A stretch of DNA of 64,000 nt from Promethearchaeota archaeon. Lineage in GTDB: Archaea; Asgardarchaeota; Lokiarchaeia; Sigyniarchaeales; SOKP01. Every line of letters starts with the position of its first letter. Position 1 is the first letter of the stretch. Location: the NCBI GenBank assembly GCA_016930515.1, contig JAFGGO010000158.1:32001-96000 (forward strand). The letters are read 5' to 3'. Of this stretch, positions 1 to 64,000 are shown one piece after another. Below the pieces are notes generated by a model. That model saw nothing but the letters and a program-made list of their open reading frames with translations, had not been told where the DNA came from and did no database searches. The position numbers were made by a program, and so were the translations under genes.

Positions 1-2
1 TT

Positions 3-632
3 CGGGAAAAAAATATGAAACGGGTCGCCCTGATCGATTGGGATTGCCATCACGGTAATGGCACTTCAGACATATTTTACGGGGGAAGTCCATCTGAAAA
101 AGGGGAATTCGTCATGTTCAATTCTCATCAAGACGGTCGGACGCTCTACCCAGGAAGTGGGTTCCATAATGAGATCGGTTCGGGAAAAGGTGCAGGAAAA
201 ATAATCAATTATCCGATGCCTCCTCAAGCGGCCGACGATGTCATCATGTTGTATTTTGAGGAAATTATTTCCCCAATTCTAGAAGAATTTAAACCCGAAT
301 TTTTGCTTATATCTGCCGGTTTTGACACTCATTGGACGGACAGGCTCACGAATATGGGTTGGACATATCAAGCTCCGGCAAATTATTTAAAACTTATTAA
401 AACCGTTGCGGATAAGTATGCTAGCGGTAGGATCTTGATCACGCTTGAAGGAGGATACGAAGCCGGCAAGCAAGCAATAGCCATTTATAATTGTCTGAAG
501 GTTCTCAATAGTGACGATAATCTCGTGTTAGAAACGGAGAGAAAATCAGAAGAGAATCTCTTGGATTACATGAGGAATAAAGTAATTGCGAAATTAAAGG
601 AAAACCTCTCTTCCTATTGGGATTGTTTCTGA
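3..632 (+). CDS. Histone deacetylase family protein (Zn-dependent amidohydrolase), 5' partial
   Basis: Motifs DWDCHHGNGT, YPGSG, G.G.G..INYP, LISAGFDTH and LEGGY. The frame is open to the left window edge. Confidence 0.93.
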   Translation, partial: REKNMKRVALIDWDCHHGNGTSDIFYGGSPSEKGEFVMFNSHQDGRTLYPGSGFHNEIGSGKGAGKIINYPMPPQAADDVIMLYFEEIISPILEEFKPEFLLISAGFDTHWTDRLTNMGWTYQAPANYLKLIKTVADKYASGRILITLEGGYEAGKQAIAIYNCLKVLNSDDNLVLETERKSEENLLDYMRNKVIAKLKENLSSYWDCF

Positions 633-837
633 ATTGGCTCTCGTCTCGCACGCAATTGCAACCGATAATTGAGTGTTACACCTCAAACGTTTTTTTTCTT
701 CTAAAGTGTTTGAAATGTCACTAATATTTTCTATGAGTTCATATAATAGCTTTAAATACTAAAGGGTTATAATTAAATTATCTGTATCATTATTTTAATT
801 TCAAGGAAACACCAATTAAAAATAGGAAAGGTGAAAC

Positions 838-1692
838 ATGTCAAACTATAACTATAACGATGATGAAGAAGACGAATATGGTATGGGCAAACCGCCCGTA
901 GAACCTCCTTTAACACCTCCCCCACGAGCACCTGGAACTGCTCCGCCTCCGCCATCCGTTCCTCCAGCGCCCACTTTTTCAGCCTCTCCCCCTCCTTCGC
1001 AATCTTACTCGGCAGCCCCCGCAGCCCCCTCCACGCAGCAATATCAAAACACGGTTAACCAGCTCCAAACCCAAGTCGGTCAATTACAAGCACAAGTGAG
1101 TTCCAAGGACGCTCAGATCAACCAATTAAATTCTCAACTCAATTCCGTACAATCTTCCATTCAAGGTTATCAGAATCAGATTGCCCAGTTGAACAACGAA
1201 CGAGGTCAACTTCAAGCCCAGATTCCCGGGCTCCAAAGTCAAATATCGCAATTACAACAACAAAATTCAATGTTATCGGGACAAATAGGGCCGCTTCAGG
1301 CACAAATCGCTAAATTAACTGATGAACTCAGGTATAAAGACAAGAGAATCGCTGAATTGAAAGAACCGGTTCCTGTTATGACCAGTTCATTATCTCAAAG
1401 TTCAGGCTCTCAAGGATTAAGTGGTACTTCGTTTCCGGGATCTTATGGTAGCTCGTCGTATGCAACACCTTCTCCCGCCTCACCCTCCCCTGAAATATCC
1501 GCCTCACCCGCACCCGCAGCTACTCCAGACTCTTCTTCCGGAGGAATGGGTGCTAGAAGAGTATGCGTGAACTGTGGGGCAACGGGTAATGCCATCCGGG
1601 AAGTTGAAGACAGGTCGAGAATAATAAGTTACATTCCCAAAACGATTTATGCGAAGCAATTTCAGTGTTCTAAATGCGGATACACATTTTAA
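838..1692 (+). CDS. Pro-rich / Gln-rich coiled-coil protein with C-terminal Zn ribbon
   Basis: Acidic N-terminus, polyproline tract, about 100 aa of heptad repeats, Ser/Pro linker, CVNC...CSKC. GGAAAGGTGA SD-like motif upstream. Confidence 0.8.
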   Translation: MSNYNYNDDEEDEYGMGKPPVEPPLTPPPRAPGTAPPPPSVPPAPTFSASPPPSQSYSAAPAAPSTQQYQNTVNQLQTQVGQLQAQVSSKDAQINQLNSQLNSVQSSIQGYQNQIAQLNNERGQLQAQIPGLQSQISQLQQQNSMLSGQIGPLQAQIAKLTDELRYKDKRIAELKEPVPVMTSSLSQSSGSQGLSGTSFPGSYGSSSYATPSPASPSPEISASPAPAATPDSSSGGMGARRVCVNCGATGNAIREVEDRSRIISYIPKTIYAKQFQCSKCGYTF

Positions 1693-1728
1693 AATTAGTG
1701 AATTTTACATTCGTCATCAGAATTTTCT

Positions 1729-1797
1729 AAATCAAAAATGTGTAAAGCAATTGATTGCTGTTTGATTTTAATTTCTATTTCTTTTTTTATTTTTTTC
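1729..1797 (+). terminator. Probable terminator (imperfect hairpin plus T-rich tract)
   Basis: AAATCAAA...AGCAAT-TG-ATTGCT...TTTGATTT followed by poly-T runs just after the 838-1692 stop. Confidence 0.45.
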
Positions 1798-1988
1798 TCG
1801 TGATTGCTTCTAATTATGGCTTGTGAGCGCTTTAATACACGACGATATAAATTTTTTTAGTTATAAGAGGTTCAATTAAGTCCAATATTAGCTTCTAAAC
1901 GAATCTAAATATATATAAATGATAATTTTGATTACTATTCTAAAACTTGCTAAATAATAATCGTATATAATAATCGCACTGTCTTGCC

Positions 1989-4900
1989 ATGTCTGAAATT
2001 AGAGAAAAAATTTTAGGTCCCAGCAATGTACGATCTCAAATCCTGAAAGTTGTCTTCCTCTCCGTGATTTTAGTTGTAGCCTTTGCGTTTTCCGTGGCAT
2101 TATTAAATATTGCGTTCGGATCATTACGAAATATCCCCAGCGAAAAGCAAAGCAACGCAGATTATGAATATTTAGAGGAAGTGGACATCCCTTTTCCTTT
2201 TGATCCCTTAGCGCTTCTTCAATTATTCCAAGACCTTGGTCTCGAAATAACTCCAGAAATGATTGAGGACCTCTTAGACATGTTTGACGGTGATTTTGAC
2301 GACATTCCGCTTGAAGACTTGGCGGCATTAATGGCTGCGTTAATGTTCTCTAATGTAGAAGTGTTTAGCGTCTACGATCACGAACTCACACCTATAGACG
2401 ATATGGAAGATTACCTGTGGAAGTATGAGTGCTACGATCAGTACCGAGACGGAGTATGGAGTGCTATGGATTCCGATCTCGACACGGTCGACTTTTTCAC
2501 GGATTATACCGAACCTCAACTTGGTTATACAGAAATTTATAAGATTAAGTTCTCAAATCTTAGCGTAAGCGCGGGAACCAATCAATTTACCGCTCCTACC
2601 TTATTTTCTAGCCCGCTTATAATGCAAGGAAGCGTTGAAGCACAACAATTAGACACAGATTCTGTATTAGTACGAGCACAAACAGATGGTTTAAACGGCG
2701 CGGCCTTGAGGGCGTCTTTTGATAGTGATGTGAATACTGATCTGTCTTATCTCTTGAGGGGTGTGAGTTTACCCACGGAAGAGGATTTGAATGGTAGTTG
2801 CGTCTATGTAAGCAATCCATCGAGTGGATACACCCAATTAATCGATACTTACCAGCAAGTTAACGGTGAAGATCTTTTTACATACATTGATCGTTCTTGG
2901 ATGACCGATTTTAAGGTCGTTTACGATGATCTTGCCGCTAACATAATTCAGCCGGAAGATAACGCTTTCATTATTGCCAATAAGATCCGTAATTATCTTC
3001 AATCTAATTACACCCTGAATTATAGTCCCATGCCTGAGACAGAAACCGATCGACTCAACTGGTTTTGCGCTTCTGGAGAAGGTTTATATTCTGATTTTGC
3101 CTCGGTTTTTTGCATCCTTGCAAGGGCATTTGATGTTCCTGCTCGCTTCGTTGACGGCTTTAACAACCGTGCTGTAGAACAAAAAATTGATCCTATCGAA
3201 GGTTCTGGTTTTTCCGTGTTATACAGGAATATCTACAGTTGGGCGGAAATCTTCGTGCCAACAGACGCTCAAGGAAACGGCGCTTGGCAACAATTCGATG
3301 TTTATTACGAAAATTACGAAGGAATCCCTCTCGTACCTCCATTCTTGGAAAGCAATTACACGCTCGATGTAATGTGTAATGGACATTCCATTTATGACCC
3401 ATTCTATGCCTTGGTTGATAGAACCGATTCGATTACCTTATCTGCAAATTTAACCTTAAATTCCGTTCCTGTTCCAGACGAGCTGATCACATTCAAGAAC
3501 TACGGTTCGAGTACCGCGCTTGGAACCGCAACGACAAACTCTTCGGGTATTGCCGAAATAACCGTTCCCGTTGGTAGTTCGCGCGTGGCCGGGCCTAACT
3601 TCGTCATCGGAGAATACTCGCCAAATGTTTTAGGGTTTGGATATTTTATCGTGAACGACACGCTTTCAATTACCTTTAATATAATAAATCCATCGAGTCC
3701 CACGGCAATCAACGTGTCAGATGTAAGCAATTCAACCATATCCGTTAGTGGTTATGTGGAAGATTCGAACTCGAATAGAGTTCGGTACACGAATATTGAA
3801 TTCGCCCTTTACGAAAATGGCACTACAAATCGGTTCTACGCGTTCAATCCAGACACTACCACGGCAGACAATAATGGTGCATTTAGTGCAGACTTGTTCG
3901 TGGACGGTAATTTCGTGGATAAAGGAGATTATCAAGTGTTTGCAAGCGCAATGGGTACTTGGAATTATACCTTTCCTCCAGATACCACGATATACACGAT
4001 TCCATCGCCATATTTTCCCTCGTCAGTGACCGGAATGAGCGCTCCTCAAGCTCTTTTTATTGATAAAGAAATTCCCCTAATCTTGAACTTTTATATAAAT
4101 GATATCCCATCCGATGACGCTTCTAGCCCCATTGTTTCTCGGGGATCAACACTTTCATTGAAAGCGCAAGTGCTTGACCCGATCGGAACGCCAGTTGATG
4201 GTGTTGTGGTTGAATATTACGAATATACCAATGGTACTTTAATAGGATCGGCAACAACCGGTCCAACGGGCAATACAACAACGATTGTAAATTACTTGGT
4301 TGGAAAATATAATGCCACGGTAGGACCGAACTTGCTATATGCAAGAGTTGGATATCAGTATAATTATTCTTATTATATCTTGGACGATAATGTTTCTTTC
4401 TCGTCCATATCATTAACAGGACCTTTTCCAAGTCTCGTGGTAAATAAGACTCAAGGAGATTATTTTATAGTATCAGGATATCTATATGACGAAAAAAGCA
4501 ATGCACCAGTTGAATATTCGAGAGTTACGCTAAGAATGTTTAAAGGAATTACGAATTACGAATTAACAACATCTGTAAATGCTGATGGTTCTTTCTCAAT
4601 AGCGTCTTACGCCACTGGAATGGAAGTTGGAAATTATTCTCTGCGTTTGGATTTTAACGGATCCTATGTGATAAATTCCCCCCATCCATATCCTTATAAT
4701 TTTAACCTTACTTTAATTTCTGGTTATCACATATTTTTGTCAGAATTACAAATAACGGAGTTTAGCCCTATTAGGCTAGATTTTTGGATAAACGACATTC
4801 CTGCTGACGATTATCAGAATCCGGTCATTACCAGATCTAAAAGCGTGAATCTTTCCGTCTATCTTTCGCAAGGGCTAGTTCCTATAAGCGGAAGAGTGTA

Positions 4901-6569
4901 CTTGTATGACTTGACTAACGATACGGATATAGGGTTTATAGATACGGGTAGCGACGGTTTTGCTTGGTTAACATATAATACGACATCAAATACATTGGCT
5001 GGCCCTCACCTGATTCGCGCAAGGTACGGTGCGTCGCTATATAATTATTCTTATTTCGTGTTAAACGCACCGATAACCGTGTCGTTTGATGCGGGGCCCG
5101 ACCCAACCTGGGTGTACGATAACTATTACACCAATAGGACGTTCCGGATTCAAGGTTCTTTAATCGATGCTACAAACGGCCTTCCCATAACAGGAGGAAT
5201 TGTTGAGACTATTCTCGTTGGTGGATTAGATTCTTACCTGACTAGCAATGGTGGAAGTCAGCAAGTGGATAATTTTTTCATATGCAATCAAACAGGGCTA
5301 ATTAACGCATATTATAACATCACGACTGGAACTCCACATCAAAATTACACCCTCAGGCTTGATTTTTACGGTGCATTCTATAACTATTTTGGAATTCCTT
5401 CCTTTCCAAACGTATTAGATCTCAGCTCTTTTAGTAATTTTACAGTTTCAGATTTTGGCCTTAACCAGTTAGAAGTAAGGGATTATTACAATCTCATGAT
5501 CACTTTATTGGTAAATGGAAATCCCGTTCCTTATGTGTATCCCTCAGGAAGTCTTCCTGCGATTGTAAACCTCGGGAATAACATCACATTTAGCGGAACC
5601 GTATACCATTCAACTCCTGTTGGAACAATAAGAATATATGATTATTACGCAAATCCATCAACACCCATAGCTGCTACTCCAACGGATGGTTCGGGAAATT
5701 ACTACATTGAACTCAATACCTCCTCTTATTCTTTACACTCAGGACTCCATCTCTTTAGGGTTACTTATGTTTATATGGGCAGCGAATTTCCAACATACAA
5801 CTCCACATATATAATCGTTGACGAGACGATTAGCAGTTTTTCGATGACCTCTACTGAGTCTAATGTTATTCGAAATGTTGACAGTTTTATTATTTCGGGT
5901 TACCTTCAGGACGGGGGATTTGGGTTAAGAGGATTACAGGTGCAACTAAGGTTATACGATGGAGCAATGGTCGATCGTTCGCAATATTTAATTCTTGAAT
6001 CAGGGTATTCCCTTACGGCCATCACTGATAACTCTGGATATTATCGGTTTGAAATTAATCATTTAAACATCTCGTGTCCCCAGGGAAGTTACACTATAAG
6101 GGTGGAATTTTACGGGAATATAATTCGATCAGATTTTCCCATTTCCATTGGAATATCGGGTGCAATGACCGGTTCAAATAGTAATAGCATTTCTTTAACT
6201 GTTAATGCGGGCATGTATTTTGAATCGTTATTATCTGGTTTTAATACGGATTTTCAACCATTAAATCCATCTGATTGGTACCTTTTTGATGTCCTTCATG
6301 TGTGGGGGCGCTTGGTTTGGGACAATGGTACTGGTGTCTCAGGAGCGACTCTTAACATCACCGTCGAATATAGAGTGAACAATATAGTATTTGCTTATGA
6401 TGACACATTCACGACCGATCCTAACGGTTATTTCAACGGTTCAATAGATGTGGATTCTAGATTTGATGATGTCGAGATGATTAGCCAAACAATTATTTCT
6501 GTAAATTATAATCCAATCGATGATGGTTTTACTTATGTAATAGCACCTGATGAGGAAACATACAACTAA
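1989..6569 (+). CDS. Large membrane-anchored surface glycoprotein: transglutaminase-like domain (catalytic residues substituted) plus tandem Ig-like repeats
   Basis: N-terminal TM; GLYSDFASVFCILARAFDVPARFVDGF, YSWAEIFVP and WQQFD TGase-like motifs; four ~240-aa beta-rich repeats; more than 30 N-x-S/T sequons. Confidence 0.85.
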   Translation: MSEIREKILGPSNVRSQILKVVFLSVILVVAFAFSVALLNIAFGSLRNIPSEKQSNADYEYLEEVDIPFPFDPLALLQLFQDLGLEITPEMIEDLLDMFDGDFDDIPLEDLAALMAALMFSNVEVFSVYDHELTPIDDMEDYLWKYECYDQYRDGVWSAMDSDLDTVDFFTDYTEPQLGYTEIYKIKFSNLSVSAGTNQFTAPTLFSSPLIMQGSVEAQQLDTDSVLVRAQTDGLNGAALRASFDSDVNTDLSYLLRGVSLPTEEDLNGSCVYVSNPSSGYTQLIDTYQQVNGEDLFTYIDRSWMTDFKVVYDDLAANIIQPEDNAFIIANKIRNYLQSNYTLNYSPMPETETDRLNWFCASGEGLYSDFASVFCILARAFDVPARFVDGFNNRAVEQKIDPIEGSGFSVLYRNIYSWAEIFVPTDAQGNGAWQQFDVYYENYEGIPLVPPFLESNYTLDVMCNGHSIYDPFYALVDRTDSITLSANLTLNSVPVPDELITFKNYGSSTALGTATTNSSGIAEITVPVGSSRVAGPNFVIGEYSPNVLGFGYFIVNDTLSITFNIINPSSPTAINVSDVSNSTISVSGYVEDSNSNRVRYTNIEFALYENGTTNRFYAFNPDTTTADNNGAFSADLFVDGNFVDKGDYQVFASAMGTWNYTFPPDTTIYTIPSPYFPSSVTGMSAPQALFIDKEIPLILNFYINDIPSDDASSPIVSRGSTLSLKAQVLDPIGTPVDGVVVEYYEYTNGTLIGSATTGPTGNTTTIVNYLVGKYNATVGPNLLYARVGYQYNYSYYILDDNVSFSSISLTGPFPSLVVNKTQGDYFIVSGYLYDEKSNAPVEYSRVTLRMFKGITNYELTTSVNADGSFSIASYATGMEVGNYSLRLDFNGSYVINSPHPYPYNFNLTLISGYHIFLSELQITEFSPIRLDFWINDIPADDYQNPVITRSKSVNLSVYLSQGLVPISGRVYLYDLTNDTDIGFIDTGSDGFAWLTYNTTSNTLAGPHLIRARYGASLYNYSYFVLNAPITVSFDAGPDPTWVYDNYYTNRTFRIQGSLIDATNGLPITGGIVETILVGGLDSYLTSNGGSQQVDNFFICNQTGLINAYYNITTGTPHQNYTLRLDFYGAFYNYFGIPSFPNVLDLSSFSNFTVSDFGLNQLEVRDYYNLMITLLVNGNPVPYVYPSGSLPAIVNLGNNITFSGTVYHSTPVGTIRIYDYYANPSTPIAATPTDGSGNYYIELNTSSYSLHSGLHLFRVTYVYMGSEFPTYNSTYIIVDETISSFSMTSTESNVIRNVDSFIISGYLQDGGFGLRGLQVQLRLYDGAMVDRSQYLILESGYSLTAITDNSGYYRFEINHLNISCPQGSYTIRVEFYGNIIRSDFPISIGISGAMTGSNSNSISLTVNAGMYFESLLSGFNTDFQPLNPSDWYLFDVLHVWGRLVWDNGTGVSGATLNITVEYRVNNIVFAYDDTFTTDPNGYFNGSIDVDSRFDDVEMISQTIISVNYNPIDDGFTYVIAPDEETYN

Positions 6570-6587
6570 CAAATAATTAAATGAATA

Positions 6588-8219
6588 ATGAATTTACAAG
6601 AAAGAAAAGAAGATAATTCTATCATGTCAAGAAAGCACTCTGAGAAAATAAAAAATCGTGTTAAAGCATTATTTCTATTAATAACGATAGTATTCTTAAT
6701 TTCTACAATTTATATTATCAATTTCGCTAACTTGAATGAATCATCTATTGATTTCGAAAAAGAAGTGAAGCCCTCAGCAATTTGGGCTAATCTAGATCTT
6801 TTAAACACAGAAATAGACGGTAATCGCTATATACTGGGGAATGAAATCGTACCTCTGTACGGTCGGCTTTATCACCCTAAACTTCCATCTCAGAATTATA
6901 TTGGTTATACAGTGCAAGTCATGCTAGATGGTGTCCTTTATCCGTCCTATTATAATATTACGGTAGATCAAGGTTACTTTTATATCTTGAATTTTTCGCT
7001 ACCAGTAGATACCAATGTGTATGTACCCCATACTATCAATGTTTCTGTTTTAAATCCTTTTGATGATGTTAATTATACTAATTCATTTACTATATACGGA
7101 AGCACGGCTTCCTATTTTGACAATGTGATCGTAGATAACGCTCAACCATATTATTCTGGCGAATCAATAGATGTTTCAGGTAGTTTGCTCCTTGGTGATG
7201 ATACTGGAGTCTCTAATGAGCCAATTTACGCAGGTTGGTACGATAATTTGAATAATCCCGTGTATATTTTTGGATCGCCGATCGATAATACTGGTTTGGA
7301 CGGTACATTTACCACATCCGTGCAAACCCCTGATGCGTCGGGGAATCTCACGCTCAGGTTATCTTATTCAAACCCTCCTATCGTGACATATTCCGAAATA
7401 GATTGTTCAAATATATTTGTCTTTCAAAATATAACATTAACGAATCCATCGACCTCAGTAGGAGTTGCAGGGCAGGAATATACCATTTCGGGGAGATTAG
7501 CTTCTGTTTTTGGTAACTTTTATATTTTTAATAGAGCCGTGACGGTAGTCTATAACGATTCCTCTTCCACATATGGTCTTGCCCAAACTGATTCGCAAGG
7601 AAGGTTTACTTGCATGCTCACGCTTCCCAATGTAAATGGTACCGCGAGTTATCAAGTATATTTAAACTCATCAAGTGGACTAGTTCTCGCAGGTACTGTG
7701 CCTGACATACTCATCAATGCCGCTCCCGTGACACCTTCTGGGGGGCCTACAGGTCAAATACCCTTCGCAGATTTTTTTATGGTGTTCATACCAATTGTGG
7801 TCGTCATAGGTGCTGCATTAGCCGGATATGGCTATTACTTCCTGAAAAAACAAAGGAAAGCGTCTTTATCCACTACCATCCCTCTCGAGAAAAAGATTTC
7901 GAACCTTAAAATATTAAAGGAAACGGGCAGGTTGGAAGAAGCCTTGTCGTACTTGTTCAATGCGATTTTTATGACTCTCATTGACGGGAAATACGGTCGG
8001 AAGAAGAAAGAGTTTGAAACGATTCGAGATTTTGCGATCGTTTCGGTAAAGGAATTCAAGATGAAACCAACGGTCGTGTATCCATTCATGACAAAAGTGG
8101 AGGAGATTATCTATTCCAGGCCGTTTGAAATGACCGAAAGCGATTTTTACAGCGCTATAGAATTATTTAGCCGTGTCTATTTCGATCTCACTGGATATAA
8201 TTTCGTGTTAAAATTTTAA
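6588..8219 (+). CDS. Membrane protein with Ig-like ectodomain and cytoplasmic DUF4129-like helical domain
   Basis: N-terminal TM, beta-rich repeats (TDSQGRF), second TM (FFMVFIPIVVVIGAALAGYGYYF), C-terminal ETIRDFA...VEEIIYS. Confidence 0.7.
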   Translation: MNLQERKEDNSIMSRKHSEKIKNRVKALFLLITIVFLISTIYIINFANLNESSIDFEKEVKPSAIWANLDLLNTEIDGNRYILGNEIVPLYGRLYHPKLPSQNYIGYTVQVMLDGVLYPSYYNITVDQGYFYILNFSLPVDTNVYVPHTINVSVLNPFDDVNYTNSFTIYGSTASYFDNVIVDNAQPYYSGESIDVSGSLLLGDDTGVSNEPIYAGWYDNLNNPVYIFGSPIDNTGLDGTFTTSVQTPDASGNLTLRLSYSNPPIVTYSEIDCSNIFVFQNITLTNPSTSVGVAGQEYTISGRLASVFGNFYIFNRAVTVVYNDSSSTYGLAQTDSQGRFTCMLTLPNVNGTASYQVYLNSSSGLVLAGTVPDILINAAPVTPSGGPTGQIPFADFFMVFIPIVVVIGAALAGYGYYFLKKQRKASLSTTIPLEKKISNLKILKETGRLEEALSYLFNAIFMTLIDGKYGRKKKEFETIRDFAIVSVKEFKMKPTVVYPFMTKVEEIIYSRPFEMTESDFYSAIELFSRVYFDLTGYNFVLKF

Positions 8220-8296
8220 CAAAATAAGGTAAAATTACAAAAAGAAAATATTATAAGTGTGAAAAAAATTAATTAATAAAAAAAAGGTTGGATATC

Positions 8297-8683
8297 ATGG
8301 CTAAAAAACCGAACTTGAGAAAAAAAAAGAAGAAACAAGAGCCTGAATATAATGCAAAAGAACGATTTGAAAACGTGAAAATTCTCGTCCAAACAAAACG
8401 GCCGAAGGAGGCAATTGCCTACATCTATTTAGTATACACGGATCTTATCTTTAAGAAACATAAGAAACCTCGAGAACCGTATCAAACCATTCGCGAGTAC
8501 GCCATAACGTGCGTTAATGAACTGGGTTTAAATCCACAAAATACTTATGTCTTCATTAAACAAATAGAAGATATAATATACGGCGGTGTGGAGCCCACGT
8601 CCAAGGAATTCGAATCGACTATTTCATTATTTTCAGCGTTGCACAAGGAAATCACGACCAAATCGTTTTCTTTTAGTTTGTAA
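8297..8683 (+). CDS. Stand-alone DUF4129-like helical protein
   Basis: EAIAYIY...QTIREYA...IEDIIYGG, clearly paralogous to the C-terminus of the preceding gene. Confidence 0.7.
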   Translation: MAKKPNLRKKKKKQEPEYNAKERFENVKILVQTKRPKEAIAYIYLVYTDLIFKKHKKPREPYQTIREYAITCVNELGLNPQNTYVFIKQIEDIIYGGVEPTSKEFESTISLFSALHKEITTKSFSFSL

Positions 8684-8718
8684 AAATCAAATAGTAAATT
8701 TATTCAAAAGGATATATT

Positions 8719-10551
8719 ATGGCAACAACAGGAACGGGAGCATCGTCACTTAAAAGCGTGCAAATTTCCAAGGGTTTATTATACGCGTTTTTTTGCGTGT
8801 ATTTAATCATTTTTGGATTCATCATAATGGATTTTACCGCAGCGTTTCAGATTCAGAACCCTGGATTATTACCCTCGTTCTTTAGTTATATTCCTTACGT
8901 TTGTTTTATTGGAGCTGTTTTTCTAATTTTAGCTTTTATCTGGTTTTTTAGAAATTCAATGGTACAAAAATCTCGAGAAAGTAGGTCCCGAAAGTCAAAA
9001 AAAGGTTCCTTATATAAAAGAGCGCTGTTCGCAATCATATTCGTTTTTGCTTTTATCCCATTGTTTTCTCCCGTTGTCGATCAAGGAAAGAACAATCACT
9101 ATTTTTCCGTATACAATAGTGAATGGAATGGATGCTCTTCCTATCTCGCCGCCATCGAGGCTGCTGGATTCGAAACGATGAGCATTCAATCCAGCTTGAG
9201 CGCAACCGAACGCTTGGATAAATCCGTTTGTTTAGTCCTGTTAGGTCCTAATCAAGTTTATAATCCAATGTTTGATATTCCTTTTTTTATTGGATTCCTC
9301 AACAGTAGTAGTCAAACGAAAAAGAATTCCCTTTTCATAGCACACGACCACGGATCGAGTTATTGGCTTTTATGGGAGGTATTTTTAGCGAATCTTGCAT
9401 CAATGATCTCGGCCGGGGGAAACGCCTCAATGTTTCCAATGACCATTATGGCCGATGGCATATTACACGACAATGCTTCGTGCCTTACAAACGAACTAGG
9501 ACAAGGAGATCCCACATTTCCCATAATTACGAATTTGGAACCTCATCCAACAACGGTGGGAGTGTCGCAGGTGATCTTATCGGAAGCTACTGCCGCAGCT
9601 GGTGGAAAATTATTAATTGAAATGTTTGGATGGGATGTGATAGGACAAACTTCAAGCGATAATAGTTGGGTAGATAAAAATGGAGATCACATGTATAGAT
9701 TAAATAATGATTCTACTCCAGCAGACGATTATATTGATTTATCTTTTATTATAGAACCATTAGAAGAAGTTACTGACGTCGATCTTAGTATGCTCGAGAG
9801 ATTTCCCCTCGGGAGTTCTATTGTCGCTCCAACGGTCTTCTTGGCGAAGGAATTGGCAAACACTCGCGTGTTCGTGAGCTCGGATGCCAGTTGTTTTTCC
9901 AACGACCTTTTATTCGACTACGATAATTATCAATTTGGAATGAACATTATCAATTGGCTTACCTATCAAGGTGTTGACGATCCAAACAACTGGGTCATTG
10001 CCTTTGACGAGGCTCACATTCGTCCCGAATATTCTCGCGATCTTACTTCTGCGGGTATATTTGGGCTCATCTTGGAATATGTTGTTCAATTATCAACAAA
10101 TCCCATTACTGCGTGGATTTACCCGCTTTTAGCTGTTTTTACCTTGCGAAAGTACATACCTAAAAAAGATGAAAAAGCAGAAAAGAAAAGGATTGAAGAA
10201 GAAGAAAAAAAGGAAGAAAAAGAAATGTTCCGAACATCAACCTTTTTCACGCAAAAAATTGATTGGTATAAGGAGAAAGGTCGTTATGGAAAGGCCATCA
10301 CGTTGCTATTCAGGAGAATTGAGAGAAAGCTTAACGCTCAATTAGGAGGAAAACAAATTACTACGAACAATGTCATCGATCTCGTAGTGGCGAAGGAAGC
10401 GGGGGGAAAAGTAAACAAGATGAAGTTAAAAAGATTAACGAAAATTATGGATAGATTATTGGCCATTAAAGCTGGAAAAAGTAAAGTAAGAAATCCTCAG
10501 GATTTCGAAGAATTGTTCTTGGAAATGTCCTGGGCGATGAAAAATATATGA
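8719..10551 (+). CDS. DUF4350 (GATase-like/GIFT-like) membrane protein of MoxR clusters
   Basis: Three N-terminal TMs, SVYNSEWNGCS, RVFVSSDASCFSN, NIINWL, VIAFDEAH, then a TM and helical tail; adjacent to moxR. Confidence 0.72.
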   Translation: MATTGTGASSLKSVQISKGLLYAFFCVYLIIFGFIIMDFTAAFQIQNPGLLPSFFSYIPYVCFIGAVFLILAFIWFFRNSMVQKSRESRSRKSKKGSLYKRALFAIIFVFAFIPLFSPVVDQGKNNHYFSVYNSEWNGCSSYLAAIEAAGFETMSIQSSLSATERLDKSVCLVLLGPNQVYNPMFDIPFFIGFLNSSSQTKKNSLFIAHDHGSSYWLLWEVFLANLASMISAGGNASMFPMTIMADGILHDNASCLTNELGQGDPTFPIITNLEPHPTTVGVSQVILSEATAAAGGKLLIEMFGWDVIGQTSSDNSWVDKNGDHMYRLNNDSTPADDYIDLSFIIEPLEEVTDVDLSMLERFPLGSSIVAPTVFLAKELANTRVFVSSDASCFSNDLLFDYDNYQFGMNIINWLTYQGVDDPNNWVIAFDEAHIRPEYSRDLTSAGIFGLILEYVVQLSTNPITAWIYPLLAVFTLRKYIPKKDEKAEKKRIEEEEKKEEKEMFRTSTFFTQKIDWYKEKGRYGKAITLLFRRIERKLNAQLGGKQITTNNVIDLVVAKEAGGKVNKMKLKRLTKIMDRLLAIKAGKSKVRNPQDFEELFLEMSWAMKNI

Positions 10552-10623
10552 TCAATTTTATGTAATTATTGAATAATATAAATAAAAAATATAAAAAATA
10601 ATACAAAATAGGAGTGAAGAAAT

Positions 10624-11601
10624 ATGGCAGAAAAAGCTAAATCTCGAGATTCTAAGGATTCGCTTGATGTAACACCAATACGAGAAATTGCTCAAGATGT
10701 TTTATCAGAGGTATCTCGAGTGATTGTCGGAAACGGAGAAATCTTACAACACTTGTTTGTAGCGCTGCTCGTAAACGGTCACGTGCTCTTGGAAGGAGTT
10801 CCTGGTTTGGGCAAGACAGTCATGGCAAAGACTTTTGCAGAGACCTTGGGGATATCGTTTAAAAGAGTGCAATTCACGCCAGACCTCTTGCCAGCAGATA
10901 TAACAGGAACGAAAATTTTCGACCAACAAGAGGGCGCTTTCGTTCTTCAAAAAGGACCTATATTTGCAAACCTCGTGCTTGCAGATGAAATCAATAGAAG
11001 TGCCCCAAAGACGCAAGCAGCTCTCCTCGAAGCGATGGCCGAAAGACAGGTCACGATCGAAGGACAAACGCTTATGCTTGAAAAACCGTTCATGGTGGTA
11101 GCTACGGAAAATCCGGTGGAAATGGAGGGGACATACCCCTTACCTGAAGCTCAAGTTGATAGATTCCTTTTTAAATTATGGTTGGATTATCCCGAGCATC
11201 AAGAAGAAGTTGAAATCCTTCGAAGACAACTCACTGGCGATTCTCCGTCCGTAGAAACCATCACGAATGGCGAGGAACTATTAGCGGCACAAAAATTGAT
11301 GAATATGGTGTACATTGACGATCGCATCTTGAAATACATTCGGGACATCATTTTAAAGACTCGAAATCACCCTCAAATCGCCTTAGGGTGCGGTCCGCGA
11401 GCTTCCTTGGTGCTCATGAAATGTTCAAAAGCGCGAGCGGCCATTCTTGGCAGGATTTACGTTACACCCGATGATGTACGAGCCCTATCAATGCCCGCTT
11501 TAAACCACAGGATCCTTCTCAAGCCTGAAGCTGAACTTGAAGGTTTGGATGTTAAATCCGTGGTTAAAAGCATACTCGAGGAAATACCCATACCAATTTA
11601 A
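10624..11601 (+). CDS. moxR: MoxR-family AAA+ ATPase
   Basis: HVLLEGVPGLGKT, RVQFTPDLLPADITG, LADEINR, ATENPVEMEGTYPLPEAQVDRF. Confidence 0.97.
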   Translation: MAEKAKSRDSKDSLDVTPIREIAQDVLSEVSRVIVGNGEILQHLFVALLVNGHVLLEGVPGLGKTVMAKTFAETLGISFKRVQFTPDLLPADITGTKIFDQQEGAFVLQKGPIFANLVLADEINRSAPKTQAALLEAMAERQVTIEGQTLMLEKPFMVVATENPVEMEGTYPLPEAQVDRFLFKLWLDYPEHQEEVEILRRQLTGDSPSVETITNGEELLAAQKLMNMVYIDDRILKYIRDIILKTRNHPQIALGCGPRASLVLMKCSKARAAILGRIYVTPDDVRALSMPALNHRILLKPEAELEGLDVKSVVKSILEEIPIPI

Positions 11602-11653
11602 TTGCGCATTAAATTGGAACTAGATCAAGAAAAAAAGTTGGTGGTGGATAAAC

Positions 11654-12982
11654 ATTTTTGGTGGAAAAGGTAGGACATTAATATTATTTGCGGCGTTTTT
11701 CCTATGTGCAGGATTTGCATTCGTAAATTACTTTCTAATTTACTTCGGGATCCTCCTGTTATTTAGTACGGTGATTAGTTTACCGTTTTTTGCGCTGCAC
11801 ATGAATGTGGAGGAATTAATTGTACACCGAGAACTTGACAAGGAAAAAGTTTTTCGGGACGATTTTTTGCATGTTAAAGTAGTAATTGAAAACACTGGAA
11901 GGCACAATTTTGACTTTTTAGAAATTCGAGATTATTACAATCCCCAACTTTTTAGATTAATCCTCGGAGAAAATTTCATCTCAACGAGAATAGGCGCAAA
12001 AAAAACTATTAAGTTTTCATATATCCTCGAGCCCAAAGTAAGAGGAGAATATCCATTAGGACCGTTGTCCTTAACCGTAAAAGATAGGTTGGGATTCAAT
12101 TCCACCGAGCGAATTGTTCCTAACAGTGTAACGGATATTCTAGTTTATCCGCCTTACGAAGACATCAAGAGGATCGAAATCTTGGGATCAAAAAGGTCCT
12201 TACAATTAAATTACGGTTCTCAAAGGTCCAAGCAGAAAGGTACGGGTACCGAATTCTACGGAATGAGGAGGTACGCGTTTGGAGATCAATTCAGGTTGAT
12301 TGATTGGAAAGCTAGCGTTCGGCAGCAGAGGCTTATCGTGAGAGAACACGAAACCGAAAGGGATGTCACCGTTATGATTTTAGTAGATTCTTCTAGTAGT
12401 ATGGCTGGTGGCGCAATAGAAAACACTAAATTCGAATATGCCATTCGTGCTTGCATGTTATTAACTAAAGTATCACTCACGAGAAGAGATAGCGTTGGAG
12501 TTTATACTTTTTCCGATAAAAAAAACTTCAAGTTCTTGAAACCAAATCGGGGGGATGATCAGTTTTATACCGTATTGGATTTCGTTGCGAGAGTAAAACC
12601 TGCGGCAAAATGCCGGTTTGCCGAAGCAATGGACACGTTCACGAAGAGATTTCAAAAACGCAGTCTGATCTTTATCATATCCGATTTAGAATCAAACACG
12701 AAGGATATAACCGAAGGTATAAAGAAATTGCTTCCTTTCAATCATTCTGTTATCTTGATCAATCCGTTCTCGCCGTGGTTTGAAATTCACGAAATGGATT
12801 TATCTTCCACGGATAAAGCCTTGGCAGAAGCAATTAGTGAGGAGATGATGGAACACATCTTAGCTATCAAGCAAGAAATCAGCAGATTAGGCGTTAATCT
12901 CGTAACTTGTGGACCCGACGACATGCTAAATCAAGTATTAGCAAATTATATGGAGGCAAAGAAAAAGGGAAAGGCGTATTAA
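11654..12982 (+). CDS. DUF58 / vWA-domain protein (MoxR partner) with N-terminal TM hairpin
   Basis: GTEFYGMRRYAFGD..R.IDWKAS, MIDAS-like DSSSSM, IISDL. The frame extends upstream of GTG 11771 through a hydrophobic segment; probable start is ATT 11654. Confidence 0.9.
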   Translation: MFGGKGRTLILFAAFFLCAGFAFVNYFLIYFGILLLFSTVISLPFFALHMNVEELIVHRELDKEKVFRDDFLHVKVVIENTGRHNFDFLEIRDYYNPQLFRLILGENFISTRIGAKKTIKFSYILEPKVRGEYPLGPLSLTVKDRLGFNSTERIVPNSVTDILVYPPYEDIKRIEILGSKRSLQLNYGSQRSKQKGTGTEFYGMRRYAFGDQFRLIDWKASVRQQRLIVREHETERDVTVMILVDSSSSMAGGAIENTKFEYAIRACMLLTKVSLTRRDSVGVYTFSDKKNFKFLKPNRGDDQFYTVLDFVARVKPAAKCRFAEAMDTFTKRFQKRSLIFIISDLESNTKDITEGIKKLLPFNHSVILINPFSPWFEIHEMDLSSTDKALAEAISEEMMEHILAIKQEISRLGVNLVTCGPDDMLNQVLANYMEAKKKGKAY

Positions 12983-12985
12983 ACC

Positions 12986-14461
12986 ATGGCACGAAATTAT
13001 TTGTTAGGATTGAGACTCGTTAATGGAATCATATTTATAATCGTTTTATCAATATTTTTAAGCGTTTTTAATTACCTGGCGATTCTTTACACGGATACCG
13101 GAGAATTAGCCATAGTTGCATTTATATTTTCTATTAAAAACGTTTTAACTTATTTTATTTTTATCGTGATCTACGGTATCGGATATATGGTTTCTTTTGT
13201 CGTTACTTTTGGACAAGCTGAGTCGATAAGGGCGGTTCAATCGTTTTTTAGGACCCTTTTTAGTTCCTGGTTTAGTTTTTCCACACCAACGGGAGAAGCT
13301 CCTGAGTTGGAAAATATACTTGATGAGGTCTTGGAAGAATTACAGATCTTTCTTTCAGATGCCTACTTGATCATCTTTCAAGTCTGCTTCATCATTGCCA
13401 TTATTTATGCGATCAGGGCAATTTACAAGAGCAATCCGAAGTACAACCTCAGGTCGATTGGTGGTTTGATGTTAATGATTATCATCCCAATAATGGTATT
13501 TGGATTTAAAGACATGATGGCGCTATTTGGTTTCCCAATAGAACTCCTTGTCCCTCAACTCGCAGATTTACCCAATCCTGTAAGTTCTAGCGTTAATGAA
13601 CTTCCTATTGACGATTTTTTCTTGTTTATTAGCAGTTCGATCTCTGGACTTGCCATATTCGCTTATATATATTTAGAGCTCGCCTTTCAAATTAATTATA
13701 CGGATTTGGTTACTAAACCTTCCCTCGAAAGAAGCGATCGTTTACAAGCTCAATTGAGATTGTTAAAAAAAGAGTCTACCCATGTGATCGCAAATGTTGA
13801 TAAAATAAAGGAAGAAGCAAAAAAAAGAAAGGAAGAATTAGAACTAAAAAAAGAATCGGTGGGGAAATTGTTTTCGAGCACGATTAGCTCTAGCTTTTCT
13901 TATGTTAAGGAAATGATAGAAAAGAAAAAACTCGAGGCTGAAGAAAAGAAGCTCGTCACCGCTGCCTCTAAGACCAGAAGATTGGGACGGTTTATTGAGC
14001 GTCTTTTTCAAGAAGACTCAGAAGCTGAGGACACAATTACTGCGAAATCGGCCGCCCCTAGGGCCATGCATCTTGCAAAATCGACTGTTATAAATTTTTC
14101 CATTCGTCTCATGCTTCTTATCATCATTAGCTTTATTATAATTCACCCGGAATGGTTCCTTTCGAATATCTTCCAGTTACCCCCTGCCATCAGTAAAAGC
14201 GTGGTGTTACAAGGTTCCCCCGAGGGGATTATCATTTTATTACTTCCGATTATTGTTGTAATTCCTGTAATTTCATTGGCAATCTCCTATTCGAAACATA
14301 GAAACCTCATGATTAGGCTAAGGCAAGAAGGAAAGATAAAACAAATACTCACGACAGTCGGGGATTATGTGAAAATTGAAGAGGAAGAAAAACCTGAAGA
14401 AGCAGAGAAAGAAAGCGCAGAGCCCTCGCTCACTCCAGAATCATCTCCTGAACCCTCGTGA
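12986..14461 (+). CDS. Polytopic membrane protein with cytoplasmic coiled coil (last gene of the MoxR operon)
   Basis: About 7 hydrophobic helices with a charged coiled-coil loop; starts 3 bp after the DUF58 gene. Confidence 0.7.
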   Translation: MARNYLLGLRLVNGIIFIIVLSIFLSVFNYLAILYTDTGELAIVAFIFSIKNVLTYFIFIVIYGIGYMVSFVVTFGQAESIRAVQSFFRTLFSSWFSFSTPTGEAPELENILDEVLEELQIFLSDAYLIIFQVCFIIAIIYAIRAIYKSNPKYNLRSIGGLMLMIIIPIMVFGFKDMMALFGFPIELLVPQLADLPNPVSSSVNELPIDDFFLFISSSISGLAIFAYIYLELAFQINYTDLVTKPSLERSDRLQAQLRLLKKESTHVIANVDKIKEEAKKRKEELELKKESVGKLFSSTISSSFSYVKEMIEKKKLEAEEKKLVTAASKTRRLGRFIERLFQEDSEAEDTITAKSAAPRAMHLAKSTVINFSIRLMLLIIISFIIIHPEWFLSNIFQLPPAISKSVVLQGSPEGIIILLLPIIVVIPVISLAISYSKHRNLMIRLRQEGKIKQILTTVGDYVKIEEEEKPEEAEKESAEPSLTPESSPEPS

Positions 14462-14467
14462 TTGTTA

Positions 14468-15418
14468 TTATAATTCTAAATCTAGCACGAATCTCGCTAG
14501 ATCTTCCTTTTTTTTCTGGTCCTTCATGATAGTATCAAAACAATGCGCTTGGATTCCTAAATTATCGATCTCTATTTTTCGATCGTAATCCTCGCTATCA
14601 ATAACGAAATGTGAAATTATATCTTGGTAATATTTGGCAACTCCAACACAAGACGCTTCGTGGCCTAAAGCTTCCATTAACTTATCTGCAGGGCCTTTTA
14701 AGGTAGCACCTTTAATTATTGGGCTTATTGCAATAACCTTTTTATGTGCATTTTTTAACGCTTCTTTAATACCCAAGACGCTTAAGATAGTCCCGATAGA
14801 AACAATCGGGTTTGAAGGACATATGATAATTCTTTCGGCGCTCTTAATATAATCGAATATTGCTTTTATGGGTCTTGCGTTCTTATTACCCCTAAATTCG
14901 ATCTTTATGACTCTTGGTTCACATCGCTCTTTTATGAAATATTCCTCAAAATGCATGGTACCAGAAGGCGTTTGAATGTAAGTTTGGAACTCCTCGTTAC
15001 ACATGGGAACAATTCGTGCTTTAATGCCTAGTTTTTGGGTAATAGCTTGTGTTGCTTCGTACTTGTTAAAACCTTTAGCGATTAAATCAGTGCGGAAAAT
15101 GTGGGTGGCTAGATCCTTATCCCCTGCGTTAAACCATCCAATTCCATAGTACTTACTCAGAATATTCAAGCAATTAAACGATTCGTCTTGAAATCCCCAT
15201 CCTTTTTGATCATCCACTACTCCCGCAAGCGTGTAGGTTATGATATCCAAGTCGGGACATATTTTTAAGCCGAATAAATCTATATCGTCCCCTGTATTTA
15301 CTACTATAGCAATATCCTCTTGGTCCACCACGCTGGCAATGCCCTTGACAAACTTTGCTGCCCCGACTCCTCCTGCTAACAATAAATATTTTGTACGATT
15401 GATGATATTTCCCCTCAA
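14468..15418 (-). CDS. cofD: 2-phospho-L-lactate/PEP transferase (F420-0 synthesis)
   Basis: LAGGVGAAKF, NTGDD, ICPDLD, GDKDLATH, HFEEYF, PSNPIVSIG, GPADKLM. Confidence 0.95.
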   Translation of the reverse strand: MRGNIINRTKYLLLAGGVGAAKFVKGIASVVDQEDIAIVVNTGDDIDLFGLKICPDLDIITYTLAGVVDDQKGWGFQDESFNCLNILSKYYGIGWFNAGDKDLATHIFRTDLIAKGFNKYEATQAITQKLGIKARIVPMCNEEFQTYIQTPSGTMHFEEYFIKERCEPRVIKIEFRGNKNARPIKAIFDYIKSAERIIICPSNPIVSIGTILSVLGIKEALKNAHKKVIAISPIIKGATLKGPADKLMEALGHEASCVGVAKYYQDIISHFVIDSEDYDRKIEIDNLGIQAHCFDTIMKDQKKKEDLARFVLDLEL

Positions 15419-16830
15419 TAAAAATCCTTTGGACTAAACATTATTTCTGATAATCCTTTTCGGTTTGGAATTATTGGTTCCTTGGTTCCCCGCCCTATAG
15501 TGAGGAAAGCAAGGGGTTCGAAAGAATTGGGCAGATTTAACGCTTTTTTTACAACTTCTTTTGCAAAAAGTGGCGCACAATACCAACAAGCAGCCAATTT
15601 TTTAGATTCCAAGGCAAGAAGCAGGCACATGATGGAAGCACTAACACTTTGCACTCCTAAAATATATTCGCTTTCTCTTCTCTTATCGTCGCCATACTTC
15701 TCTAAATCGGTAGTATCCAGGCATGCGAGCATTAAATAGGGAGCATCTATGAATTTCCTTCGGGTTTTATTTTTCTTTTTCGTGATGAATTCAATAGTTC
15801 TTCCATCACGTAATAAATCATTTTTAAGCTCTTGGTTCATTTTTTCAATTAAATTATTTCTAAGATCGCCTTTTTCAAGTAAGAAATACCTCCAAAACTG
15901 TCCGTTATGGGCGCTAGGTGCCAAGGTCGCCAGTTTCACGCATTCCTTGATGATTTGAGCGTCTAATTCCTCGTCGTTGAATTTTAATTTATAGCTTCTC
16001 CGATTTTTCAGTACCATTTCAAAATCGTATGGTGATTTATCGATTCGAAACAAGTCTGCTTTTTTATCTCGTAAGATCGTCTTGATTGAGGCGTTTTTTT
16101 CAAACGAAAAATTATATCCCCTTATGATAACGACTGGTTGTCCCTCGTTCGCTTCCCCCATCACGAGTTGCGCCGCAGATGCTAAATTATCCGCTTGTCC
16201 AACTATGGTGCTTTCTAATATATGACCAAATAAATCGCAGTATCCCCTTTGATCCTTTTCAGGGCGAATACCAAATATCCCTAGTGCAACTCCCACGGCT
16301 CCAACCCTAAAAGGACGACCGAATGAGTCCGTAATGATCACAGCCACCTCCTTGTTGGTTGCTTTTTTCAGCGATTGGGCAATTGTCTTGGCATCTTCGT
16401 CAGGATTTTCGGGAAGAAGGGCTATATTACCCTCGCCCTCCACATTAGATTTATCGATTCCTGCGTTGGCACATACGAAACCGTGTCTTGTTTCGGTAAT
16501 GAGCACATGCTCGATTTTGAGGAGTTCTTTTGATTCATCCAATATGGCTTGAATGTGCTCCGGAGTTTTTAAAGGCAGGTTTTTTGCTTGAGTTTTTTGT
16601 TTCATTAAACGATAAATATTGCGCGCTTCTGTGGTTGGTACGATTTCCTTGAGGTTGCGAATCCTTCCATTGCTTTTAGAAACAATAGTTTGGGCGATTA
16701 TCACGATATCACCGTCTTCTAAACAAATTTTATTCTTTTGAACGCATGTTAAAATTTGACTTGAAATGTTGTCTCCAGGATTAACAAGAGGAAAACCCTT
16801 TAAACTCAAGATTTCAATTTTTTCGTTCAT
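15415..16830 (-). CDS. cofE: F420-0:gamma-glutamyl ligase fused to a C-terminal nitroreductase domain (FbiB architecture)
   Basis: CANAGIDKSN, IITDSFGRPFR, DNLASAAQLVMGEANEGQPVVIIRG; then NRRSY...APSAHNGQFW...CWYCAPLF nitroreductase motifs. Confidence 0.93.
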   Translation of the reverse strand: MNEKIEILSLKGFPLVNPGDNISSQILTCVQKNKICLEDGDIVIIAQTIVSKSNGRIRNLKEIVPTTEARNIYRLMKQKTQAKNLPLKTPEHIQAILDESKELLKIEHVLITETRHGFVCANAGIDKSNVEGEGNIALLPENPDEDAKTIAQSLKKATNKEVAVIITDSFGRPFRVGAVGVALGIFGIRPEKDQRGYCDLFGHILESTIVGQADNLASAAQLVMGEANEGQPVVIIRGYNFSFEKNASIKTILRDKKADLFRIDKSPYDFEMVLKNRRSYKLKFNDEELDAQIIKECVKLATLAPSAHNGQFWRYFLLEKGDLRNNLIEKMNQELKNDLLRDGRTIEFITKKKNKTRRKFIDAPYLMLACLDTTDLEKYGDDKRRESEYILGVQSVSASIMCLLLALESKKLAACWYCAPLFAKEVVKKALNLPNSFEPLAFLTIGRGTKEPIIPNRKGLSEIMFSPKDFY

Positions 16831-16841
16831 GAATAATGACC

Positions 16842-17921
16842 CTATTTTTTTTTAAATTTTTTTAACATTTTAAGATAACCCTTAATGTCTGAATCTCGAC
16901 TTCCTGCAAATTTCTCGTAGACCGTAGGAATGGCGCAACAAGCAGAATAGAATTCGAACTCCACGCGTGGATCTAACTTTTTTAACCATTCTAAGCTGTC
17001 TCTCGACGGTATTTCAAGTCGATTGATCCCTGCCCTTATGGCTAATTTCTCGATATCACCCTTAAGGGCTCCTCTTGGTCTCATACACCCGAGCGAGATC
17101 TCTGTATCAGGAAAAGCAAACCTGATAATTGCAATAATCTTGGCTAGATCAACCGGATCGGGGATTTTAAAGGTTTCTTTCCCGTGTTTTGGTGGAATTA
17201 GTGCTATTAAAACTATTAACGACGGTTTCAATTTGGATTCTTTAATGAATTTGATCGCTTCAAGTTCTTTATGCAATTTTCCGTAATAGAGTCCAACGCA
17301 AATATGAGGTACGACATTTAATCCTTTTTTTTTCATTAAGGTGATCGATTTTTTGTAATCTTCTGGAGTTTTAGTTTTTAGCCGATAGATATCACTAATA
17401 ATATTTTGATCCATTGTAATATCAAACGAGATGATGTCAACTCCCGCGTTAACAAGAGCATTTGCGGTGGTCTCGGTAAGAAGACCTGTATGGGCATTTA
17501 TGATCAGGTTTGTATTTTTTTTTATTTTTTTGATAGTATCTAAATATTCTAACAATGGAACTGCACCTTCAGAATCACATCCCCCCGAAATTAAAGCACC
17601 CGTCCCTCCTTCTGTGGCAACTCTTAATAAAAATTCTTCCAGGACCTCGTTTTGAACGATAGGTGTCATTCCATTAAGATATTTTTTATCGCAATGCAGG
17701 CATTCTAAGGCGCATTCAGCTCCAGTAAGACTTATCGAAGGAAATCTCTTGCTTGGAATGTAAATTTTAAGCTTATTTCCAAAAATTTGGATCGTTCTTT
17801 CGCGCGCAAGTTCTAAAAATTGATTTAGCTCTTCAGAGTTGAGATGAAGAAATTCTTCGTAATCCTTCCATGAGGCTTTTTGTAATTGTATCTTTTCTAA
17901 TAAGTTTGATGTTTTATTCAT
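16842..17921 (-). CDS. lipS1: Radical SAM lipoyl synthase subunit LipS1
   Basis: CALECLHC plus the LipS1-type GCMR and CC motifs; flanks a lipoate ligase gene. Confidence 0.85.
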   Translation of the reverse strand: MNKTSNLLEKIQLQKASWKDYEEFLHLNSEELNQFLELARERTIQIFGNKLKIYIPSKRFPSISLTGAECALECLHCDKKYLNGMTPIVQNEVLEEFLLRVATEGGTGALISGGCDSEGAVPLLEYLDTIKKIKKNTNLIINAHTGLLTETTANALVNAGVDIISFDITMDQNIISDIYRLKTKTPEDYKKSITLMKKKGLNVVPHICVGLYYGKLHKELEAIKFIKESKLKPSLIVLIALIPPKHGKETFKIPDPVDLAKIIAIIRFAFPDTEISLGCMRPRGALKGDIEKLAIRAGINRLEIPSRDSLEWLKKLDPRVEFEFYSACCAIPTVYEKFAGSRDSDIKGYLKMLKKFKKK

Positions 17922-18693
17922 ATTTCGAAAGCCATTCTTTGTTTGAATATCGTTTTTTAACTAAATGATTGGCCATTTCTAATTCTTGGTCGGTAAAACT
18001 TCCTTCTTCGAGCCGAATCCCTAACGCAATCTCAAAACCTTTCTTCAGGGCAGAAACCATCCTCTCTTCATCGTATTCGGTAATGTAGTCTTTTATACCA
18101 ACGCATTTTGCGTATACAGACCTTACCATTCTCGTCTTACTAACTCCCTGAGGTGCCTTTAAAACGGAATACATGAGTTCGGGATCGAGATCCAATAATA
18201 TTGTTCCGTGCTGAAGCAAGTATCCTTTTTTTCTCACTTGTGCATTTCCCGAAATCTTCTTTCCGTCTAAGAACAACGCGGGACAATGGATGACGCCTTT
18301 TTCAGCGCTTAAACCGTATAGATGCAAGCCCGAAATAATTCCTTGAGTGATAATTTCAAATTGTTCAAGGGTTTTATTGGCCTTTAATTCTTTCAGAAAA
18401 ACTAATGGACAGGCAATAGAATATGTTATTTCCCTATCCTTGTCGTGAAATACGGCGCCCCCACCAGTGATTCGCCTTACCACATTAAAACCATTCTCAT
18501 TGGCTATATCAATGAAAACTTCGTCCGAAAGACTTTGATTTCTTCCAATGGTAATCGTCGATGGAAACCACTTGAAAAAGCGTAATGTGTTGGGTGATTG
18601 TCCAGATATTACGCTATTTAGAACTGCTTCGTCTAAAGCCATGTTCCAATAACCATTTCGGGATTCTAAAGGAATAAAACGCCAAATTTCCAT
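17914..18693 (-). CDS. Lipoate-protein ligase / octanoyltransferase (LplA N-terminal / LipM-like)
   Basis: NMALDEA, VRRITGGGAVFHD, GKKISGNAQ, LQHGTILL. Confidence 0.93.
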   Translation of the reverse strand: MEIWRFIPLESRNGYWNMALDEAVLNSVISGQSPNTLRFFKWFPSTITIGRNQSLSDEVFIDIANENGFNVVRRITGGGAVFHDKDREITYSIACPLVFLKELKANKTLEQFEIITQGIISGLHLYGLSAEKGVIHCPALFLDGKKISGNAQVRKKGYLLQHGTILLDLDPELMYSVLKAPQGVSKTRMVRSVYAKCVGIKDYITEYDEERMVSALKKGFEIALGIRLEEGSFTDQELEMANHLVKKRYSNKEWLSKYE

Positions 18694-18711
18694 TTTTACT
18701 TATTAAAGTAC

Positions 18712-19719
18712 TCAATTAATTGTGAATGGATGTAATAATTTATATATCTGGTCCTTTTCTTGGTTTGTAAGTTTTCTGGGATAATTAAAAAAGGGTCCTG
18801 AAGGTTTAGAAGTATAGTACGGACGATTACATCCAGGACACCCGGAAGTCATGAAAGCCACGCTCTCCTCGATTATCAATTTTAGTTCCACTTCCTTAAT
18901 TTTTATGCTTTTAAGTGTTCCATATTCGTCAAAAATAAAATCTCGGATTGATTTAATATCGTTCACTATTAAATACCTTCCCAACTGAATTTTTCTAAAA
19001 CTTAATATATCTGGTTGAGATCTATTTTCTAATTTGGTACCCTTAATAGGCGTGAAAGCGAATAAGGATACGAGAATTGATTTATCGTGCAAAACCTTTA
19101 TTAATCTCAAAATCTCTTCTTCAGATTCTCCCAAACCAACGATCAAGTGGGTGCTTACATGTCCTTTAGGAAAGATTTCCAATGCATTGTCCAAAGCATT
19201 CAAATGAGTGTCCCAAGCATACGGACCATTGTTTTTTCTACCTTTAATTTCTTCAAATATGGCGGGAGTGGAACCGTCTAAAGCGATTCCAATTCTATCA
19301 ACACCACCATCTTTAAGTTGCTGCATTTTTTCCTTATCTATAGGTGGGATTGCAACTGATATGGGTCCTGAAAAACCTTTCTTGAGTTTCCTTATAATTT
19401 CAATTACATCGTTAAAATTTTGGGGGTAATTGAGCGTTTGAACGCATGCTCTTTTAAAATTTCTTTCAGAAGGTAATTCTTTGAATTTTTCAACTACTTC
19501 ATCCATTGAATACGCAGGCCACGATATTCTCGATAATTTCTCTGTCGAGCTGTCTGAATTCCTTGATTGTGGACAAAAACCACAATTTGCACTACAACGA
19601 CCGATGATAAAGGTCATTAAATAACATGTAGTGGGCAATTCCTTGAAATTTTTATGATTTTCGAGACCTAAAACGGAGGCGCTTCCAACCGACACCCTAA
19701 TTTTCCCAGAGGTCATCAA
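18712..19719 (-). CDS. lipS2: Radical SAM lipoyl synthase subunit LipS2
   Basis: CSANCGFC plus the LipS2-type TSGCPGCNRP motif. Confidence 0.87.
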   Translation of the reverse strand: MMTSGKIRVSVGSASVLGLENHKNFKELPTTCYLMTFIIGRCSANCGFCPQSRNSDSSTEKLSRISWPAYSMDEVVEKFKELPSERNFKRACVQTLNYPQNFNDVIEIIRKLKKGFSGPISVAIPPIDKEKMQQLKDGGVDRIGIALDGSTPAIFEEIKGRKNNGPYAWDTHLNALDNALEIFPKGHVSTHLIVGLGESEEEILRLIKVLHDKSILVSLFAFTPIKGTKLENRSQPDILSFRKIQLGRYLIVNDIKSIRDFIFDEYGTLKSIKIKEVELKLIIEESVAFMTSGCPGCNRPYYTSKPSGPFFNYPRKLTNQEKDQIYKLLHPFTIN

Positions 19720-19776
19720 TATCTTCTATCTTTGAATTAAGATAAGTTTTTTTCTTAAACAACATGATTACAAGGT

Positions 19777-20874
19777 ATGAATGTGATATTTGTTGTCAAC
19801 TTCAATATTTACAAAAAAATTACGAAGATAAAAAATATTGGAGGAATTGAAACCAATACCAACGATGTCATTAGTGAACTCCTTCAAAGAGGTCATCGCG
19901 TTTGGGTGCCAGAGAGAAATCCTCAAGAGCCAGAATGGGTAAAAAAAGGAGAAGTAGATGTTGTTGCCGCGTCCACTTTCGATCCACTAACGTATCTCCA
20001 AGTGGGTAAATATAAAAAAAGGTTTAAACATCGGGCAGCTCTTGTGAGGCACGCTCATACTACGGTTGAGGACATGGTTGGAAACCTCCTTCCTGATAAG
20101 CCCATCTTTAATAAAATCCTTGAACTCTGGTTGAGAATACAATATGGTCCTGCACACTTGTTAATAACTCCGAGTAATTATTCCCGTCAATGTCTGCTCG
20201 GCATGCAGAAATCGTTAACTTATCCCATCCATGTCGTGAGTAACGGAATAAGAATCGAGAATTTTAAGGAAGAAAATGCACTGCGTCAAAATTTCAGGCG
20301 TTTTCTCAACGAAAAGTTCAAAGTACCTCCAGAATCAACCATAATACTCAATGTTGGGCTTAGTTGGAAGAAAAAAGGAGTGGATACCTTTTCAGAGATT
20401 GCACGTGCTTTTCCCGATTACTATTTTGTATGGGTTGGACCCATTAACAAGAATCCCGATATTGAAGAGGCCTTAAAACTTAAAAACGTTATATTTACGG
20501 GATTTTACGACGACATTCGGGAACCTTATTATGGTGCGGATGTGTTTTTAAACACTTCTAGGGTGGAAAACCAGGGCATTCCCTTGATTGAAGCTGCCAT
20601 ATGTAAGCTCCCCATCGTGGCTAAAGACTTACCGGCATACGATTGGGTCGAAAATGACGTGAGTTGTTTAAAAGCAAATGAAACGAATGAATTTATCGAA
20701 GCCATCGAGAAAATTACGAGTAACGAACAATTAAGAGTCAAAATCGCCAATAAGGCCCGTGAAATTGCGCTTGAAATCCACGATTTCAAGAAAATAGGAC
20801 AAAAAGTTGAAGATCTATATAAAAAAGCCATTAGAATAAAAAAAATTCACGATAAACTCCGAGCACGAGTGTAA
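19777..20874 (+). CDS. GT4 glycosyltransferase (glycolipid synthase-like)
   Basis: HAHTTVED, TPSNYS, VSNGI, KKG, FVWVG, ENQGIPLIEA. Confidence 0.88.
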   Translation: MNVIFVVNFNIYKKITKIKNIGGIETNTNDVISELLQRGHRVWVPERNPQEPEWVKKGEVDVVAASTFDPLTYLQVGKYKKRFKHRAALVRHAHTTVEDMVGNLLPDKPIFNKILELWLRIQYGPAHLLITPSNYSRQCLLGMQKSLTYPIHVVSNGIRIENFKEENALRQNFRRFLNEKFKVPPESTIILNVGLSWKKKGVDTFSEIARAFPDYYFVWVGPINKNPDIEEALKLKNVIFTGFYDDIREPYYGADVFLNTSRVENQGIPLIEAAICKLPIVAKDLPAYDWVENDVSCLKANETNEFIEAIEKITSNEQLRVKIANKAREIALEIHDFKKIGQKVEDLYKKAIRIKKIHDKLRARV

Positions 20875-21152
20875 TTTAATATGAAAACTGACATACACAT
20901 CCAAGGAAAACTTTAAAACTCGCTCTTTCCTTTTTAAATAATATCGTGCTTGTTAAAAATAACGTGTATTTAGGTTTCTACTTGATTTATTTGTTATATT
21001 TAATATAAAGCGTGATAATGATCCTTTTTCTTTTCAAGCTCTTGAGAAAGAAAAGCTTAGAAGAACTTAATTGAAAAAGATCATTTTAATGAATCAAGAT
21101 ACGAAACGATGAAAAATTCGGAAACAATAATCATTTGAAAAGGTTTCGCGAT

Positions 21153-23936
21153 ATGGTAGAATACGACCCTCGGAAGATAGAAGAAAAATGGCAATCTAAA
21201 TGGGAAAAGGATAAGATCTTTAAGGTAAGAAAGAATAAGAACAAAAAAAAATATTATGTCTTGGAGATGTACCCTTATCCCTCTGGAAAATTGCACATGG
21301 GACACCTTAGAAATTACACCATCGGAGACTGCGTTGCAAGGTACAAGCGAATGAACGGATTCAATGTCCTCTATCCAATGGGCTACGATTCGTTTGGAAT
21401 GCCCGCAGAAAATGCCGCAATAGATCACGGGACTAATCCCGAAGAATGGACAGATAAAAACATCGAAACCATGCAAGGTCAACAGAAAAGAATAGGTCTT
21501 TCGTACGATTGGTCCCGAATGGTCTATAGCCACGATCCACACTATTATAAGTACGACCAATGGTTTTTCTTGAAGATGCACGAAAAAGGCTTGGCTTACA
21601 AGCAAGAAAGTTATGTTAACTGGTGTCCCAAGTGCGCCACGGTTCTCGCAAACGAGCAAGCCCAAGGAGGAAAATGTTGGCGCTGCAATTCAATCGTTGA
21701 TCAGAAGTTTCTCACGCAATGGTTCTTGAAAATTCGAGATTACGCCGAGGAACTTCTAAAGGGACTCGATTCTGTGGATTGGCCTGATAAAGTTAAAATC
21801 ATGCAAAAGAATTGGATCGGTCGTTCAGAAGGATCCATCATCAAGTTTCCCATAGTTGGCGAAAAAAGGACCATTGACATATTCACGACGCGACCAGACA
21901 CGATTTTCGGGGTAACTTTCATGGTATTTGCGCCCGAACACCCTTGGATTCGCAAATGGGTTAAAGGAACGGAATATCAGGAAAAATTTGAAAGGTTTTA
22001 CGAAGAAGTAATGCGACAAAACAAGTTCGAACGTACTGATGCAGATATTGAAAAAAAAGGCATGTTTGTTGGAAAATACGCCATCAATCCAATGACTGAT
22101 GAAAAAGTCCCAATATACATTGGAAATTTCGTCATATATGAGTATGGCGCTGGTGCTGTCATGGCTGTCCCGGGTCACGATCAACGGGACTTTGAATTCG
22201 CAAGGGAATACGACATTCCAATAAAAGTTGTCATACAACCTCCCGATTACGAAATAAACCCTGAAAAAATGTCCAGGGCCTATGTAGCTGATGGTGTCTT
22301 GGTCAACTCTGGGGATTTTGACGGAATTGACAATCAAAACGCCATGGGGGCAATTACCAATAAGCTTGCCCAAAAAGGCACCGGTCAAGCGACGATCAAC
22401 TATAAGCTAAGAGATTGGGGAATATCTCGGCAAAGATATTGGGGGTGTCCCATTCCAATAATCTATTGCGATAAGTGCGGTACCGTGCCCGTGCCTTATG
22501 AAGATCTGCCTGTTCAATTGCCAAAAGATGTGTCTTTTACGGGTTCTGGGAATCCTCTCGAAACTAGCAAAGCTTACTTGAATGTAAAATGTCCACGATG
22601 TGGAAACAAGGCGCGTAGAGAAACGGACACGATGGACACCTTCGTCGACTCTTCGTGGTATTTCTTCGCATTTTGTGATCCTCGATCCAAGGATGTACCT
22701 TTTAGAAAGGATCAAGTAGATTATTGGGGCAATGTTGATCAATACATTGGTGGAATCGAGCACGCGGTATTGCACTTGATTTACGCTCGATTTTGGACGA
22801 AAGTTGGAAGGGATCTCGGACTCCATTCGCACGACGAACCGTTCCAACGATTGCTCACTCAAGGCATGATAAATAAATCTCATCCGTATTGCGAAAAATG
22901 CGACCGGTTCGCAATGAAAGCCGAAATGAACGATAAAAAATGCAAGCTATGTAATTCCGATTACGCTCTAAAAAGCGTTAAAATGAGCAAGAGTTACGGA
23001 AATACGGTTGATCCCACTACCATTATGAACCAGTACGGTGCTGATGCCGCTCGTTTTTTCATTTTATTTGGAGCAAGTCCCGAATCGGGCTTGGAATGGT
23101 CGGACGAGGGAGTAACCTTCGCTTCGAAATTCGTTAAAAAAATCTTCAAATTACTAACGGAAGCCCCCACACGTGTTAAAGAGAAGATAACGACGAGAGA
23201 TGTATTGATTGATTATCATCTTAATAAGACCATCAAGGAAGTTTCGCGCGATTTGGAAACAATCACCATTCGAAACTCAGTCAACACCATCGTACAATTT
23301 TCTTCTGAACTTGAAAAATACAAAAAAGAAGGGGTTGTAACGGAAATTTTTGAGCGATCTGCGAATCAGCTCGTAAAAATCCTTCACCCAATTGCCCCTC
23401 ATTTAACCGAAGAAATCTGGGAAAGTATGGGAAACGAGGATTATCTAAGCTTGCAATCGTGGCCTCTCCCAGACGAAAAAGTACTCACGGAAGAAAACGA
23501 GCACAAATGGATCTTCATGAACTCGCTTTTTGAAGATATCAACCACATCATGTTAATGCTGAAACGGGAAAAAATAGAAAAAATTACAATCATAATAGCG
23601 GCTAAATGGAAATTCGAGATGTATCCAAAGATGATGCAATTGATTGATAAGACGAAAAACCAAGGAGAAATTATCAAAACATTGATGAACGATTCTAAAT
23701 TAAAGCCTCAAGGAAAAATAATCAGTCAAATTGTTGGAAAAATCCTTAAAGGTATTGGGAAATATCCTAAATACTCCATGACGCAGGAAAACGAGAAGAA
23801 CTTTTACGACGAAATAAAACCAATCATTGGGAAGAAATACGATTGTAAAGCCGAAATGCTTATCGAAGAGAACGCCAAGGGCATCGATAAGGCCGTTCAA
23901 GCGCTTCCAGGAAAACCCGTGATAATTATTGAGTAA
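21153..23936 (+). CDS. leuS: Leucyl-tRNA synthetase
   Basis: PYPSGKLHMGH (HIGH), TTRPDT editing motif, RDWGISRQRYWG, KMSKS. Confidence 0.97.
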   Translation: MVEYDPRKIEEKWQSKWEKDKIFKVRKNKNKKKYYVLEMYPYPSGKLHMGHLRNYTIGDCVARYKRMNGFNVLYPMGYDSFGMPAENAAIDHGTNPEEWTDKNIETMQGQQKRIGLSYDWSRMVYSHDPHYYKYDQWFFLKMHEKGLAYKQESYVNWCPKCATVLANEQAQGGKCWRCNSIVDQKFLTQWFLKIRDYAEELLKGLDSVDWPDKVKIMQKNWIGRSEGSIIKFPIVGEKRTIDIFTTRPDTIFGVTFMVFAPEHPWIRKWVKGTEYQEKFERFYEEVMRQNKFERTDADIEKKGMFVGKYAINPMTDEKVPIYIGNFVIYEYGAGAVMAVPGHDQRDFEFAREYDIPIKVVIQPPDYEINPEKMSRAYVADGVLVNSGDFDGIDNQNAMGAITNKLAQKGTGQATINYKLRDWGISRQRYWGCPIPIIYCDKCGTVPVPYEDLPVQLPKDVSFTGSGNPLETSKAYLNVKCPRCGNKARRETDTMDTFVDSSWYFFAFCDPRSKDVPFRKDQVDYWGNVDQYIGGIEHAVLHLIYARFWTKVGRDLGLHSHDEPFQRLLTQGMINKSHPYCEKCDRFAMKAEMNDKKCKLCNSDYALKSVKMSKSYGNTVDPTTIMNQYGADAARFFILFGASPESGLEWSDEGVTFASKFVKKIFKLLTEAPTRVKEKITTRDVLIDYHLNKTIKEVSRDLETITIRNSVNTIVQFSSELEKYKKEGVVTEIFERSANQLVKILHPIAPHLTEEIWESMGNEDYLSLQSWPLPDEKVLTEENEHKWIFMNSLFEDINHIMLMLKREKIEKITIIIAAKWKFEMYPKMMQLIDKTKNQGEIIKTLMNDSKLKPQGKIISQIVGKILKGIGKYPKYSMTQENEKNFYDEIKPIIGKKYDCKAEMLIEENAKGIDKAVQALPGKPVIIIE

Positions 23937-24117
23937 TCTCCAAAAATTTAATTTCTTTATACTTATTTGTCGAATATGATGTGAAGTAATTTAAAAGAAG
24001 GAAATCATGCCCATTTTTCGAATCAAGTTTTAAATACTTACGATCATTAATAACCATCACACAAATCTAATGGTTTTTAAACTTTTAATTCAACCATTAA
24101 AAAAAAAAAAATGCAAA

Positions 24118-27099
24118 ATGATAAAAATGACAAAAACATGTTTAAAAAAGCGAACATTAGCCCTAATAGCTTTTTGTTCGTTATCGCTTTTAGGGATATT
24201 CCAGCTTAGCTTTTCGGTTGTCGCAGCTGAACAAGAAGGAACGGGGGCAGAAATTAACGTCACAGCCACCGATCCCTGGGGGTATGCCGCTTTTGTTCCA
24301 ACAACAAACCATTACGCTTACGCAGTATATCAAGGAACCAATCAGGCGGGATTTAGATTGTTTAATTGGCTTGAAGGTTCTGTTTATACAGAATCTATGA
24401 GTTATCCTGGATTAGACATTTCTGAATATTATCCTCGAATTGAGGACGATTTATTGCTTGATAGTACCACGAACCTTCCCTACATCGATCCTTGGAACGA
24501 TGTGAGGTGGCTAGAGGTTAACGCTGGAACTTCAGAAAATTCTACCATCAGTCCATTTGAAGCGAACGCAGTTTACAATCGATTTACCATGACAGAAGGT
24601 TCCTCGTTAGCGGTTGAAGTTGAGCAATACCTGCCCATCGAAGTCGACATAGCAATTACTAGCACGGGGCCTAAAGCGCTCAAGGTTGATTTTCTTGACG
24701 ACGATGCGGTTGGAAGCTTTTCAAGTTCGAGACTAGTATCGCCATCGGGAGACCTGCTGGGCTCCTCTCTTGTTCCCGTGACTTATAACGCTATGTTTGG
24801 GGGAGTAACACAATTTTACTACATTCCTTTCGTTGCTCACGAAACTGGAACCTATCGTTTATTACTTCATTCCACATCCACTCTCACGGGATTTTTGAAA
24901 TTGGAATTTGTTAGCGTTGGAAAGGCATCCATTTCTCGCAACACGCTTACGACCGTTGGAAATTCTGACAATAATCCAAATGTTCAAGAAATGTTTGACG
25001 ATACTTGGAGGATGGATTGGTATTCGATAAGTGGAAGCAAGGGTGATAAAATCACTCTTCAATACGGTTGGGATTATTTTGTTGCAGCACCAACGATACT
25101 ACTCTGGCAGCAGATGCCAAACGGTGTCTATGTGCCCACTGATATCTCGGGAGTAACTGATAAAATTCCGATTTGTTTCCTTGAATCGACCAATGTATAT
25201 GTCACCGTGGATCCCGGTATGAATGGAATAATGTATCGATTATCGATGCTCGCAAAAACCGTTCCAATTACCGATTACACGATCGGAGAAGACCTTAGCA
25301 TCGAAACCACGAGGGGCGAATACAAAGCGGTTAGCTTCAGGATAAGAGAAAGTTCGTTCGTGAGGTTCAACTACTCGACCTCCGGTTCAGGATTACCCAC
25401 TCCACCGAGCAGTTTCATCTACATTGATTCGAGCGAACTAAACGTTGAGCCCACGGTTGATCCCATTGATACAAAGACTGGTATGTACGGAGAAACCTAC
25501 GATTATTATTACTTGCTTCCAGGGGAATACGAATTCTTCGTGGTGAGTAGTGATACTAGTTATAATGGTATCTTCGAGATCAGTTCGACGATCGTTGAAG
25601 AAGACTCGACCGTGATTCCCATTACTGATATGAGTTATGGTATGGGTTGGACCGATATATCTATGGCAGGTATCACATTTGAAGAAGATCCGTACGAATA
25701 TTATATCAGGCAGGGATTGTGGACAACAGTAGAAATTACCGAAGATGGACAATATTTTTTCGTGGCGAACATCACGAATAGCGATAATTCCATACCAACT
25801 TCTGTTGCTCCGTCGCATGTCATCGCTTACAACTACACGAGCGATGAATATGTCGATGTCACGGCACAAGCGCTCGCCTTGGACGGGTCTACTTTCGAAA
25901 CCTTTCAAAATACAAACGATCGCCTTTACATTGCCTATACTGACAAGTGGCACGACATGGAATTTAACCTGACCGTGGCTGGATCGGGTACTGCCGAATC
26001 CATGTATGTATGGGACGGTGCTTGGTCCGGTATCACGCGCACCGATACTACTAATAATTTCCAGGATAACGGATCGATGGTCTTAAGCTATGCAGATGGA
26101 GATTATCTCGATTGGATCAGGGGTCAGGGCACCTTCGACCTTCCGAGCTTGGAAGAGAACGATTTTTACTGGATTCGAATTAATTGTGGGACATCGTCTC
26201 CTGTATTCGACTATATCAGGCTTTCTAATGTCACAATAGAACCCGCTCTCAATTATGTGTTGTTACAAGATAGTGAGTATGTGTATGGCGATTACCTACT
26301 TGACACACCTATTGCGATATATGATTTTGACGATTGGTTGATCAGTCCGACTCCAGGTTACGAACTCGATACGGGACTATCACAAGTATTGGCTTCTTCG
26401 TTTTTAAACGCAGGAACCTACAAGTTATTGCTGATTCCGGAAGATTGTCCAAGAATGGGAAGTGTAACGCTACGATTAGGCTTATATAATACAATTGGAG
26501 CGACGCGCCAGTCTAGTTATACTACCTCAATTCCAGTGCCCATCATACACGATTTTAATATGACAACTGGTATCACGGATAGCACGCATCCTTACAACTA
26601 TACGACATATCCTTTTAATATTAATCCCGCTCCGTTTAACGCAACATTATATGCTAATAGCTTGGTGATAGAATGCACTGGAGGGACGGAATACGCTTGG
26701 ACGCAATTATTTGCAACCGTGGAAAACGCTACATTCTCTCAAGTTCAGATCTGGCAGGATCTTGATTGGCAGAGCGGAGCAGGACCCGCAGGTGATTATA
26801 ACTCCATATATAATGGTGCTGGTGTTACTACTTTTGCGGACGAGTTTGGAGTGTTTTTAGATCACTTCTATTTAGTCTTTTTCTACACTCCCACTGTGCC
26901 GTTGAACGACTTGGTAGAATTTAAGATCGGGTTAAGCCAATACGACACGCCGATCTTTACGACCGCAGATAGAACGGTGAGCACGCCTGCTCCTGGAATT
27001 CCAACGGAGACTATCGTGTTCATCGTTGTTGGGGTAGGTATTGGAGCTGGAGCTGTCATCGTCGTCGCTTACGTCTATAAGAAAAGGAAAGGCGTCTAA
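24118..27099 (+). CDS. Large secreted, C-terminally anchored cell-surface protein (beta-sandwich repeats)
   Basis: Signal peptide, PPC-like G.Y.hhh repeats, sequons, C-terminal TM plus KKRK. Start uncertain (24070, 24118 or 24127). Confidence 0.75.
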   Translation: MIKMTKTCLKKRTLALIAFCSLSLLGIFQLSFSVVAAEQEGTGAEINVTATDPWGYAAFVPTTNHYAYAVYQGTNQAGFRLFNWLEGSVYTESMSYPGLDISEYYPRIEDDLLLDSTTNLPYIDPWNDVRWLEVNAGTSENSTISPFEANAVYNRFTMTEGSSLAVEVEQYLPIEVDIAITSTGPKALKVDFLDDDAVGSFSSSRLVSPSGDLLGSSLVPVTYNAMFGGVTQFYYIPFVAHETGTYRLLLHSTSTLTGFLKLEFVSVGKASISRNTLTTVGNSDNNPNVQEMFDDTWRMDWYSISGSKGDKITLQYGWDYFVAAPTILLWQQMPNGVYVPTDISGVTDKIPICFLESTNVYVTVDPGMNGIMYRLSMLAKTVPITDYTIGEDLSIETTRGEYKAVSFRIRESSFVRFNYSTSGSGLPTPPSSFIYIDSSELNVEPTVDPIDTKTGMYGETYDYYYLLPGEYEFFVVSSDTSYNGIFEISSTIVEEDSTVIPITDMSYGMGWTDISMAGITFEEDPYEYYIRQGLWTTVEITEDGQYFFVANITNSDNSIPTSVAPSHVIAYNYTSDEYVDVTAQALALDGSTFETFQNTNDRLYIAYTDKWHDMEFNLTVAGSGTAESMYVWDGAWSGITRTDTTNNFQDNGSMVLSYADGDYLDWIRGQGTFDLPSLEENDFYWIRINCGTSSPVFDYIRLSNVTIEPALNYVLLQDSEYVYGDYLLDTPIAIYDFDDWLISPTPGYELDTGLSQVLASSFLNAGTYKLLLIPEDCPRMGSVTLRLGLYNTIGATRQSSYTTSIPVPIIHDFNMTTGITDSTHPYNYTTYPFNINPAPFNATLYANSLVIECTGGTEYAWTQLFATVENATFSQVQIWQDLDWQSGAGPAGDYNSIYNGAGVTTFADEFGVFLDHFYLVFFYTPTVPLNDLVEFKIGLSQYDTPIFTTADRTVSTPAPGIPTETIVFIVVGVGIGAGAVIVVAYVYKKRKGV

Positions 27100-27145
27100 A
27101 TATCAAATACTAAATTTTTAACTTTTTTTTTTACAATTTTTTTAA
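27100..27145 (+). terminator. T-rich archaeal terminator
   Basis: Long poly-T runs directly after the stop codon. Confidence 0.45.
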
Positions 27146-27283
27146 AATACAAATTTTTCTGATTTACGAGTTATCATCAAAATATCTTTTGAACCTATAA
27201 TTTGTTTTAACATTAAAAAGAACGATTAAAATAAGAAGATGTTTTTACAAGAGAGGAATATTATTATAATATAAAGGTTATCT

Positions 27284-27898
27284 ATGATATCAATGGTAGA
27301 AGATTTTAACTTAAAGGAACATGTGTTCTTTTTTGGCATAGGAAGGTACCAAGCCAACGATACCTTTTTCAATTGGGAGTCAATGAAATATCCTAAATCG
27401 AGCTATTTCGAGTTAAAGCTCACCAGAAACGCCCCAGCAAAAAATGAATTTTATTGCGTGAATAGGGACGATGTAAAACTGGTATATTATGTTCACGGGG
27501 ATACCGACGCAGTTTTTACCATTGGGGCGCGACCCATCGTGCAATCGCAGACGTTAGAAGCCCTCATCGAACATTTAATCGAGCAATTCTTTGACATGTA
27601 TGATAGTTCCCTTCTATATTCTTGTTATGGAGATACTTGCCATATTTTTAACGCATTTGATTCTATCATCAAGAATGCTCTTGAAAACTTCAAAAAACTT
27701 GATTTGGTTAAATTCGCTCGCGTGAACTGCTCGCTTTGCCAAAAAACAATCGTAGTTATCGTAAAAAAATCAATAATTGAAAACTCGAAAAAAACTACCA
27801 TACCTTTTGTTTACGTGCATTCTGGGCACTCAATTTTAATCTATTTCGACCGAAATTTTAAAATTCGTGGAAGCGAATTCGTGACGCTTTCTTATTGA
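27284..27898 (+). CDS. Hypothetical protein: possible longin-like N-domain plus C-terminal CxxC/HxxH domain
   Basis: CSLC...YVHSGHSILIYFD; N-terminal beta-beta-helix pattern (LIEHLIEQFFDMY). Confidence 0.5.
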   Translation: MISMVEDFNLKEHVFFFGIGRYQANDTFFNWESMKYPKSSYFELKLTRNAPAKNEFYCVNRDDVKLVYYVHGDTDAVFTIGARPIVQSQTLEALIEHLIEQFFDMYDSSLLYSCYGDTCHIFNAFDSIIKNALENFKKLDLVKFARVNCSLCQKTIVVIVKKSIIENSKKTTIPFVYVHSGHSILIYFDRNFKIRGSEFVTLSY

Positions 27899-27990
27899 AT
27901 TCTGTCATTTTCTCATCAGATCAAATGCAAAAATTTTAATGATCGAAGCTTTACCTTTAGTCTAAGACGATAGAGGTAAACCAACAACAA

Positions 27991-28866
27991 ATGACTATTT
28001 TCGAATTAAGCATTATAAGCACGACGGGACATCCGTATTACAATGTAAAACTTAACGACATTCCAGAAGGAGTGATAGTTAGTCTTAGGTTCTTTGATTT
28101 TTCTCATGAACTTGACGAAGATGAGCTAATCGATCCTGAATCTCGTGCTGAACTCACGGCAGGGTTAATATCTGCCTTGTTTGAATTTTCTCGAGCTATT
28201 GATAAAAAAATTCACGCATTGGAATTTCAATCTCGAAGTGTATCAAAAAATATCAACATCCCTCCTCCTGAGAACGCATCCGATACGCTCATCACGTGCA
28301 TGTCTGAATCGTTCCTCAACAAGAATGCCATAAAAAAAAAAATAACACTATTATATCATGCTGTTATCGAACCTAAAATCCCTCTTATAACGGCTGACGA
28401 ATTACTAACGCCGGAACAGGACTTGATCTGGAATATATTAACTGACAATGACGCGAGAACTCATTTTAAAAATAAGGAAAAGATTTTTTCCAAGGTTGCT
28501 AACGAAATTATAATGGAATACAGGAACACTCGTCTCGAAGGAATTTGCGTTTTTTCCTTTGATTATTCCATTTTAGGAATTTATGGTTCAAAATATTCCT
28601 TGGAAGCCATTACCACCATTTTAAGAGACCTTAAGGAATTACCCGAGGTAATTCCACGCCATTCAAAGGTTATTAGCTTTAATTTCCAAGAAGAAGATTC
28701 CTACTTGATTTTCATGCATTCGGGTATCGAAATTACCATCGAAATTTTAACAGATAAATTGTTTGAACCCTTTTATTATTGTTATATATGCAATTCTAAG
28801 GTTATAGATGATGATGTTGTAAATAAAATAACAAGACAATTGAACGATGTCTTGGAGGGAATATAA
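27991..28866 (+). CDS. Longin-like domain protein (possible second roadblock/longin module)
   Basis: IFELSIISTTGHPYY and LTAGLISALFEFSRAI match the longin beta1-beta2-alpha1 pattern. Confidence 0.55.
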   Translation: MTIFELSIISTTGHPYYNVKLNDIPEGVIVSLRFFDFSHELDEDELIDPESRAELTAGLISALFEFSRAIDKKIHALEFQSRSVSKNINIPPPENASDTLITCMSESFLNKNAIKKKITLLYHAVIEPKIPLITADELLTPEQDLIWNILTDNDARTHFKNKEKIFSKVANEIIMEYRNTRLEGICVFSFDYSILGIYGSKYSLEAITTILRDLKELPEVIPRHSKVISFNFQEEDSYLIFMHSGIEITIEILTDKLFEPFYYCYICNSKVIDDDVVNKITRQLNDVLEGI

Positions 28867-28871
28867 TCAGT

Positions 28872-29636
28872 TTAAATATTGGTTGCTGCTTTTATGATTT
28901 CGTGGAAGGAATCTGCTTGAAGTGATGCGCCTCCTACCAAGGCTCCGTCAATGTTCGCTTGTTTAAATAATTCCAAAGCGTTCGATGGATTTACCGAACC
29001 ACCGTATTGAATTCTCACGGTGTCAGCAACTTCGTTGTTATAAATCCCGGCTATAGTATCTCTTATAAAAGCGTGAATCTCTTCTGCCTGTTCTGGTGTT
29101 GCCGTCTTACCCGTCCCAATAGCCCATATGGGCTCGTAAGCAATGACGGTTTTGACCATTTCTTCGGGGGATAGGCCTTGAAAAGAACCCATAATTTGCT
29201 TTTCAACGATTTCCTTGGTTTTACCCTCTTCCCGTTCTTCTAGATGTTCACCAATGCATGCTATGGGGTTTAAACCCGTTGAAAGCGCTTTTTTCAATTT
29301 TTTATTAACTAAATCGTCGTTTTCCTTGAAAATATCTCTTCTTTCGCTATGACCGAGAATCACGTATTCGCAACCCAAAGCTTTCAGGAATCCAGGTGCT
29401 ACTTCGCCCGTGAAGGCGCCTTTATCCTCGTAATACATGTTCTGGGCACCAATTTTTATAGAGGTGCCTTTTGTTACTTCGCACGCTTTATGGACGCTCG
29501 TATACGGGGGCGCAACCACGATGTCAATGTTATTGTAATCGTTTACGAGAGGGATAAGCTTGACAAGCATCTCCTCCGCTTCTATGGGTAATCCCCTGTT
29601 CATCTTCCAATTTCCTCCAATTATTGGCTTTCTCAA
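28872..29636 (-). CDS. tpiA: Triosephosphate isomerase (bacterial/eukaryotic type)
   Basis: GGNWKMN, GHSERR, AYEPIWAIGTGK, YGGSV, LVGGASL. Confidence 0.97.
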   Translation of the reverse strand: MRKPIIGGNWKMNRGLPIEAEEMLVKLIPLVNDYNNIDIVVAPPYTSVHKACEVTKGTSIKIGAQNMYYEDKGAFTGEVAPGFLKALGCEYVILGHSERRDIFKENDDLVNKKLKKALSTGLNPIACIGEHLEEREEGKTKEIVEKQIMGSFQGLSPEEMVKTVIAYEPIWAIGTGKTATPEQAEEIHAFIRDTIAGIYNNEVADTVRIQYGGSVNPSNALELFKQANIDGALVGGASLQADSFHEIIKAATNI

Positions 29637-29738
29637 CTTTTTTTACAACTCCTCTGACTCAATTATTGGTGACCGATGAAATCTTATAATGAATCTACGA
29701 TAATTTAAAGAAATGAGGAAAATACGCAATTTAAAGGA

Positions 29739-30242
29739 TTAGTCCTTCTTGGGTAATTTTTCAGGTAATTTTGTGGCTTCCAATATCTTCTTTATTTCCT
29801 CTAAATCGGGAGCCAAGATGCTCGGCAAGCCTAATTGCTGCCTTCTTTTTTCAATAGCGGGTTGCATGGGTATTGCCTTGCCGTTTTCTAAAATCGTAGC
29901 GGCTTGCGTCGTGTAATAATCGGGAGCTTCCCCTCTCTCAACGCTCATGTTCTTGAGAATGGTGAATATTTCCGTGAGCTCTACTTTCTGAGGGCACACC
30001 TCGTCGCATGTGTCGCACACCGTACAACCCCAAATGTTAAATGTATTTTCTGCACCAAAAATTTTCTCCTTAAGACCTAAAAGAGAATCCAAGATCAATC
30101 TCCGAGGATTGTACTTTCCTCCCGTAACCTGAGCCACGGGGCACGCACCGGAGCATGTCGCACATTGATAACAATAAGCTAGCGTGTTGCCAATGTCGTT
30201 TCCAAGAATTTGATTTCTGAACTTGAAATCTATCGTAGCCAT
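29739..30242 (-). CDS. hdrC: Heterodisulfide reductase subunit C-like 2[4Fe-4S] protein
   Basis: CYQCATCSGACP, YNPRRLI, WGCTVCDTCDEVCPQ. Confidence 0.85.
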   Translation of the reverse strand: MATIDFKFRNQILGNDIGNTLAYCYQCATCSGACPVAQVTGGKYNPRRLILDSLLGLKEKIFGAENTFNIWGCTVCDTCDEVCPQKVELTEIFTILKNMSVERGEAPDYYTTQAATILENGKAIPMQPAIEKRRQQLGLPSILAPDLEEIKKILEATKLPEKLPKKD

Positions 30243-30501
30243 TTTTTCGTCACCATTAAATGCTTCTTAAGTAATTAATATCCTTAGTATAATTTAAGAA
30301 TTTTTAACTATTAAGGTTTTGATAAGTTTTATTCTAAAATTTTGACAAGAATCATTGTTAAAATTTATGGTCCAAAACACGAGAAAATAAATAAATTGTC
30401 ATGTTCGGATAAAATAACAAAACATTTATTTTTTCCATGTTTTATAAAAATAGATCAAACCCATAAAGAAAAATATAACCTACTTGAGATGAAAAAAATC
30501 G

Positions 30502-30846
30502 TTGCATGTTGAAGATTTAAAAAAAGTTGGAATTGATGGGCCTACGGAAGGGAAACTTATTATCGATGTTTATACCACGTGGTGCGGACCGTGTAAGGCC
30601 GTTGCACCAATTCTTCATAAACTCCAAGGCGAAGGGCTTTTTAAACTCGTTCAGGTGGATCTCGATCAGAATCGACCCTTGGGTGAGATCTTCGGAATCA
30701 CGGCAATACCCACGCTTCTATTTTTCAAGGACGGTCAATTATTAGAAAAAACCATAGAAGTTAATGGCCAAGTTTTAGTCAAGAGAGGAATGATGGTAGG
30801 GGCCGCAGGAGAGAGCATTCTCAGAGCCATTGTCGATCAGATGTAG
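30502..30846 (+). CDS. trxA: Thioredoxin
   Basis: WCGPC active site and cis-Pro loop AIPTLLFFKDG. Confidence 0.92.
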   Translation: MHVEDLKKVGIDGPTEGKLIIDVYTTWCGPCKAVAPILHKLQGEGLFKLVQVDLDQNRPLGEIFGITAIPTLLFFKDGQLLEKTIEVNGQVLVKRGMMVGAAGESILRAIVDQM

Positions 30847-31122
30847 TAATTTCGGTAAAATAAATAACAATTTCTTTCTTATCCAAACGACCCTTCCGTT
30901 TCTTTTTTTACTCTTCTCTATTAGTGATGGATTTATCGATTACATTACATGCTGATTTTTTAAATGTCACACTATTCCTCTTGTGGAATCTCCTTTATGT
31001 GTGACTTAATGGGGTTTTTTAGAATTTTATTCAAAAGAATTTCGAATTAATTAAAAAATTGCAAATTTTAATACAAATCGTTGTTTTTCAATTATATCAA
31101 AGAGTTATTTAAATTAGTTGTT

Positions 31123-31139
31123 CGTGAAATAATATCACG
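31123..31139. promoter_or_regulatory. Candidate operator: inverted repeat CGTGA-N7-TCACG
   Basis: CGTGAAATAATATCACG lies between a TATA-like TTATTTAAA (~31105) and the 31145 start. Confidence 0.35.
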
Positions 31140-31144
31140 TGTAG

Positions 31145-31678
31145 ATGATAATGATGAATAAATCAAGTAACATGACTCGTGAAGAATTGGTAAATTTCGA
31201 AGCTGCAATGAATCAAAGCCGTAACATGATTTATCATTTAATTCGCTTCATGAAAAAAAATAAGACGGTAGATGTAAGGGAAAGGCTGCGAGGAATGGGT
31301 AAAAATATCGCCAGAACATTTTACAATTATTGGAAACCAATCGATGATGTAAATACTTTTAACCTCAAGGATGTTTTGACGACGATATATAAAAAAGTCT
31401 TGGGTAGCTCGATCGTCATTGATATTGATGAAGTTAAAAAAACTATTAAAATAAAAGATTCAAAATGCGCTTTATGTAAATATCATTACGAAGATATAGG
31501 CAATATTGCTGGATGCGAAGTATTGTTAGGCATGTCGTCTGAATTTATCAAGTTAATTAACGAAAATTCAAAAAATCGATCCAAATTGACTTTAATTCCC
31601 ATCGAAGTGAGTGAATCGTTGTCGTATGGCGATGACGCTTGCGTGCAACTTTTTAACTACAAGGAGGGAGGAAAATAA
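31145..31678 (+). CDS. V4R / TRAPP Bet3-like fold protein
   Basis: RLRGMGKNIA helix, CALC...C..LLG...VSESLSYGDDAC V4R-like pattern. Confidence 0.6.
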   Translation: MIMMNKSSNMTREELVNFEAAMNQSRNMIYHLIRFMKKNKTVDVRERLRGMGKNIARTFYNYWKPIDDVNTFNLKDVLTTIYKKVLGSSIVIDIDEVKKTIKIKDSKCALCKYHYEDIGNIAGCEVLLGMSSEFIKLINENSKNRSKLTLIPIEVSESLSYGDDACVQLFNYKEGGK

Positions 31679-31679
31679 A

Positions 31680-33152
31680 ATGGTATCTGCGTTTCAATGG
31701 ATCATGAAAAAAGTCACGAAAGTTTTTTCTCGTACTACAAATTCCCTATTTTATACGCTTTTATATAGGGAAATATTAAAGGAAGTTCAAGAAATAACGA
31801 AAAACGAAGAAGATAGCGTTGTTATTTTCCGGGAATTTGGAAAACGATCTGCTTATGAATCTTGTGAGCGACATTCAAGCATTTTTAAATTCATGCCAGG
31901 AGATCCTAAAAAGGTATTGGATTACTTTTCAATCCTGTGGTCAATCGTATTTGGGATGGAAATTGGCGAATTTTCCTACGAAACCATCCCAAAGAAAGGT
32001 AAATATAACGATTATGTCTTAACTGTAAATAGTAACCCGATTTGTGCTGGATACGGGAACGATCCCGAAGATACCTTTAATTTCAAGAAATTAGGCTCCG
32101 AATCTGAAGGATGTTCTGCAGGTTTGTCAGGGATGCTTGAAAGCGTGGCAAATTTCATTTTGAAAACGAAAAATGTTGAATATAGGATTTCGATTACTGA
32201 AAAAGAATGCATCGCAAAAGGTCAAGGAGCCTTAAAGCTCAATTGCTTCATATATGACTACGCAGAATGGCAAAAATTAAACGCATCAACGATTAGCGAT
32301 CAAATATCGTCTAAAGTAAAACTCGAAGAACCTAAGGATGAACCTGAATTTGTACAGCAAACAAAACTGGATTTCGTTGATAAGCTCCAAGACTCTTTAT
32401 CTTTAGATAAAATTGAGGAAATTCTCAATGAACCTTTAGAAAGAATAAAAGAAAAGATTTCGGAAATCATAAGAGACAAGTTGAACATGGACCCCGAGAA
32501 TTTTTTCGATTACTTCAGGAACTACGAGGATGACATGCTAAGAATTATTGGATTCCTAATCGTCCATGTTTTAAATGAGTTTGGTGGAATTGTCGAAAAA
32601 ATTCTAAAAAATGATACTTTCGCAAAGGTCGTAGGTTACTTATTTAATCACTTTAAAGAAATGACTTTCCTGTTCATACCTTTAGATGTTGCTAACGATT
32701 ATCACCAGTTGCTAATTGATTTCCTCGATGGAATGGCCCCTCCCGAGATGGTGGACAATGTAAGAAAATACGCTGGGAAGGACGATATTAATTTCCTCTT
32801 TGAAGGCGCTCAAACGGCCCTAGAAAACCTAGGAGTTAATTTTTCTGAATTAAGAGAAAATATCTGGGAAGAATTGAAAAAGGATGAAAGTAGTGGCTTG
32901 ATGCCATCGGAAAAATTCGAGGTAGAAAACTCAAAAGATAAATTTCCAAAAATAATTAAAATAATTCAGGAAATGTTAATGCTTATTAGCGAAATACTCA
33001 CATTACCAATTAGAATGCTGGTCTCTGAGGGACATCACGGTGTAAAAACTGCCATTAATTCAGTTGTTTCAGAAGAAGAGGGCGGTTTATTTGAAAGGGT
33101 GAAAGATAGATTAGATGTAATTTTTGACGCCTTTCAAGAATTAAGGCAATAA
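31680..33152 (+). CDS. V4R / Bet3-like domain protein with long helical C-terminal region
   Basis: FREFGKRSA, ILWSIVFG, NPICAG, CSAGLSGMLE, EKECIAKG; GGAGGGAGG SD before ATG 31680. Confidence 0.55.
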   Translation: MVSAFQWIMKKVTKVFSRTTNSLFYTLLYREILKEVQEITKNEEDSVVIFREFGKRSAYESCERHSSIFKFMPGDPKKVLDYFSILWSIVFGMEIGEFSYETIPKKGKYNDYVLTVNSNPICAGYGNDPEDTFNFKKLGSESEGCSAGLSGMLESVANFILKTKNVEYRISITEKECIAKGQGALKLNCFIYDYAEWQKLNASTISDQISSKVKLEEPKDEPEFVQQTKLDFVDKLQDSLSLDKIEEILNEPLERIKEKISEIIRDKLNMDPENFFDYFRNYEDDMLRIIGFLIVHVLNEFGGIVEKILKNDTFAKVVGYLFNHFKEMTFLFIPLDVANDYHQLLIDFLDGMAPPEMVDNVRKYAGKDDINFLFEGAQTALENLGVNFSELRENIWEELKKDESSGLMPSEKFEVENSKDKFPKIIKIIQEMLMLISEILTLPIRMLVSEGHHGVKTAINSVVSEEEGGLFERVKDRLDVIFDAFQELRQ

Positions 33153-33279
33153 ATTGCCAATCCTTTATTTTATTAATTTTTTTTGTTTTAGTATTAGTTC
33201 TTAATTTCTCTGCTTTTAAATAGGTGAGTGTAAATACTATTTCAGATTATTTTGAAAAAAGGAAATAAAGGATATAAAC

Positions 33280-36012
33280 TTGAAAAATTTAAAAAGAACA
33301 ACGATTCGAAATTTCTTAGCTCCAGTATTTCTATCCATCGTTATCATGTCAATATTGACTATTCCGCTTACGAATGCGATTGCTCCATTGGGGGAAATCT
33401 TATTACCTGGTAATGGTTTGTGGAGAGTCCCAGGAGAAATACAAGAAAAGGAGTTTATCTGCGAAGCAACTCTGAACAATACGATAACAATATATAGAGA
33501 TGAGTGGGGTATTCCGCACGTGTATGCAAGTACTGAGAAAGACGCATCCTTCGCTTTTGGATACCTCCATGCCCAAGATAGGATGTTTCAGATGGATCTC
33601 ATGAGGAGATTGGTTCGTGGAACGCTTTCTGAAATTATTGGAGAAGACGCTTTAGAACTCGATAAATTTAACTTGGCTACGGGTAAACTTTTTTGGGCGC
33701 AAAAAACGGTTGAAAATATGATAGAAAAGGCAGATAACGGAGAAATAAATTATTTAGAATCGTTAATTCGTTATTGCGATGGAGTAAATTATTTCATTAA
33801 AACTCACCTAGATGAATTACCAATAGAATATGCTATATTGGGTTTCAAACCAACTCGTTGGACCTTGCTTGATATTGCTTGCTTGGTTAAATACATGGCT
33901 GAGATGCTTACTTGGAGTTATACAGATCTTTATGAGACGATTGCGTGCTATAATCTTGGGTCATCCAACTTTCTGGAATTGTTTAGGTCAACATATGGAC
34001 AAATTCCAGTCTGTCCAAATTATGGGTCCTTCAATTTATCTTTTCACCTCCCTTTTGAACAGGGTGCGCAAATCGCAACCAAATCGATAATCGACACGAT
34101 AACTTATTTTTTATCGGATGTTAAAAAAGTCGAATCCCAGAATCTAATAGCTTCCGTTAAAAATCAAGAAGTTATAGGATCGAATAACTGGGTAGTGGAT
34201 GGTTCCAAAACGAGAAGTGGAAGACCAATTCTCTGTAACGATATGCATTTGGCGTGGACGCTCCCCGGTATTTGGTACGAGGGACATGTAGTAATTACTA
34301 GTAAAAGCCTCAATCTTTATGGATTCACCTTGCCTGGTGCTCCAATGGTCATAGTTGGACACAACGAACGAATTGCGTGGGGTTTTACTAACACTGCTTA
34401 CGATGTAATGGATTGGTATTACTATGAAAAAATAGACGAAGATCAATATGTTTATAACAATTCAATTGAGCAATTTAAAATCCGTCCGTACTCCATAGCA
34501 GTTAAGAATGAAGAACCAGTGGCTTTCGAAGTAAAAGAAACCGTTCATGGTCCTGTTTTAAACGAATTTCTCGGAATTCAGGAAATTCCAACTAATTTAA
34601 ACAATGCAAACATCATTTTAGCAACTAAATGGATAGCGCACGATGTATCAACCTTGATTCAAGCAATCTATGGATTTAATCACGCTAAAAATAGGGACGA
34701 TTTTAACCAGGCTTCCAAATATTTCGATTGTCCTGCCCAAAACATCGTCTATGCCGACATAAATGGAAACATCGCAATGAGACCTACGGGAAAAATACCC
34801 ATAAGAGATGGAAACGGCACTTTTATTTACAACGGTTCCGCAGGGGAGGGTGAATGGATGGGTTTTATAGATTTTGAAGATTTGCCTCAAACAGAAAATC
34901 CAGCTCAAGGTTATTTGGTATCTGCAAACCAGATCGTTGCTGGGCCCGAGTATTCGAGATATTTATTGCAAAATGACTATTCAACAGGGTATCGATCAAG
35001 ACGAATAAACGAACTAATTAACGCCACGGACGATATTACATTGGAAAAAATGAAGGAGATCCAACTTGATGTAAAATCAACTCCAGCAAGAGCCCTCATA
35101 CCATTTCTAATCGATTTAATCGAAAATATCCCCTCTTCGCACCAAACGGATGTGATATTAGACATTTATTCCCTTCTTATTCAATGGAACTACGATATGG
35201 ATAAGGATTTATCTCAACCTTCCATCTATCGCGTCTGGAGAGAATTTTATTATTCTTATACCTTCGACGACGAATTTGACGCTTTTAATTCTGAAATTAA
35301 GCCTCGTTTGGATGTTTTAGAAAGATTAACGAGAGAAAATGACTCTTCAATCTGGTTTGACGATAGTACAACTAGCGATAGAAAAGAAAATCGTTCGGAT
35401 ATTATTTATAAGGCACTCAACGCGAGCATTAATTTTTTAATAAAATACTACGGAACAAAGGATGTTGCAGCCTGGAAATATGGATTATTGCATCGCCTCG
35501 AGTTTCTTCATATTGCACCGGGTTTAGACGCTCTAGGAAAAGGTCCTTTCGAAGGCGATGGAGAACAATACACGGTGAATCCCTCTTATATTTCAATAAA
35601 TTCCCTTGGATTGGTCTCAACGGCGCGATTTGGAGCATCTGAAAGAATGATTGTGGATTTGAACGATTTAGAGAATTCTATTAGCGTGATACCTTCGGGT
35701 CAAAGAGGAATTGTCAGCTCAAGACATTATTCCGATCAATTGATTGATCTGTTTTTGCATGGTAATTATCACCGACAATATTTTTACACTCAACCTGATG
35801 CATTTCCAAGTAACTTGATTGAATCTGGAATTATCTTTATGGCCACTTCCGAAACTTCAGGCATATTATTTGTTCAATCATTCATTATTTGCTCATTTTG
35901 TGGAATCTGTGTTGCAATTTTTGGGTGGAAAATAAAAAAAAACAGATCATTAATTCGGTTTAAAAAAAAATTTGAAAAAAAGAGTGATTGTGTTGAAAAA
36001 CAGAACTCATAG
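33280..36012 (+). CDS. Penicillin acylase family Ntn-hydrolase, membrane anchored
   Basis: RDEWGIPHVYA, AQDRMFQMD, GSNNW (Ser nucleophile), NDMHL, SANQ; N- and C-terminal TMs. Confidence 0.93.
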   Translation: MKNLKRTTIRNFLAPVFLSIVIMSILTIPLTNAIAPLGEILLPGNGLWRVPGEIQEKEFICEATLNNTITIYRDEWGIPHVYASTEKDASFAFGYLHAQDRMFQMDLMRRLVRGTLSEIIGEDALELDKFNLATGKLFWAQKTVENMIEKADNGEINYLESLIRYCDGVNYFIKTHLDELPIEYAILGFKPTRWTLLDIACLVKYMAEMLTWSYTDLYETIACYNLGSSNFLELFRSTYGQIPVCPNYGSFNLSFHLPFEQGAQIATKSIIDTITYFLSDVKKVESQNLIASVKNQEVIGSNNWVVDGSKTRSGRPILCNDMHLAWTLPGIWYEGHVVITSKSLNLYGFTLPGAPMVIVGHNERIAWGFTNTAYDVMDWYYYEKIDEDQYVYNNSIEQFKIRPYSIAVKNEEPVAFEVKETVHGPVLNEFLGIQEIPTNLNNANIILATKWIAHDVSTLIQAIYGFNHAKNRDDFNQASKYFDCPAQNIVYADINGNIAMRPTGKIPIRDGNGTFIYNGSAGEGEWMGFIDFEDLPQTENPAQGYLVSANQIVAGPEYSRYLLQNDYSTGYRSRRINELINATDDITLEKMKEIQLDVKSTPARALIPFLIDLIENIPSSHQTDVILDIYSLLIQWNYDMDKDLSQPSIYRVWREFYYSYTFDDEFDAFNSEIKPRLDVLERLTRENDSSIWFDDSTTSDRKENRSDIIYKALNASINFLIKYYGTKDVAAWKYGLLHRLEFLHIAPGLDALGKGPFEGDGEQYTVNPSYISINSLGLVSTARFGASERMIVDLNDLENSISVIPSGQRGIVSSRHYSDQLIDLFLHGNYHRQYFYTQPDAFPSNLIESGIIFMATSETSGILFVQSFIICSFCGICVAIFGWKIKKNRSLIRFKKKFEKKSDCVEKQNS

Positions 36013-36433
36013 CAAAATTTTAAGCGAAGAAAAAGTAATCGAGAAAAGATTATTTATAATTTCTATCGTCATTTCAATTTTGTTACAAATTTTAGGCTTA
36101 TTTATCTATATTTGGCAATATAGTATTCTTCCCGGAATTATTGCGGGATTAATCAATAAAAAAGCGAGCCGAAGTATCATTGCAAGCGCAATTGGTGTTT
36201 TAAGCGTTTGGATTCCTTACATGTTATTTGCTTTTACGAGCAAAAACACATTTTTAACTCTGGATTATTTTGCGACTTTAATTTTTGGAGAGTTGGGGTA
36301 TGGCCCCGTGCTTTTAATTGTTATTCTCTGCTTAGGAACAATACTTGGTGCCCTTGGGGGGGCTATAGGATATGGAACACACAATCTTTTATGTTTAAAA
36401 CAATCTAATGAATCAAAAATCCAAATCCAATAA
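35990..36433 (+). CDS. Small four-TM membrane protein
   Basis: Hydrophobic helices, Gly-rich LGALGGAIG; overlaps the acylase stop. Confidence 0.65.
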   Translation: MLKNRTHSKILSEEKVIEKRLFIISIVISILLQILGLFIYIWQYSILPGIIAGLINKKASRSIIASAIGVLSVWIPYMLFAFTSKNTFLTLDYFATLIFGELGYGPVLLIVILCLGTILGALGGAIGYGTHNLLCLKQSNESKIQIQ

Positions 36434-36549
36434 ATTAAAGCTGATTTTAAATCTTTTAGAAGAATAAATTGCAAGTTAATTGAAAAAATAGGTCACGATT
36501 CTGGAATGGAATAAAGGAGACAATTTGAGACAATATATGTCTTGGAAAT

Positions 36550-37929
36550 TTATTTCCAACTTTTTGCGTATTCTTTAAGAAATATCTTATAAAACCATTC
36601 TATTACATATTGGAAAAAAAAGCGCTCCCGAAGAACGTCATAGTGCGATTTTTCCCGAAGAGAAGTAAATTTTGCAATTTCTTCAGAAGTGAGTTTCTCT
36701 TGTTCAACCAATTTCATTCTTGCTTTAAATTGGTCTTCCATGCGAATCTCTCTAAAAATTAGATCTAGAGCTTTCGAAATTTTTTCCGTTAAATTGAGAA
36801 TGTTATCTTCAGTAAGTATTGTTGATTGAATGGATTCTTTTAAAAATATGGATATTCTTGTTAAAATTTGGTTCTTTCTGTATATGTTAATAACTTCGTC
36901 TTGTTTGATTTTTTTTTTCAAGTAGATTATTATTTTTTTTCTCGTTTCTTTGTTAATGTGATACTCAGTTAATTGCCTGTCAAGCCTTTTTAAAAACTGT
37001 TGCTTGAAAAATTGTTTTTGTTTTACAATGATAGCTTGATTTTCTGTTCGATCGCTACAGATCTCTATAACCTCTCCCTTAGGAGTTGAATATAAGAAAC
37101 CGTGTCCTTGGGGACCGATTCCCTTGAATAAAACCATTGCGAGGCTGTAAAAATTGTAAATTCTTTTATCGAGTATCTTCTTGCGATTTCTTGAGATATT
37201 GGTGGGAGAAACTAAAATGGTTTTTTCATTAAATACATATTTTAAAAAGAGTTCAGAATTAGTTGATGTTTTTGAATTTGTGAAGCCTTGCTTCGCTTCT
37301 TCGTCAAAAGCGTTTAAAAAATGAGAAATAGGTCCCAAGTTCAAAACGCTCAAGCCATATGTAGAATAATGGTTAAAATACATTCGAATAAGATTCGCGC
37401 TGTCTAATTGGTTATATCGTAATAAATCAAACCCGACATATGGCATTTCTTGAAAATACTCGTAAATTTCTTTAGGCATTTCAAATCTTATATAATATAA
37501 GAACGATGTGGAATACCCACCAAAGAGATCTTCCAAATTTTTAAGTAATAGGCGATCTTGTTTGATTTCTTCGATCAATTCCAAAGACTTAAGCGGAATT
37601 TCTTCCATTTCAAAAAGATTATATCGAAAACAAAACCTCAAGAGGTTGATTATTTCACCTAAAAAGGTTTGATATTGATCGGTCATTGATGTTCTAAGCA
37701 GTTTTTTATGGAGTATTGAAATAATTTCAAGTCTTTTTGGAATGCGTTTAAGATCAAGGTGAATGTTAAAGGGTATTGATTTTTCTATCAAGGTTTTAAA
37801 ACACTCAAGTTCTCCCTTTTCAAATAAGATCGATAGTTGTTGATGGAAATAATCTTCGAGTTCTTCTTGACTTTCTCCGATGTTGTTTTTTGACTTGATG
37901 ATGTTGATAATATTATCCAAAGAAGTCAT
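36550..37929 (-). CDS. Hypothetical protein
   Basis: 459-aa ORF; motif-like core GIGPQGHGFLYSTPKGEVIEICSD; no family recognised. Confidence 0.7.
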   Translation of the reverse strand: MTSLDNIINIIKSKNNIGESQEELEDYFHQQLSILFEKGELECFKTLIEKSIPFNIHLDLKRIPKRLEIISILHKKLLRTSMTDQYQTFLGEIINLLRFCFRYNLFEMEEIPLKSLELIEEIKQDRLLLKNLEDLFGGYSTSFLYYIRFEMPKEIYEYFQEMPYVGFDLLRYNQLDSANLIRMYFNHYSTYGLSVLNLGPISHFLNAFDEEAKQGFTNSKTSTNSELFLKYVFNEKTILVSPTNISRNRKKILDKRIYNFYSLAMVLFKGIGPQGHGFLYSTPKGEVIEICSDRTENQAIIVKQKQFFKQQFLKRLDRQLTEYHINKETRKKIIIYLKKKIKQDEVINIYRKNQILTRISIFLKESIQSTILTEDNILNLTEKISKALDLIFREIRMEDQFKARMKLVEQEKLTSEEIAKFTSLREKSHYDVLRERFFFQYVIEWFYKIFLKEYAKSWK

Positions 37930-37998
37930 TTACAAGTAAGCACGATGATTTTCAATATAAATCATTATTAAAATCACATGTATGATAAAAAACTTGTT

Positions 37999-38370
37999 CT
38001 AATCTAATAGTTCTGCTATTTTTTTACTCACGCTCTTGATATTAAGAAATACCATTCCCAAACTTGCCCCTGGTTTCGTTAGCGTGCATAAAATGGCGTT
38101 GTTTCCCGCTTTTGAAAGGATGATGTTTCCGTCTTCTCCTTCAATGAGAATCCTAGTTAATGTACCCCTCGATAGCTCTTCCACGGCTCGTTCAGAGACG
38201 CTTTGGATTGCAGCTGACATTGCGCTCACGATCCCATCGTTAACATTTCTCGCTAGCGCAGAACAAATGGGAAGTCCTTGGACGCTTACGATGGAACTTC
38301 CTTGAACGTCTGAATTTACGCTTTCAAGCTTGCGTAAGAGTTCAGTCAATTGATCAATATTTTCGGACAG
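37999..38370 (-). CDS. Roadblock/LC7 (MglB-like) domain protein
   Basis: IVSVQGLPICS, VSAMSAAI, ILIEGEDG, LGMVF. GGAGG SD precedes an in-frame CTG at 38370. Confidence 0.9.
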   Translation of the reverse strand: MSENIDQLTELLRKLESVNSDVQGSSIVSVQGLPICSALARNVNDGIVSAMSAAIQSVSERAVEELSRGTLTRILIEGEDGNIILSKAGNNAILCTLTKPGASLGMVFLNIKSVSKKIAELLD

Positions 38371-38573
38371 TAATATTCTCCTCCAATCGGTTGTACAGTA
38401 TCGAGAGCGTGGATCGTTTCTATCTTCTTAGAATACTAGTAAGTAATTTATAACTTAATAATAGTTATGATATTAATATTTTATTCTTAATATAATTTAA
38501 TATTAACATGTGTGACTAATAATAATTTATTAAATTAATAAATTAAAAATATTTTTATCTACTTTATAATCTA

Positions 38574-39554
38574 ATGACGGAGAATCAAAATTCAAAAAAA
38601 GCTTTGAAAGATAAAAAAAGCAACGAAGACCCTGAGAAAGAGGAAGAAGAAAAAAAATTAAAGCTAGATTCCCTTAAGAAAGCTGGAGAAATCGCAAAGG
38701 AAGTTAAAAAGATAATAAAACCAGAAATTAAGGTTGGTGCGAAAGTTCTAGATATAATAAACCTAACAGAATTAAAAATCAACGAATTAGGTGGTGGTAT
38801 TGCCTTTCCTGCAAATGTGAGCGTAAATAACATTGCTGCTCATTATACATCTCCCTTAAGAGACGATAACTTGGTCATTGGTGATTCTGATCTTGTGAAA
38901 CTAGATCTGGGAGTTCATGTGGAAGGATATATAGTTGATACGGCTTACTCCGTAAATTTTAATGATGACGAGCTCCTTTCGAACATCGTCCAAGCTACTG
39001 AAGTTGCAGTTGACGCGGCTAAAATGATGGCAAAACCAGGCGTAAATACGAGAGAAATTGGAAAGAAAATCGAATCCATAGTAAAGGGTTTTAAATATAA
39101 TCCAATTAAAGAATTAGGCGGACATCAAGTGGAACGATGGACCGTACACGGAAAAAAACAGCTACCCGAATTAGGCTCTCAGCGTGGAAGTACGATGGAA
39201 GAGGGAGATGTATTTGCAGTTGAAATATTTGCATCTACGGGTGAAGGATCCGTTCACGCCATGAATAATTCGTATATCTACGAAATTAACCCTTATTCTG
39301 GTAGGGTTCCGCTAAGAAGGAAAATCTCCAAACAATTGTTAGGTTTTATCAGTAATAATTATAAGACGCTCCCTTTTGCAGAACGATGGTTATTAAAAGA
39401 GTTCAAGACAGGAGTAGCTTTTGGGCTTCAAGAACTAGTCCAACAGGGAAAACTACACGCTCACAATGTTCTTGCCGAAAAGAAGGGAGTATATGTGGCC
39501 CAAACAGAAGAAACAATTTTAATTACCGAAGACGGATTCATACAACTAACATGA
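38574..39554 (+). CDS. map: Type II methionine aminopeptidase
   Basis: AFP.N.SVN..AAHYT, KLDLGVHVEGYIVDTA, GGHQ, AVEIFAST; helical insert of type II enzymes. Confidence 0.95.
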   Translation: MTENQNSKKALKDKKSNEDPEKEEEEKKLKLDSLKKAGEIAKEVKKIIKPEIKVGAKVLDIINLTELKINELGGGIAFPANVSVNNIAAHYTSPLRDDNLVIGDSDLVKLDLGVHVEGYIVDTAYSVNFNDDELLSNIVQATEVAVDAAKMMAKPGVNTREIGKKIESIVKGFKYNPIKELGGHQVERWTVHGKKQLPELGSQRGSTMEEGDVFAVEIFASTGEGSVHAMNNSYIYEINPYSGRVPLRRKISKQLLGFISNNYKTLPFAERWLLKEFKTGVAFGLQELVQQGKLHAHNVLAEKKGVYVAQTEETILITEDGFIQLT

Positions 39555-39573
39555 TCAGATTTTAATATTATCA

Positions 39574-40686
39574 ATGAGACCATTGAATATTTGTTTAGTA
39601 TCGCTTACGATTCCGCCTGATAGGCAGGATGGTGCGGCAAAATTCTTCAGGGGCATTTACGATTACCTCAAAAAACAAGGTCACAATGTCGTTTTGATTA
39701 CTGGTAAGTGGGGAATGAGGCTAAACGATCCAAACATCTTTCAAATAAAGATAATAAAAAAAAGATTTATGTGGATGCCCCAATTCACGTTAGGCGCAAT
39801 TAAATATCTTCGTTCTCACCGATTTGACATCGTTCACGGTAATGCACCAAAAGGGACATTGCCAATTATATTATCAAATACGAAAAATTTTATTACTACA
39901 ATTCACGATTTAGGCCCCTTCGAAACAAGATTTTCCCTATTTCCTATTGAAAAAAACCTCATTAAATATGTAGTAAGAAAAGCTAAGAATATAACTACTT
40001 GTTCAGAATCCATCAGAAGAGAAATTAAATACTACAATCCGAGAATCGAGCTAGATAAAATCGTAAATTTATATTCCGCGATAGAGACGAAATTTAAACC
40101 CCTTCCCGAAAAAGCAAAAAACTTAAAAGAAAAACTGCGAATAAAGGGGCCTGTCCTGCTATATATTGGTCGTATTGCGCATTACAAGGGCATTGAAGAT
40201 ATCATTCGTGCTTACGAAATTGCTAAGGAAAAAATACCTGATCTTACTTTAGTAGTTGGTGGAAAACCAGATTTTATCATGAAATCTAAGTACGAAAGTT
40301 GGAAGCGAATTCATACAGAAATTAAGTTTGTTGGGTTCGTATCGGAGGAAGAAATTCCTGCTTATTATTCTATGGGGGATGTTTTCGTAACATATTCTCA
40401 CGCGTCCGAAGGATTTGGTCTAACTCCTATTGAAGCCATAGCTTGTGGGACGCTTGTGATATGTTCTTCTTTACCCGCTTATAAGGAAGTACTCGAGGAA
40501 AATGGAGTTTTTGTTCCTCCAAAAAAACCCGATTTGCTTGCCGAAAAAATTGTATATTGGATCAAAAATCCTGAAAAAAGGAACGAAATGGTAAAAAGAG
40601 CCCAACAATTCATTAAAAGGTACAGCTGGGACGAAGTAGGAAGAAACCTTGAAAAACTTTATCTAAGATTTGTAGATGGACTTTAA
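39574..40686 (+). CDS. GT4 glycosyltransferase
   Basis: TIHD, YIGRIAHYKG, EGFGLTPIEAIACG. Confidence 0.92.
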   Translation: MRPLNICLVSLTIPPDRQDGAAKFFRGIYDYLKKQGHNVVLITGKWGMRLNDPNIFQIKIIKKRFMWMPQFTLGAIKYLRSHRFDIVHGNAPKGTLPIILSNTKNFITTIHDLGPFETRFSLFPIEKNLIKYVVRKAKNITTCSESIRREIKYYNPRIELDKIVNLYSAIETKFKPLPEKAKNLKEKLRIKGPVLLYIGRIAHYKGIEDIIRAYEIAKEKIPDLTLVVGGKPDFIMKSKYESWKRIHTEIKFVGFVSEEEIPAYYSMGDVFVTYSHASEGFGLTPIEAIACGTLVICSSLPAYKEVLEENGVFVPPKKPDLLAEKIVYWIKNPEKRNEMVKRAQQFIKRYSWDEVGRNLEKLYLRFVDGL

Positions 40687-40698
40687 AAATCATGTGAT

Positions 40699-41805
40699 TT
40701 ATTCCAGGAGTTTTTTTTTAACCTGTTCAAAACATATTTTAATGGGATTTTCCAAATTCTTGATTTTTTCCTTAAACGAAAGGTCAAATCTCCCCGGCTT
40801 GGGGCCCTCTTCGAGAATTTTTTCCGCCTTTTGAACTAATTCATTAGTATTTTTTATGTGTTGCAGGGGAAATTCGTTTTGGATTAAAAATCTTTCCTGA
40901 GGCGCTGATTCTCCAGGAAAATATTCGAGACTTGGTACGTTCAGAAGACTAGATTCTCTAACTATGGTCCCTCCGCCACTAATAACGAGTGCTGCAAAAA
41001 AGCACAGGTCAACAATGTTTGGCAAATATCGTGTTATGATTATATTTCCTTCTTTTTTATACGATTCTAACTTCTCTTTGAGGTAGTTTTCCTGCATTTC
41101 GTTGCGAACTAGAAGGAGATATTTATGGTTAGGAAATTTTTTAAATAGAGGCGGCAATATTTGGCTGATTTTTGTTTCTTCGGGGTTCATGCTATTTATT
41201 AAATAACAAGCAAGAGAGGGTTCGCTTCTTATCACGATATACTTGCCTTTCTCGAGATCAAATTTTTTTAACACTTCTGGTTTTGGAACATAGTCTGAAA
41301 TCCATGCTATTTCGTCAAGACCATTATAACGTATGATCTTTTCTTTATCAGCGTGGTATTTAATATAGGATTCAATAGGAATGCACATTGGTGTTATTAA
41401 TTTATCTATAAAAGGAAATAAAAGCTTGCACACGGGCATGTTACGAGGTTCGTCATTTATACCTATCGAAGGTAAACCCAGTCCATAGGCGATTCGGGTT
41501 CCTTCAATCGAGGAAAATGTTACGAAATGGTCAGGTGAAAATTTGATGATGTGTGGTAAAAGATCGTTTAACCTATCGATGTATGTTTGAAGTTTCTCCT
41601 CCAAGAGCGCACCTCCGTGCTTCCCCACTTTGATATAGTCCACACCGTGGTCGTCTAAGATCTTATAGGTTGAATCGTAATCGCGAGCGGTGATTAAAAG
41701 TTCAGCACCCTCTTCTTTAAACATCCTAAATATGGAATTAAACATTATTCCTGTTTTAGGTTGTTCCACATCAATCCATACTTTTTTTCCTTTGAGGCTC
41801 ATCAT
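40699..41805 (-). CDS. DUF354 GT-B-fold protein (putative glycosyltransferase)
   Basis: VWIDV, LITARDY, VGKHG, YNGLDE, VIRSEP, ISGGGTIVRESSLLNVP. Confidence 0.8.
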   Translation of the reverse strand: MMSLKGKKVWIDVEQPKTGIMFNSIFRMFKEEGAELLITARDYDSTYKILDDHGVDYIKVGKHGGALLEEKLQTYIDRLNDLLPHIIKFSPDHFVTFSSIEGTRIAYGLGLPSIGINDEPRNMPVCKLLFPFIDKLITPMCIPIESYIKYHADKEKIIRYNGLDEIAWISDYVPKPEVLKKFDLEKGKYIVIRSEPSLACYLINSMNPEETKISQILPPLFKKFPNHKYLLLVRNEMQENYLKEKLESYKKEGNIIITRYLPNIVDLCFFAALVISGGGTIVRESSLLNVPSLEYFPGESAPQERFLIQNEFPLQHIKNTNELVQKAEKILEEGPKPGRFDLSFKEKIKNLENPIKICFEQVKKKLLE

Positions 41806-41934
41806 TTTCCCTTGGGTATTTTTACTAAAACAATAGCTAAAAATTTGTTACTCTTTTAATAATATTCGTTTTAGTTTAAAGGTGAAGAATAAGTAATAAA
41901 ATGGAAAAATTAATCATTATAATTCGGGTAAATT

Positions 41935-42243
41935 TTAGGTGTTTCTTGAGGAACATTTACATGGATTGTTATTACATTTTATACATTTCTTAGGATATTT
42001 TTCGAGTAAGGCGCTCTCTAAATCGATATTTAATAAATTTGCTAAAGAACTTGTCCAAGCCACGATATCTGCCATCTCATTTGAGATGTCCTTTAAGTTG
42101 AGGTTATGCGGTCCGTATTTTAGGAGATCGGCGAGTTCACCAATCTCTTCAACTAACCAGATGAAAGTTCTATCCACGCCTCGTTTAGAATCTTGATGAT
42201 AGTAGAGGGTTTTCATTAATTCTTGAAAATCTGATATCTTCAT
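41935..42243 (-). CDS. MazG-like nucleotide pyrophosphohydrolase
   Basis: WLVEEIGELA...EMADIVAW...KY, with a C-terminal CxxC..CxC. Confidence 0.85.
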   Translation of the reverse strand: MKISDFQELMKTLYYHQDSKRGVDRTFIWLVEEIGELADLLKYGPHNLNLKDISNEMADIVAWTSSLANLLNIDLESALLEKYPKKCIKCNNNPCKCSSRNT

Positions 42244-42264
42244 TAGTTCAGGCTTTTTCTGGGT

Positions 42265-42474
42265 TTAAGCGAAAATCCAGTTAAATAATCCAATATGTGC
42301 TAAAATTACAAGTACTATCAATCCTGCAGAAATTAACGCGGTGGAAATTGGGCCGATCTTGATTCCAATGGACGAGTCCTCGAAAAACCTCATCAAACCA
42401 GCACCTCCCATTGGCATGGGAGCGTTACTCGCTCTCCTCTTTTTTCGTCTTGATTGACTTTTTCTTACAGACAT
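42265..42474 (-). CDS. secG: Preprotein translocase Sec61beta subunit
   Basis: Basic N-terminus, AGLMRFFED, IKIGP, single C-terminal TM. Confidence 0.9.
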   Translation of the reverse strand: MSVRKSQSRRKKRRASNAPMPMGGAGLMRFFEDSSIGIKIGPISTALISAGLIVLVILAHIGLFNWIFA

Positions 42475-42490
42475 TTGCGTTGTTAAAGTC

Positions 42491-42508
42491 TTGTATTTAT
42501 AAATACAA
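42491..42508. promoter_or_regulatory. Perfect 18-bp palindrome centred on TATA-like TTTATAAA in the divergent Sec61beta / ribophorin I intergenic region
   Basis: TTGTATTTATAAATACAA is its own reverse complement; the TATA core lies 22-29 bp from the Sec61beta ATG. Confidence 0.5.
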
Positions 42509-42617
42509 TAAATTACTAAGAATAATAAATATTGTTAAAAATTTAACCCTAATTTTAATAAATTTTTATTTATTGGATTAATTATTAATTGTTAATTTCA
42601 AGAAAAAGTATAAAATT

Positions 42618-44480
42618 ATGTTCAAGTCAAAACTATCTCGATTGGTAGCATTAGGGCTTTTATTCGTAATCGTGGGAATATCACTAATACCAAAAATTCC
42701 TAATGAATATTGTCCCGATAATCGTGCAGGTGAAGATATTAAATTAGCTGCAGATATTATGGGGATGGATGATATCTTATTTACAAATGTAACAAGAATT
42801 GCGAACTTAAGTGGCTATGGCATTGTATATATTGAAGATTATCTTGAATTTCAAAATAATTATGAAAATTCTATTAACATCATATATATTGGGATTTCGC
42901 CCCATTTTTCAGATAATCTCATATATCATCGCGCATTTAAGGGAAACAATAGCGAATCTCTATTAATTGAGCGGACTTCGTACATATCTAACGGTTATGA
43001 GATGATTGCTATAACCCTTGATGCCCCGTTATATCCTGGTCAAAAAGCGAATATAAAATATGTTCATTCATATAGGGATTTAATTGAATATGTTGATTTA
43101 GGTAAAACTGATGAACAACATCTTATATTTTCTGGAAATGTTTTTCCTCTGCTTCCATATAGGGCATTAGGGGAGATTAAATCTTGGTATTACACACCGA
43201 CACAAGTAGAGCCAGATGATAGTACTTGGAGGCTGATGGATAATGTATATAACTTCACATTCTTTTCTTATGAGAATTATCTTATTGCGAATGATCTACC
43301 ATCACAGTATCTCGAACCTTTTATGAAAAATATGGGTGCAGAAATGAATTCATCAATAAAGTTCTACGAAATGGCACTTTCTAAACTGGAAATATCTGAT
43401 ATGAATAGGGAAATATTAATTTCTCCTTGGGGGATGATAAAAGTAACAGAAAGATTTCAACTTCAAAATAACGGATTTATAACTATCGATAAGATTCCTT
43501 TACACATTCCAAAAACCGCGTATGAAATATCTTTAACGGATTATTTAGGCGAAATTTCAAAAACAAACAATGGTGACGGCAAAATCGTCATTAATTTAAT
43601 AAGCTTTGGAAATCGGCCAAAACTTACGGCGGGAAGCAGCATGTCATTAATAATGAGCTATTATCTTCCGTTCGAACAATATTCCTCAATAAATTGGTTC
43701 CAAGAATCTATAGAATTGAATATGTTAACCTCAACATTTGATTTTCTCGTAAAAGGCCAAACGGTCAATATTCGTATAGATGGATGTCAAAAAATGGATT
43801 ATTGTACCATTACTCCAGATAAAGTTCAAAAATCTCAAGGAGCTATTATCAATTCTTATTACTCTGATTTTGTAAGTCCATTCGAAAGTAAAGAAATTTT
43901 GATTACATTTACAATCAATGTCTTGGATTTATCCATAAGACCCATAATATTCATGATTTTAATAGTAATGTTATGTGCTTCTTTCGCGGTTCTCTCTAAA
44001 AGAATCAAGAAAAGGCAAGGTGAGGATAAACTCGAGCTTATTGGTGCTGAGCGCTTGCCCGTGCGCGAGATCCGAGAATACTGCTCTTTATGTGAAGAAA
44101 AAAATGCATTGATTATTGAAATAAGAACAATGGACGATTTTCTTCAAAGGAAGAAAATACCTAAGAAAAAATATACTAGCGTCGTTCAAACCAACACGAA
44201 GAAGATTGAAGAAATAAACAACGAAATAATTCCTTTCAAGAATGTTCTCATAGAAACTAGTCTGGCTTTTGAAAATATTATTCGGAAAATCGATGTTTTT
44301 GACGCTGAAAGAGTTTCTATTGACGATAGCGTTAACCTTCTCGATGCTAGATACAAGCAGGGGAAACTACCTTCTAGAGCGGCTTATCAAAAACTTGCAG
44401 ATGGATTCTTAAAAAGGAGGAGAAAGATCGATAGGAACTACGACAAGCTCATCCAACAATTAAGGAGCTATTTGCTTTAA
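42618..44480 (+). CDS. Ribophorin I (OST1)-like oligosaccharyltransferase subunit
   Basis: Signal/TM; two lumenal repeats (NVTRIANLSGYG; MNREILISPWGMIKVTERFQLQNNG, like RPN1 R.IEVSHWGNI.VEE...L.N.G); RPKL; TM; helical cytoplasmic tail. Confidence 0.8.
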   Translation: MFKSKLSRLVALGLLFVIVGISLIPKIPNEYCPDNRAGEDIKLAADIMGMDDILFTNVTRIANLSGYGIVYIEDYLEFQNNYENSINIIYIGISPHFSDNLIYHRAFKGNNSESLLIERTSYISNGYEMIAITLDAPLYPGQKANIKYVHSYRDLIEYVDLGKTDEQHLIFSGNVFPLLPYRALGEIKSWYYTPTQVEPDDSTWRLMDNVYNFTFFSYENYLIANDLPSQYLEPFMKNMGAEMNSSIKFYEMALSKLEISDMNREILISPWGMIKVTERFQLQNNGFITIDKIPLHIPKTAYEISLTDYLGEISKTNNGDGKIVINLISFGNRPKLTAGSSMSLIMSYYLPFEQYSSINWFQESIELNMLTSTFDFLVKGQTVNIRIDGCQKMDYCTITPDKVQKSQGAIINSYYSDFVSPFESKEILITFTINVLDLSIRPIIFMILIVMLCASFAVLSKRIKKRQGEDKLELIGAERLPVREIREYCSLCEEKNALIIEIRTMDDFLQRKKIPKKKYTSVVQTNTKKIEEINNEIIPFKNVLIETSLAFENIIRKIDVFDAERVSIDDSVNLLDARYKQGKLPSRAAYQKLADGFLKRRRKIDRNYDKLIQQLRSYLL

Positions 44481-44514
44481 ATTATTTTTTTATTATTTTT
44501 CTAAGTTGATGTAT

Positions 44515-45147
44515 ATGAAACCTTGGCTTAACGAAATTCTTGCATGTCCAATGGATAAACACTATCCTTTAAAATTATTTGTTTTTGAATACGAAACCAA
44601 ATCAGAAGAATTCGATCGAATTATTAAAATCTATTCGGAAAGAAATATCGAAAAGATACAAGAAGAAAACTTAATTCTTATTAGTAAAAATGCATCAAAT
44701 AATGTGGTACAGATCAAGGATAATATCGTTATAAAACCAACACCCGTGCCTGAATACCTACATAGGATAATTCAAAGCATTGAGGAATTAAAAGATTTTT
44801 ACGATAAAACTTCGGAATTAATTGGTAAAAAATGTTTGGAAATCGTACAATCGACTGTAAAAAATAACATATCTCATTATTTGGATCACGGAACTTCTAA
44901 ATCTTTTGATAATATCCTTCCAGAGCTCTATATCTTGAATAAATTAAAGCTAGATGTTGAGATCAGCTTGGGTTTGTTGTTTTGTGAAGAATGTTGCCGT
45001 TTTTATCCAATAGTAGATACCATACCAAAAATGTTACCTGATGAATTTCGCAATGAGCAAGAAGACCTTGAGTTTCTTTCGCAAGCAGTGAAAAAGAATT
45101 ACATCCAAGAGGATTTTTTAAAAGGTTTAAAACCATTTACGCTCTGA
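44515..45147 (+). CDS. Trm112-like methyltransferase activator with long internal insertion
   Basis: MKPWLNEILACPMDKHYPLKL...GLLFCEECCRFYPIVDTIPKML. Confidence 0.82.
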   Translation: MKPWLNEILACPMDKHYPLKLFVFEYETKSEEFDRIIKIYSERNIEKIQEENLILISKNASNNVVQIKDNIVIKPTPVPEYLHRIIQSIEELKDFYDKTSELIGKKCLEIVQSTVKNNISHYLDHGTSKSFDNILPELYILNKLKLDVEISLGLLFCEECCRFYPIVDTIPKMLPDEFRNEQEDLEFLSQAVKKNYIQEDFLKGLKPFTL

Positions 45148-45220
45148 TCTTACTTAAAAATCTTTTTTTAAGAAATACATTCGTTTTAAAAAAAATTAGT
45201 TTGTTATAAATTAATAAAAA

Positions 45221-45325
45221 TAGCCCAGAGCGGATTCGAACCGCTGTCGCGGGGTATCCTCGAAAGCATTTAAAAAAATTACATTCTTCAAAGCCCCAAA
45301 TGCTTGGCCACTACACCACTGGGCT
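45221..45325 (-). tRNA. tRNA-Gln(UUG) with a 32-nt intron at 37/38 (intron 45256-45287)
   Basis: AGCCCAG acceptor stem with A1-U72, D-arm TAGTGGCCAA, anticodon TTG, GGTTCGAATCC T-loop; bulge-helix-bulge junction (CTTT/GAGG central helix). CCA not encoded. Confidence 0.93.
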
Positions 45326-45526
45326 TTATTTTCTAAGTATCAATAAAATTGGGTACTTAAAAAATTTATATGATTATTTAGTTGATCAACATTAAAGTAT
45401 TTTTCTCTTTCATATTGCTTTAAAGGATTAATAGATCTTATATTGTAAATGTAAAAAAAGAAATAAAAGCAAGACACAATTACAATATCCATATCATCCT
45501 TAAAATAAGTCAAAAAAGTCTGAAAA

Positions 45527-46915
45527 ATGATACCTTTAACCAATCTATCGTGGGGATTTTTCGAAATTTTATCTTTGCTAATTGTTTTTGCCGTTGGGTT
45601 CGTTGTAACGGCTTTAATCCTTCCACATCTCATAAAGTTTATGAAAAGAAAAGGTTTCGTTGGTCATGACATCCATAAGAATTCAAGACCTGCCGTTGCT
45701 GAATCGGGTGGTTTTAGCATGGTTTTTGGCATCATTATTGCCCTGATTGTACTATTTGCTTTTTTTCCGGTGTTAACAAACGAGATTGTCGTGTTTATAT
45801 TCACGGTAATTTCTGCTGGTATAATTGGATTTATTGACGATCGCTTGAGACTTCGTTCTCGAACAAAGATACTCCTTACAATTTTTTCTGGTGGCATCAT
45901 ATTTCTCGCCAATTTCTTTGGTTTCATTACAATTAATTCTCCTACCATACCGTTTCTAGGTAGGCTAAGAATCTCTATTATATATCCTTTTGTTGTTCCA
46001 ATTATCGTGGCTATTTTCGCTAATACTGTTAATATGTTGGAGGGATATAACGGAGAGGGTTCGGGAACGTGCCTTATTGCCATGAGTTTCCTGTTTGTTT
46101 GTGGTTTTATCTTTAATTCGGCTCAGGGCGTTATTTTTTCCGTGCCGGTGATCGCCGTGTTAATTCCATTTTTCATTTATAACAAATTCCCAGCAAAAGT
46201 CTTTCCAGGAGATGTGGGTACTCTAAGTATGGGCGCAATGATTTCATGTGTTATGCTTTTCGGTTCTTTAGAGGTTGCCGCTCTTTCAGCTCTCTTAATA
46301 CACATTTTTAATAGTTTTTATGTGATACGCTCGATGAAAGGATTTCTTGAAAGCGAAGATATTCACGGTTCAAGAAGCGATATCGTTTTACTTGAGGACG
46401 ATAGGATCAAGGCTTCAGAAAAGAAAGACGCTGCCTTAACGCTTCCTCGCCTCATTCTCGCAAGAGGGCCGTTAACGGAACCACAATTGACTAAGAATTT
46501 TTACGCTATTACCTTTTTTTGTGGTTTTTTCTCTATTTTTATGACTTTATTGATGCTATTCACAAAAGGAGCATTATCTTTCGAGGAGATAATCGTTGCA
46601 GAACTGATCTTTTTCGTAATTATTAGCATGCCTTCTGCTGTCCTACTTTATTTTTTCCCGCGTATAAGGGGAATTATTGCTATAATGATTATTTTACTCC
46701 TCTTTGTATGTATCTTTTTGATTTTCATAGATCATCTCATTTTACCTCTTCAAATACCTGATATTGATTTAGGATTTGTGCAAATTCCTGTAAATGTTTT
46801 GATCTCGCTTTTACTTACTATCCCTGGTATTGCTGCCTGGTATTATGTTTCAATCAAATACTTCTGGTATGAAATTAATAAAATGAAGCGCAATATAAAA
46901 TCAACTAATAAATAA
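45527..46915 (+). CDS. UDP-GlcNAc:dolichyl-phosphate GlcNAc-1-P transferase (AglH/Alg7, PNPT family) with extra C-terminal TMs
   Basis: GHDIHK, VAESGG, IGFIDD, NTVNMLEGYNG, YNKFPAKVFPGDVGT. Confidence 0.88.
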   Translation: MIPLTNLSWGFFEILSLLIVFAVGFVVTALILPHLIKFMKRKGFVGHDIHKNSRPAVAESGGFSMVFGIIIALIVLFAFFPVLTNEIVVFIFTVISAGIIGFIDDRLRLRSRTKILLTIFSGGIIFLANFFGFITINSPTIPFLGRLRISIIYPFVVPIIVAIFANTVNMLEGYNGEGSGTCLIAMSFLFVCGFIFNSAQGVIFSVPVIAVLIPFFIYNKFPAKVFPGDVGTLSMGAMISCVMLFGSLEVAALSALLIHIFNSFYVIRSMKGFLESEDIHGSRSDIVLLEDDRIKASEKKDAALTLPRLILARGPLTEPQLTKNFYAITFFCGFFSIFMTLLMLFTKGALSFEEIIVAELIFFVIISMPSAVLLYFFPRIRGIIAIMIILLLFVCIFLIFIDHLILPLQIPDIDLGFVQIPVNVLISLLLTIPGIAAWYYVSIKYFWYEINKMKRNIKSTNK

Positions 46916-46927
46916 GAATGAAGTTAC

Positions 46928-49459
46928 ATGAAATCTCATAATAGAAATTTTATTTTTTTTGGTTACTTGTTTATATCCTTTGTTTTTATCTACCTTTTCG
47001 GTTTCGTCATCCTTAGCCCTGATTGGATGTCTTTAATCATTGATTGGAGCTTTTGGTTAACTCTTGTCATGTTCGTGCTATCGATAGAAGAAACATATCA
47101 TTGGACAAGGAATGGGAGGAGAAGCGAGATGAGCGATATAATAGCTATCATTTTCTTCTTTTCGCTAATCTTTTTCTTCACAAAGGACTTGCTAACAGCA
47201 ATTATGGGTGCTTTCTCAATCTATCTATTAGTGGGTGTTTTTGAGCTTAAAGAATATCCAATACTCAACAAGATATTAATCATATCCTTGGTTACTTATA
47301 ATGCCATATTTATTGCTGGAATTCTATCGTTTTATTTTGGAAATCCAATTTTTATTAATACGACTTTTTCCTTCAGCATATGGATCATATTGGGATTGGG
47401 ACTGCTTTTATTTGGAAGGAAATATATTATCGTTTGGAGGTTTATGAGTCCTCAATATTTAATGCTATTTCTCTACATCATTGCTTGGTTAGCTATATCC
47501 CTTGTTGAACAATATAGTCCCATTGATTTTGTGTACGGTTCACCCATTAAATTCCCGTTAAACTTATTAGACTTCTTTCTAAATGTTTATTTTGTTTTGA
47601 TGATCGTGAATTGGGTTGTATATTTCGTATCTGGTCCAATTTTGGACAAATTTCTCGGCATTAAGAAAGTAAAAAGCGAAGATTTGCTAGATTTAGTTGA
47701 AGAGGTTAAAATAAAACTTGGGATTAAAGGAAAGATCAAGATTGGTTTCGGAAAATATCCTATTCTGAATGCTATGGCATATGGTTCTGTGTTTGATAAA
47801 AGGATAGCTATTATTGCAGAAGATTTGGAACAAATCCCTCAAGATGAACTAAAAGGCATAGTCGCTCACGAGCTAGGACATACCAAGGGTAAACATACTT
47901 TAATTTTAACGCTAATTACATGTGGGGATTTAGTTTTTCGAATGATATTAGGAATTCCCGCAACTTATTACGATTACACATTTGGAAATCCTGTAATGCC
48001 GATGATCGTTTTTATAATGTTAAATGTGCTTATTTACGCCATAATTTATATTTTTGTTCGAATTCTCGAAGGAAAGGCAGATTTGAAGACAAAACAGGCG
48101 GGATACGCCACGCATCTTGTTAAAGCCCTTTATAATTTAGAAAGCTTTTACGCCAGCGGTCGCGAGATAGGACTTAATACAATGCTTTTATGCGAAGAAA
48201 AAATAACACGAGACAATAAAATGTTAGATTACATGGAAACCGCAGAATACTTAAATCGTTCGCTGGTGAAACCCTCGAGAACTTCTTTAATTGCAAATGT
48301 ATTGAATTCTCATCCTCCCACTTATTTTCGCATTGCGGCTGTTTTAGGCGAGAATCTCAAACCCGCAAAGGAAGCTTTCCTACCTTTTATTTGCTTAAAA
48401 AGATCTAAGCAAAAGAAATACGCACAATTATTTGAATCTGCTCGGGAAGATTTCAAGGGTATTACCAACCAAAAATTCAAAGACTTGTTTGGTGTCGATA
48501 GCTTTTCCCACTTTTCTGAAAATCTTGATAGAAAAGAGGCTTATAAATTACAACTTAAAAAAGATTATCTATTTAAAAATATCGTTACTGGAGAAATTAT
48601 TCTTGGAAGGTTAGAAGACGTTAAATTTGAAGACGATGTCAACGAATCTCTATCATATATCGTCCTTGATCTTAAAAATAAGGAAAAAATACTCTTAAAT
48701 TCCGTGCTTTACAAAAAAAATCTTGTAGAACCAGATGAGACCTATTTCTTTGAGAATAACGAATCGCTTGTTTTAAAAGAAATAAAAATTGATGAAAATA
48801 AAATGTCAGGAAATTATGTCTTTATAAGAGATGATAGTGAAGTCGTTTTAAAGCCGATTCTGAAGACAAAACTCCCGTGGCCAGATTCCTTGGTAAAACA
48901 ACTTAAAGGGAAGAATGTTTTCTTAAGATTAAAAGAAAGGATTAAAATATTCACGGTTATTAATGTCATCCCGGGATCCACTTTAGATGATTACAAGTTA
49001 GTTCTAAATGCATCTGAAATTCAAGAAAACCACCAAATAGAATTAAAATTAAGCGATCTTATAATCGTACCACATAAAATAAGTATCACTATTAGAAAAA
49101 GTGAAACAAATCGAAAATCAGAAATTGAAGTAATAAATTGGTTAATTGATAATAATAGGAGATGCACGGTCTGGTTAAAAAAGCCCGTAAATAATTTTGA
49201 AATTGGTCATATTAATAAAGTCCTCAATGCAAGCTTGGAAAAAGATAATTTTGGAAAAAAAGAATTAAATAAGCAAAAAATCATACAGATGACAAATATC
49301 TTTAAAAAAAAGATAGAAATCCCATATAGTAAAATCGAACAAATATCGTTCGAAAGCGATTCGGTCTTGATTCAAAAAAAAAATGAGACTTCTTTCCTGA
49401 GCAAGTTTGGCTATAAGCTTTTAAAGAAGTTCAGGCCGAGAAATGTGCTAATTCCTTGA
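46928..49459 (+). CDS. M48 (HtpX/Ste24-like) membrane zinc metalloprotease with N-terminal TM and C-terminal extensions
   Basis: NAMAYG, AHELGH, E..AD, SHPP..FRI. Confidence 0.85.
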   Translation: MKSHNRNFIFFGYLFISFVFIYLFGFVILSPDWMSLIIDWSFWLTLVMFVLSIEETYHWTRNGRRSEMSDIIAIIFFFSLIFFFTKDLLTAIMGAFSIYLLVGVFELKEYPILNKILIISLVTYNAIFIAGILSFYFGNPIFINTTFSFSIWIILGLGLLLFGRKYIIVWRFMSPQYLMLFLYIIAWLAISLVEQYSPIDFVYGSPIKFPLNLLDFFLNVYFVLMIVNWVVYFVSGPILDKFLGIKKVKSEDLLDLVEEVKIKLGIKGKIKIGFGKYPILNAMAYGSVFDKRIAIIAEDLEQIPQDELKGIVAHELGHTKGKHTLILTLITCGDLVFRMILGIPATYYDYTFGNPVMPMIVFIMLNVLIYAIIYIFVRILEGKADLKTKQAGYATHLVKALYNLESFYASGREIGLNTMLLCEEKITRDNKMLDYMETAEYLNRSLVKPSRTSLIANVLNSHPPTYFRIAAVLGENLKPAKEAFLPFICLKRSKQKKYAQLFESAREDFKGITNQKFKDLFGVDSFSHFSENLDRKEAYKLQLKKDYLFKNIVTGEIILGRLEDVKFEDDVNESLSYIVLDLKNKEKILLNSVLYKKNLVEPDETYFFENNESLVLKEIKIDENKMSGNYVFIRDDSEVVLKPILKTKLPWPDSLVKQLKGKNVFLRLKERIKIFTVINVIPGSTLDDYKLVLNASEIQENHQIELKLSDLIIVPHKISITIRKSETNRKSEIEVINWLIDNNRRCTVWLKKPVNNFEIGHINKVLNASLEKDNFGKKELNKQKIIQMTNIFKKKIEIPYSKIEQISFESDSVLIQKKNETSFLSKFGYKLLKKFRPRNVLIP

Positions 49460-49493
49460 TAAACCTTAATTTACATGAGAAGTTAAAACCATT

Positions 49494-50435
49494 ATGACGA
49501 ATAAAATTAAAAATATTTTCACTCTTTTACGAGTTCGACAATACTATAAAAATTTGTTAGTGTTTGTTGGGGCTTTTTTTAGCGTTAATATGCTTGATTT
49601 TTCCATTTATCCCTCTCTATTGGCAGGTTTGGTTGTTTTATGTTGCGTATCTTCAATTAATTACATAATCAACGATTTAAAAGATATTGAAGACGATAAG
49701 AAGCACCCCGAGAAGGTGAAAAAAAAGCCTCTAGCTTCTGGCGAAATTTCAAAATTCCTAGCTATATTGATCTTATGTTTACTTGTGTTAATAGCACTCT
49801 TTTTAATAATATTTTTTACCTTGAATATTGGATATATAATAACCGTTGTACTTCTCTTGTTGACGGGACAATTATATAACCATTTACTGAAAAACTATGC
49901 TTTCGTGGATGTTTTGACCCTTTCCACGGGATACTTGTGGAGGGCTCTCGCGGGAACTTTTTTGATAGAAGTGATCATATCGCCTTGGTTATTCTTGGCG
50001 ATTTTTGAAATTGCTATGTTTTTAAGTCTCGCCAAACGAAAGGGAGATTTAATGATTTTAGGAGATAAAGAAAACGCAATTGGACACAAGAAAGTATACG
50101 AGATTTATTCTCAAAAAATACTCGACCAATCTTATATTATGATGGCTTCGTCTTTATTTCTTACATACGCCCTTTATCTCATATTTCATTTTAATTTAAA
50201 CGAAATGAGTGAATTGTATAACATTAATGAATATTTAGTTATTATATCAATCCCTGTTTTTCTCTATATCATAATGAAATACATGTATCTCACTTCCTCG
50301 AAGCCTGAGATCGCAAGAAATCCCGAAAAGGCTTTTTTTAACAAGGGGATGCTAATTGCAATGATTATACTCGGCGGAATTCTTACTTATGCTTATTATT
50401 TTGACGAGTTCCTTCTATTTATATCTAGTTTTTAG
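49494..50435 (+). CDS. UbiA-superfamily prenyltransferase, polyprenyl-phosphate phosphoribosyltransferase (DPPR synthase)-like
   Basis: LRVRQYYKN, YIINDLKDIEDDKKHPEK...PLASG, SPWL, FLSLAKRKGD, PEK. Confidence 0.82.
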   Translation: MTNKIKNIFTLLRVRQYYKNLLVFVGAFFSVNMLDFSIYPSLLAGLVVLCCVSSINYIINDLKDIEDDKKHPEKVKKKPLASGEISKFLAILILCLLVLIALFLIIFFTLNIGYIITVVLLLLTGQLYNHLLKNYAFVDVLTLSTGYLWRALAGTFLIEVIISPWLFLAIFEIAMFLSLAKRKGDLMILGDKENAIGHKKVYEIYSQKILDQSYIMMASSLFLTYALYLIFHFNLNEMSELYNINEYLVIISIPVFLYIIMKYMYLTSSKPEIARNPEKAFFNKGMLIAMIILGGILTYAYYFDEFLLFISSF

Positions 50436-50458
50436 TTATAATACTTAATGGTGGCGCC

Positions 50459-51148
50459 ATGAGTTCAGTAAGATTAGACTTGCACCTTCACACGTGGTAT
50501 TCAGGAGATTCTTTAATAGCACCAGAGGCACTTTTATCTCAAGCTAGAAAGGAAGGATTAAACGGGTTTGCGATCACGGATCACGGCTCGTTAAAGGCTT
50601 ATAGGATGTTAAAACAAAAAGCTCGCTCAAAAAATATAATTTTAATTCCTGGGATGGAAATAGAGACGCATATAGGAGAAATTATAGCCCTTTTCGTTGA
50701 TGATGATTTTGCAATATCTGATAATCGCTTTTTAGTTGTTTGTGATCACATAAAGGATGAGAATGGTTTGATTATTATACCCCATCCATTTGATTTTTTA
50801 AGGACTAATCATCTAAAAACGAAATTATTGACAAATAATATCGTTAAGAAATACATCGATGGAATCGAAATAATTAATTCAAGAATAATTTTTAAAAATT
50901 GTGTGAAAAAAGCAAAAAAGTTCAATCAAAAATATTGCTTATTCGAAACGGGAGGTTCAGATGCTCATACTTTAAAGGAAATTGGTGCTGGATATACAAT
51001 TGTGAATGATATATCGAGTACTTCTCTTGATGATCTTTACGAATCGATGGATTATAATAACACGATTAGTTGTGGGAAGCTTTCCTCTCCGTTAGTACAC
51101 ATAAAAACGATAATTAACAAGCTTCAAAAAGGATTGTATTTTAGGTAG
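50459..51148 (+). CDS. PHP-domain metal-dependent phosphoesterase
   Basis: DLHLHT..S.DS, AITDH, IPGMEI, PHPF, GGSDAH. Confidence 0.9.
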   Translation: MSSVRLDLHLHTWYSGDSLIAPEALLSQARKEGLNGFAITDHGSLKAYRMLKQKARSKNIILIPGMEIETHIGEIIALFVDDDFAISDNRFLVVCDHIKDENGLIIIPHPFDFLRTNHLKTKLLTNNIVKKYIDGIEIINSRIIFKNCVKKAKKFNQKYCLFETGGSDAHTLKEIGAGYTIVNDISSTSLDDLYESMDYNNTISCGKLSSPLVHIKTIINKLQKGLYFR

Positions 51149-51153
51149 ATATA

Positions 51154-52353
51154 ATGAAAACAACAAGACCTCAAATATTCGTGCAAAAAACGTCGCCTGA
51201 GACAGTTATAGACGATTACGCAAACTTGATGCACTCTGCGAAATATCAAAATCGATTTCATAAAGATCAAAAAACGGTTGTTAAATTAAACTTGAGCTGG
51301 TCAAAATTTTTTCCAGCTTGTTCGAGTCCTCCTTGGCAGGTTGATGGAGTGCTAAAAACCATGATCAACGACGGCTACGACCCTAAAAAGATCTTCGCAG
51401 CTGAAAATAGGACAGTCGTCACGAATTTGTCTAAAGGAATTGAACAAAATCGGTGGTCGGGAATCATTAAAGATTACGGTGTTTGGTTTATTCCTTTAAC
51501 TCGCGTGAAATTCGTTCCCTATGACTCCCTTCGACAAAAATTTGTAGATTTGAAAAACAAACCCCTTCATGTCTTGGATTCAAAGATTTTTCCAAAAGGA
51601 TTTAATATTCCCCTCGCTTATCTTCATAAAAATATGATTCACACGCCTACAATGAAAACTCATGGTCATACAGGAGCGGTGGGAGGAAAACTTAAAGATA
51701 CTGATAATGAAATGAAAAACGGTGGCATAACCGCTAGTATGAAAAATGCTTTTGGAGGATTATTAACGAAACGTCGTCACTTCAGTCACCAATTCATGTC
51801 GGAGGTGTTGGTCGACTTGCTAATCGTTCAAAAACAGATTCATCCCAACGTAATGGCAGTAGTAGATGGTACCGTGTGTGGAGATGGTGCCGGCCCGCGC
51901 ACAATGATTCCAAGAATTAAAAACCATATACTAGCGGGATACGATCAAGTTGCCGTGGACGCCGTGATCGCAAAAATGTTAGGTTTTGAGCCTTTAAAAC
52001 TTCCCGCCATAAGAATGGCTCACGATGAAGGTCTAGGATGTGGTGATTTTGACCAAATCGAAATAATTGGGGAAGATGTTTCTAAAACAAATTGGAATTT
52101 CAAGGTCAAAAGAAGCGTGGTCATTTGGGGAGATCAAATGGTTCGAAAAGGATTCCTGTCTTTTTTACATCCCCTGTTTCACAATAGACTTTTTATGGTC
52201 TTGCCTATATTGGGTTCTTTAGTGTATCATGATATGTTTTGGTATCCATTTATAGGAAAAAAGCGCGTGAAAACATTTATGGAATCCAAATGGGGAAATG
52301 TATTTAAAAAATATCCCCTCACAAAATCAACTGCTTTAAATAAATTTAACTAA
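51154..52353 (+). CDS. DUF362 family protein
   Basis: KLNLSW..FFPACS, PTMKTH, ASMKNAFGGL, VVDGTVCGDGAGP, DQVAVDA. Confidence 0.82.
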   Translation: MKTTRPQIFVQKTSPETVIDDYANLMHSAKYQNRFHKDQKTVVKLNLSWSKFFPACSSPPWQVDGVLKTMINDGYDPKKIFAAENRTVVTNLSKGIEQNRWSGIIKDYGVWFIPLTRVKFVPYDSLRQKFVDLKNKPLHVLDSKIFPKGFNIPLAYLHKNMIHTPTMKTHGHTGAVGGKLKDTDNEMKNGGITASMKNAFGGLLTKRRHFSHQFMSEVLVDLLIVQKQIHPNVMAVVDGTVCGDGAGPRTMIPRIKNHILAGYDQVAVDAVIAKMLGFEPLKLPAIRMAHDEGLGCGDFDQIEIIGEDVSKTNWNFKVKRSVVIWGDQMVRKGFLSFLHPLFHNRLFMVLPILGSLVYHDMFWYPFIGKKRVKTFMESKWGNVFKKYPLTKSTALNKFN

Positions 52354-53129
52354 TCTAAGGTTTTTTTAACACTATTTATGAAGTTAATTGGCTGATTATC
52401 ATTTTTTTTAAAAAATATAAAGAACTCAACAGCCCCTCCTGATCCTAGTATTGGAGATTTCATTAAATTTTGTGGATAAATATCATATTTCACACACCAC
52501 TCCATTGTTTCTAAAAGAATGTTTTTTAACTGTTCTTTGTCTGATATAATATCAAATTTTGACTTTTCGTAGAAATTCGTTTCAAAAATTGGTTTTATTA
52601 AACTAATAATAATCCCCTCTTGCTTGAGAAATGAAAACGCTTTTGGAAGAATTTCTTTTATCGAGGTGAAAGTAACATCAATTACGACAAGATCCATTAA
52701 TTCATCTAAGCTGTTCATATTACGCATATCTACACCTAAAATCGGTATTACCTTGTCACGCATTTTCTCACAACGCAAGGAAGGGTGGAGGAAATCCTTG
52801 GCAATATCGATGGCATACACCTTCTGAGCACCACTTTTGATCAAACAATCAGTAAAACCTCCAATAGATGCCCCAATATCTGCGCAAACCAGTTTATGAA
52901 CATTGATTGAAAAATATTTTAATGCGGCTTCTAACTTGAGCCCCCCTCTTCCAACATATGGATATTCCTTAATTAAACGGAGCGTGCTTGAATTATCGAT
53001 TAACTTACCCGGTTTTATGATTTTTTTATCATCTACTAACACGAGACCGTTCTTTATCAACCATTGAGCTTTTGTTCGACTTTCAACTAATCTTCGCTCT
53101 ACAAGCACGATATCCAAGCGCTCTTTCAT
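52350..53129 (-). CDS. tlyA: TlyA-family rRNA 2'-O-methyltransferase (S4 + FtsJ domains)
   Basis: KERLD..LV...SR.KA, YVGRGGLKL, DIGASIGGFTDCL, LIKP.FE, SPILG. Confidence 0.9.
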   Translation of the reverse strand: MKERLDIVLVERRLVESRTKAQWLIKNGLVLVDDKKIIKPGKLIDNSSTLRLIKEYPYVGRGGLKLEAALKYFSINVHKLVCADIGASIGGFTDCLIKSGAQKVYAIDIAKDFLHPSLRCEKMRDKVIPILGVDMRNMNSLDELMDLVVIDVTFTSIKEILPKAFSFLKQEGIIISLIKPIFETNFYEKSKFDIISDKEQLKNILLETMEWCVKYDIYPQNLMKSPILGSGGAVEFFIFFKKNDNQPINFINSVKKTLD

Positions 53130-53154
53130 GAAATCGTCTAAATAATGTAATTAA

Positions 53155-54018
53155 TTATAATAAATTTGTTATTTTCCAATTATGAATTTTTTCTAATGAA
53201 CTAGTAAGAGAAAGTTCCCCCTTTATTATTTTTAAAATTAAATCTTTTAAAAAAGATGTATATCCATTATTTTCTTTCTGAAAATTAGCAGAATATGAGA
53301 TTAATTTTATTTTTTTTTTTTTAATGTTCGTGAAGATATTGATATAATTTTTTTTACTGATTTCAATTCCGTCTCTTAAAGCTAATATTAAGGCTGATAC
53401 TTCGTGCTTGGGCATTCTCCTACCGTCAATAACAACGCTTATTTTTGATGACTTAGATTCGTCAATGAGATAAAATCTCACGAGATCGTCGTTTTCAAAG
53501 AGACTATATAAATTACTAACGAGTTCTAATGTTAAAGATAAAATTCCCATGCCAAATTTGAATTCTAAATATAAATTTGATTGATTTTCTTCTAAAAATT
53601 CGATATAAGACTTAATCTTTTCAATGAGCGAATCTAAGTTGTAGAAAGTATGAGAATTTAAGTAAAAATCCTCCAAAAAAACGACAAAACCGATATGTTT
53701 TACACCTGGATCGATCGCAAATTCCATTTTTGAATAGTTTTCCATGCATCCTATTCGATATGCGGCCAATACCTTCAGTAAATATTTTTCTAGGGGTTCT
53801 TCTGGATTTTTAGCTAAAATTTTTACAAGATCTGGGTTAGGATTTGTAATTTGATCCAAATCATTAGAAGTTGTTAGAATTATGCAAGGCAAATTTGGTA
53901 TCTTGTTATTAAAGTTAAGGATTTTAAATTTTATGCCATATTGCGCTAGTTCTTTATTTATTCTAAAAAAGAACTTAGAATTATCGCTTAGTAAAAAGAT
54001 TTTTAACTTGTTCTGCAA
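53155..54018 (-). CDS. Hypothetical protein with RNase H-fold (YqgF/RuvX-like) domain
   Basis: FAIDPGVKHIGFVV, LIDESKSS, HEVSALILA. Confidence 0.55.
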   Translation of the reverse strand: MQNKLKIFLLSDNSKFFFRINKELAQYGIKFKILNFNNKIPNLPCIILTTSNDLDQITNPNPDLVKILAKNPEEPLEKYLLKVLAAYRIGCMENYSKMEFAIDPGVKHIGFVVFLEDFYLNSHTFYNLDSLIEKIKSYIEFLEENQSNLYLEFKFGMGILSLTLELVSNLYSLFENDDLVRFYLIDESKSSKISVVIDGRRMPKHEVSALILALRDGIEISKKNYINIFTNIKKKKIKLISYSANFQKENNGYTSFLKDLILKIIKGELSLTSSLEKIHNWKITNLL

Positions 54019-54058
54019 ATTAAATCTAATAATTAACTATAAATTATAAAATTTAATT

Positions 54059-54763
54059 TTGATATTCCCAACTAAACACCTTAATAAATTGCTTAATACA
54101 TCTCGTTTCTCTCAAGTAAGAATGATTTCCGTCTATGGAGATACTGGAGTTGGGAAAACGACTTTCGCCCTCCAAACTGCAAGCAAGATGGTGGCATTAG
54201 GGAAAAAAAATTTGATAATTTATACGAAAAACGAATTTCCGATCGAGCGACTTTTCGCCATTGAAAACAACGATAAGAATAGATTGGAAACTTTTCTCAA
54301 TAATTCATTGATTCTGAAGCCTTTAAATTTTAAGGAATTAAGAACAATTTCCTTTTATCTAGAGCCTCTATTTGCGTATTTAATTCAAGAAGAAAATTTT
54401 TTACCAAATCTTATTATCTTGGATTCAATTACCGACTTGTATAAATTAGAACTAAATACAGAAAAAAAAGAAAAAAATATCGAATTAAACTACGAACTTA
54501 ATCAAGTCTTGGCAAATCTCCTAAAATTAAGTGAAAATCATGATCTTGAGATTCTTTTAGTAAACGACTCGAGTCGAAAAACGGTTGACGATCAAATTAC
54601 GGAAGTTCAAGGCGGAGGTCAAGTAATGGATTATTGGGTTTCAGTTTCGATAAAAATTGCTCGTACTATGAATTTAAACGAGAGATCGTTTGAACTGATA
54701 AAGTCGCCTGAAAAAATAAAAAAAAAGTTTGTTTCAAGGCTTACAGGGAATGGATTTCAATAA
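54059..54763 (+). CDS. RecA/RadB-like ATPase
   Basis: VYGDTGVGKTT Walker A, FPIERL, LIILDSITDLY Walker B, GGQVMDYW. Confidence 0.8.
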   Translation: MIFPTKHLNKLLNTSRFSQVRMISVYGDTGVGKTTFALQTASKMVALGKKNLIIYTKNEFPIERLFAIENNDKNRLETFLNNSLILKPLNFKELRTISFYLEPLFAYLIQEENFLPNLIILDSITDLYKLELNTEKKEKNIELNYELNQVLANLLKLSENHDLEILLVNDSSRKTVDDQITEVQGGGQVMDYWVSVSIKIARTMNLNERSFELIKSPEKIKKKFVSRLTGNGFQ

Positions 54764-54850
54764 GTTAAAATTAAGCTTTTTTGAGGAAGATCTGAACCAA
54801 ACGACAAAATAATTATCAATAAGGTTTCATTAAATTATGTTAGTGTTATT

Positions 54851-55834
54851 ATGAGCAAAATTTATGAAAAAATTAAGTTATCGCGCTGGTTAGACAAAAA
54901 ACTCCCTAATTATTTTCCTAATAGAAGCGATATCATAGACATCATTGATAAGATAGCTGAAGCAACCATCCCAATTAGGGGTTTATTAGAAAAAGGGATA
55001 ACTTCTCGAGAGATTGGGTATCGAATGGATATTGCGGAGCCCAAACAAGGATCTAAAAATCTGTATGACGAGGAACAAATTCACGAAGACATTCTAACAC
55101 ATTCGATTATCCTCAAAGCCTTGGAGGAAGGTGAAACAGATTTCCTATTTATTGCGTCCGAGGAAGCAGAGCCCGTAATTGGGAACGGTAAATTTGGGAT
55201 CACGACAGATCCTGTCGATGGCTCCTCAAATGTGGCCGTTAATAGAACTGTAGGCACTATCGTAGGAATATTTGATGAACAAGGTGTAATTATTGCAGCG
55301 ATGTATATCCTTTACGGGATTTTCACGAACTTGGTATTAGCTATAAATGGACAGGTTGCCGAATTCATATTAGACACTTCTCCTTATAGCATGACTTTTT
55401 ATCACTATGTCTTTCATGAAAAGAAGACAATGCCAGATAACGACACTGGCGGAATAAGATGTATGGGAGGAAATTCGAGATTTTGGTCGGATAAATGCAG
55501 GAATTACGAGAGATTGCTCATTGAGAGAGATTTTAAAGACCGTTATAGCGGTAGTTTTGTAGGTGATTTTCACGCAATTGTTAACTACGGAGGAATTTAT
55601 TCTTATTTCCTTCAAAACAATAAAGCAAAAATACGGCTTTATTATGAATGGCTTCCTTTAGCGTTTATAGCAAGAACCTTAGGTGGAGAATTTCTTATCG
55701 TTGGAGAAAACGACGAAATTAAGATGATTGAGGATGTTTCACCTTTAAAAAAAGAATTAATACAAAATATTCACGCTGATATATGTGGCGGACTTTTAGG
55801 AAGTAAAAAAGCAGTAGATTTATTTTTAAAATAA
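54851..55834 (+). CDS. fbp: Fructose-1,6-bisphosphatase class I
   Basis: ASEE, DPVDGSSN, VGTI.GI, RYSGSFVGDFH, GGIY, K.RL.YE..PLAFI. Confidence 0.88.
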   Translation: MSKIYEKIKLSRWLDKKLPNYFPNRSDIIDIIDKIAEATIPIRGLLEKGITSREIGYRMDIAEPKQGSKNLYDEEQIHEDILTHSIILKALEEGETDFLFIASEEAEPVIGNGKFGITTDPVDGSSNVAVNRTVGTIVGIFDEQGVIIAAMYILYGIFTNLVLAINGQVAEFILDTSPYSMTFYHYVFHEKKTMPDNDTGGIRCMGGNSRFWSDKCRNYERLLIERDFKDRYSGSFVGDFHAIVNYGGIYSYFLQNNKAKIRLYYEWLPLAFIARTLGGEFLIVGENDEIKMIEDVSPLKKELIQNIHADICGGLLGSKKAVDLFLK

Positions 55835-55850
55835 CAAGAAAAACAAATCA

Positions 55851-57110
55851 ATGATTGAAAAGGAAGGAAAGACTAACCACGACGAAGAATTAGCGATTAA
55901 AACCGAAGGAAAGGCAAAATTCTATATGTACGAAGCAGACGAAAATCAGATTCCTTCAAAATCGATGAAAGTCTTCTATAACGAAAAGATGATCATCAAT
56001 AGAGATATCACAACCCTCGCAATCAATGCATATAATAGAACATTTGCTAAGGAACTTGTAGTAGTGGATTCGATGGCTGCCTCTGGGATTGGATCAATGC
56101 GATTGATGCTTGAATGCCAAGGAATAAAAAGGATTTACATCAACGACATCAATCCGATAGCAGTTGAATTAATAAACAAGAATTTGGTCTTAAATCAATT
56201 GGATGGAACCGCCCATCAAGATATAATACTTAGCCGAAAGGATGCTAATTTTTTATTTTCCGAACTTGCACAGGAATCTTTATTAAGCGAAATAAATAAT
56301 ATATCGCGACCAAATGTCGTGTCAATAGATCCTTTTGGAGCCCCAAATCTTTACATCAATTCGGCTTTCAACGCTATTCAAAGAACAAACGGATTGATTT
56401 GCGTTACCGCAACGGATACTGCTGTTTTATTTGGTATAAAACCGCAAGCATGCGTGCGAAAATACATGTCAAAACCCCTTCATGTGGAATATTGCAAGGA
56501 AATAGGTGCGCGGATCTTGTTTCATTTTATTTCCAGAATGGCAAATATAAACAAAATGGGTGTTGTTCCCTTATTAACTTTTTATTCAAACCATTTTATA
56601 AGGATCTTTGCCTTGACTTTTAAGCATCAAAAAAAAGTTGCAGCGGATTTTAGTAATTATGGTTATATAATTCATTGTAAGGTGTGTAATAATCGAATAA
56701 TTTTAGAAAACATTCTTGATTTGCCTAAAAATTGCTCCTATTGCGGCGAAAAAGCTAAAATCGATTACGCAGGACCACTTTGGCTTGGAAAATTACACGA
56801 CGAGATCTTTCTTAAACAAGTTTATGAATTAAACGAGGCGTGTTCTTTAAAAAATAAAAAAAGAATAAAAAAAATCCTCATATGCGCTCAAGGAGAGTTA
56901 AATATGCCAATATCTTATTACAATATTCACAAGCTCAGTCAAACATTAAACCTGCGTTGCGTTCCAAAGATGGAGGATTTAATATTAAAGATAACTGAAT
57001 GCGGGTTCAAGGCTTCCAGAACGCATTTTGACTTCACTTCTATAAAAACGGATTTAAAACTTGACGAACTTAAAAAACTGCTATTAAAGAACTATAACAA
57101 CGGTGATTAA
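55851..57110 (+). CDS. trm1: tRNA (guanine-N2)-dimethyltransferase
   Basis: VFYN..M..NRD, ASGI...R, NDIN, IDPFG, VTATDTA, GPLWLG.LHD, SRTHF. Confidence 0.95.
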   Translation: MIEKEGKTNHDEELAIKTEGKAKFYMYEADENQIPSKSMKVFYNEKMIINRDITTLAINAYNRTFAKELVVVDSMAASGIGSMRLMLECQGIKRIYINDINPIAVELINKNLVLNQLDGTAHQDIILSRKDANFLFSELAQESLLSEINNISRPNVVSIDPFGAPNLYINSAFNAIQRTNGLICVTATDTAVLFGIKPQACVRKYMSKPLHVEYCKEIGARILFHFISRMANINKMGVVPLLTFYSNHFIRIFALTFKHQKKVAADFSNYGYIIHCKVCNNRIILENILDLPKNCSYCGEKAKIDYAGPLWLGKLHDEIFLKQVYELNEACSLKNKKRIKKILICAQGELNMPISYYNIHKLSQTLNLRCVPKMEDLILKITECGFKASRTHFDFTSIKTDLKLDELKKLLLKNYNNGD

Positions 57111-57113
57111 AGC

Positions 57114-57749
57114 GTGACAAAAAATCCTAAAGAACACAGGAAAGATCCTCACTATAAACAGGCAAAACGAGAAAATTATCGTGCTAGATCTGCTTATAAA
57201 CTACTCGATATTAATAAGCGATTCAATGTATTTAAACGAGCGTTTTATATCTTGGACATTGGAGCAACCCCGGGCTCTTGGCTTCAAGTTGCAAGAAAAT
57301 TTGCAGAAGAAAACATTTCTCTCTATAAAGACGGATTTTACCACAGAGATAATTTTAAAATAATGGGTGTGGACTTAAAATCTGTAACTCCTGTAGAGGA
57401 CGTTAAAATAATTAAAATGGATGTGAGAAATCCCGCTTTTTTAGAAGAAGTTAGGTCTTTTTTTGGTGGTAAGATCGATCTATTGTTGTCGGACGCCTCG
57501 ATAAAAAAATCTGGGATCAAGTTCCAAGATGATGTGAATCAAATTAAGTTATGTAACAAAATTCTTGAAATTGGAAATGAAATCATTCGAAATAAGGGAG
57601 CCATGGTAATTAAGGTATTTCAAGGTTCTGATTTCGACGAATTTTACGCTTCGATGAAAAATAAATTTCGTTTGATGAAATCCTACAAACCTAAAGGATC
57701 TCGAAAGAATTCGAACGAAATTTACCTAATTGGAATGAAAAAAATATAA
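57114..57749 (+). CDS. rlmE: 23S rRNA Um2552 methyltransferase RlmE/FtsJ
   Basis: DPHYKQAK..NYRARSAYKL, DIGATPGSWLQ, LSDA, KVFQG, KPKGSR..SNEIY. Confidence 0.93.
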   Translation: MTKNPKEHRKDPHYKQAKRENYRARSAYKLLDINKRFNVFKRAFYILDIGATPGSWLQVARKFAEENISLYKDGFYHRDNFKIMGVDLKSVTPVEDVKIIKMDVRNPAFLEEVRSFFGGKIDLLLSDASIKKSGIKFQDDVNQIKLCNKILEIGNEIIRNKGAMVIKVFQGSDFDEFYASMKNKFRLMKSYKPKGSRKNSNEIYLIGMKKI

Positions 57750-58361
57750 TTACGATTCTTCCATATATTCCTGAATCGTGTCAAAATCGATGATGTATTC
57801 TGTCCCTTGAATATTTGCCTGGATCCAATCTGTTAACCATTGGCAATAGTTGGGATTAAATTGGTCCAAGTTTGTATCGTTACATTTCTCTTCGTACGGA
57901 CATACGAAGCAGGGAATGTATCCAAATTTTTCCCAGATGAACCTATCGTTGTTCATGTCAACTTCGGTCTCATCCACATCCATATCGATTTTTTCTATCG
58001 ATTTAATTCGTTTCGTCCAAGAACTCTCCCTAAGTTCGCGTTCGATCGTTATTTTTGACTGAAGAGCAAGTTGTTCGAGTATGGGTTCCAAGTAGTCCCT
58101 GTTTTCTTGGGTCATTTCCAAGAGTTCATTAAAATAAATGTCCTTTTCTTTTTCAATTATGGATAATATGGCTTTTTCGTCCTTTCGAAGGTCACGACTA
58201 TAATTTTTCTTTTTTTCCTCTATTCTTTCAATTCTACGCTCCGAGTCTGATTTCTCGTCTGTCGTCCCTTCAACTCGCTCCTTGATCTTGCATTTGTGGC
58301 GACTTAAATAAGCGAAACTTTTTCCACAATATGGACAGGTTTCTTTCTTTTTTTTAGCCAT
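57750..58361 (-). CDS. TFEbeta / RPC34-like protein (winged helix plus Fe-S motif) with N-terminal Zn finger
   Basis: C-terminal PCFVCP....C........P..C.WLTDW matches the RPC34/TFEbeta [4Fe-4S] motif; central wHTH-like segment; N-terminal CPYC...HKC. Confidence 0.75.
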   Translation of the reverse strand: MAKKKKETCPYCGKSFAYLSRHKCKIKERVEGTTDEKSDSERRIERIEEKKKNYSRDLRKDEKAILSIIEKEKDIYFNELLEMTQENRDYLEPILEQLALQSKITIERELRESSWTKRIKSIEKIDMDVDETEVDMNNDRFIWEKFGYIPCFVCPYEEKCNDTNLDQFNPNYCQWLTDWIQANIQGTEYIIDFDTIQEYMEES

Positions 58362-58531
58362 GTGATTCAATCCCAGATCCTTTTTAGCACCTATCGTAAA
58401 GATAGATTGTTATGGAAATATTGAGAATTAATTTTAAGTATAAAATAAAGTTAATGTATAGTAAGAATTAAATTTTCGGTTTTTATAGTATTTCCATTAC
58501 CAATACTATTTACCAAATTCATTCCTATAAA

Positions 58532-59335
58532 ATGATAAATAAAAAACGCTTGGAAAAGATCATTGGCATGAATACCGATCAAATAATCGAATCTAAAATA
58601 CTTCTTGATTTGATTGATCAAAAAATAAATTTTAAAAACTTGTTACCTCTAAATTCTACTGGTTTCGACGATCTCCTTGGAGGAGGATTCTGTCCGGGTA
58701 AAATGTACCTCGTTTATGGTGCCAATAAAACTGGAAAAACTCAATTATGCCATCAATTATGCCTCCAAGCTGTAAAAAACGGCAGAAAAGCTTATTATTT
58801 AGATACGGAAAACACTTTTCGAGCTGAAAGAATGGTTGAATTAGCCCGGCTTCAATGTTTCAATCCCGATGATATTCTGAAGAACATTCATATATCAAAA
58901 ATAAAAAGTAATTCAATGCTGTTGCTTGTAATTTCGGACATCCAACACGCTTTAAACAATAAAAAAGATCAAGTCTTAGTAGTTGATTCTATTAACAATT
59001 ATTTTCGATACGAACGAGATGCTCCGAACCTAACTTTTTCAAATGTAAAACAAGTATTTATGCGTGTTTTAAGCAAGCTTCAAGAAATCACATCTAAATT
59101 CAATACGGTAACGGTTGTAACTGCTCAAATCACGCCTAATTTTGAGATCAAGCCAGTATTAAAGGAATTACCGGTTGGAAATCAATATCTAAATCATTTT
59201 TTTTCCGAATACATATATCTGAGAAGACTAGAACTAGGATTAAACCAAGCGCGTCTTATAAATTCTCAAGATCTTCCAGAGAGGATAATTAATTACAAAA
59301 TCACACAGTCAGGTATCGATCCATTTACCCCTTAG
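58532..59335 (+). CDS. RadA/Rad51-family paralog lacking the N-terminal HhH domain
   Basis: DDLLGGG, YGANKTGKTQLCHQLC, YLDTENTFRAER, LVVDSI, ARLINSQDLPE. Confidence 0.85.
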   Translation: MINKKRLEKIIGMNTDQIIESKILLDLIDQKINFKNLLPLNSTGFDDLLGGGFCPGKMYLVYGANKTGKTQLCHQLCLQAVKNGRKAYYLDTENTFRAERMVELARLQCFNPDDILKNIHISKIKSNSMLLLVISDIQHALNNKKDQVLVVDSINNYFRYERDAPNLTFSNVKQVFMRVLSKLQEITSKFNTVTVVTAQITPNFEIKPVLKELPVGNQYLNHFFSEYIYLRRLELGLNQARLINSQDLPERIINYKITQSGIDPFTP

Positions 59336-59351
59336 AACTTATCAAAGTATT

Positions 59352-60209
59352 CTATTTTAAAAGTAATATCTTATTTTTAGCTTCCTCTAAAGTCAAGGAT
59401 TTGAATTTTTTCGATATTGATGGGGAATTTACAAAATAAATATCGTTATCTATTGAACTCAAAACTAGTTCCATCAATTTAGCGGCGTGATTTAACTTTT
59501 TTTGCTTGAAAACGCTCGCCTTTTGGTTACTTTTTATGTACGGTTTGGAATACTTTCCAACAATATTATTAAAGTCCATTCCTATCAAAAATATTGAATG
59601 ATTTGTAGTTAAAAATGGCCTTAAAAAATATAAGATCCTATCACCATCCGTGAATCCTCCAGAATTAATGAGATTCTCCGTAGATTTTACTTGGGTCGTA
59701 CCGATTAGATTTTTTGATCGAATTAACGCATCGTGATATGTTTTTAATCTTTTGATATTATCTCCGTGACCAAGAATTATAAAAAAGCGAGAGGCGTTTA
59801 TCTCTTCTTCGGTTACGCCGTCTAGATCTGAAAAGACCGCGTGCAAGGAGATTTCTTGCTCTCTTAAAAGTATTGATGCACCATCAGCTACCAGATTAAC
59901 GATATTCTGGCAATGTTTTAGATCCATTTCTTTTACAAGATAGTTAACGGATTCTTCCAAAGATGGACCGCACCCATAAATAATAATGATGGATTTTGAT
60001 TGAATCTCCCGTCTAAAAGAATGGAGCACCCTTTCTATGTCGTAATTAAGGACTCTTTTTTTTTCCTCTATGTATTGAGAAAGCAGGTCTCTCGCTTCAT
60101 TATCCTTTTTCTCGCTTAAACATAAATCTTTTACGATTTTTAAATACAACCCTCTAAATTCAGCATACATATCAAGTTGTTTTTGTATTGGTTGATCGTT
60201 TTCTGACAT
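59352..60209 (-). CDS. mptE: MptE-like 6-hydroxymethyl-7,8-dihydropterin pyrophosphokinase (DUF115)
   Basis: YGCGPSL, VADGA, FSDLDG, HGDN, GTTQ, GGFTDGDR, GMDF...GKYSKP. Confidence 0.85.
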   Translation of the reverse strand: MSENDQPIQKQLDMYAEFRGLYLKIVKDLCLSEKKDNEARDLLSQYIEEKKRVLNYDIERVLHSFRREIQSKSIIIIYGCGPSLEESVNYLVKEMDLKHCQNIVNLVADGASILLREQEISLHAVFSDLDGVTEEEINASRFFIILGHGDNIKRLKTYHDALIRSKNLIGTTQVKSTENLINSGGFTDGDRILYFLRPFLTTNHSIFLIGMDFNNIVGKYSKPYIKSNQKASVFKQKKLNHAAKLMELVLSSIDNDIYFVNSPSISKKFKSLTLEEAKNKILLLK

Positions 60210-60342
60210 GAAAAGGATGGACCTATTGCACTGATACAAGTGCATTATTTTTTTCAATTTTTGTTGTAAAAATGCTTGGCAGTTATATTTTAAAAAAAAA
60301 ACATATTTATTTAGATTTTTTCTTGATGATATTTAGAGAAAG

Positions 60343-60597
60343 ATGTTTGAAACGGAAAACAAAGAGGAATGTTGTTTGCAGGGTGTTTGGAAAAGAATCG
60401 CCGACTCATCCAAAAAAACACTCGAAAATAGCATAGTGGTCAAGGGAAGAGAAATAAAAAGCATTATCGATAGGATCATGGAACTAACCTCTGATGAGGG
60501 TGTGATAGAGATCTATAAATTAAAGGACAATACACAGAAATCTTTACCCTTCAAAACTCTTAGGGTTTGTAACGATATAGACTTGTGTTTTTCTTAA
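60343..60597 (+). CDS. Small hypothetical protein
   Basis: 84-aa ORF filling an intergenic gap, followed by a T-rich tract. Confidence 0.5.
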   Translation: MFETENKEECCLQGVWKRIADSSKKTLENSIVVKGREIKSIIDRIMELTSDEGVIEIYKLKDNTQKSLPFKTLRVCNDIDLCFS

Positions 60598-60717
60598 ACC
60601 TTGTTTTTCTTTTAGCTAATTTTTAATCTGATGAATCTAATTTTATGTTCTGGTTGAATTAAGAGAAAAAATTAGAAAAAAAAAGAAAAAGAAAATATGA
60701 TAATATATTTTCTTACC

Positions 60718-61101
60718 CTATAAAGAATCACAGTAGGCCTTGTATGCAGCTTCGTCCATCAAGTTGGCTTTTTCTGCTCCAAAGTTGGAGGCATCAATCT
60801 TGAATAACCACGCTGCCATGGCGTTTTCGTTAATTTTTTCTGGTTCGTCCATCAAGTCCGTGTTCACGGCAGTGACCGTTCCAGAAACGGGACTGTAAAT
60901 ATCGCCAACCGCTTTGCTACTTTCAACGGTGCAATCGATTGGGTCAGAGTCTTCAGTACCTTGTTCTAAGGTAGCACCATCAATTCCTTCCACATCAACG
61001 AAACTAATTTCTCCTAATTGTTCGGCGGCGTAAGGAGTCAATCCAACTTCTCCGGTTGCGTCGTTGTACCATTGATGGGTTTTATTATACCAAATTGCCA
61101 T
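60718..61101 (-). CDS. gcvH: Glycine cleavage H protein / lipoyl carrier
   Basis: THQW, GLTPYAAEQLGEI.FV, VESSKAVGDIYSPVSG (lipoyl-Lys), P..IN, WLFKI. Confidence 0.92.
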   Translation of the reverse strand: MAIWYNKTHQWYNDATGEVGLTPYAAEQLGEISFVDVEGIDGATLEQGTEDSDPIDCTVESSKAVGDIYSPVSGTVTAVNTDLMDEPEKINENAMAAWLFKIDASNFGAEKANLMDEAAYKAYCDSL

Positions 61102-61272
61102 TTTTTTCAAACCTCTTTGAATTAATTTTATGCGGATTAATTTATATACAATTTAATGATATGGTTTATTTAATTTTATAAATGATTTAAAATTTATTCA
61201 TTAATATTTTTTTTCAAAAAAAAAAAAGCGATCCCACTCGAATTTGGATGTAAAATCAAACTTAGATGAGGC

Positions 61273-62418
61273 ATGATGGATAATAGTAGACATTTGATTG
61301 GTTTGATAATTAATCCAATTTCCGGAATGGGCGGTGCCGTGGGACTAAAAGGAACTGACGGAGCCGAAACTTTACAAAAGGCAGTTGAATTGGGTGCAAT
61401 ACCTTTCGCTTTAAAGAGAGCTGAATATTTTCTTAAAGAATTAAACCCAATAAAATCAAAACTCATGGTTATTTCCTGCCCAGGAGAGATGGGGGAGAAA
61501 AAATTAAATTCTCTCGAATTCACTTATAAATGCGTTTCTCACGCCTTATTTAACGACATTCAAGAGCTTTCCCAGACGAGCGCGGCGCATACAATTGCAG
61601 CCGCAAGAATAATGAGGGAGATGGAGGATCTCGAGTTGATCGTCTTTATCGGAGGGGACGGAACCGCTCGAGATATTTTATCGGCAATTAAATTGGATAA
61701 ACCTTGTTTGGGAGTTCCGTCTGGGGTAAAAGTATACTCCTCGTGCTTTTCTCTCAATCCAAAGAACGCCGCAAACCTCGTCATGCAATACCTTTGGGGT
61801 GAGATCCCGCTTCAGAAATCCGAAGTGCTTGACATTAACGAGGAAGAATATCGGAATGGCAGGCTAGTTTCAAAAATTTTTGGACACCTTCTTACTCCTT
61901 CCAATCCAAATTTTTCCCAAAATTCTAAAATGGGAACGCCTCATTCTGACTTGAGCAATCAGCAACGAATAGCGCGCCGAATCGTTGAAATGATGGAAGA
62001 GGACACATATTACTTGATTGGGCCCGGTACTACGACAAAAGCCATAACTGATGTTTTAGGTCAAGAAAAGACAGTATTAGGGGTCGACTTGGCTCTCAAC
62101 GGAAAAATAATTGAATGCGATCTCAACGAAGAAAGAATAATTGAATCCATACGGGGTAAGAAGGCCAAAATAATAACTTCTTTAATAGGAAGGCAAGGTT
62201 TTTTATTTGGTAGGGGAAATTTACAGTTTTCTCCCAAAGTTTTAAAAACGATTGGTGTTAAAAACATTATTATTATTTCTACTGTTTTTAAAATGACAAA
62301 TATCCCGAATCAAGTGTTGAGAATTGATACTCGGGATCCCGAATTAGACGAAGCAATGAAGGGTTTATATAAGATAGTCGTAGATTACGATCAAGAAATG
62401 ATCTGCATGGTAAATTAA
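61273..62418 (+). CDS. ATP-NAD kinase-like / AcoX-family protein
   Basis: GLIINPISGMGG..GLKGTDG, GGDGTARD, GVPSGVKVYS, QGFLFGRGNLQ. Confidence 0.82.
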   Translation: MMDNSRHLIGLIINPISGMGGAVGLKGTDGAETLQKAVELGAIPFALKRAEYFLKELNPIKSKLMVISCPGEMGEKKLNSLEFTYKCVSHALFNDIQELSQTSAAHTIAAARIMREMEDLELIVFIGGDGTARDILSAIKLDKPCLGVPSGVKVYSSCFSLNPKNAANLVMQYLWGEIPLQKSEVLDINEEEYRNGRLVSKIFGHLLTPSNPNFSQNSKMGTPHSDLSNQQRIARRIVEMMEEDTYYLIGPGTTTKAITDVLGQEKTVLGVDLALNGKIIECDLNEERIIESIRGKKAKIITSLIGRQGFLFGRGNLQFSPKVLKTIGVKNIIIISTVFKMTNIPNQVLRIDTRDPELDEAMKGLYKIVVDYDQEMICMVN

Positions 62419-62448
62419 TAATTTAAAATAAGAGATAATAAAGAATTC

Positions 62449-62979
62449 TTATATATTGAATAACTCGGCACCACTTTTAATCTGGATCATGGCTTGGAGC
62501 CCAAAAAAGGTTCCAAGAATGATTAAAAGTCCGATTATAATGTATCTCCTCGCCACTCGCTTGTCATATAGGTGTTGCGAGGCTTTATACAACATCAAAA
62601 ATCCCGCCGAACTGAAAATCATCAAGATGGAAGCTACAATGCTCTCGTTAATGAAAGCTTCTTGAGTGCTCGGGTAAAGAAATAGCGCTTCTCCGTTTGA
62701 ATCTTGGCCAACAGCTGGCGTTTCCCTATATGCTAAATACACGACTCCCGTTTGAAGAACAAACAAAATGATGTAAATTGCTAAAACTACAATAGCCTTT
62801 GTTGACATTTTAGTTACTCGTTGGGCGACTCTACGACGTTTTACTGATGGAAATTTTATGTTGGGCTTTCTGGCCACGCTCCCCATTACCCATGGGGTTT
62901 TTCTCTTGATCATCTCCATTACCGTTTCAGAACCAACAACATCTTCTTTCTTTTTCTCTTTCGGTTCGCTTTCTTCCAT
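62449..62979 (-). CDS. OSTC/DC2 (OST3/OST6 family) oligosaccharyltransferase accessory subunit-like protein
   Basis: Three TMs; PNIKFP...GVVY...ETPAVG..FL.....FINESIVAS.L....GF pattern resembles eukaryotic OSTC. Confidence 0.7.
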   Translation of the reverse strand: MEESEPKEKKKEDVVGSETVMEMIKRKTPWVMGSVARKPNIKFPSVKRRRVAQRVTKMSTKAIVVLAIYIILFVLQTGVVYLAYRETPAVGQDSNGEALFLYPSTQEAFINESIVASILMIFSSAGFLMLYKASQHLYDKRVARRYIIIGLLIILGTFFGLQAMIQIKSGAELFNI

Positions 62980-63157
62980 GACGATTTTCTTCTAATTCAA
63001 TTTTTATATTTAATCTATCTAAATTAAAATGGTTCTTAAAATTTTCGCGAATGCTAAATTTTTCAAATATTTTTGAAGAATAATTGAGAAAAAATTCGCG
63101 CCGTTAGATTTATCATTAACCATTATTTATTGAATGAAAATAAACAATTTTATATAG

Positions 63158-64000
63158 ATGAAAGGGATAAAACAAAGAACTCTGGGAAAGACCGGAATCA
63201 GAACAAGTTCACTTGGAATGGGTTGTTGGGCTATAGGTGGTGTGCTCCTAGATTTGCAGGGTAAACAATCTGGGTATGGTACTGTAAACGACGAAGAATC
63301 TATCAAAGCAATTCATCGAGCTATTGATTTAGGTATTAATTTCTTTGATACAGCGGATGTGTATGGCGCAGGTCATGGTGAAAGAATTTTAGGAAAAGCA
63401 ATTAAAGGACATAGGGATGATCTCGTCGTCTCAACGAAGTTTGGAAATGTGTTTAATGAGGAGAAAAAAGTCATAACTGGGGAAAATTACTCTTCAAAAT
63501 ACATTAGAACAGCCTGCGAAGCGTCATTAAAAAGGTTAAACACGGATTATATCGATTTGTACCACCTTCATTCTTGGAGCGTTCTAAAATCGAGTTTAAA
63601 ACCCATAATAGCCACCTTGGATGATTTAAAGGAAGAAGGAATGATTAAAGCATATGGATGGAGCACTGATCTTCACGATCTAGCTAAATATTTCGTTGAA
63701 AACTCCAAGGCCGCATCGATCCAACACGAACTTAATGTCCTACACGATACAAAGGAATTAATAGACATTTGCGAGGAATACGATGTATCCAGCATCAATA
63801 GGACCGTACTTGCTATGGGCTTACTTACAGGTAAATATACGGCGGGTTCCAGTATTCCTGAGAATGATGTACGGGGACCCCATTCTCCTGAATGGTTGAA
63901 ATACTTTAAGCAAGGAAGACCTGACTTTGAATGGTTAAAAAAGTTAGAAATGATTAAAGATATTCTCGCTAGCGACGGACGAACTATAGTCCAGGGGGCA
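63158..64000 (+). CDS. Aldo/keto reductase, 3' partial
   Basis: Not in the ORF track. Translates MKGIKQRTLGKTG...GMGCWAIGG...FFDTADVYG.G..E...STKFG...SLKRLNTDYIDLYHLH. Confidence 0.92.
   Translation, partial: MKGIKQRTLGKTGIRTSSLGMGCWAIGGVLLDLQGKQSGYGTVNDEESIKAIHRAIDLGINFFDTADVYGAGHGERILGKAIKGHRDDLVVSTKFGNVFNEEKKVITGENYSSKYIRTACEASLKRLNTDYIDLYHLHSWSVLKSSLKPIIATLDDLKEEGMIKAYGWSTDLHDLAKYFVENSKAASIQHELNVLHDTKELIDICEEYDVSSINRTVLAMGLLTGKYTAGSSIPENDVRGPHSPEWLKYFKQGRPDFEWLKKLEMIKDILASDGRTIVQGA

Follow-up and report, generated by a model that had tools for sequence, protein, structure and literature searches.

Between positions 1989 and 14461 of the 64,000-nucleotide stretch of DNA analyzed here (hereafter, the window), seven open reading frames follow one another on the + strand, and an ORF check recovered all of them where the initial annotation had placed its seven co-directional genes (g1 to g7). 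The intergenic gaps from g1 to g7 measure 18, 68, 35, 72, 52, and 3 bp when the DUF58 gene (g6) is taken to start at an ATT codon at 11654; with this start the earlier description of every gap as shorter than 80 bp holds, but it fails if g6 starts at the first ATG/GTG/TTG codon, at 11771, which leaves a gap of 169 bp. At 85–89% A+T, the intergenic sequence might contain internal promoters. Close homologs carry source names (e.g., Promethearchaeota) that point to an Asgard origin for the window, in keeping with the Asgard-type host proposed earlier. The domain assignments made for the seven products were likewise borne out, by direct Pfam matches for g1, g5, and g6, and through orthologs for DUF4350 (g4) and DUF4129 (g2 and g3).

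The first gene, g1 (1989..6569, + strand), encodes a TgpA-like giant of 1526 aa, which starts with an N-terminal transmembrane (TM) anchor and an acidic stretch and continues with a pre-TGase region like that of TgpA, a transglutaminase core (approximately residues 314–437), and a long stalk of Ig-like/CarboxypepD_reg repeats that lacks a C-terminal anchor. The anchor is the only TM (residues 21–39), and 37 N-x-S/T sequons are distributed over the following 1487 residues. Pfam identifies Transglut_core (E 2e-13, 50.9 bits, cut-off 23) together with CarboxypepD_reg and Ig-like domains, and when a profile of the family's N-terminal part is searched against the PDB, TgpA (6g49) comes first (E 3.4e-17), with animal TGases behind at 1e-5. 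The polytopic TgpA_N domain was not found in g1, which has a single N-terminal TM instead; among its orthologs, TgpA_N matches are weak and fall on the soluble pre-TGase part. Of the catalytic triad, g1 keeps only the Asp, with Tyr in place of both Cys and His; in all eight aligned family orthologs the His is likewise replaced by Tyr, and the Cys by Tyr, Trp, or Phe. The Cys is missing from most other Asgard lineages too, and a few (L043, L045) keep Cys-His-Asp. Judged from these substitutions, the transglutaminase domain of g1 is catalytically dead, with Cys and His lost throughout its family, so that neither cross-linking nor proteolysis by g1 would be expected. The g1 polypeptide also lacks a C-terminal TM and DUF4129 tail, which sit on a separate gene, g2.

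That gene (6588..8219, + strand; 543 aa) encodes an ectodomain between two TMs, the second of which is followed by a helical DUF4129 bundle in the cytoplasm (approximately residues 420–540); the ectodomain (346 aa, acidic, with 10 sequons) is Ig-like by weak matches only. The next gene, g3 (8288..8683, + strand), encodes a stand-alone soluble cytoplasmic DUF4129 module of 131 aa, or probably 128 aa from an ATG at 8297, with neither TMs nor sequons. Pfam gave no direct match on g2 as a whole and no PF13559 match on the g2 tail or g3, and the DUF4129 label for both rests on their orthologs rather than on matches of the window's own proteins. PF13559 matches 7 of the 14 aligned modules homologous to the g2 tail or g3 (best E 7e-15). 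The g2 C-terminus aligns both with g3 (36% identity, E 8e-20) and with the C-termini of fused giants in other Asgard families, whose tails, when scanned alone, exceed the PF13559 cut-off in six of seven cases. A protein atlas additionally places g3 in a DUF4129 cluster (0.96). In those other families g1 and g2 correspond to one protein with the TgpA architecture (TM, TGase, Ig repeats, TM, DUF4129). On these alignments, g1 and g2 represent a single ancestral TgpA-like protein that has been split in two, with g2 as the C-terminal half, and g3 is a duplicated DUF4129 tail, paralogous to that of g2. The tail is a separate 149-aa TM protein in one lineage, and the module (the "handle" of the mechanism considered below) can therefore act in trans.

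The AF2 model of g3 (pLDDT 88.3) is a five-helix bundle that most closely resembles 9cap_B (Z 10.2, rmsd 3.3 A over 97 residues), with several HEPN-fold chains scoring almost equally (Z of approximately 9). As modeled, the DUF4129 fold is HEPN-like and also matches the eukaryotic NICE-3/C1orf43 (Spigot) family. At the sequence level, the NICE-3 model (PF07406, cut-off 22.7) matches DUF4129 tails in other Asgard families only, some of them above the cut-off (L056:1465-1914 at 25.4 bits, L046 at 23.7 bits), and there only over model positions of approximately 111–179 out of 181; no match was obtained on g2 or g3 directly, nor anywhere in the window's genome.

The product of g4 (8719..10551, + strand; 610 aa) is a DUF4350 (GldG/ABC_transp_aux-like) membrane protein. 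Three TMs are predicted at its N terminus, followed by an extracellular alpha/beta DUF4350 domain; a further TM then leads through a charged linker to a helical C-terminal domain in the cytoplasm. Against PF14258 it scores 14 bits (E 0.06), under the cut-off of 30.4; homologs at 53–83% identity carry PF14258, and the ortholog L044:9356-10651 reaches 74.9 bits (E 1.3e-20) and also passes the PF09822 cut-off. We thus place g4 in DUF4350 by orthology and not by direct match. It shows the arCOG01314 layout of TM, large ectodomain, and TM, and its three N-terminal TMs compare with one in most Asgard families and six to eight in a sister family. The C-terminal domain may be DUF4129-like: its profile aligns with that of DUF4129 at an hhalign probability of 71% (E 3.7e-5), and BLASTP and Pfam found no match between the tail and DUF4129.

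Next, g5 (10624..11601, + strand; 325 aa) encodes a cytoplasmic MoxR-proper AAA+ ATPase, with Pfam matches to AAA_3 (E 4e-65, 218 bits, cut-off 27) and AAA_lid_2 (E 6e-23, 80.7 bits, cut-off 22.7) and, in its translation, intact Walker A (GVPGLGKT) and Walker B (DEINR within LADEINR) motifs. Its closest solved structure is MoxR 2r44 (E 8e-81), with midasin next, and it scores 38 bits against the bpMoxR model. The following gene, g6 (11654..12982, + strand; 442 aa from the ATT), encodes a membrane-tethered DUF58/vWA protein in which an N-terminal TM hairpin is predicted to precede a cytoplasmic DUF58 body made up of a beta-sandwich and a vWA domain (DUF58: E 2e-30, 106 bits, cut-off 23.4; VWA_2: E 4e-11, 44 bits), with the MIDAS motif DxSxS intact as DSSSS. 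The hairpin is encoded between an in-frame TAG at 11621 and a GTG at 11771; its approximately 44 hydrophobic residues (11654–11790) begin upstream of the first canonical start, and orthologs align from residue 1, hairpin included. Among 11 DUF58 orthologs, the start codon is ATT or ATA in seven and ATG, TTG, or GTG in four, each start having a GGTGG/GGAGG tract 5–9 nt upstream; this comparison supports translation from ATT 11654.

The last gene, g7 (12986..14461, + strand; 491 aa), encodes a protein with approximately seven TMs and a coiled-coil hairpin of approximately 130 residues, predicted to lie in the cytoplasm between TM5 and TM6. The AF2 model (pLDDT 73.5) contains long helices at residues 218–292 and 302–343, and our alignment shows three invariant residues, R374 (within TM6), S405, and E413. 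Pfam gave no match, structural comparison gave no convincing fold match, and a profile search of 1.84 billion representatives returned 139 matches. The family is thus small, and its named members all come from Asgard-type MAGs, two of which are labeled Korarchaeota. Wherever a g7 homolog was found it lies directly 3' of DUF58, even where the cluster is split.

The ectodomains are acidic and sequon-rich, and MoxR, DUF58, g3, and the g2 tail are basic and sequon-poor; hydropathy, charge, and sequon counts together fit the topology put forward by the initial annotation, with the ectodomains predicted outside and MoxR, DUF58, and the DUF4129 modules inside. Going by sequon density, the one indicator used, the surface proteins are probably glycosylated. 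Mean identity within the family falls from 84% for MoxR and 77% for DUF58 to 62% for g3, 51% for g4 and g7, 34% for g2, and 31.5% for g1, compared with 59% and 55% for the flanking housekeeping genes CofD and CofE; this gradient is the pattern of a conserved, putatively cytoplasmic engine and a diversifying exposed surface.

A relative of g4 is present in 182 of the 201 Asgard genomes searched, and in 84 of the 85 high-quality ones; four near-complete genomes without g4 were tested for g7, and all four lack it as well. The arrangement lies far outside what chance would give, as the 20 loci inspected in other genomes show this gene order again. Synteny, whose absence the initial annotation had listed as a refuting outcome, is thus conserved across the phylum. 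The TGase giant, DUF4350, MoxR, and DUF58 genes remain adjacent in distant Asgard families with different flanks, and within the family synteny extends to the unrelated flanking genes as well (a coiled-coil gene, CofD, and CofE). One relative (G165) has the cluster at two loci, with its halves on different contigs, and in another the MoxR gene is inverted, so that strict co-transcription is not required; in light of both, the phrase "complete machine" used for this locus was too strong. These observations are best explained if the cluster encodes the Lokiarchaeia version of a putative membrane complex that occurs throughout the Asgard archaea, with the TgpA-like surface protein, the DUF4350 protein, MoxR, DUF58, and a polytopic protein of Asgard type as its components.

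For how such a complex might work, the reading that we favor, while holding it at somewhat under an even chance, is that the DUF4129 tails are the point inside the cell at which MoxR and DUF58 take hold of the surface complex, either assembling or switching it; every contact in it is deduced from gene neighborhood and predicted topology. Outside the cell would stand the Ig-repeat stalk of g1 with its dead transglutaminase-like domain serving for binding, the second Ig stalk of g2, and the GldG-like domain of g4. Inside, g2 (and possibly g4) would end in a HEPN-like DUF4129 bundle just past the last TM, with g3 as a free copy, DUF58 would be tethered to the membrane by its hairpin with the vWA/MIDAS domain facing the cytoplasm, and g7 would contribute a cytoplasmic coiled-coil hairpin of approximately 9 nm. 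By analogy with other MoxR-vWA pairs, the vWA domain of DUF58 would bind the DUF4129 tails as handles, the MoxR hexamer would remodel them with ATP, and the surface complex would in this way be assembled, or its conformation or oligomeric state switched, through the membrane. In such an arrangement, a surface structure without any energy supply itself would be under ATP-driven control from the inside out. The surface part might serve adhesion or partner contact, and it may belong to the unidentified "complex surface proteins" that Lokiarchaeum cells carry (PMC9834061).

A bolder version of the favored reading, which we consider distinctly doubtful, sees the cluster as a machine for inside-out mechanotransmission, powered by ATP, by which the Asgard "complex surface proteins" are built or switched, and its TM-anchored DUF4129 handle as the prokaryotic homolog, possibly an Asgard-derived ancestor, of eukaryotic Spigot/C1orf43. 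If this were true, the handle would be related to the subunit that anchors the BLTP1 bridge-like lipid-transfer complex to the ER, and the operon would unite three more relatives of eukaryotic parts, namely MoxR (dynein/midasin AAA+), TGL (ciliary TGL proteins), and a GldG/GIFT-like domain. The last of these we take to be a relative of IFT52.

The same parts can be read from the outside in: the Ig stalk would detect contact with a partner, epibiont, or virus, and the signal would pass through the TMs and DUF4129 tails to DUF58/MoxR, as proposed for the Esr pathway, which combines an Ig-repeat filament, a filament-retaining transglutaminase, MoxR, and vWA. Fast-evolving ectodomains over conserved cytoplasmic parts would suit a sensor, and a dead TGase domain could bind a ligand. 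We nonetheless regard this as an unlikely, if serious, alternative, as kinase, FHA, beta-propeller, and effector domains are missing both from the seven proteins and from the adjoining genes, and an output module cannot be named; the bpMoxR score of 38 bits is far under the 218 bits for AAA_3; and near-universal presence in the phylum would be expected of a housekeeping function in the envelope more than of a variable conflict system. A dedicated secretion or anchoring system, with DUF4350 and the polytopic proteins as conduit or platform and with MoxR and DUF58 exporting, inserting, or anchoring the giant, also seems unlikely on balance. The great size of g1 and its lone N-terminal anchor, the polytopic nature of g7 and its want of a convincing fold match, and the DUF4350 ortholog that passes the GldG/ABC_transp_aux model too would all be at home in such a system, and the arCOG01314 neighborhood has been predicted as a novel secretion system (Makarova et al. 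2015, PMC5898192). Its weak points are that the N-terminal signal-anchor TMs of g1 and g2 are ordinary, suiting Sec/YidC insertion, and that the would-be cargo is bitopic in other families, its own tail in the cytoplasm, as befits a resident complex rather than an exported substrate. Moreover, no MoxR-family ATPase is known to translocate proteins.

Two further alternatives carry less weight. It is very unlikely that the surface genes (g1–g4) and the MoxR-DUF58-g7 set are functionally separate modules that are neighbors by inherited gene order only: the split in G165 and the synteny of unrelated flanks within the family would be expected in that case, but the adjacency of TGase giant, DUF4350, MoxR, and DUF58 outlasts the change of flanks in distant Asgard families and is reported outside Asgard too (PMC5898192; PMC3507681), and g4 and g7 are absent together. 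Membrane-proximal proteolysis or cross-linking, in which vWA would recruit substrates, MoxR unfold them, and TGL cleave or cross-link them (Zhang and Aravind 2012; the TgpA enzyme model), we find scarcely credible here. Replacement of Cys and His in the window and in 8 of 8 aligned family orthologs, along with the absence of Cys from most other Asgard lineages, weighs more with us than the prediction made for MoxR-vWA-TGL operons (PMC3495828), the TGase activity of the TgpA periplasmic domain (PMC3507681), or the triad kept in L043 and L045. The TGL domain is, besides, predicted to lie outside the cell, because it is encoded 3' of the signal anchor and among sequon-rich sequence, and it therefore could not receive substrates unfolded by a cytoplasmic ATPase. 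With the triad lost and the domain predicted extracellular, proteolysis or cross-linking by g1 is disfavored for this genome.

The cluster had been nominated as an undescribed system; comparison with the literature shows it to be the Asgard form of a widespread, earlier-predicted gene module. An archaeal neighborhood of DUF4350, MoxR, vWA, and Ig-protein genes was described in 2015 as a predicted arCOG01314 (DUF4350)-associated "secretion or membrane remodelling complex" (Makarova, Galperin and Koonin 2015, PMC5898192). In both, DUF4350, MoxR (COG0714), and vWA are neighbors, and the accompanying genes encode Ig-like proteins of the membrane or surface as well as small polytopic membrane proteins. 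Where the arCOG01314 complex has COG4743/pfam07760 S-layer-like proteins, the Asgard form has a TgpA-like TGase/DUF4129 giant instead, and Pfam gave no COG4743/pfam07760 match among the seven proteins at E <= 0.01; the window's vWA protein is predicted to be cytoplasmic rather than secreted, and its polytopic partner, g7, comes from a small Asgard-type family.

The P. aeruginosa operon PA2875 (MoxR)–PA2874 (DUF58)–tgpA is co-transcribed, and the TGase domain of TgpA is periplasmic and has TGase activity (PMC3507681). Like the Asgard cluster, it pairs MoxR and DUF58 with a membrane protein whose TGase core lies outside the cytoplasm; TgpA ends in a DUF4129 tail, and so do the fused Asgard orthologs. 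TgpA, however, is catalytically active and essential and carries a polytopic TgpA_N, whereas the Asgard proteins mostly lack the Cys and His and have one N-terminal TM and long Ig-repeat insertions; in the archaeal order to which the window belongs, in addition, the giant is split into two genes and accompanied by an extra DUF4129 gene, DUF4350, and g7. [quoted passage not shown]

The only experimentally supported example of an Ig filament, TGase, and MoxR-vWA together that we found in the literature is the Esr pathway of Actinomycetales, which joins an Ig-repeat surface filament, the transglutaminase that retains it, and MoxR-vWA in one threat-sensing pathway (10.64898/2026.09.08.750141). Common to both loci is that an Ig-repeat surface protein, a transglutaminase(-like) protein, and MoxR-vWA are encoded together. 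They differ in that the window's MoxR is of the AAA_3 "proper" type, that Pfam found no beta-propeller, kinase, phosphatase, FHA, or effector domain in the seven proteins, and that the immediate neighbors of the cluster include no beta-propeller, kinase/FHA, effector, or Esx genes. Finally, for the DUF4129 module only, a eukaryotic counterpart can be considered in Spigot/C1orf43 (Pfam NICE-3), a subunit of the BLTP1/LPD-3 lipid-transfer complex (10.1101/2024.06.21.600134). Its partner in eukaryotes is a lipid-transfer protein rather than MoxR or DUF58, but the two share a plan of TM helix, linker, and cytosolic helical bundle that would dock on a partner.

The cluster comprises seven + strand open reading frames: g1 (1989-6569), for which Pfam returns Transglut_core (E 2e-13) together with CarboxypepD_reg and Ig-like domains; g2 (6588-8219); g3 (8288-8683, from a TTG at 8288 as called by the ORF finder); g4 (8719-10551); g5 (10624-11601), a MoxR ATPase with AAA_3 (E 4e-65) and AAA_lid_2; g6 (11771-12982 in the ORF finder's call), with DUF58 (E 2e-30) and VWA_2; and g7 (12986-14461). 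Direct scans of the window proteins against Pfam and NCBIfam gave no significant match for g2, g3, g4 or g7, and an Rfam scan of positions 1-16000 found no RNA family. The source assembly is 94% complete (190 contigs, 4.0 Mb). The cluster is preceded by a histone-deacetylase-type gene and a coiled-coil gene, and followed on the opposite strand by CofD, a CofE-nitroreductase fusion, a radical SAM gene and a lipoate-ligase-type gene. The coiled-coil gene (838-1692) and the CofD and CofE-nitroreductase genes (14468-16830) keep synteny with the cluster throughout the window's taxonomic family, not beyond it, and the fusion is represented by two separate genes at two Asgard loci (L038 and L039). 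Membership of a Bat operon was rejected, as DUF58 alone gives a BatD-like match, below threshold, and BatA, BatB and BatC are absent.

With GTG 11771 as its start, g6 would stand 169 bp from the gene upstream. The frame is open from a TAG at 11621, and the additional part codes for a basic segment and some 44 hydrophobic residues, the predicted membrane hairpin typical of DUF58 proteins. We compared this region (11621-11775) with the aligned position in loci L031-L039 and L042. Orthologues of DUF58, 69-83% identical within the family, align from the residue encoded at ATT 11654; the codon at the aligned start is ATG in two of the 11 loci, TTG in one, GTG in one, ATT in four and ATA in three; a GGTGG/GGAGG Shine-Dalgarno-like tract lies 5-9 nt 5' of it in all 11; and several loci show a stop in the same frame one to three codons 5' of it. 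On the strength of this alignment, the codons, the tracts and the upstream stops, we therefore place the DUF58 start at 11654, whereupon all six intergenic gaps measure 3-72 bp, bearing out the initial annotation's description of gaps under 80 bp. Initiation thus appears to occur at AUU in the window, and at AUU or AUA in seven of the 11 orthologous loci; so weak a start codon may keep DUF58 scarcer than MoxR.

To place this arrangement in a phylum-wide context, we scanned genomes of the Asgard phylum, taking the wider distribution from the papers cited below, and mapped twenty excised regions of 12-20 kb. A g4 relative is present in 182 of 201 sampled Asgard genomes, and in 84 of the 85 of high quality. 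Nine regions from the window's family have a common order of coiled-coil gene, g1 to g7, CofD and CofE, two of the nine contigs ending within or just before g1. At one locus (L033:11056-12033, genome G183) MoxR holds its place between DUF4350 and DUF58 in inverted orientation; the cluster thus stays together without strict co-transcription. Eight regions from seven other families carry a single giant gene (1170-2261 aa), DUF4350, MoxR, DUF58 and a g7 homologue. The giant runs from an N-terminal transmembrane segment (TM) through a weak TgpA_N-like part, a transglutaminase (TGase) core and Ig repeats to a second TM, about 110 residues before the C-terminal end, and a DUF4129 tail. From this fused layout and gene order it follows that the ancestral unit was a five-gene TgpA-like cluster; on the same comparison, within the taxonomic order to which the window belongs, the giant has been split into g1 and g2 and its tail duplicated as g3. 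The split and duplicated arrangement recurs in the sister family (L040-L042). In one genome of that family (G165) the cluster occupies two loci, g1-g4 on L040 (contig C6) and DUF58-g7 on L057 (contig C17), DUF58 and g7 still being adjacent. Four near-complete genomes from the window's and sister families that have no g4 also have no g7, which, the four being kin and not independent cases, is only a hint of joint absence.

The TGase domain of g1 is degenerate. In the TGase-core alignment, the position of the catalytic Cys is occupied by Tyr in the window and by Trp, Phe or Tyr in all eight family orthologues, and that of the His by Tyr in the window and family, with the Asp retained. A TGase or peptidase catalytic model is accordingly rejected for the window's genome, on the substitution of Cys and His. 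Among the other families, the full Cys-His-Asp triad is found only in the L043 and L045 lineages; the L048 core has the Cys and a Tyr at the His position. The best solved relative of the family's N-terminal profile is Pseudomonas aeruginosa TgpA (6g49; E 3.4e-17), followed by animal transglutaminases (1e-5). Comparison of g1 with itself by BLASTP found no internal repeats at E <= 1e-3.

The DUF4350 assignment of g4 rests on its homologues. Full-length homologues are 53-83% identical, many carry PF14258, and the close ones are encoded in MAGs bearing the names Promethearchaeota, Lokiarchaeota or Hermodarchaeota, in keeping with the Asgard identity of the organism; distant Asgard orthologues pass the DUF4350 (74.9 bits) and GldG-type ABC_transp_aux models. 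By hydropathy, the three TMs at the start of g4 are followed by an ectodomain, a fourth, weaker TM and a charged tail. N-terminal TM counts differ between proteins, from one in most Asgard families to three in the window (8719-9080) and six to eight in sister-family proteins of 729-834 aa (L040:8697-10886; L042:8458-10956). Elsewhere in the window's own genome (G000:C113:18293-18940, outside the window), a 472-aa frame gives a second, weak DUF4350-like match (21 bits), on a contig where none of the genome's AAA_3 matches is located.

DUF4129 modules recur through the cluster. The g3 protein and the last ~125 residues of g2 are paralogues (36% identity, E 8e-20), and both align with the C-terminal tails of giants from other Asgard families; one Glu of the module, E94 in g3, is invariant. 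DUF4129 is matched by seven of 14 aligned modules (best E 7e-15), and by six of seven fused tails above the cut-off when these are scanned alone; a protein atlas assigns g3 to a DUF4129 cluster at 0.96. The probable start of g3 is ATG 8297 (MAKK...) rather than TTG 8288, several homologues beginning at the aligned position. The C-terminal helical domain of g4 may be a third DUF4129-like module (hhalign probability 71%, E 3.7e-5); BLASTP found no similarity between g3 and the g4 tail, and Pfam nothing consistent in 13 g4 tails. In one Asgard lineage, DUF4129 is on a 149-aa single-TM protein of its own, between the giant and DUF4350. Sequence searches of the PDB were empty for the DUF4129 profile, a single DUF4129 tail, DUF58 and the window's TGase region alone.

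The last gene, g7, has a narrow distribution. Its AF2 model (pLDDT 73.5) is all-helical, with about seven TMs and a long cytoplasmic coiled-coil hairpin, and neither Pfam nor NCBIfam holds a family for it. A profile of 15 Asgard sequences found only 139 relatives among 1.84 billion representative proteins; the distant ones that carry a name are MAGs of Helarchaeota or Njordarchaeia, apart from two labelled Korarchaeota, one of which sits in a cluster otherwise named Njordarchaeia. The protein atlas returned only g7's own Asgard clusters. Foldseek found nothing in the PDB at E <= 0.001, and a broad structure comparison gave at best Z 7.6 on generic helical bundles, an absence of matches that does not make the fold new. 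Across the 15 divergent Asgard sequences, R374 inside predicted TM6 is invariant, as are S405 and E413 at the outer end of TM7, with P412 nearly so; charged residues within the membrane may point to ion coupling or to a buried salt bridge.

Topology was read from hydropathy, charge and sequon counts. A single N-terminal TM in g1 precedes 1487 acidic residues with 37 N-x-S/T sequons. In g2, two TMs flank an acidic stretch of 346 aa that holds 10 sequons, and the second TM leads into a basic tail of 132 aa. The g3, MoxR and DUF58 body sequences are basic and almost sequon-free, and together with the g7 coiled coil they should be cytoplasmic. Mean identity to orthologues inside the family falls from 84% for MoxR and 77% for DUF58 through 62% for g3 and 51% for both g4 and g7 to 34% for g2 and 31.5% for g1, so that the cytoplasmic engine is strongly constrained and the exposed parts diversify. 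The adjacent housekeeping enzymes CofD (59%) and CofE (55%) are less conserved than this predicted engine.

The sequence thus supplies the parts, their predicted membrane sides, their conservation and their phylum-wide linkage. In the mechanism that we propose, the vWA domain of DUF58, whose MIDAS motif (DSSSS) is intact in translation, would recruit the DUF4129 bundles that the ectodomain proteins carry immediately inside the membrane; MoxR, with Walker motifs that are likewise intact, would remodel these bundles with ATP; and the remodelling would cause a surface complex to be assembled or switched. We regard DUF4129 as the handle because it is the one cytoplasmic element common to TgpA-type proteins, because it is duplicated in the window as the free protein g3, and because one Asgard lineage carries it on the 149-aa single-TM protein. 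The split forms (g1/g2, free g3 and the TM-DUF4129 protein) may be seen as natural "dissections" pointing to DUF4129 as the target of the cytoplasmic machinery. Mechanotransmission of the FtsEX or MacB type is a functional analogy only. The same parts could instead act as an outside-in sensor resembling the actinobacterial Esr pathway, which has an Ig-repeat filament, a transglutaminase and MoxR-vWA (10.64898/2026.09.08.750141), or as a secretion system, as proposed in 2015 (PMC5898192). A proteolysis or cross-linking system (PMC3495828) is disfavoured here on account of the TGL domain, which is dead and, by prediction, outside the cell.

The proposed handle also has a candidate eukaryotic relative. 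The g3 model is a helical bundle (pLDDT 88.3), and the predicted DUF4129 fold is HEPN-like. Of 48,161 chains compared, the one that the g3 model matches best is Spigot (chain B in the LPD-3/BLTP1 complex of Caenorhabditis elegans; Z 10.2, rmsd 3.3 A over 97 residues), followed by many HEPN-fold chains at Z 7-9, all values within the range that helical-bundle arrangement alone can reach; the top Foldseek match is a HEPN protein. Pfam NICE-3 (C1orf43/Spigot) matches six of the seven fused Asgard tails over its last ~70 profile positions, one above cut-off, and scores 25.4 bits (cut-off 22.7) against the 149-aa protein (L056:1465-1914:-). A six-frame NICE-3 search matched 19 of 121 Asgard genomes and none of 14 control genomes; 18 of the 19 matches fall in giant ORFs (1238-2306 aa) or ORFs of ~150 aa, and those whose positions were compared lie directly upstream of the DUF4350 gene. 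The loci concerned are g3 (8288-8683), L056:1465-1914:- and L051-L055. In Spigot, a linker joins a TM to a four-helix bundle in the cytosol, which docks on its partner (bioRxiv 10.1101/2024.06.21.600134), an architecture like that of the 149-aa Asgard protein. Our literature search found no paper linking C1orf43 with DUF4129 or HEPN. We consider DUF4129 and NICE-3/Spigot likely homologues, a claim limited to homology and not extending to an Asgard origin of the eukaryotic protein; were the similarity confirmed, a eukaryotic protein whose origin is unclear would gain a prokaryotic family.

Asgard archaea have no ordered S-layer and display unidentified surface proteins, which are thought to mediate cell-cell contacts relevant to eukaryogenesis (PMC9834061). 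The cluster couples some of the locus's fastest-evolving surface proteins with a strongly conserved cytoplasmic engine, and this pairing and its near-universal presence therefore make it a concrete candidate for Asgard surface building or control. It is not the undescribed system that the initial annotation took it for, as DUF4350, MoxR-vWA-TGL and MoxR-DUF58-tgpA neighbourhoods are already published (PMC5898192, PMC3495828, PMC3507681). Makarova et al. (2015) projected arCOG01314 (DUF4350) back to the archaeal ancestor and predicted that its operons with a COG0714 ATPase, vWA, Ig-like and small membrane proteins encode a secretion or membrane-remodelling complex (PMC5898192); Zhang and Aravind (2012) found MoxR-vWA-TGL operons to be very common (PMC3495828); and Milani et al. 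(2012) reported co-transcription of PA2875, PA2874 and tgpA, as well as the periplasmic TGase activity and essentiality of TgpA (PMC3507681). As prokaryotic gene sets with an untested mechanism go, the MoxR-DUF58-TgpA/DUF4350 module is one of the most widespread. We found no paper on its Asgard version in a literature search; judged from the genomes, that variant is distinguished by near-universality in the phylum, a giant Ig stalk with a TGase domain predicted to be dead, the splitting of the giant and the duplication of its tail in Lokiarchaeia-type genomes, and an Asgard-type g7 partner.
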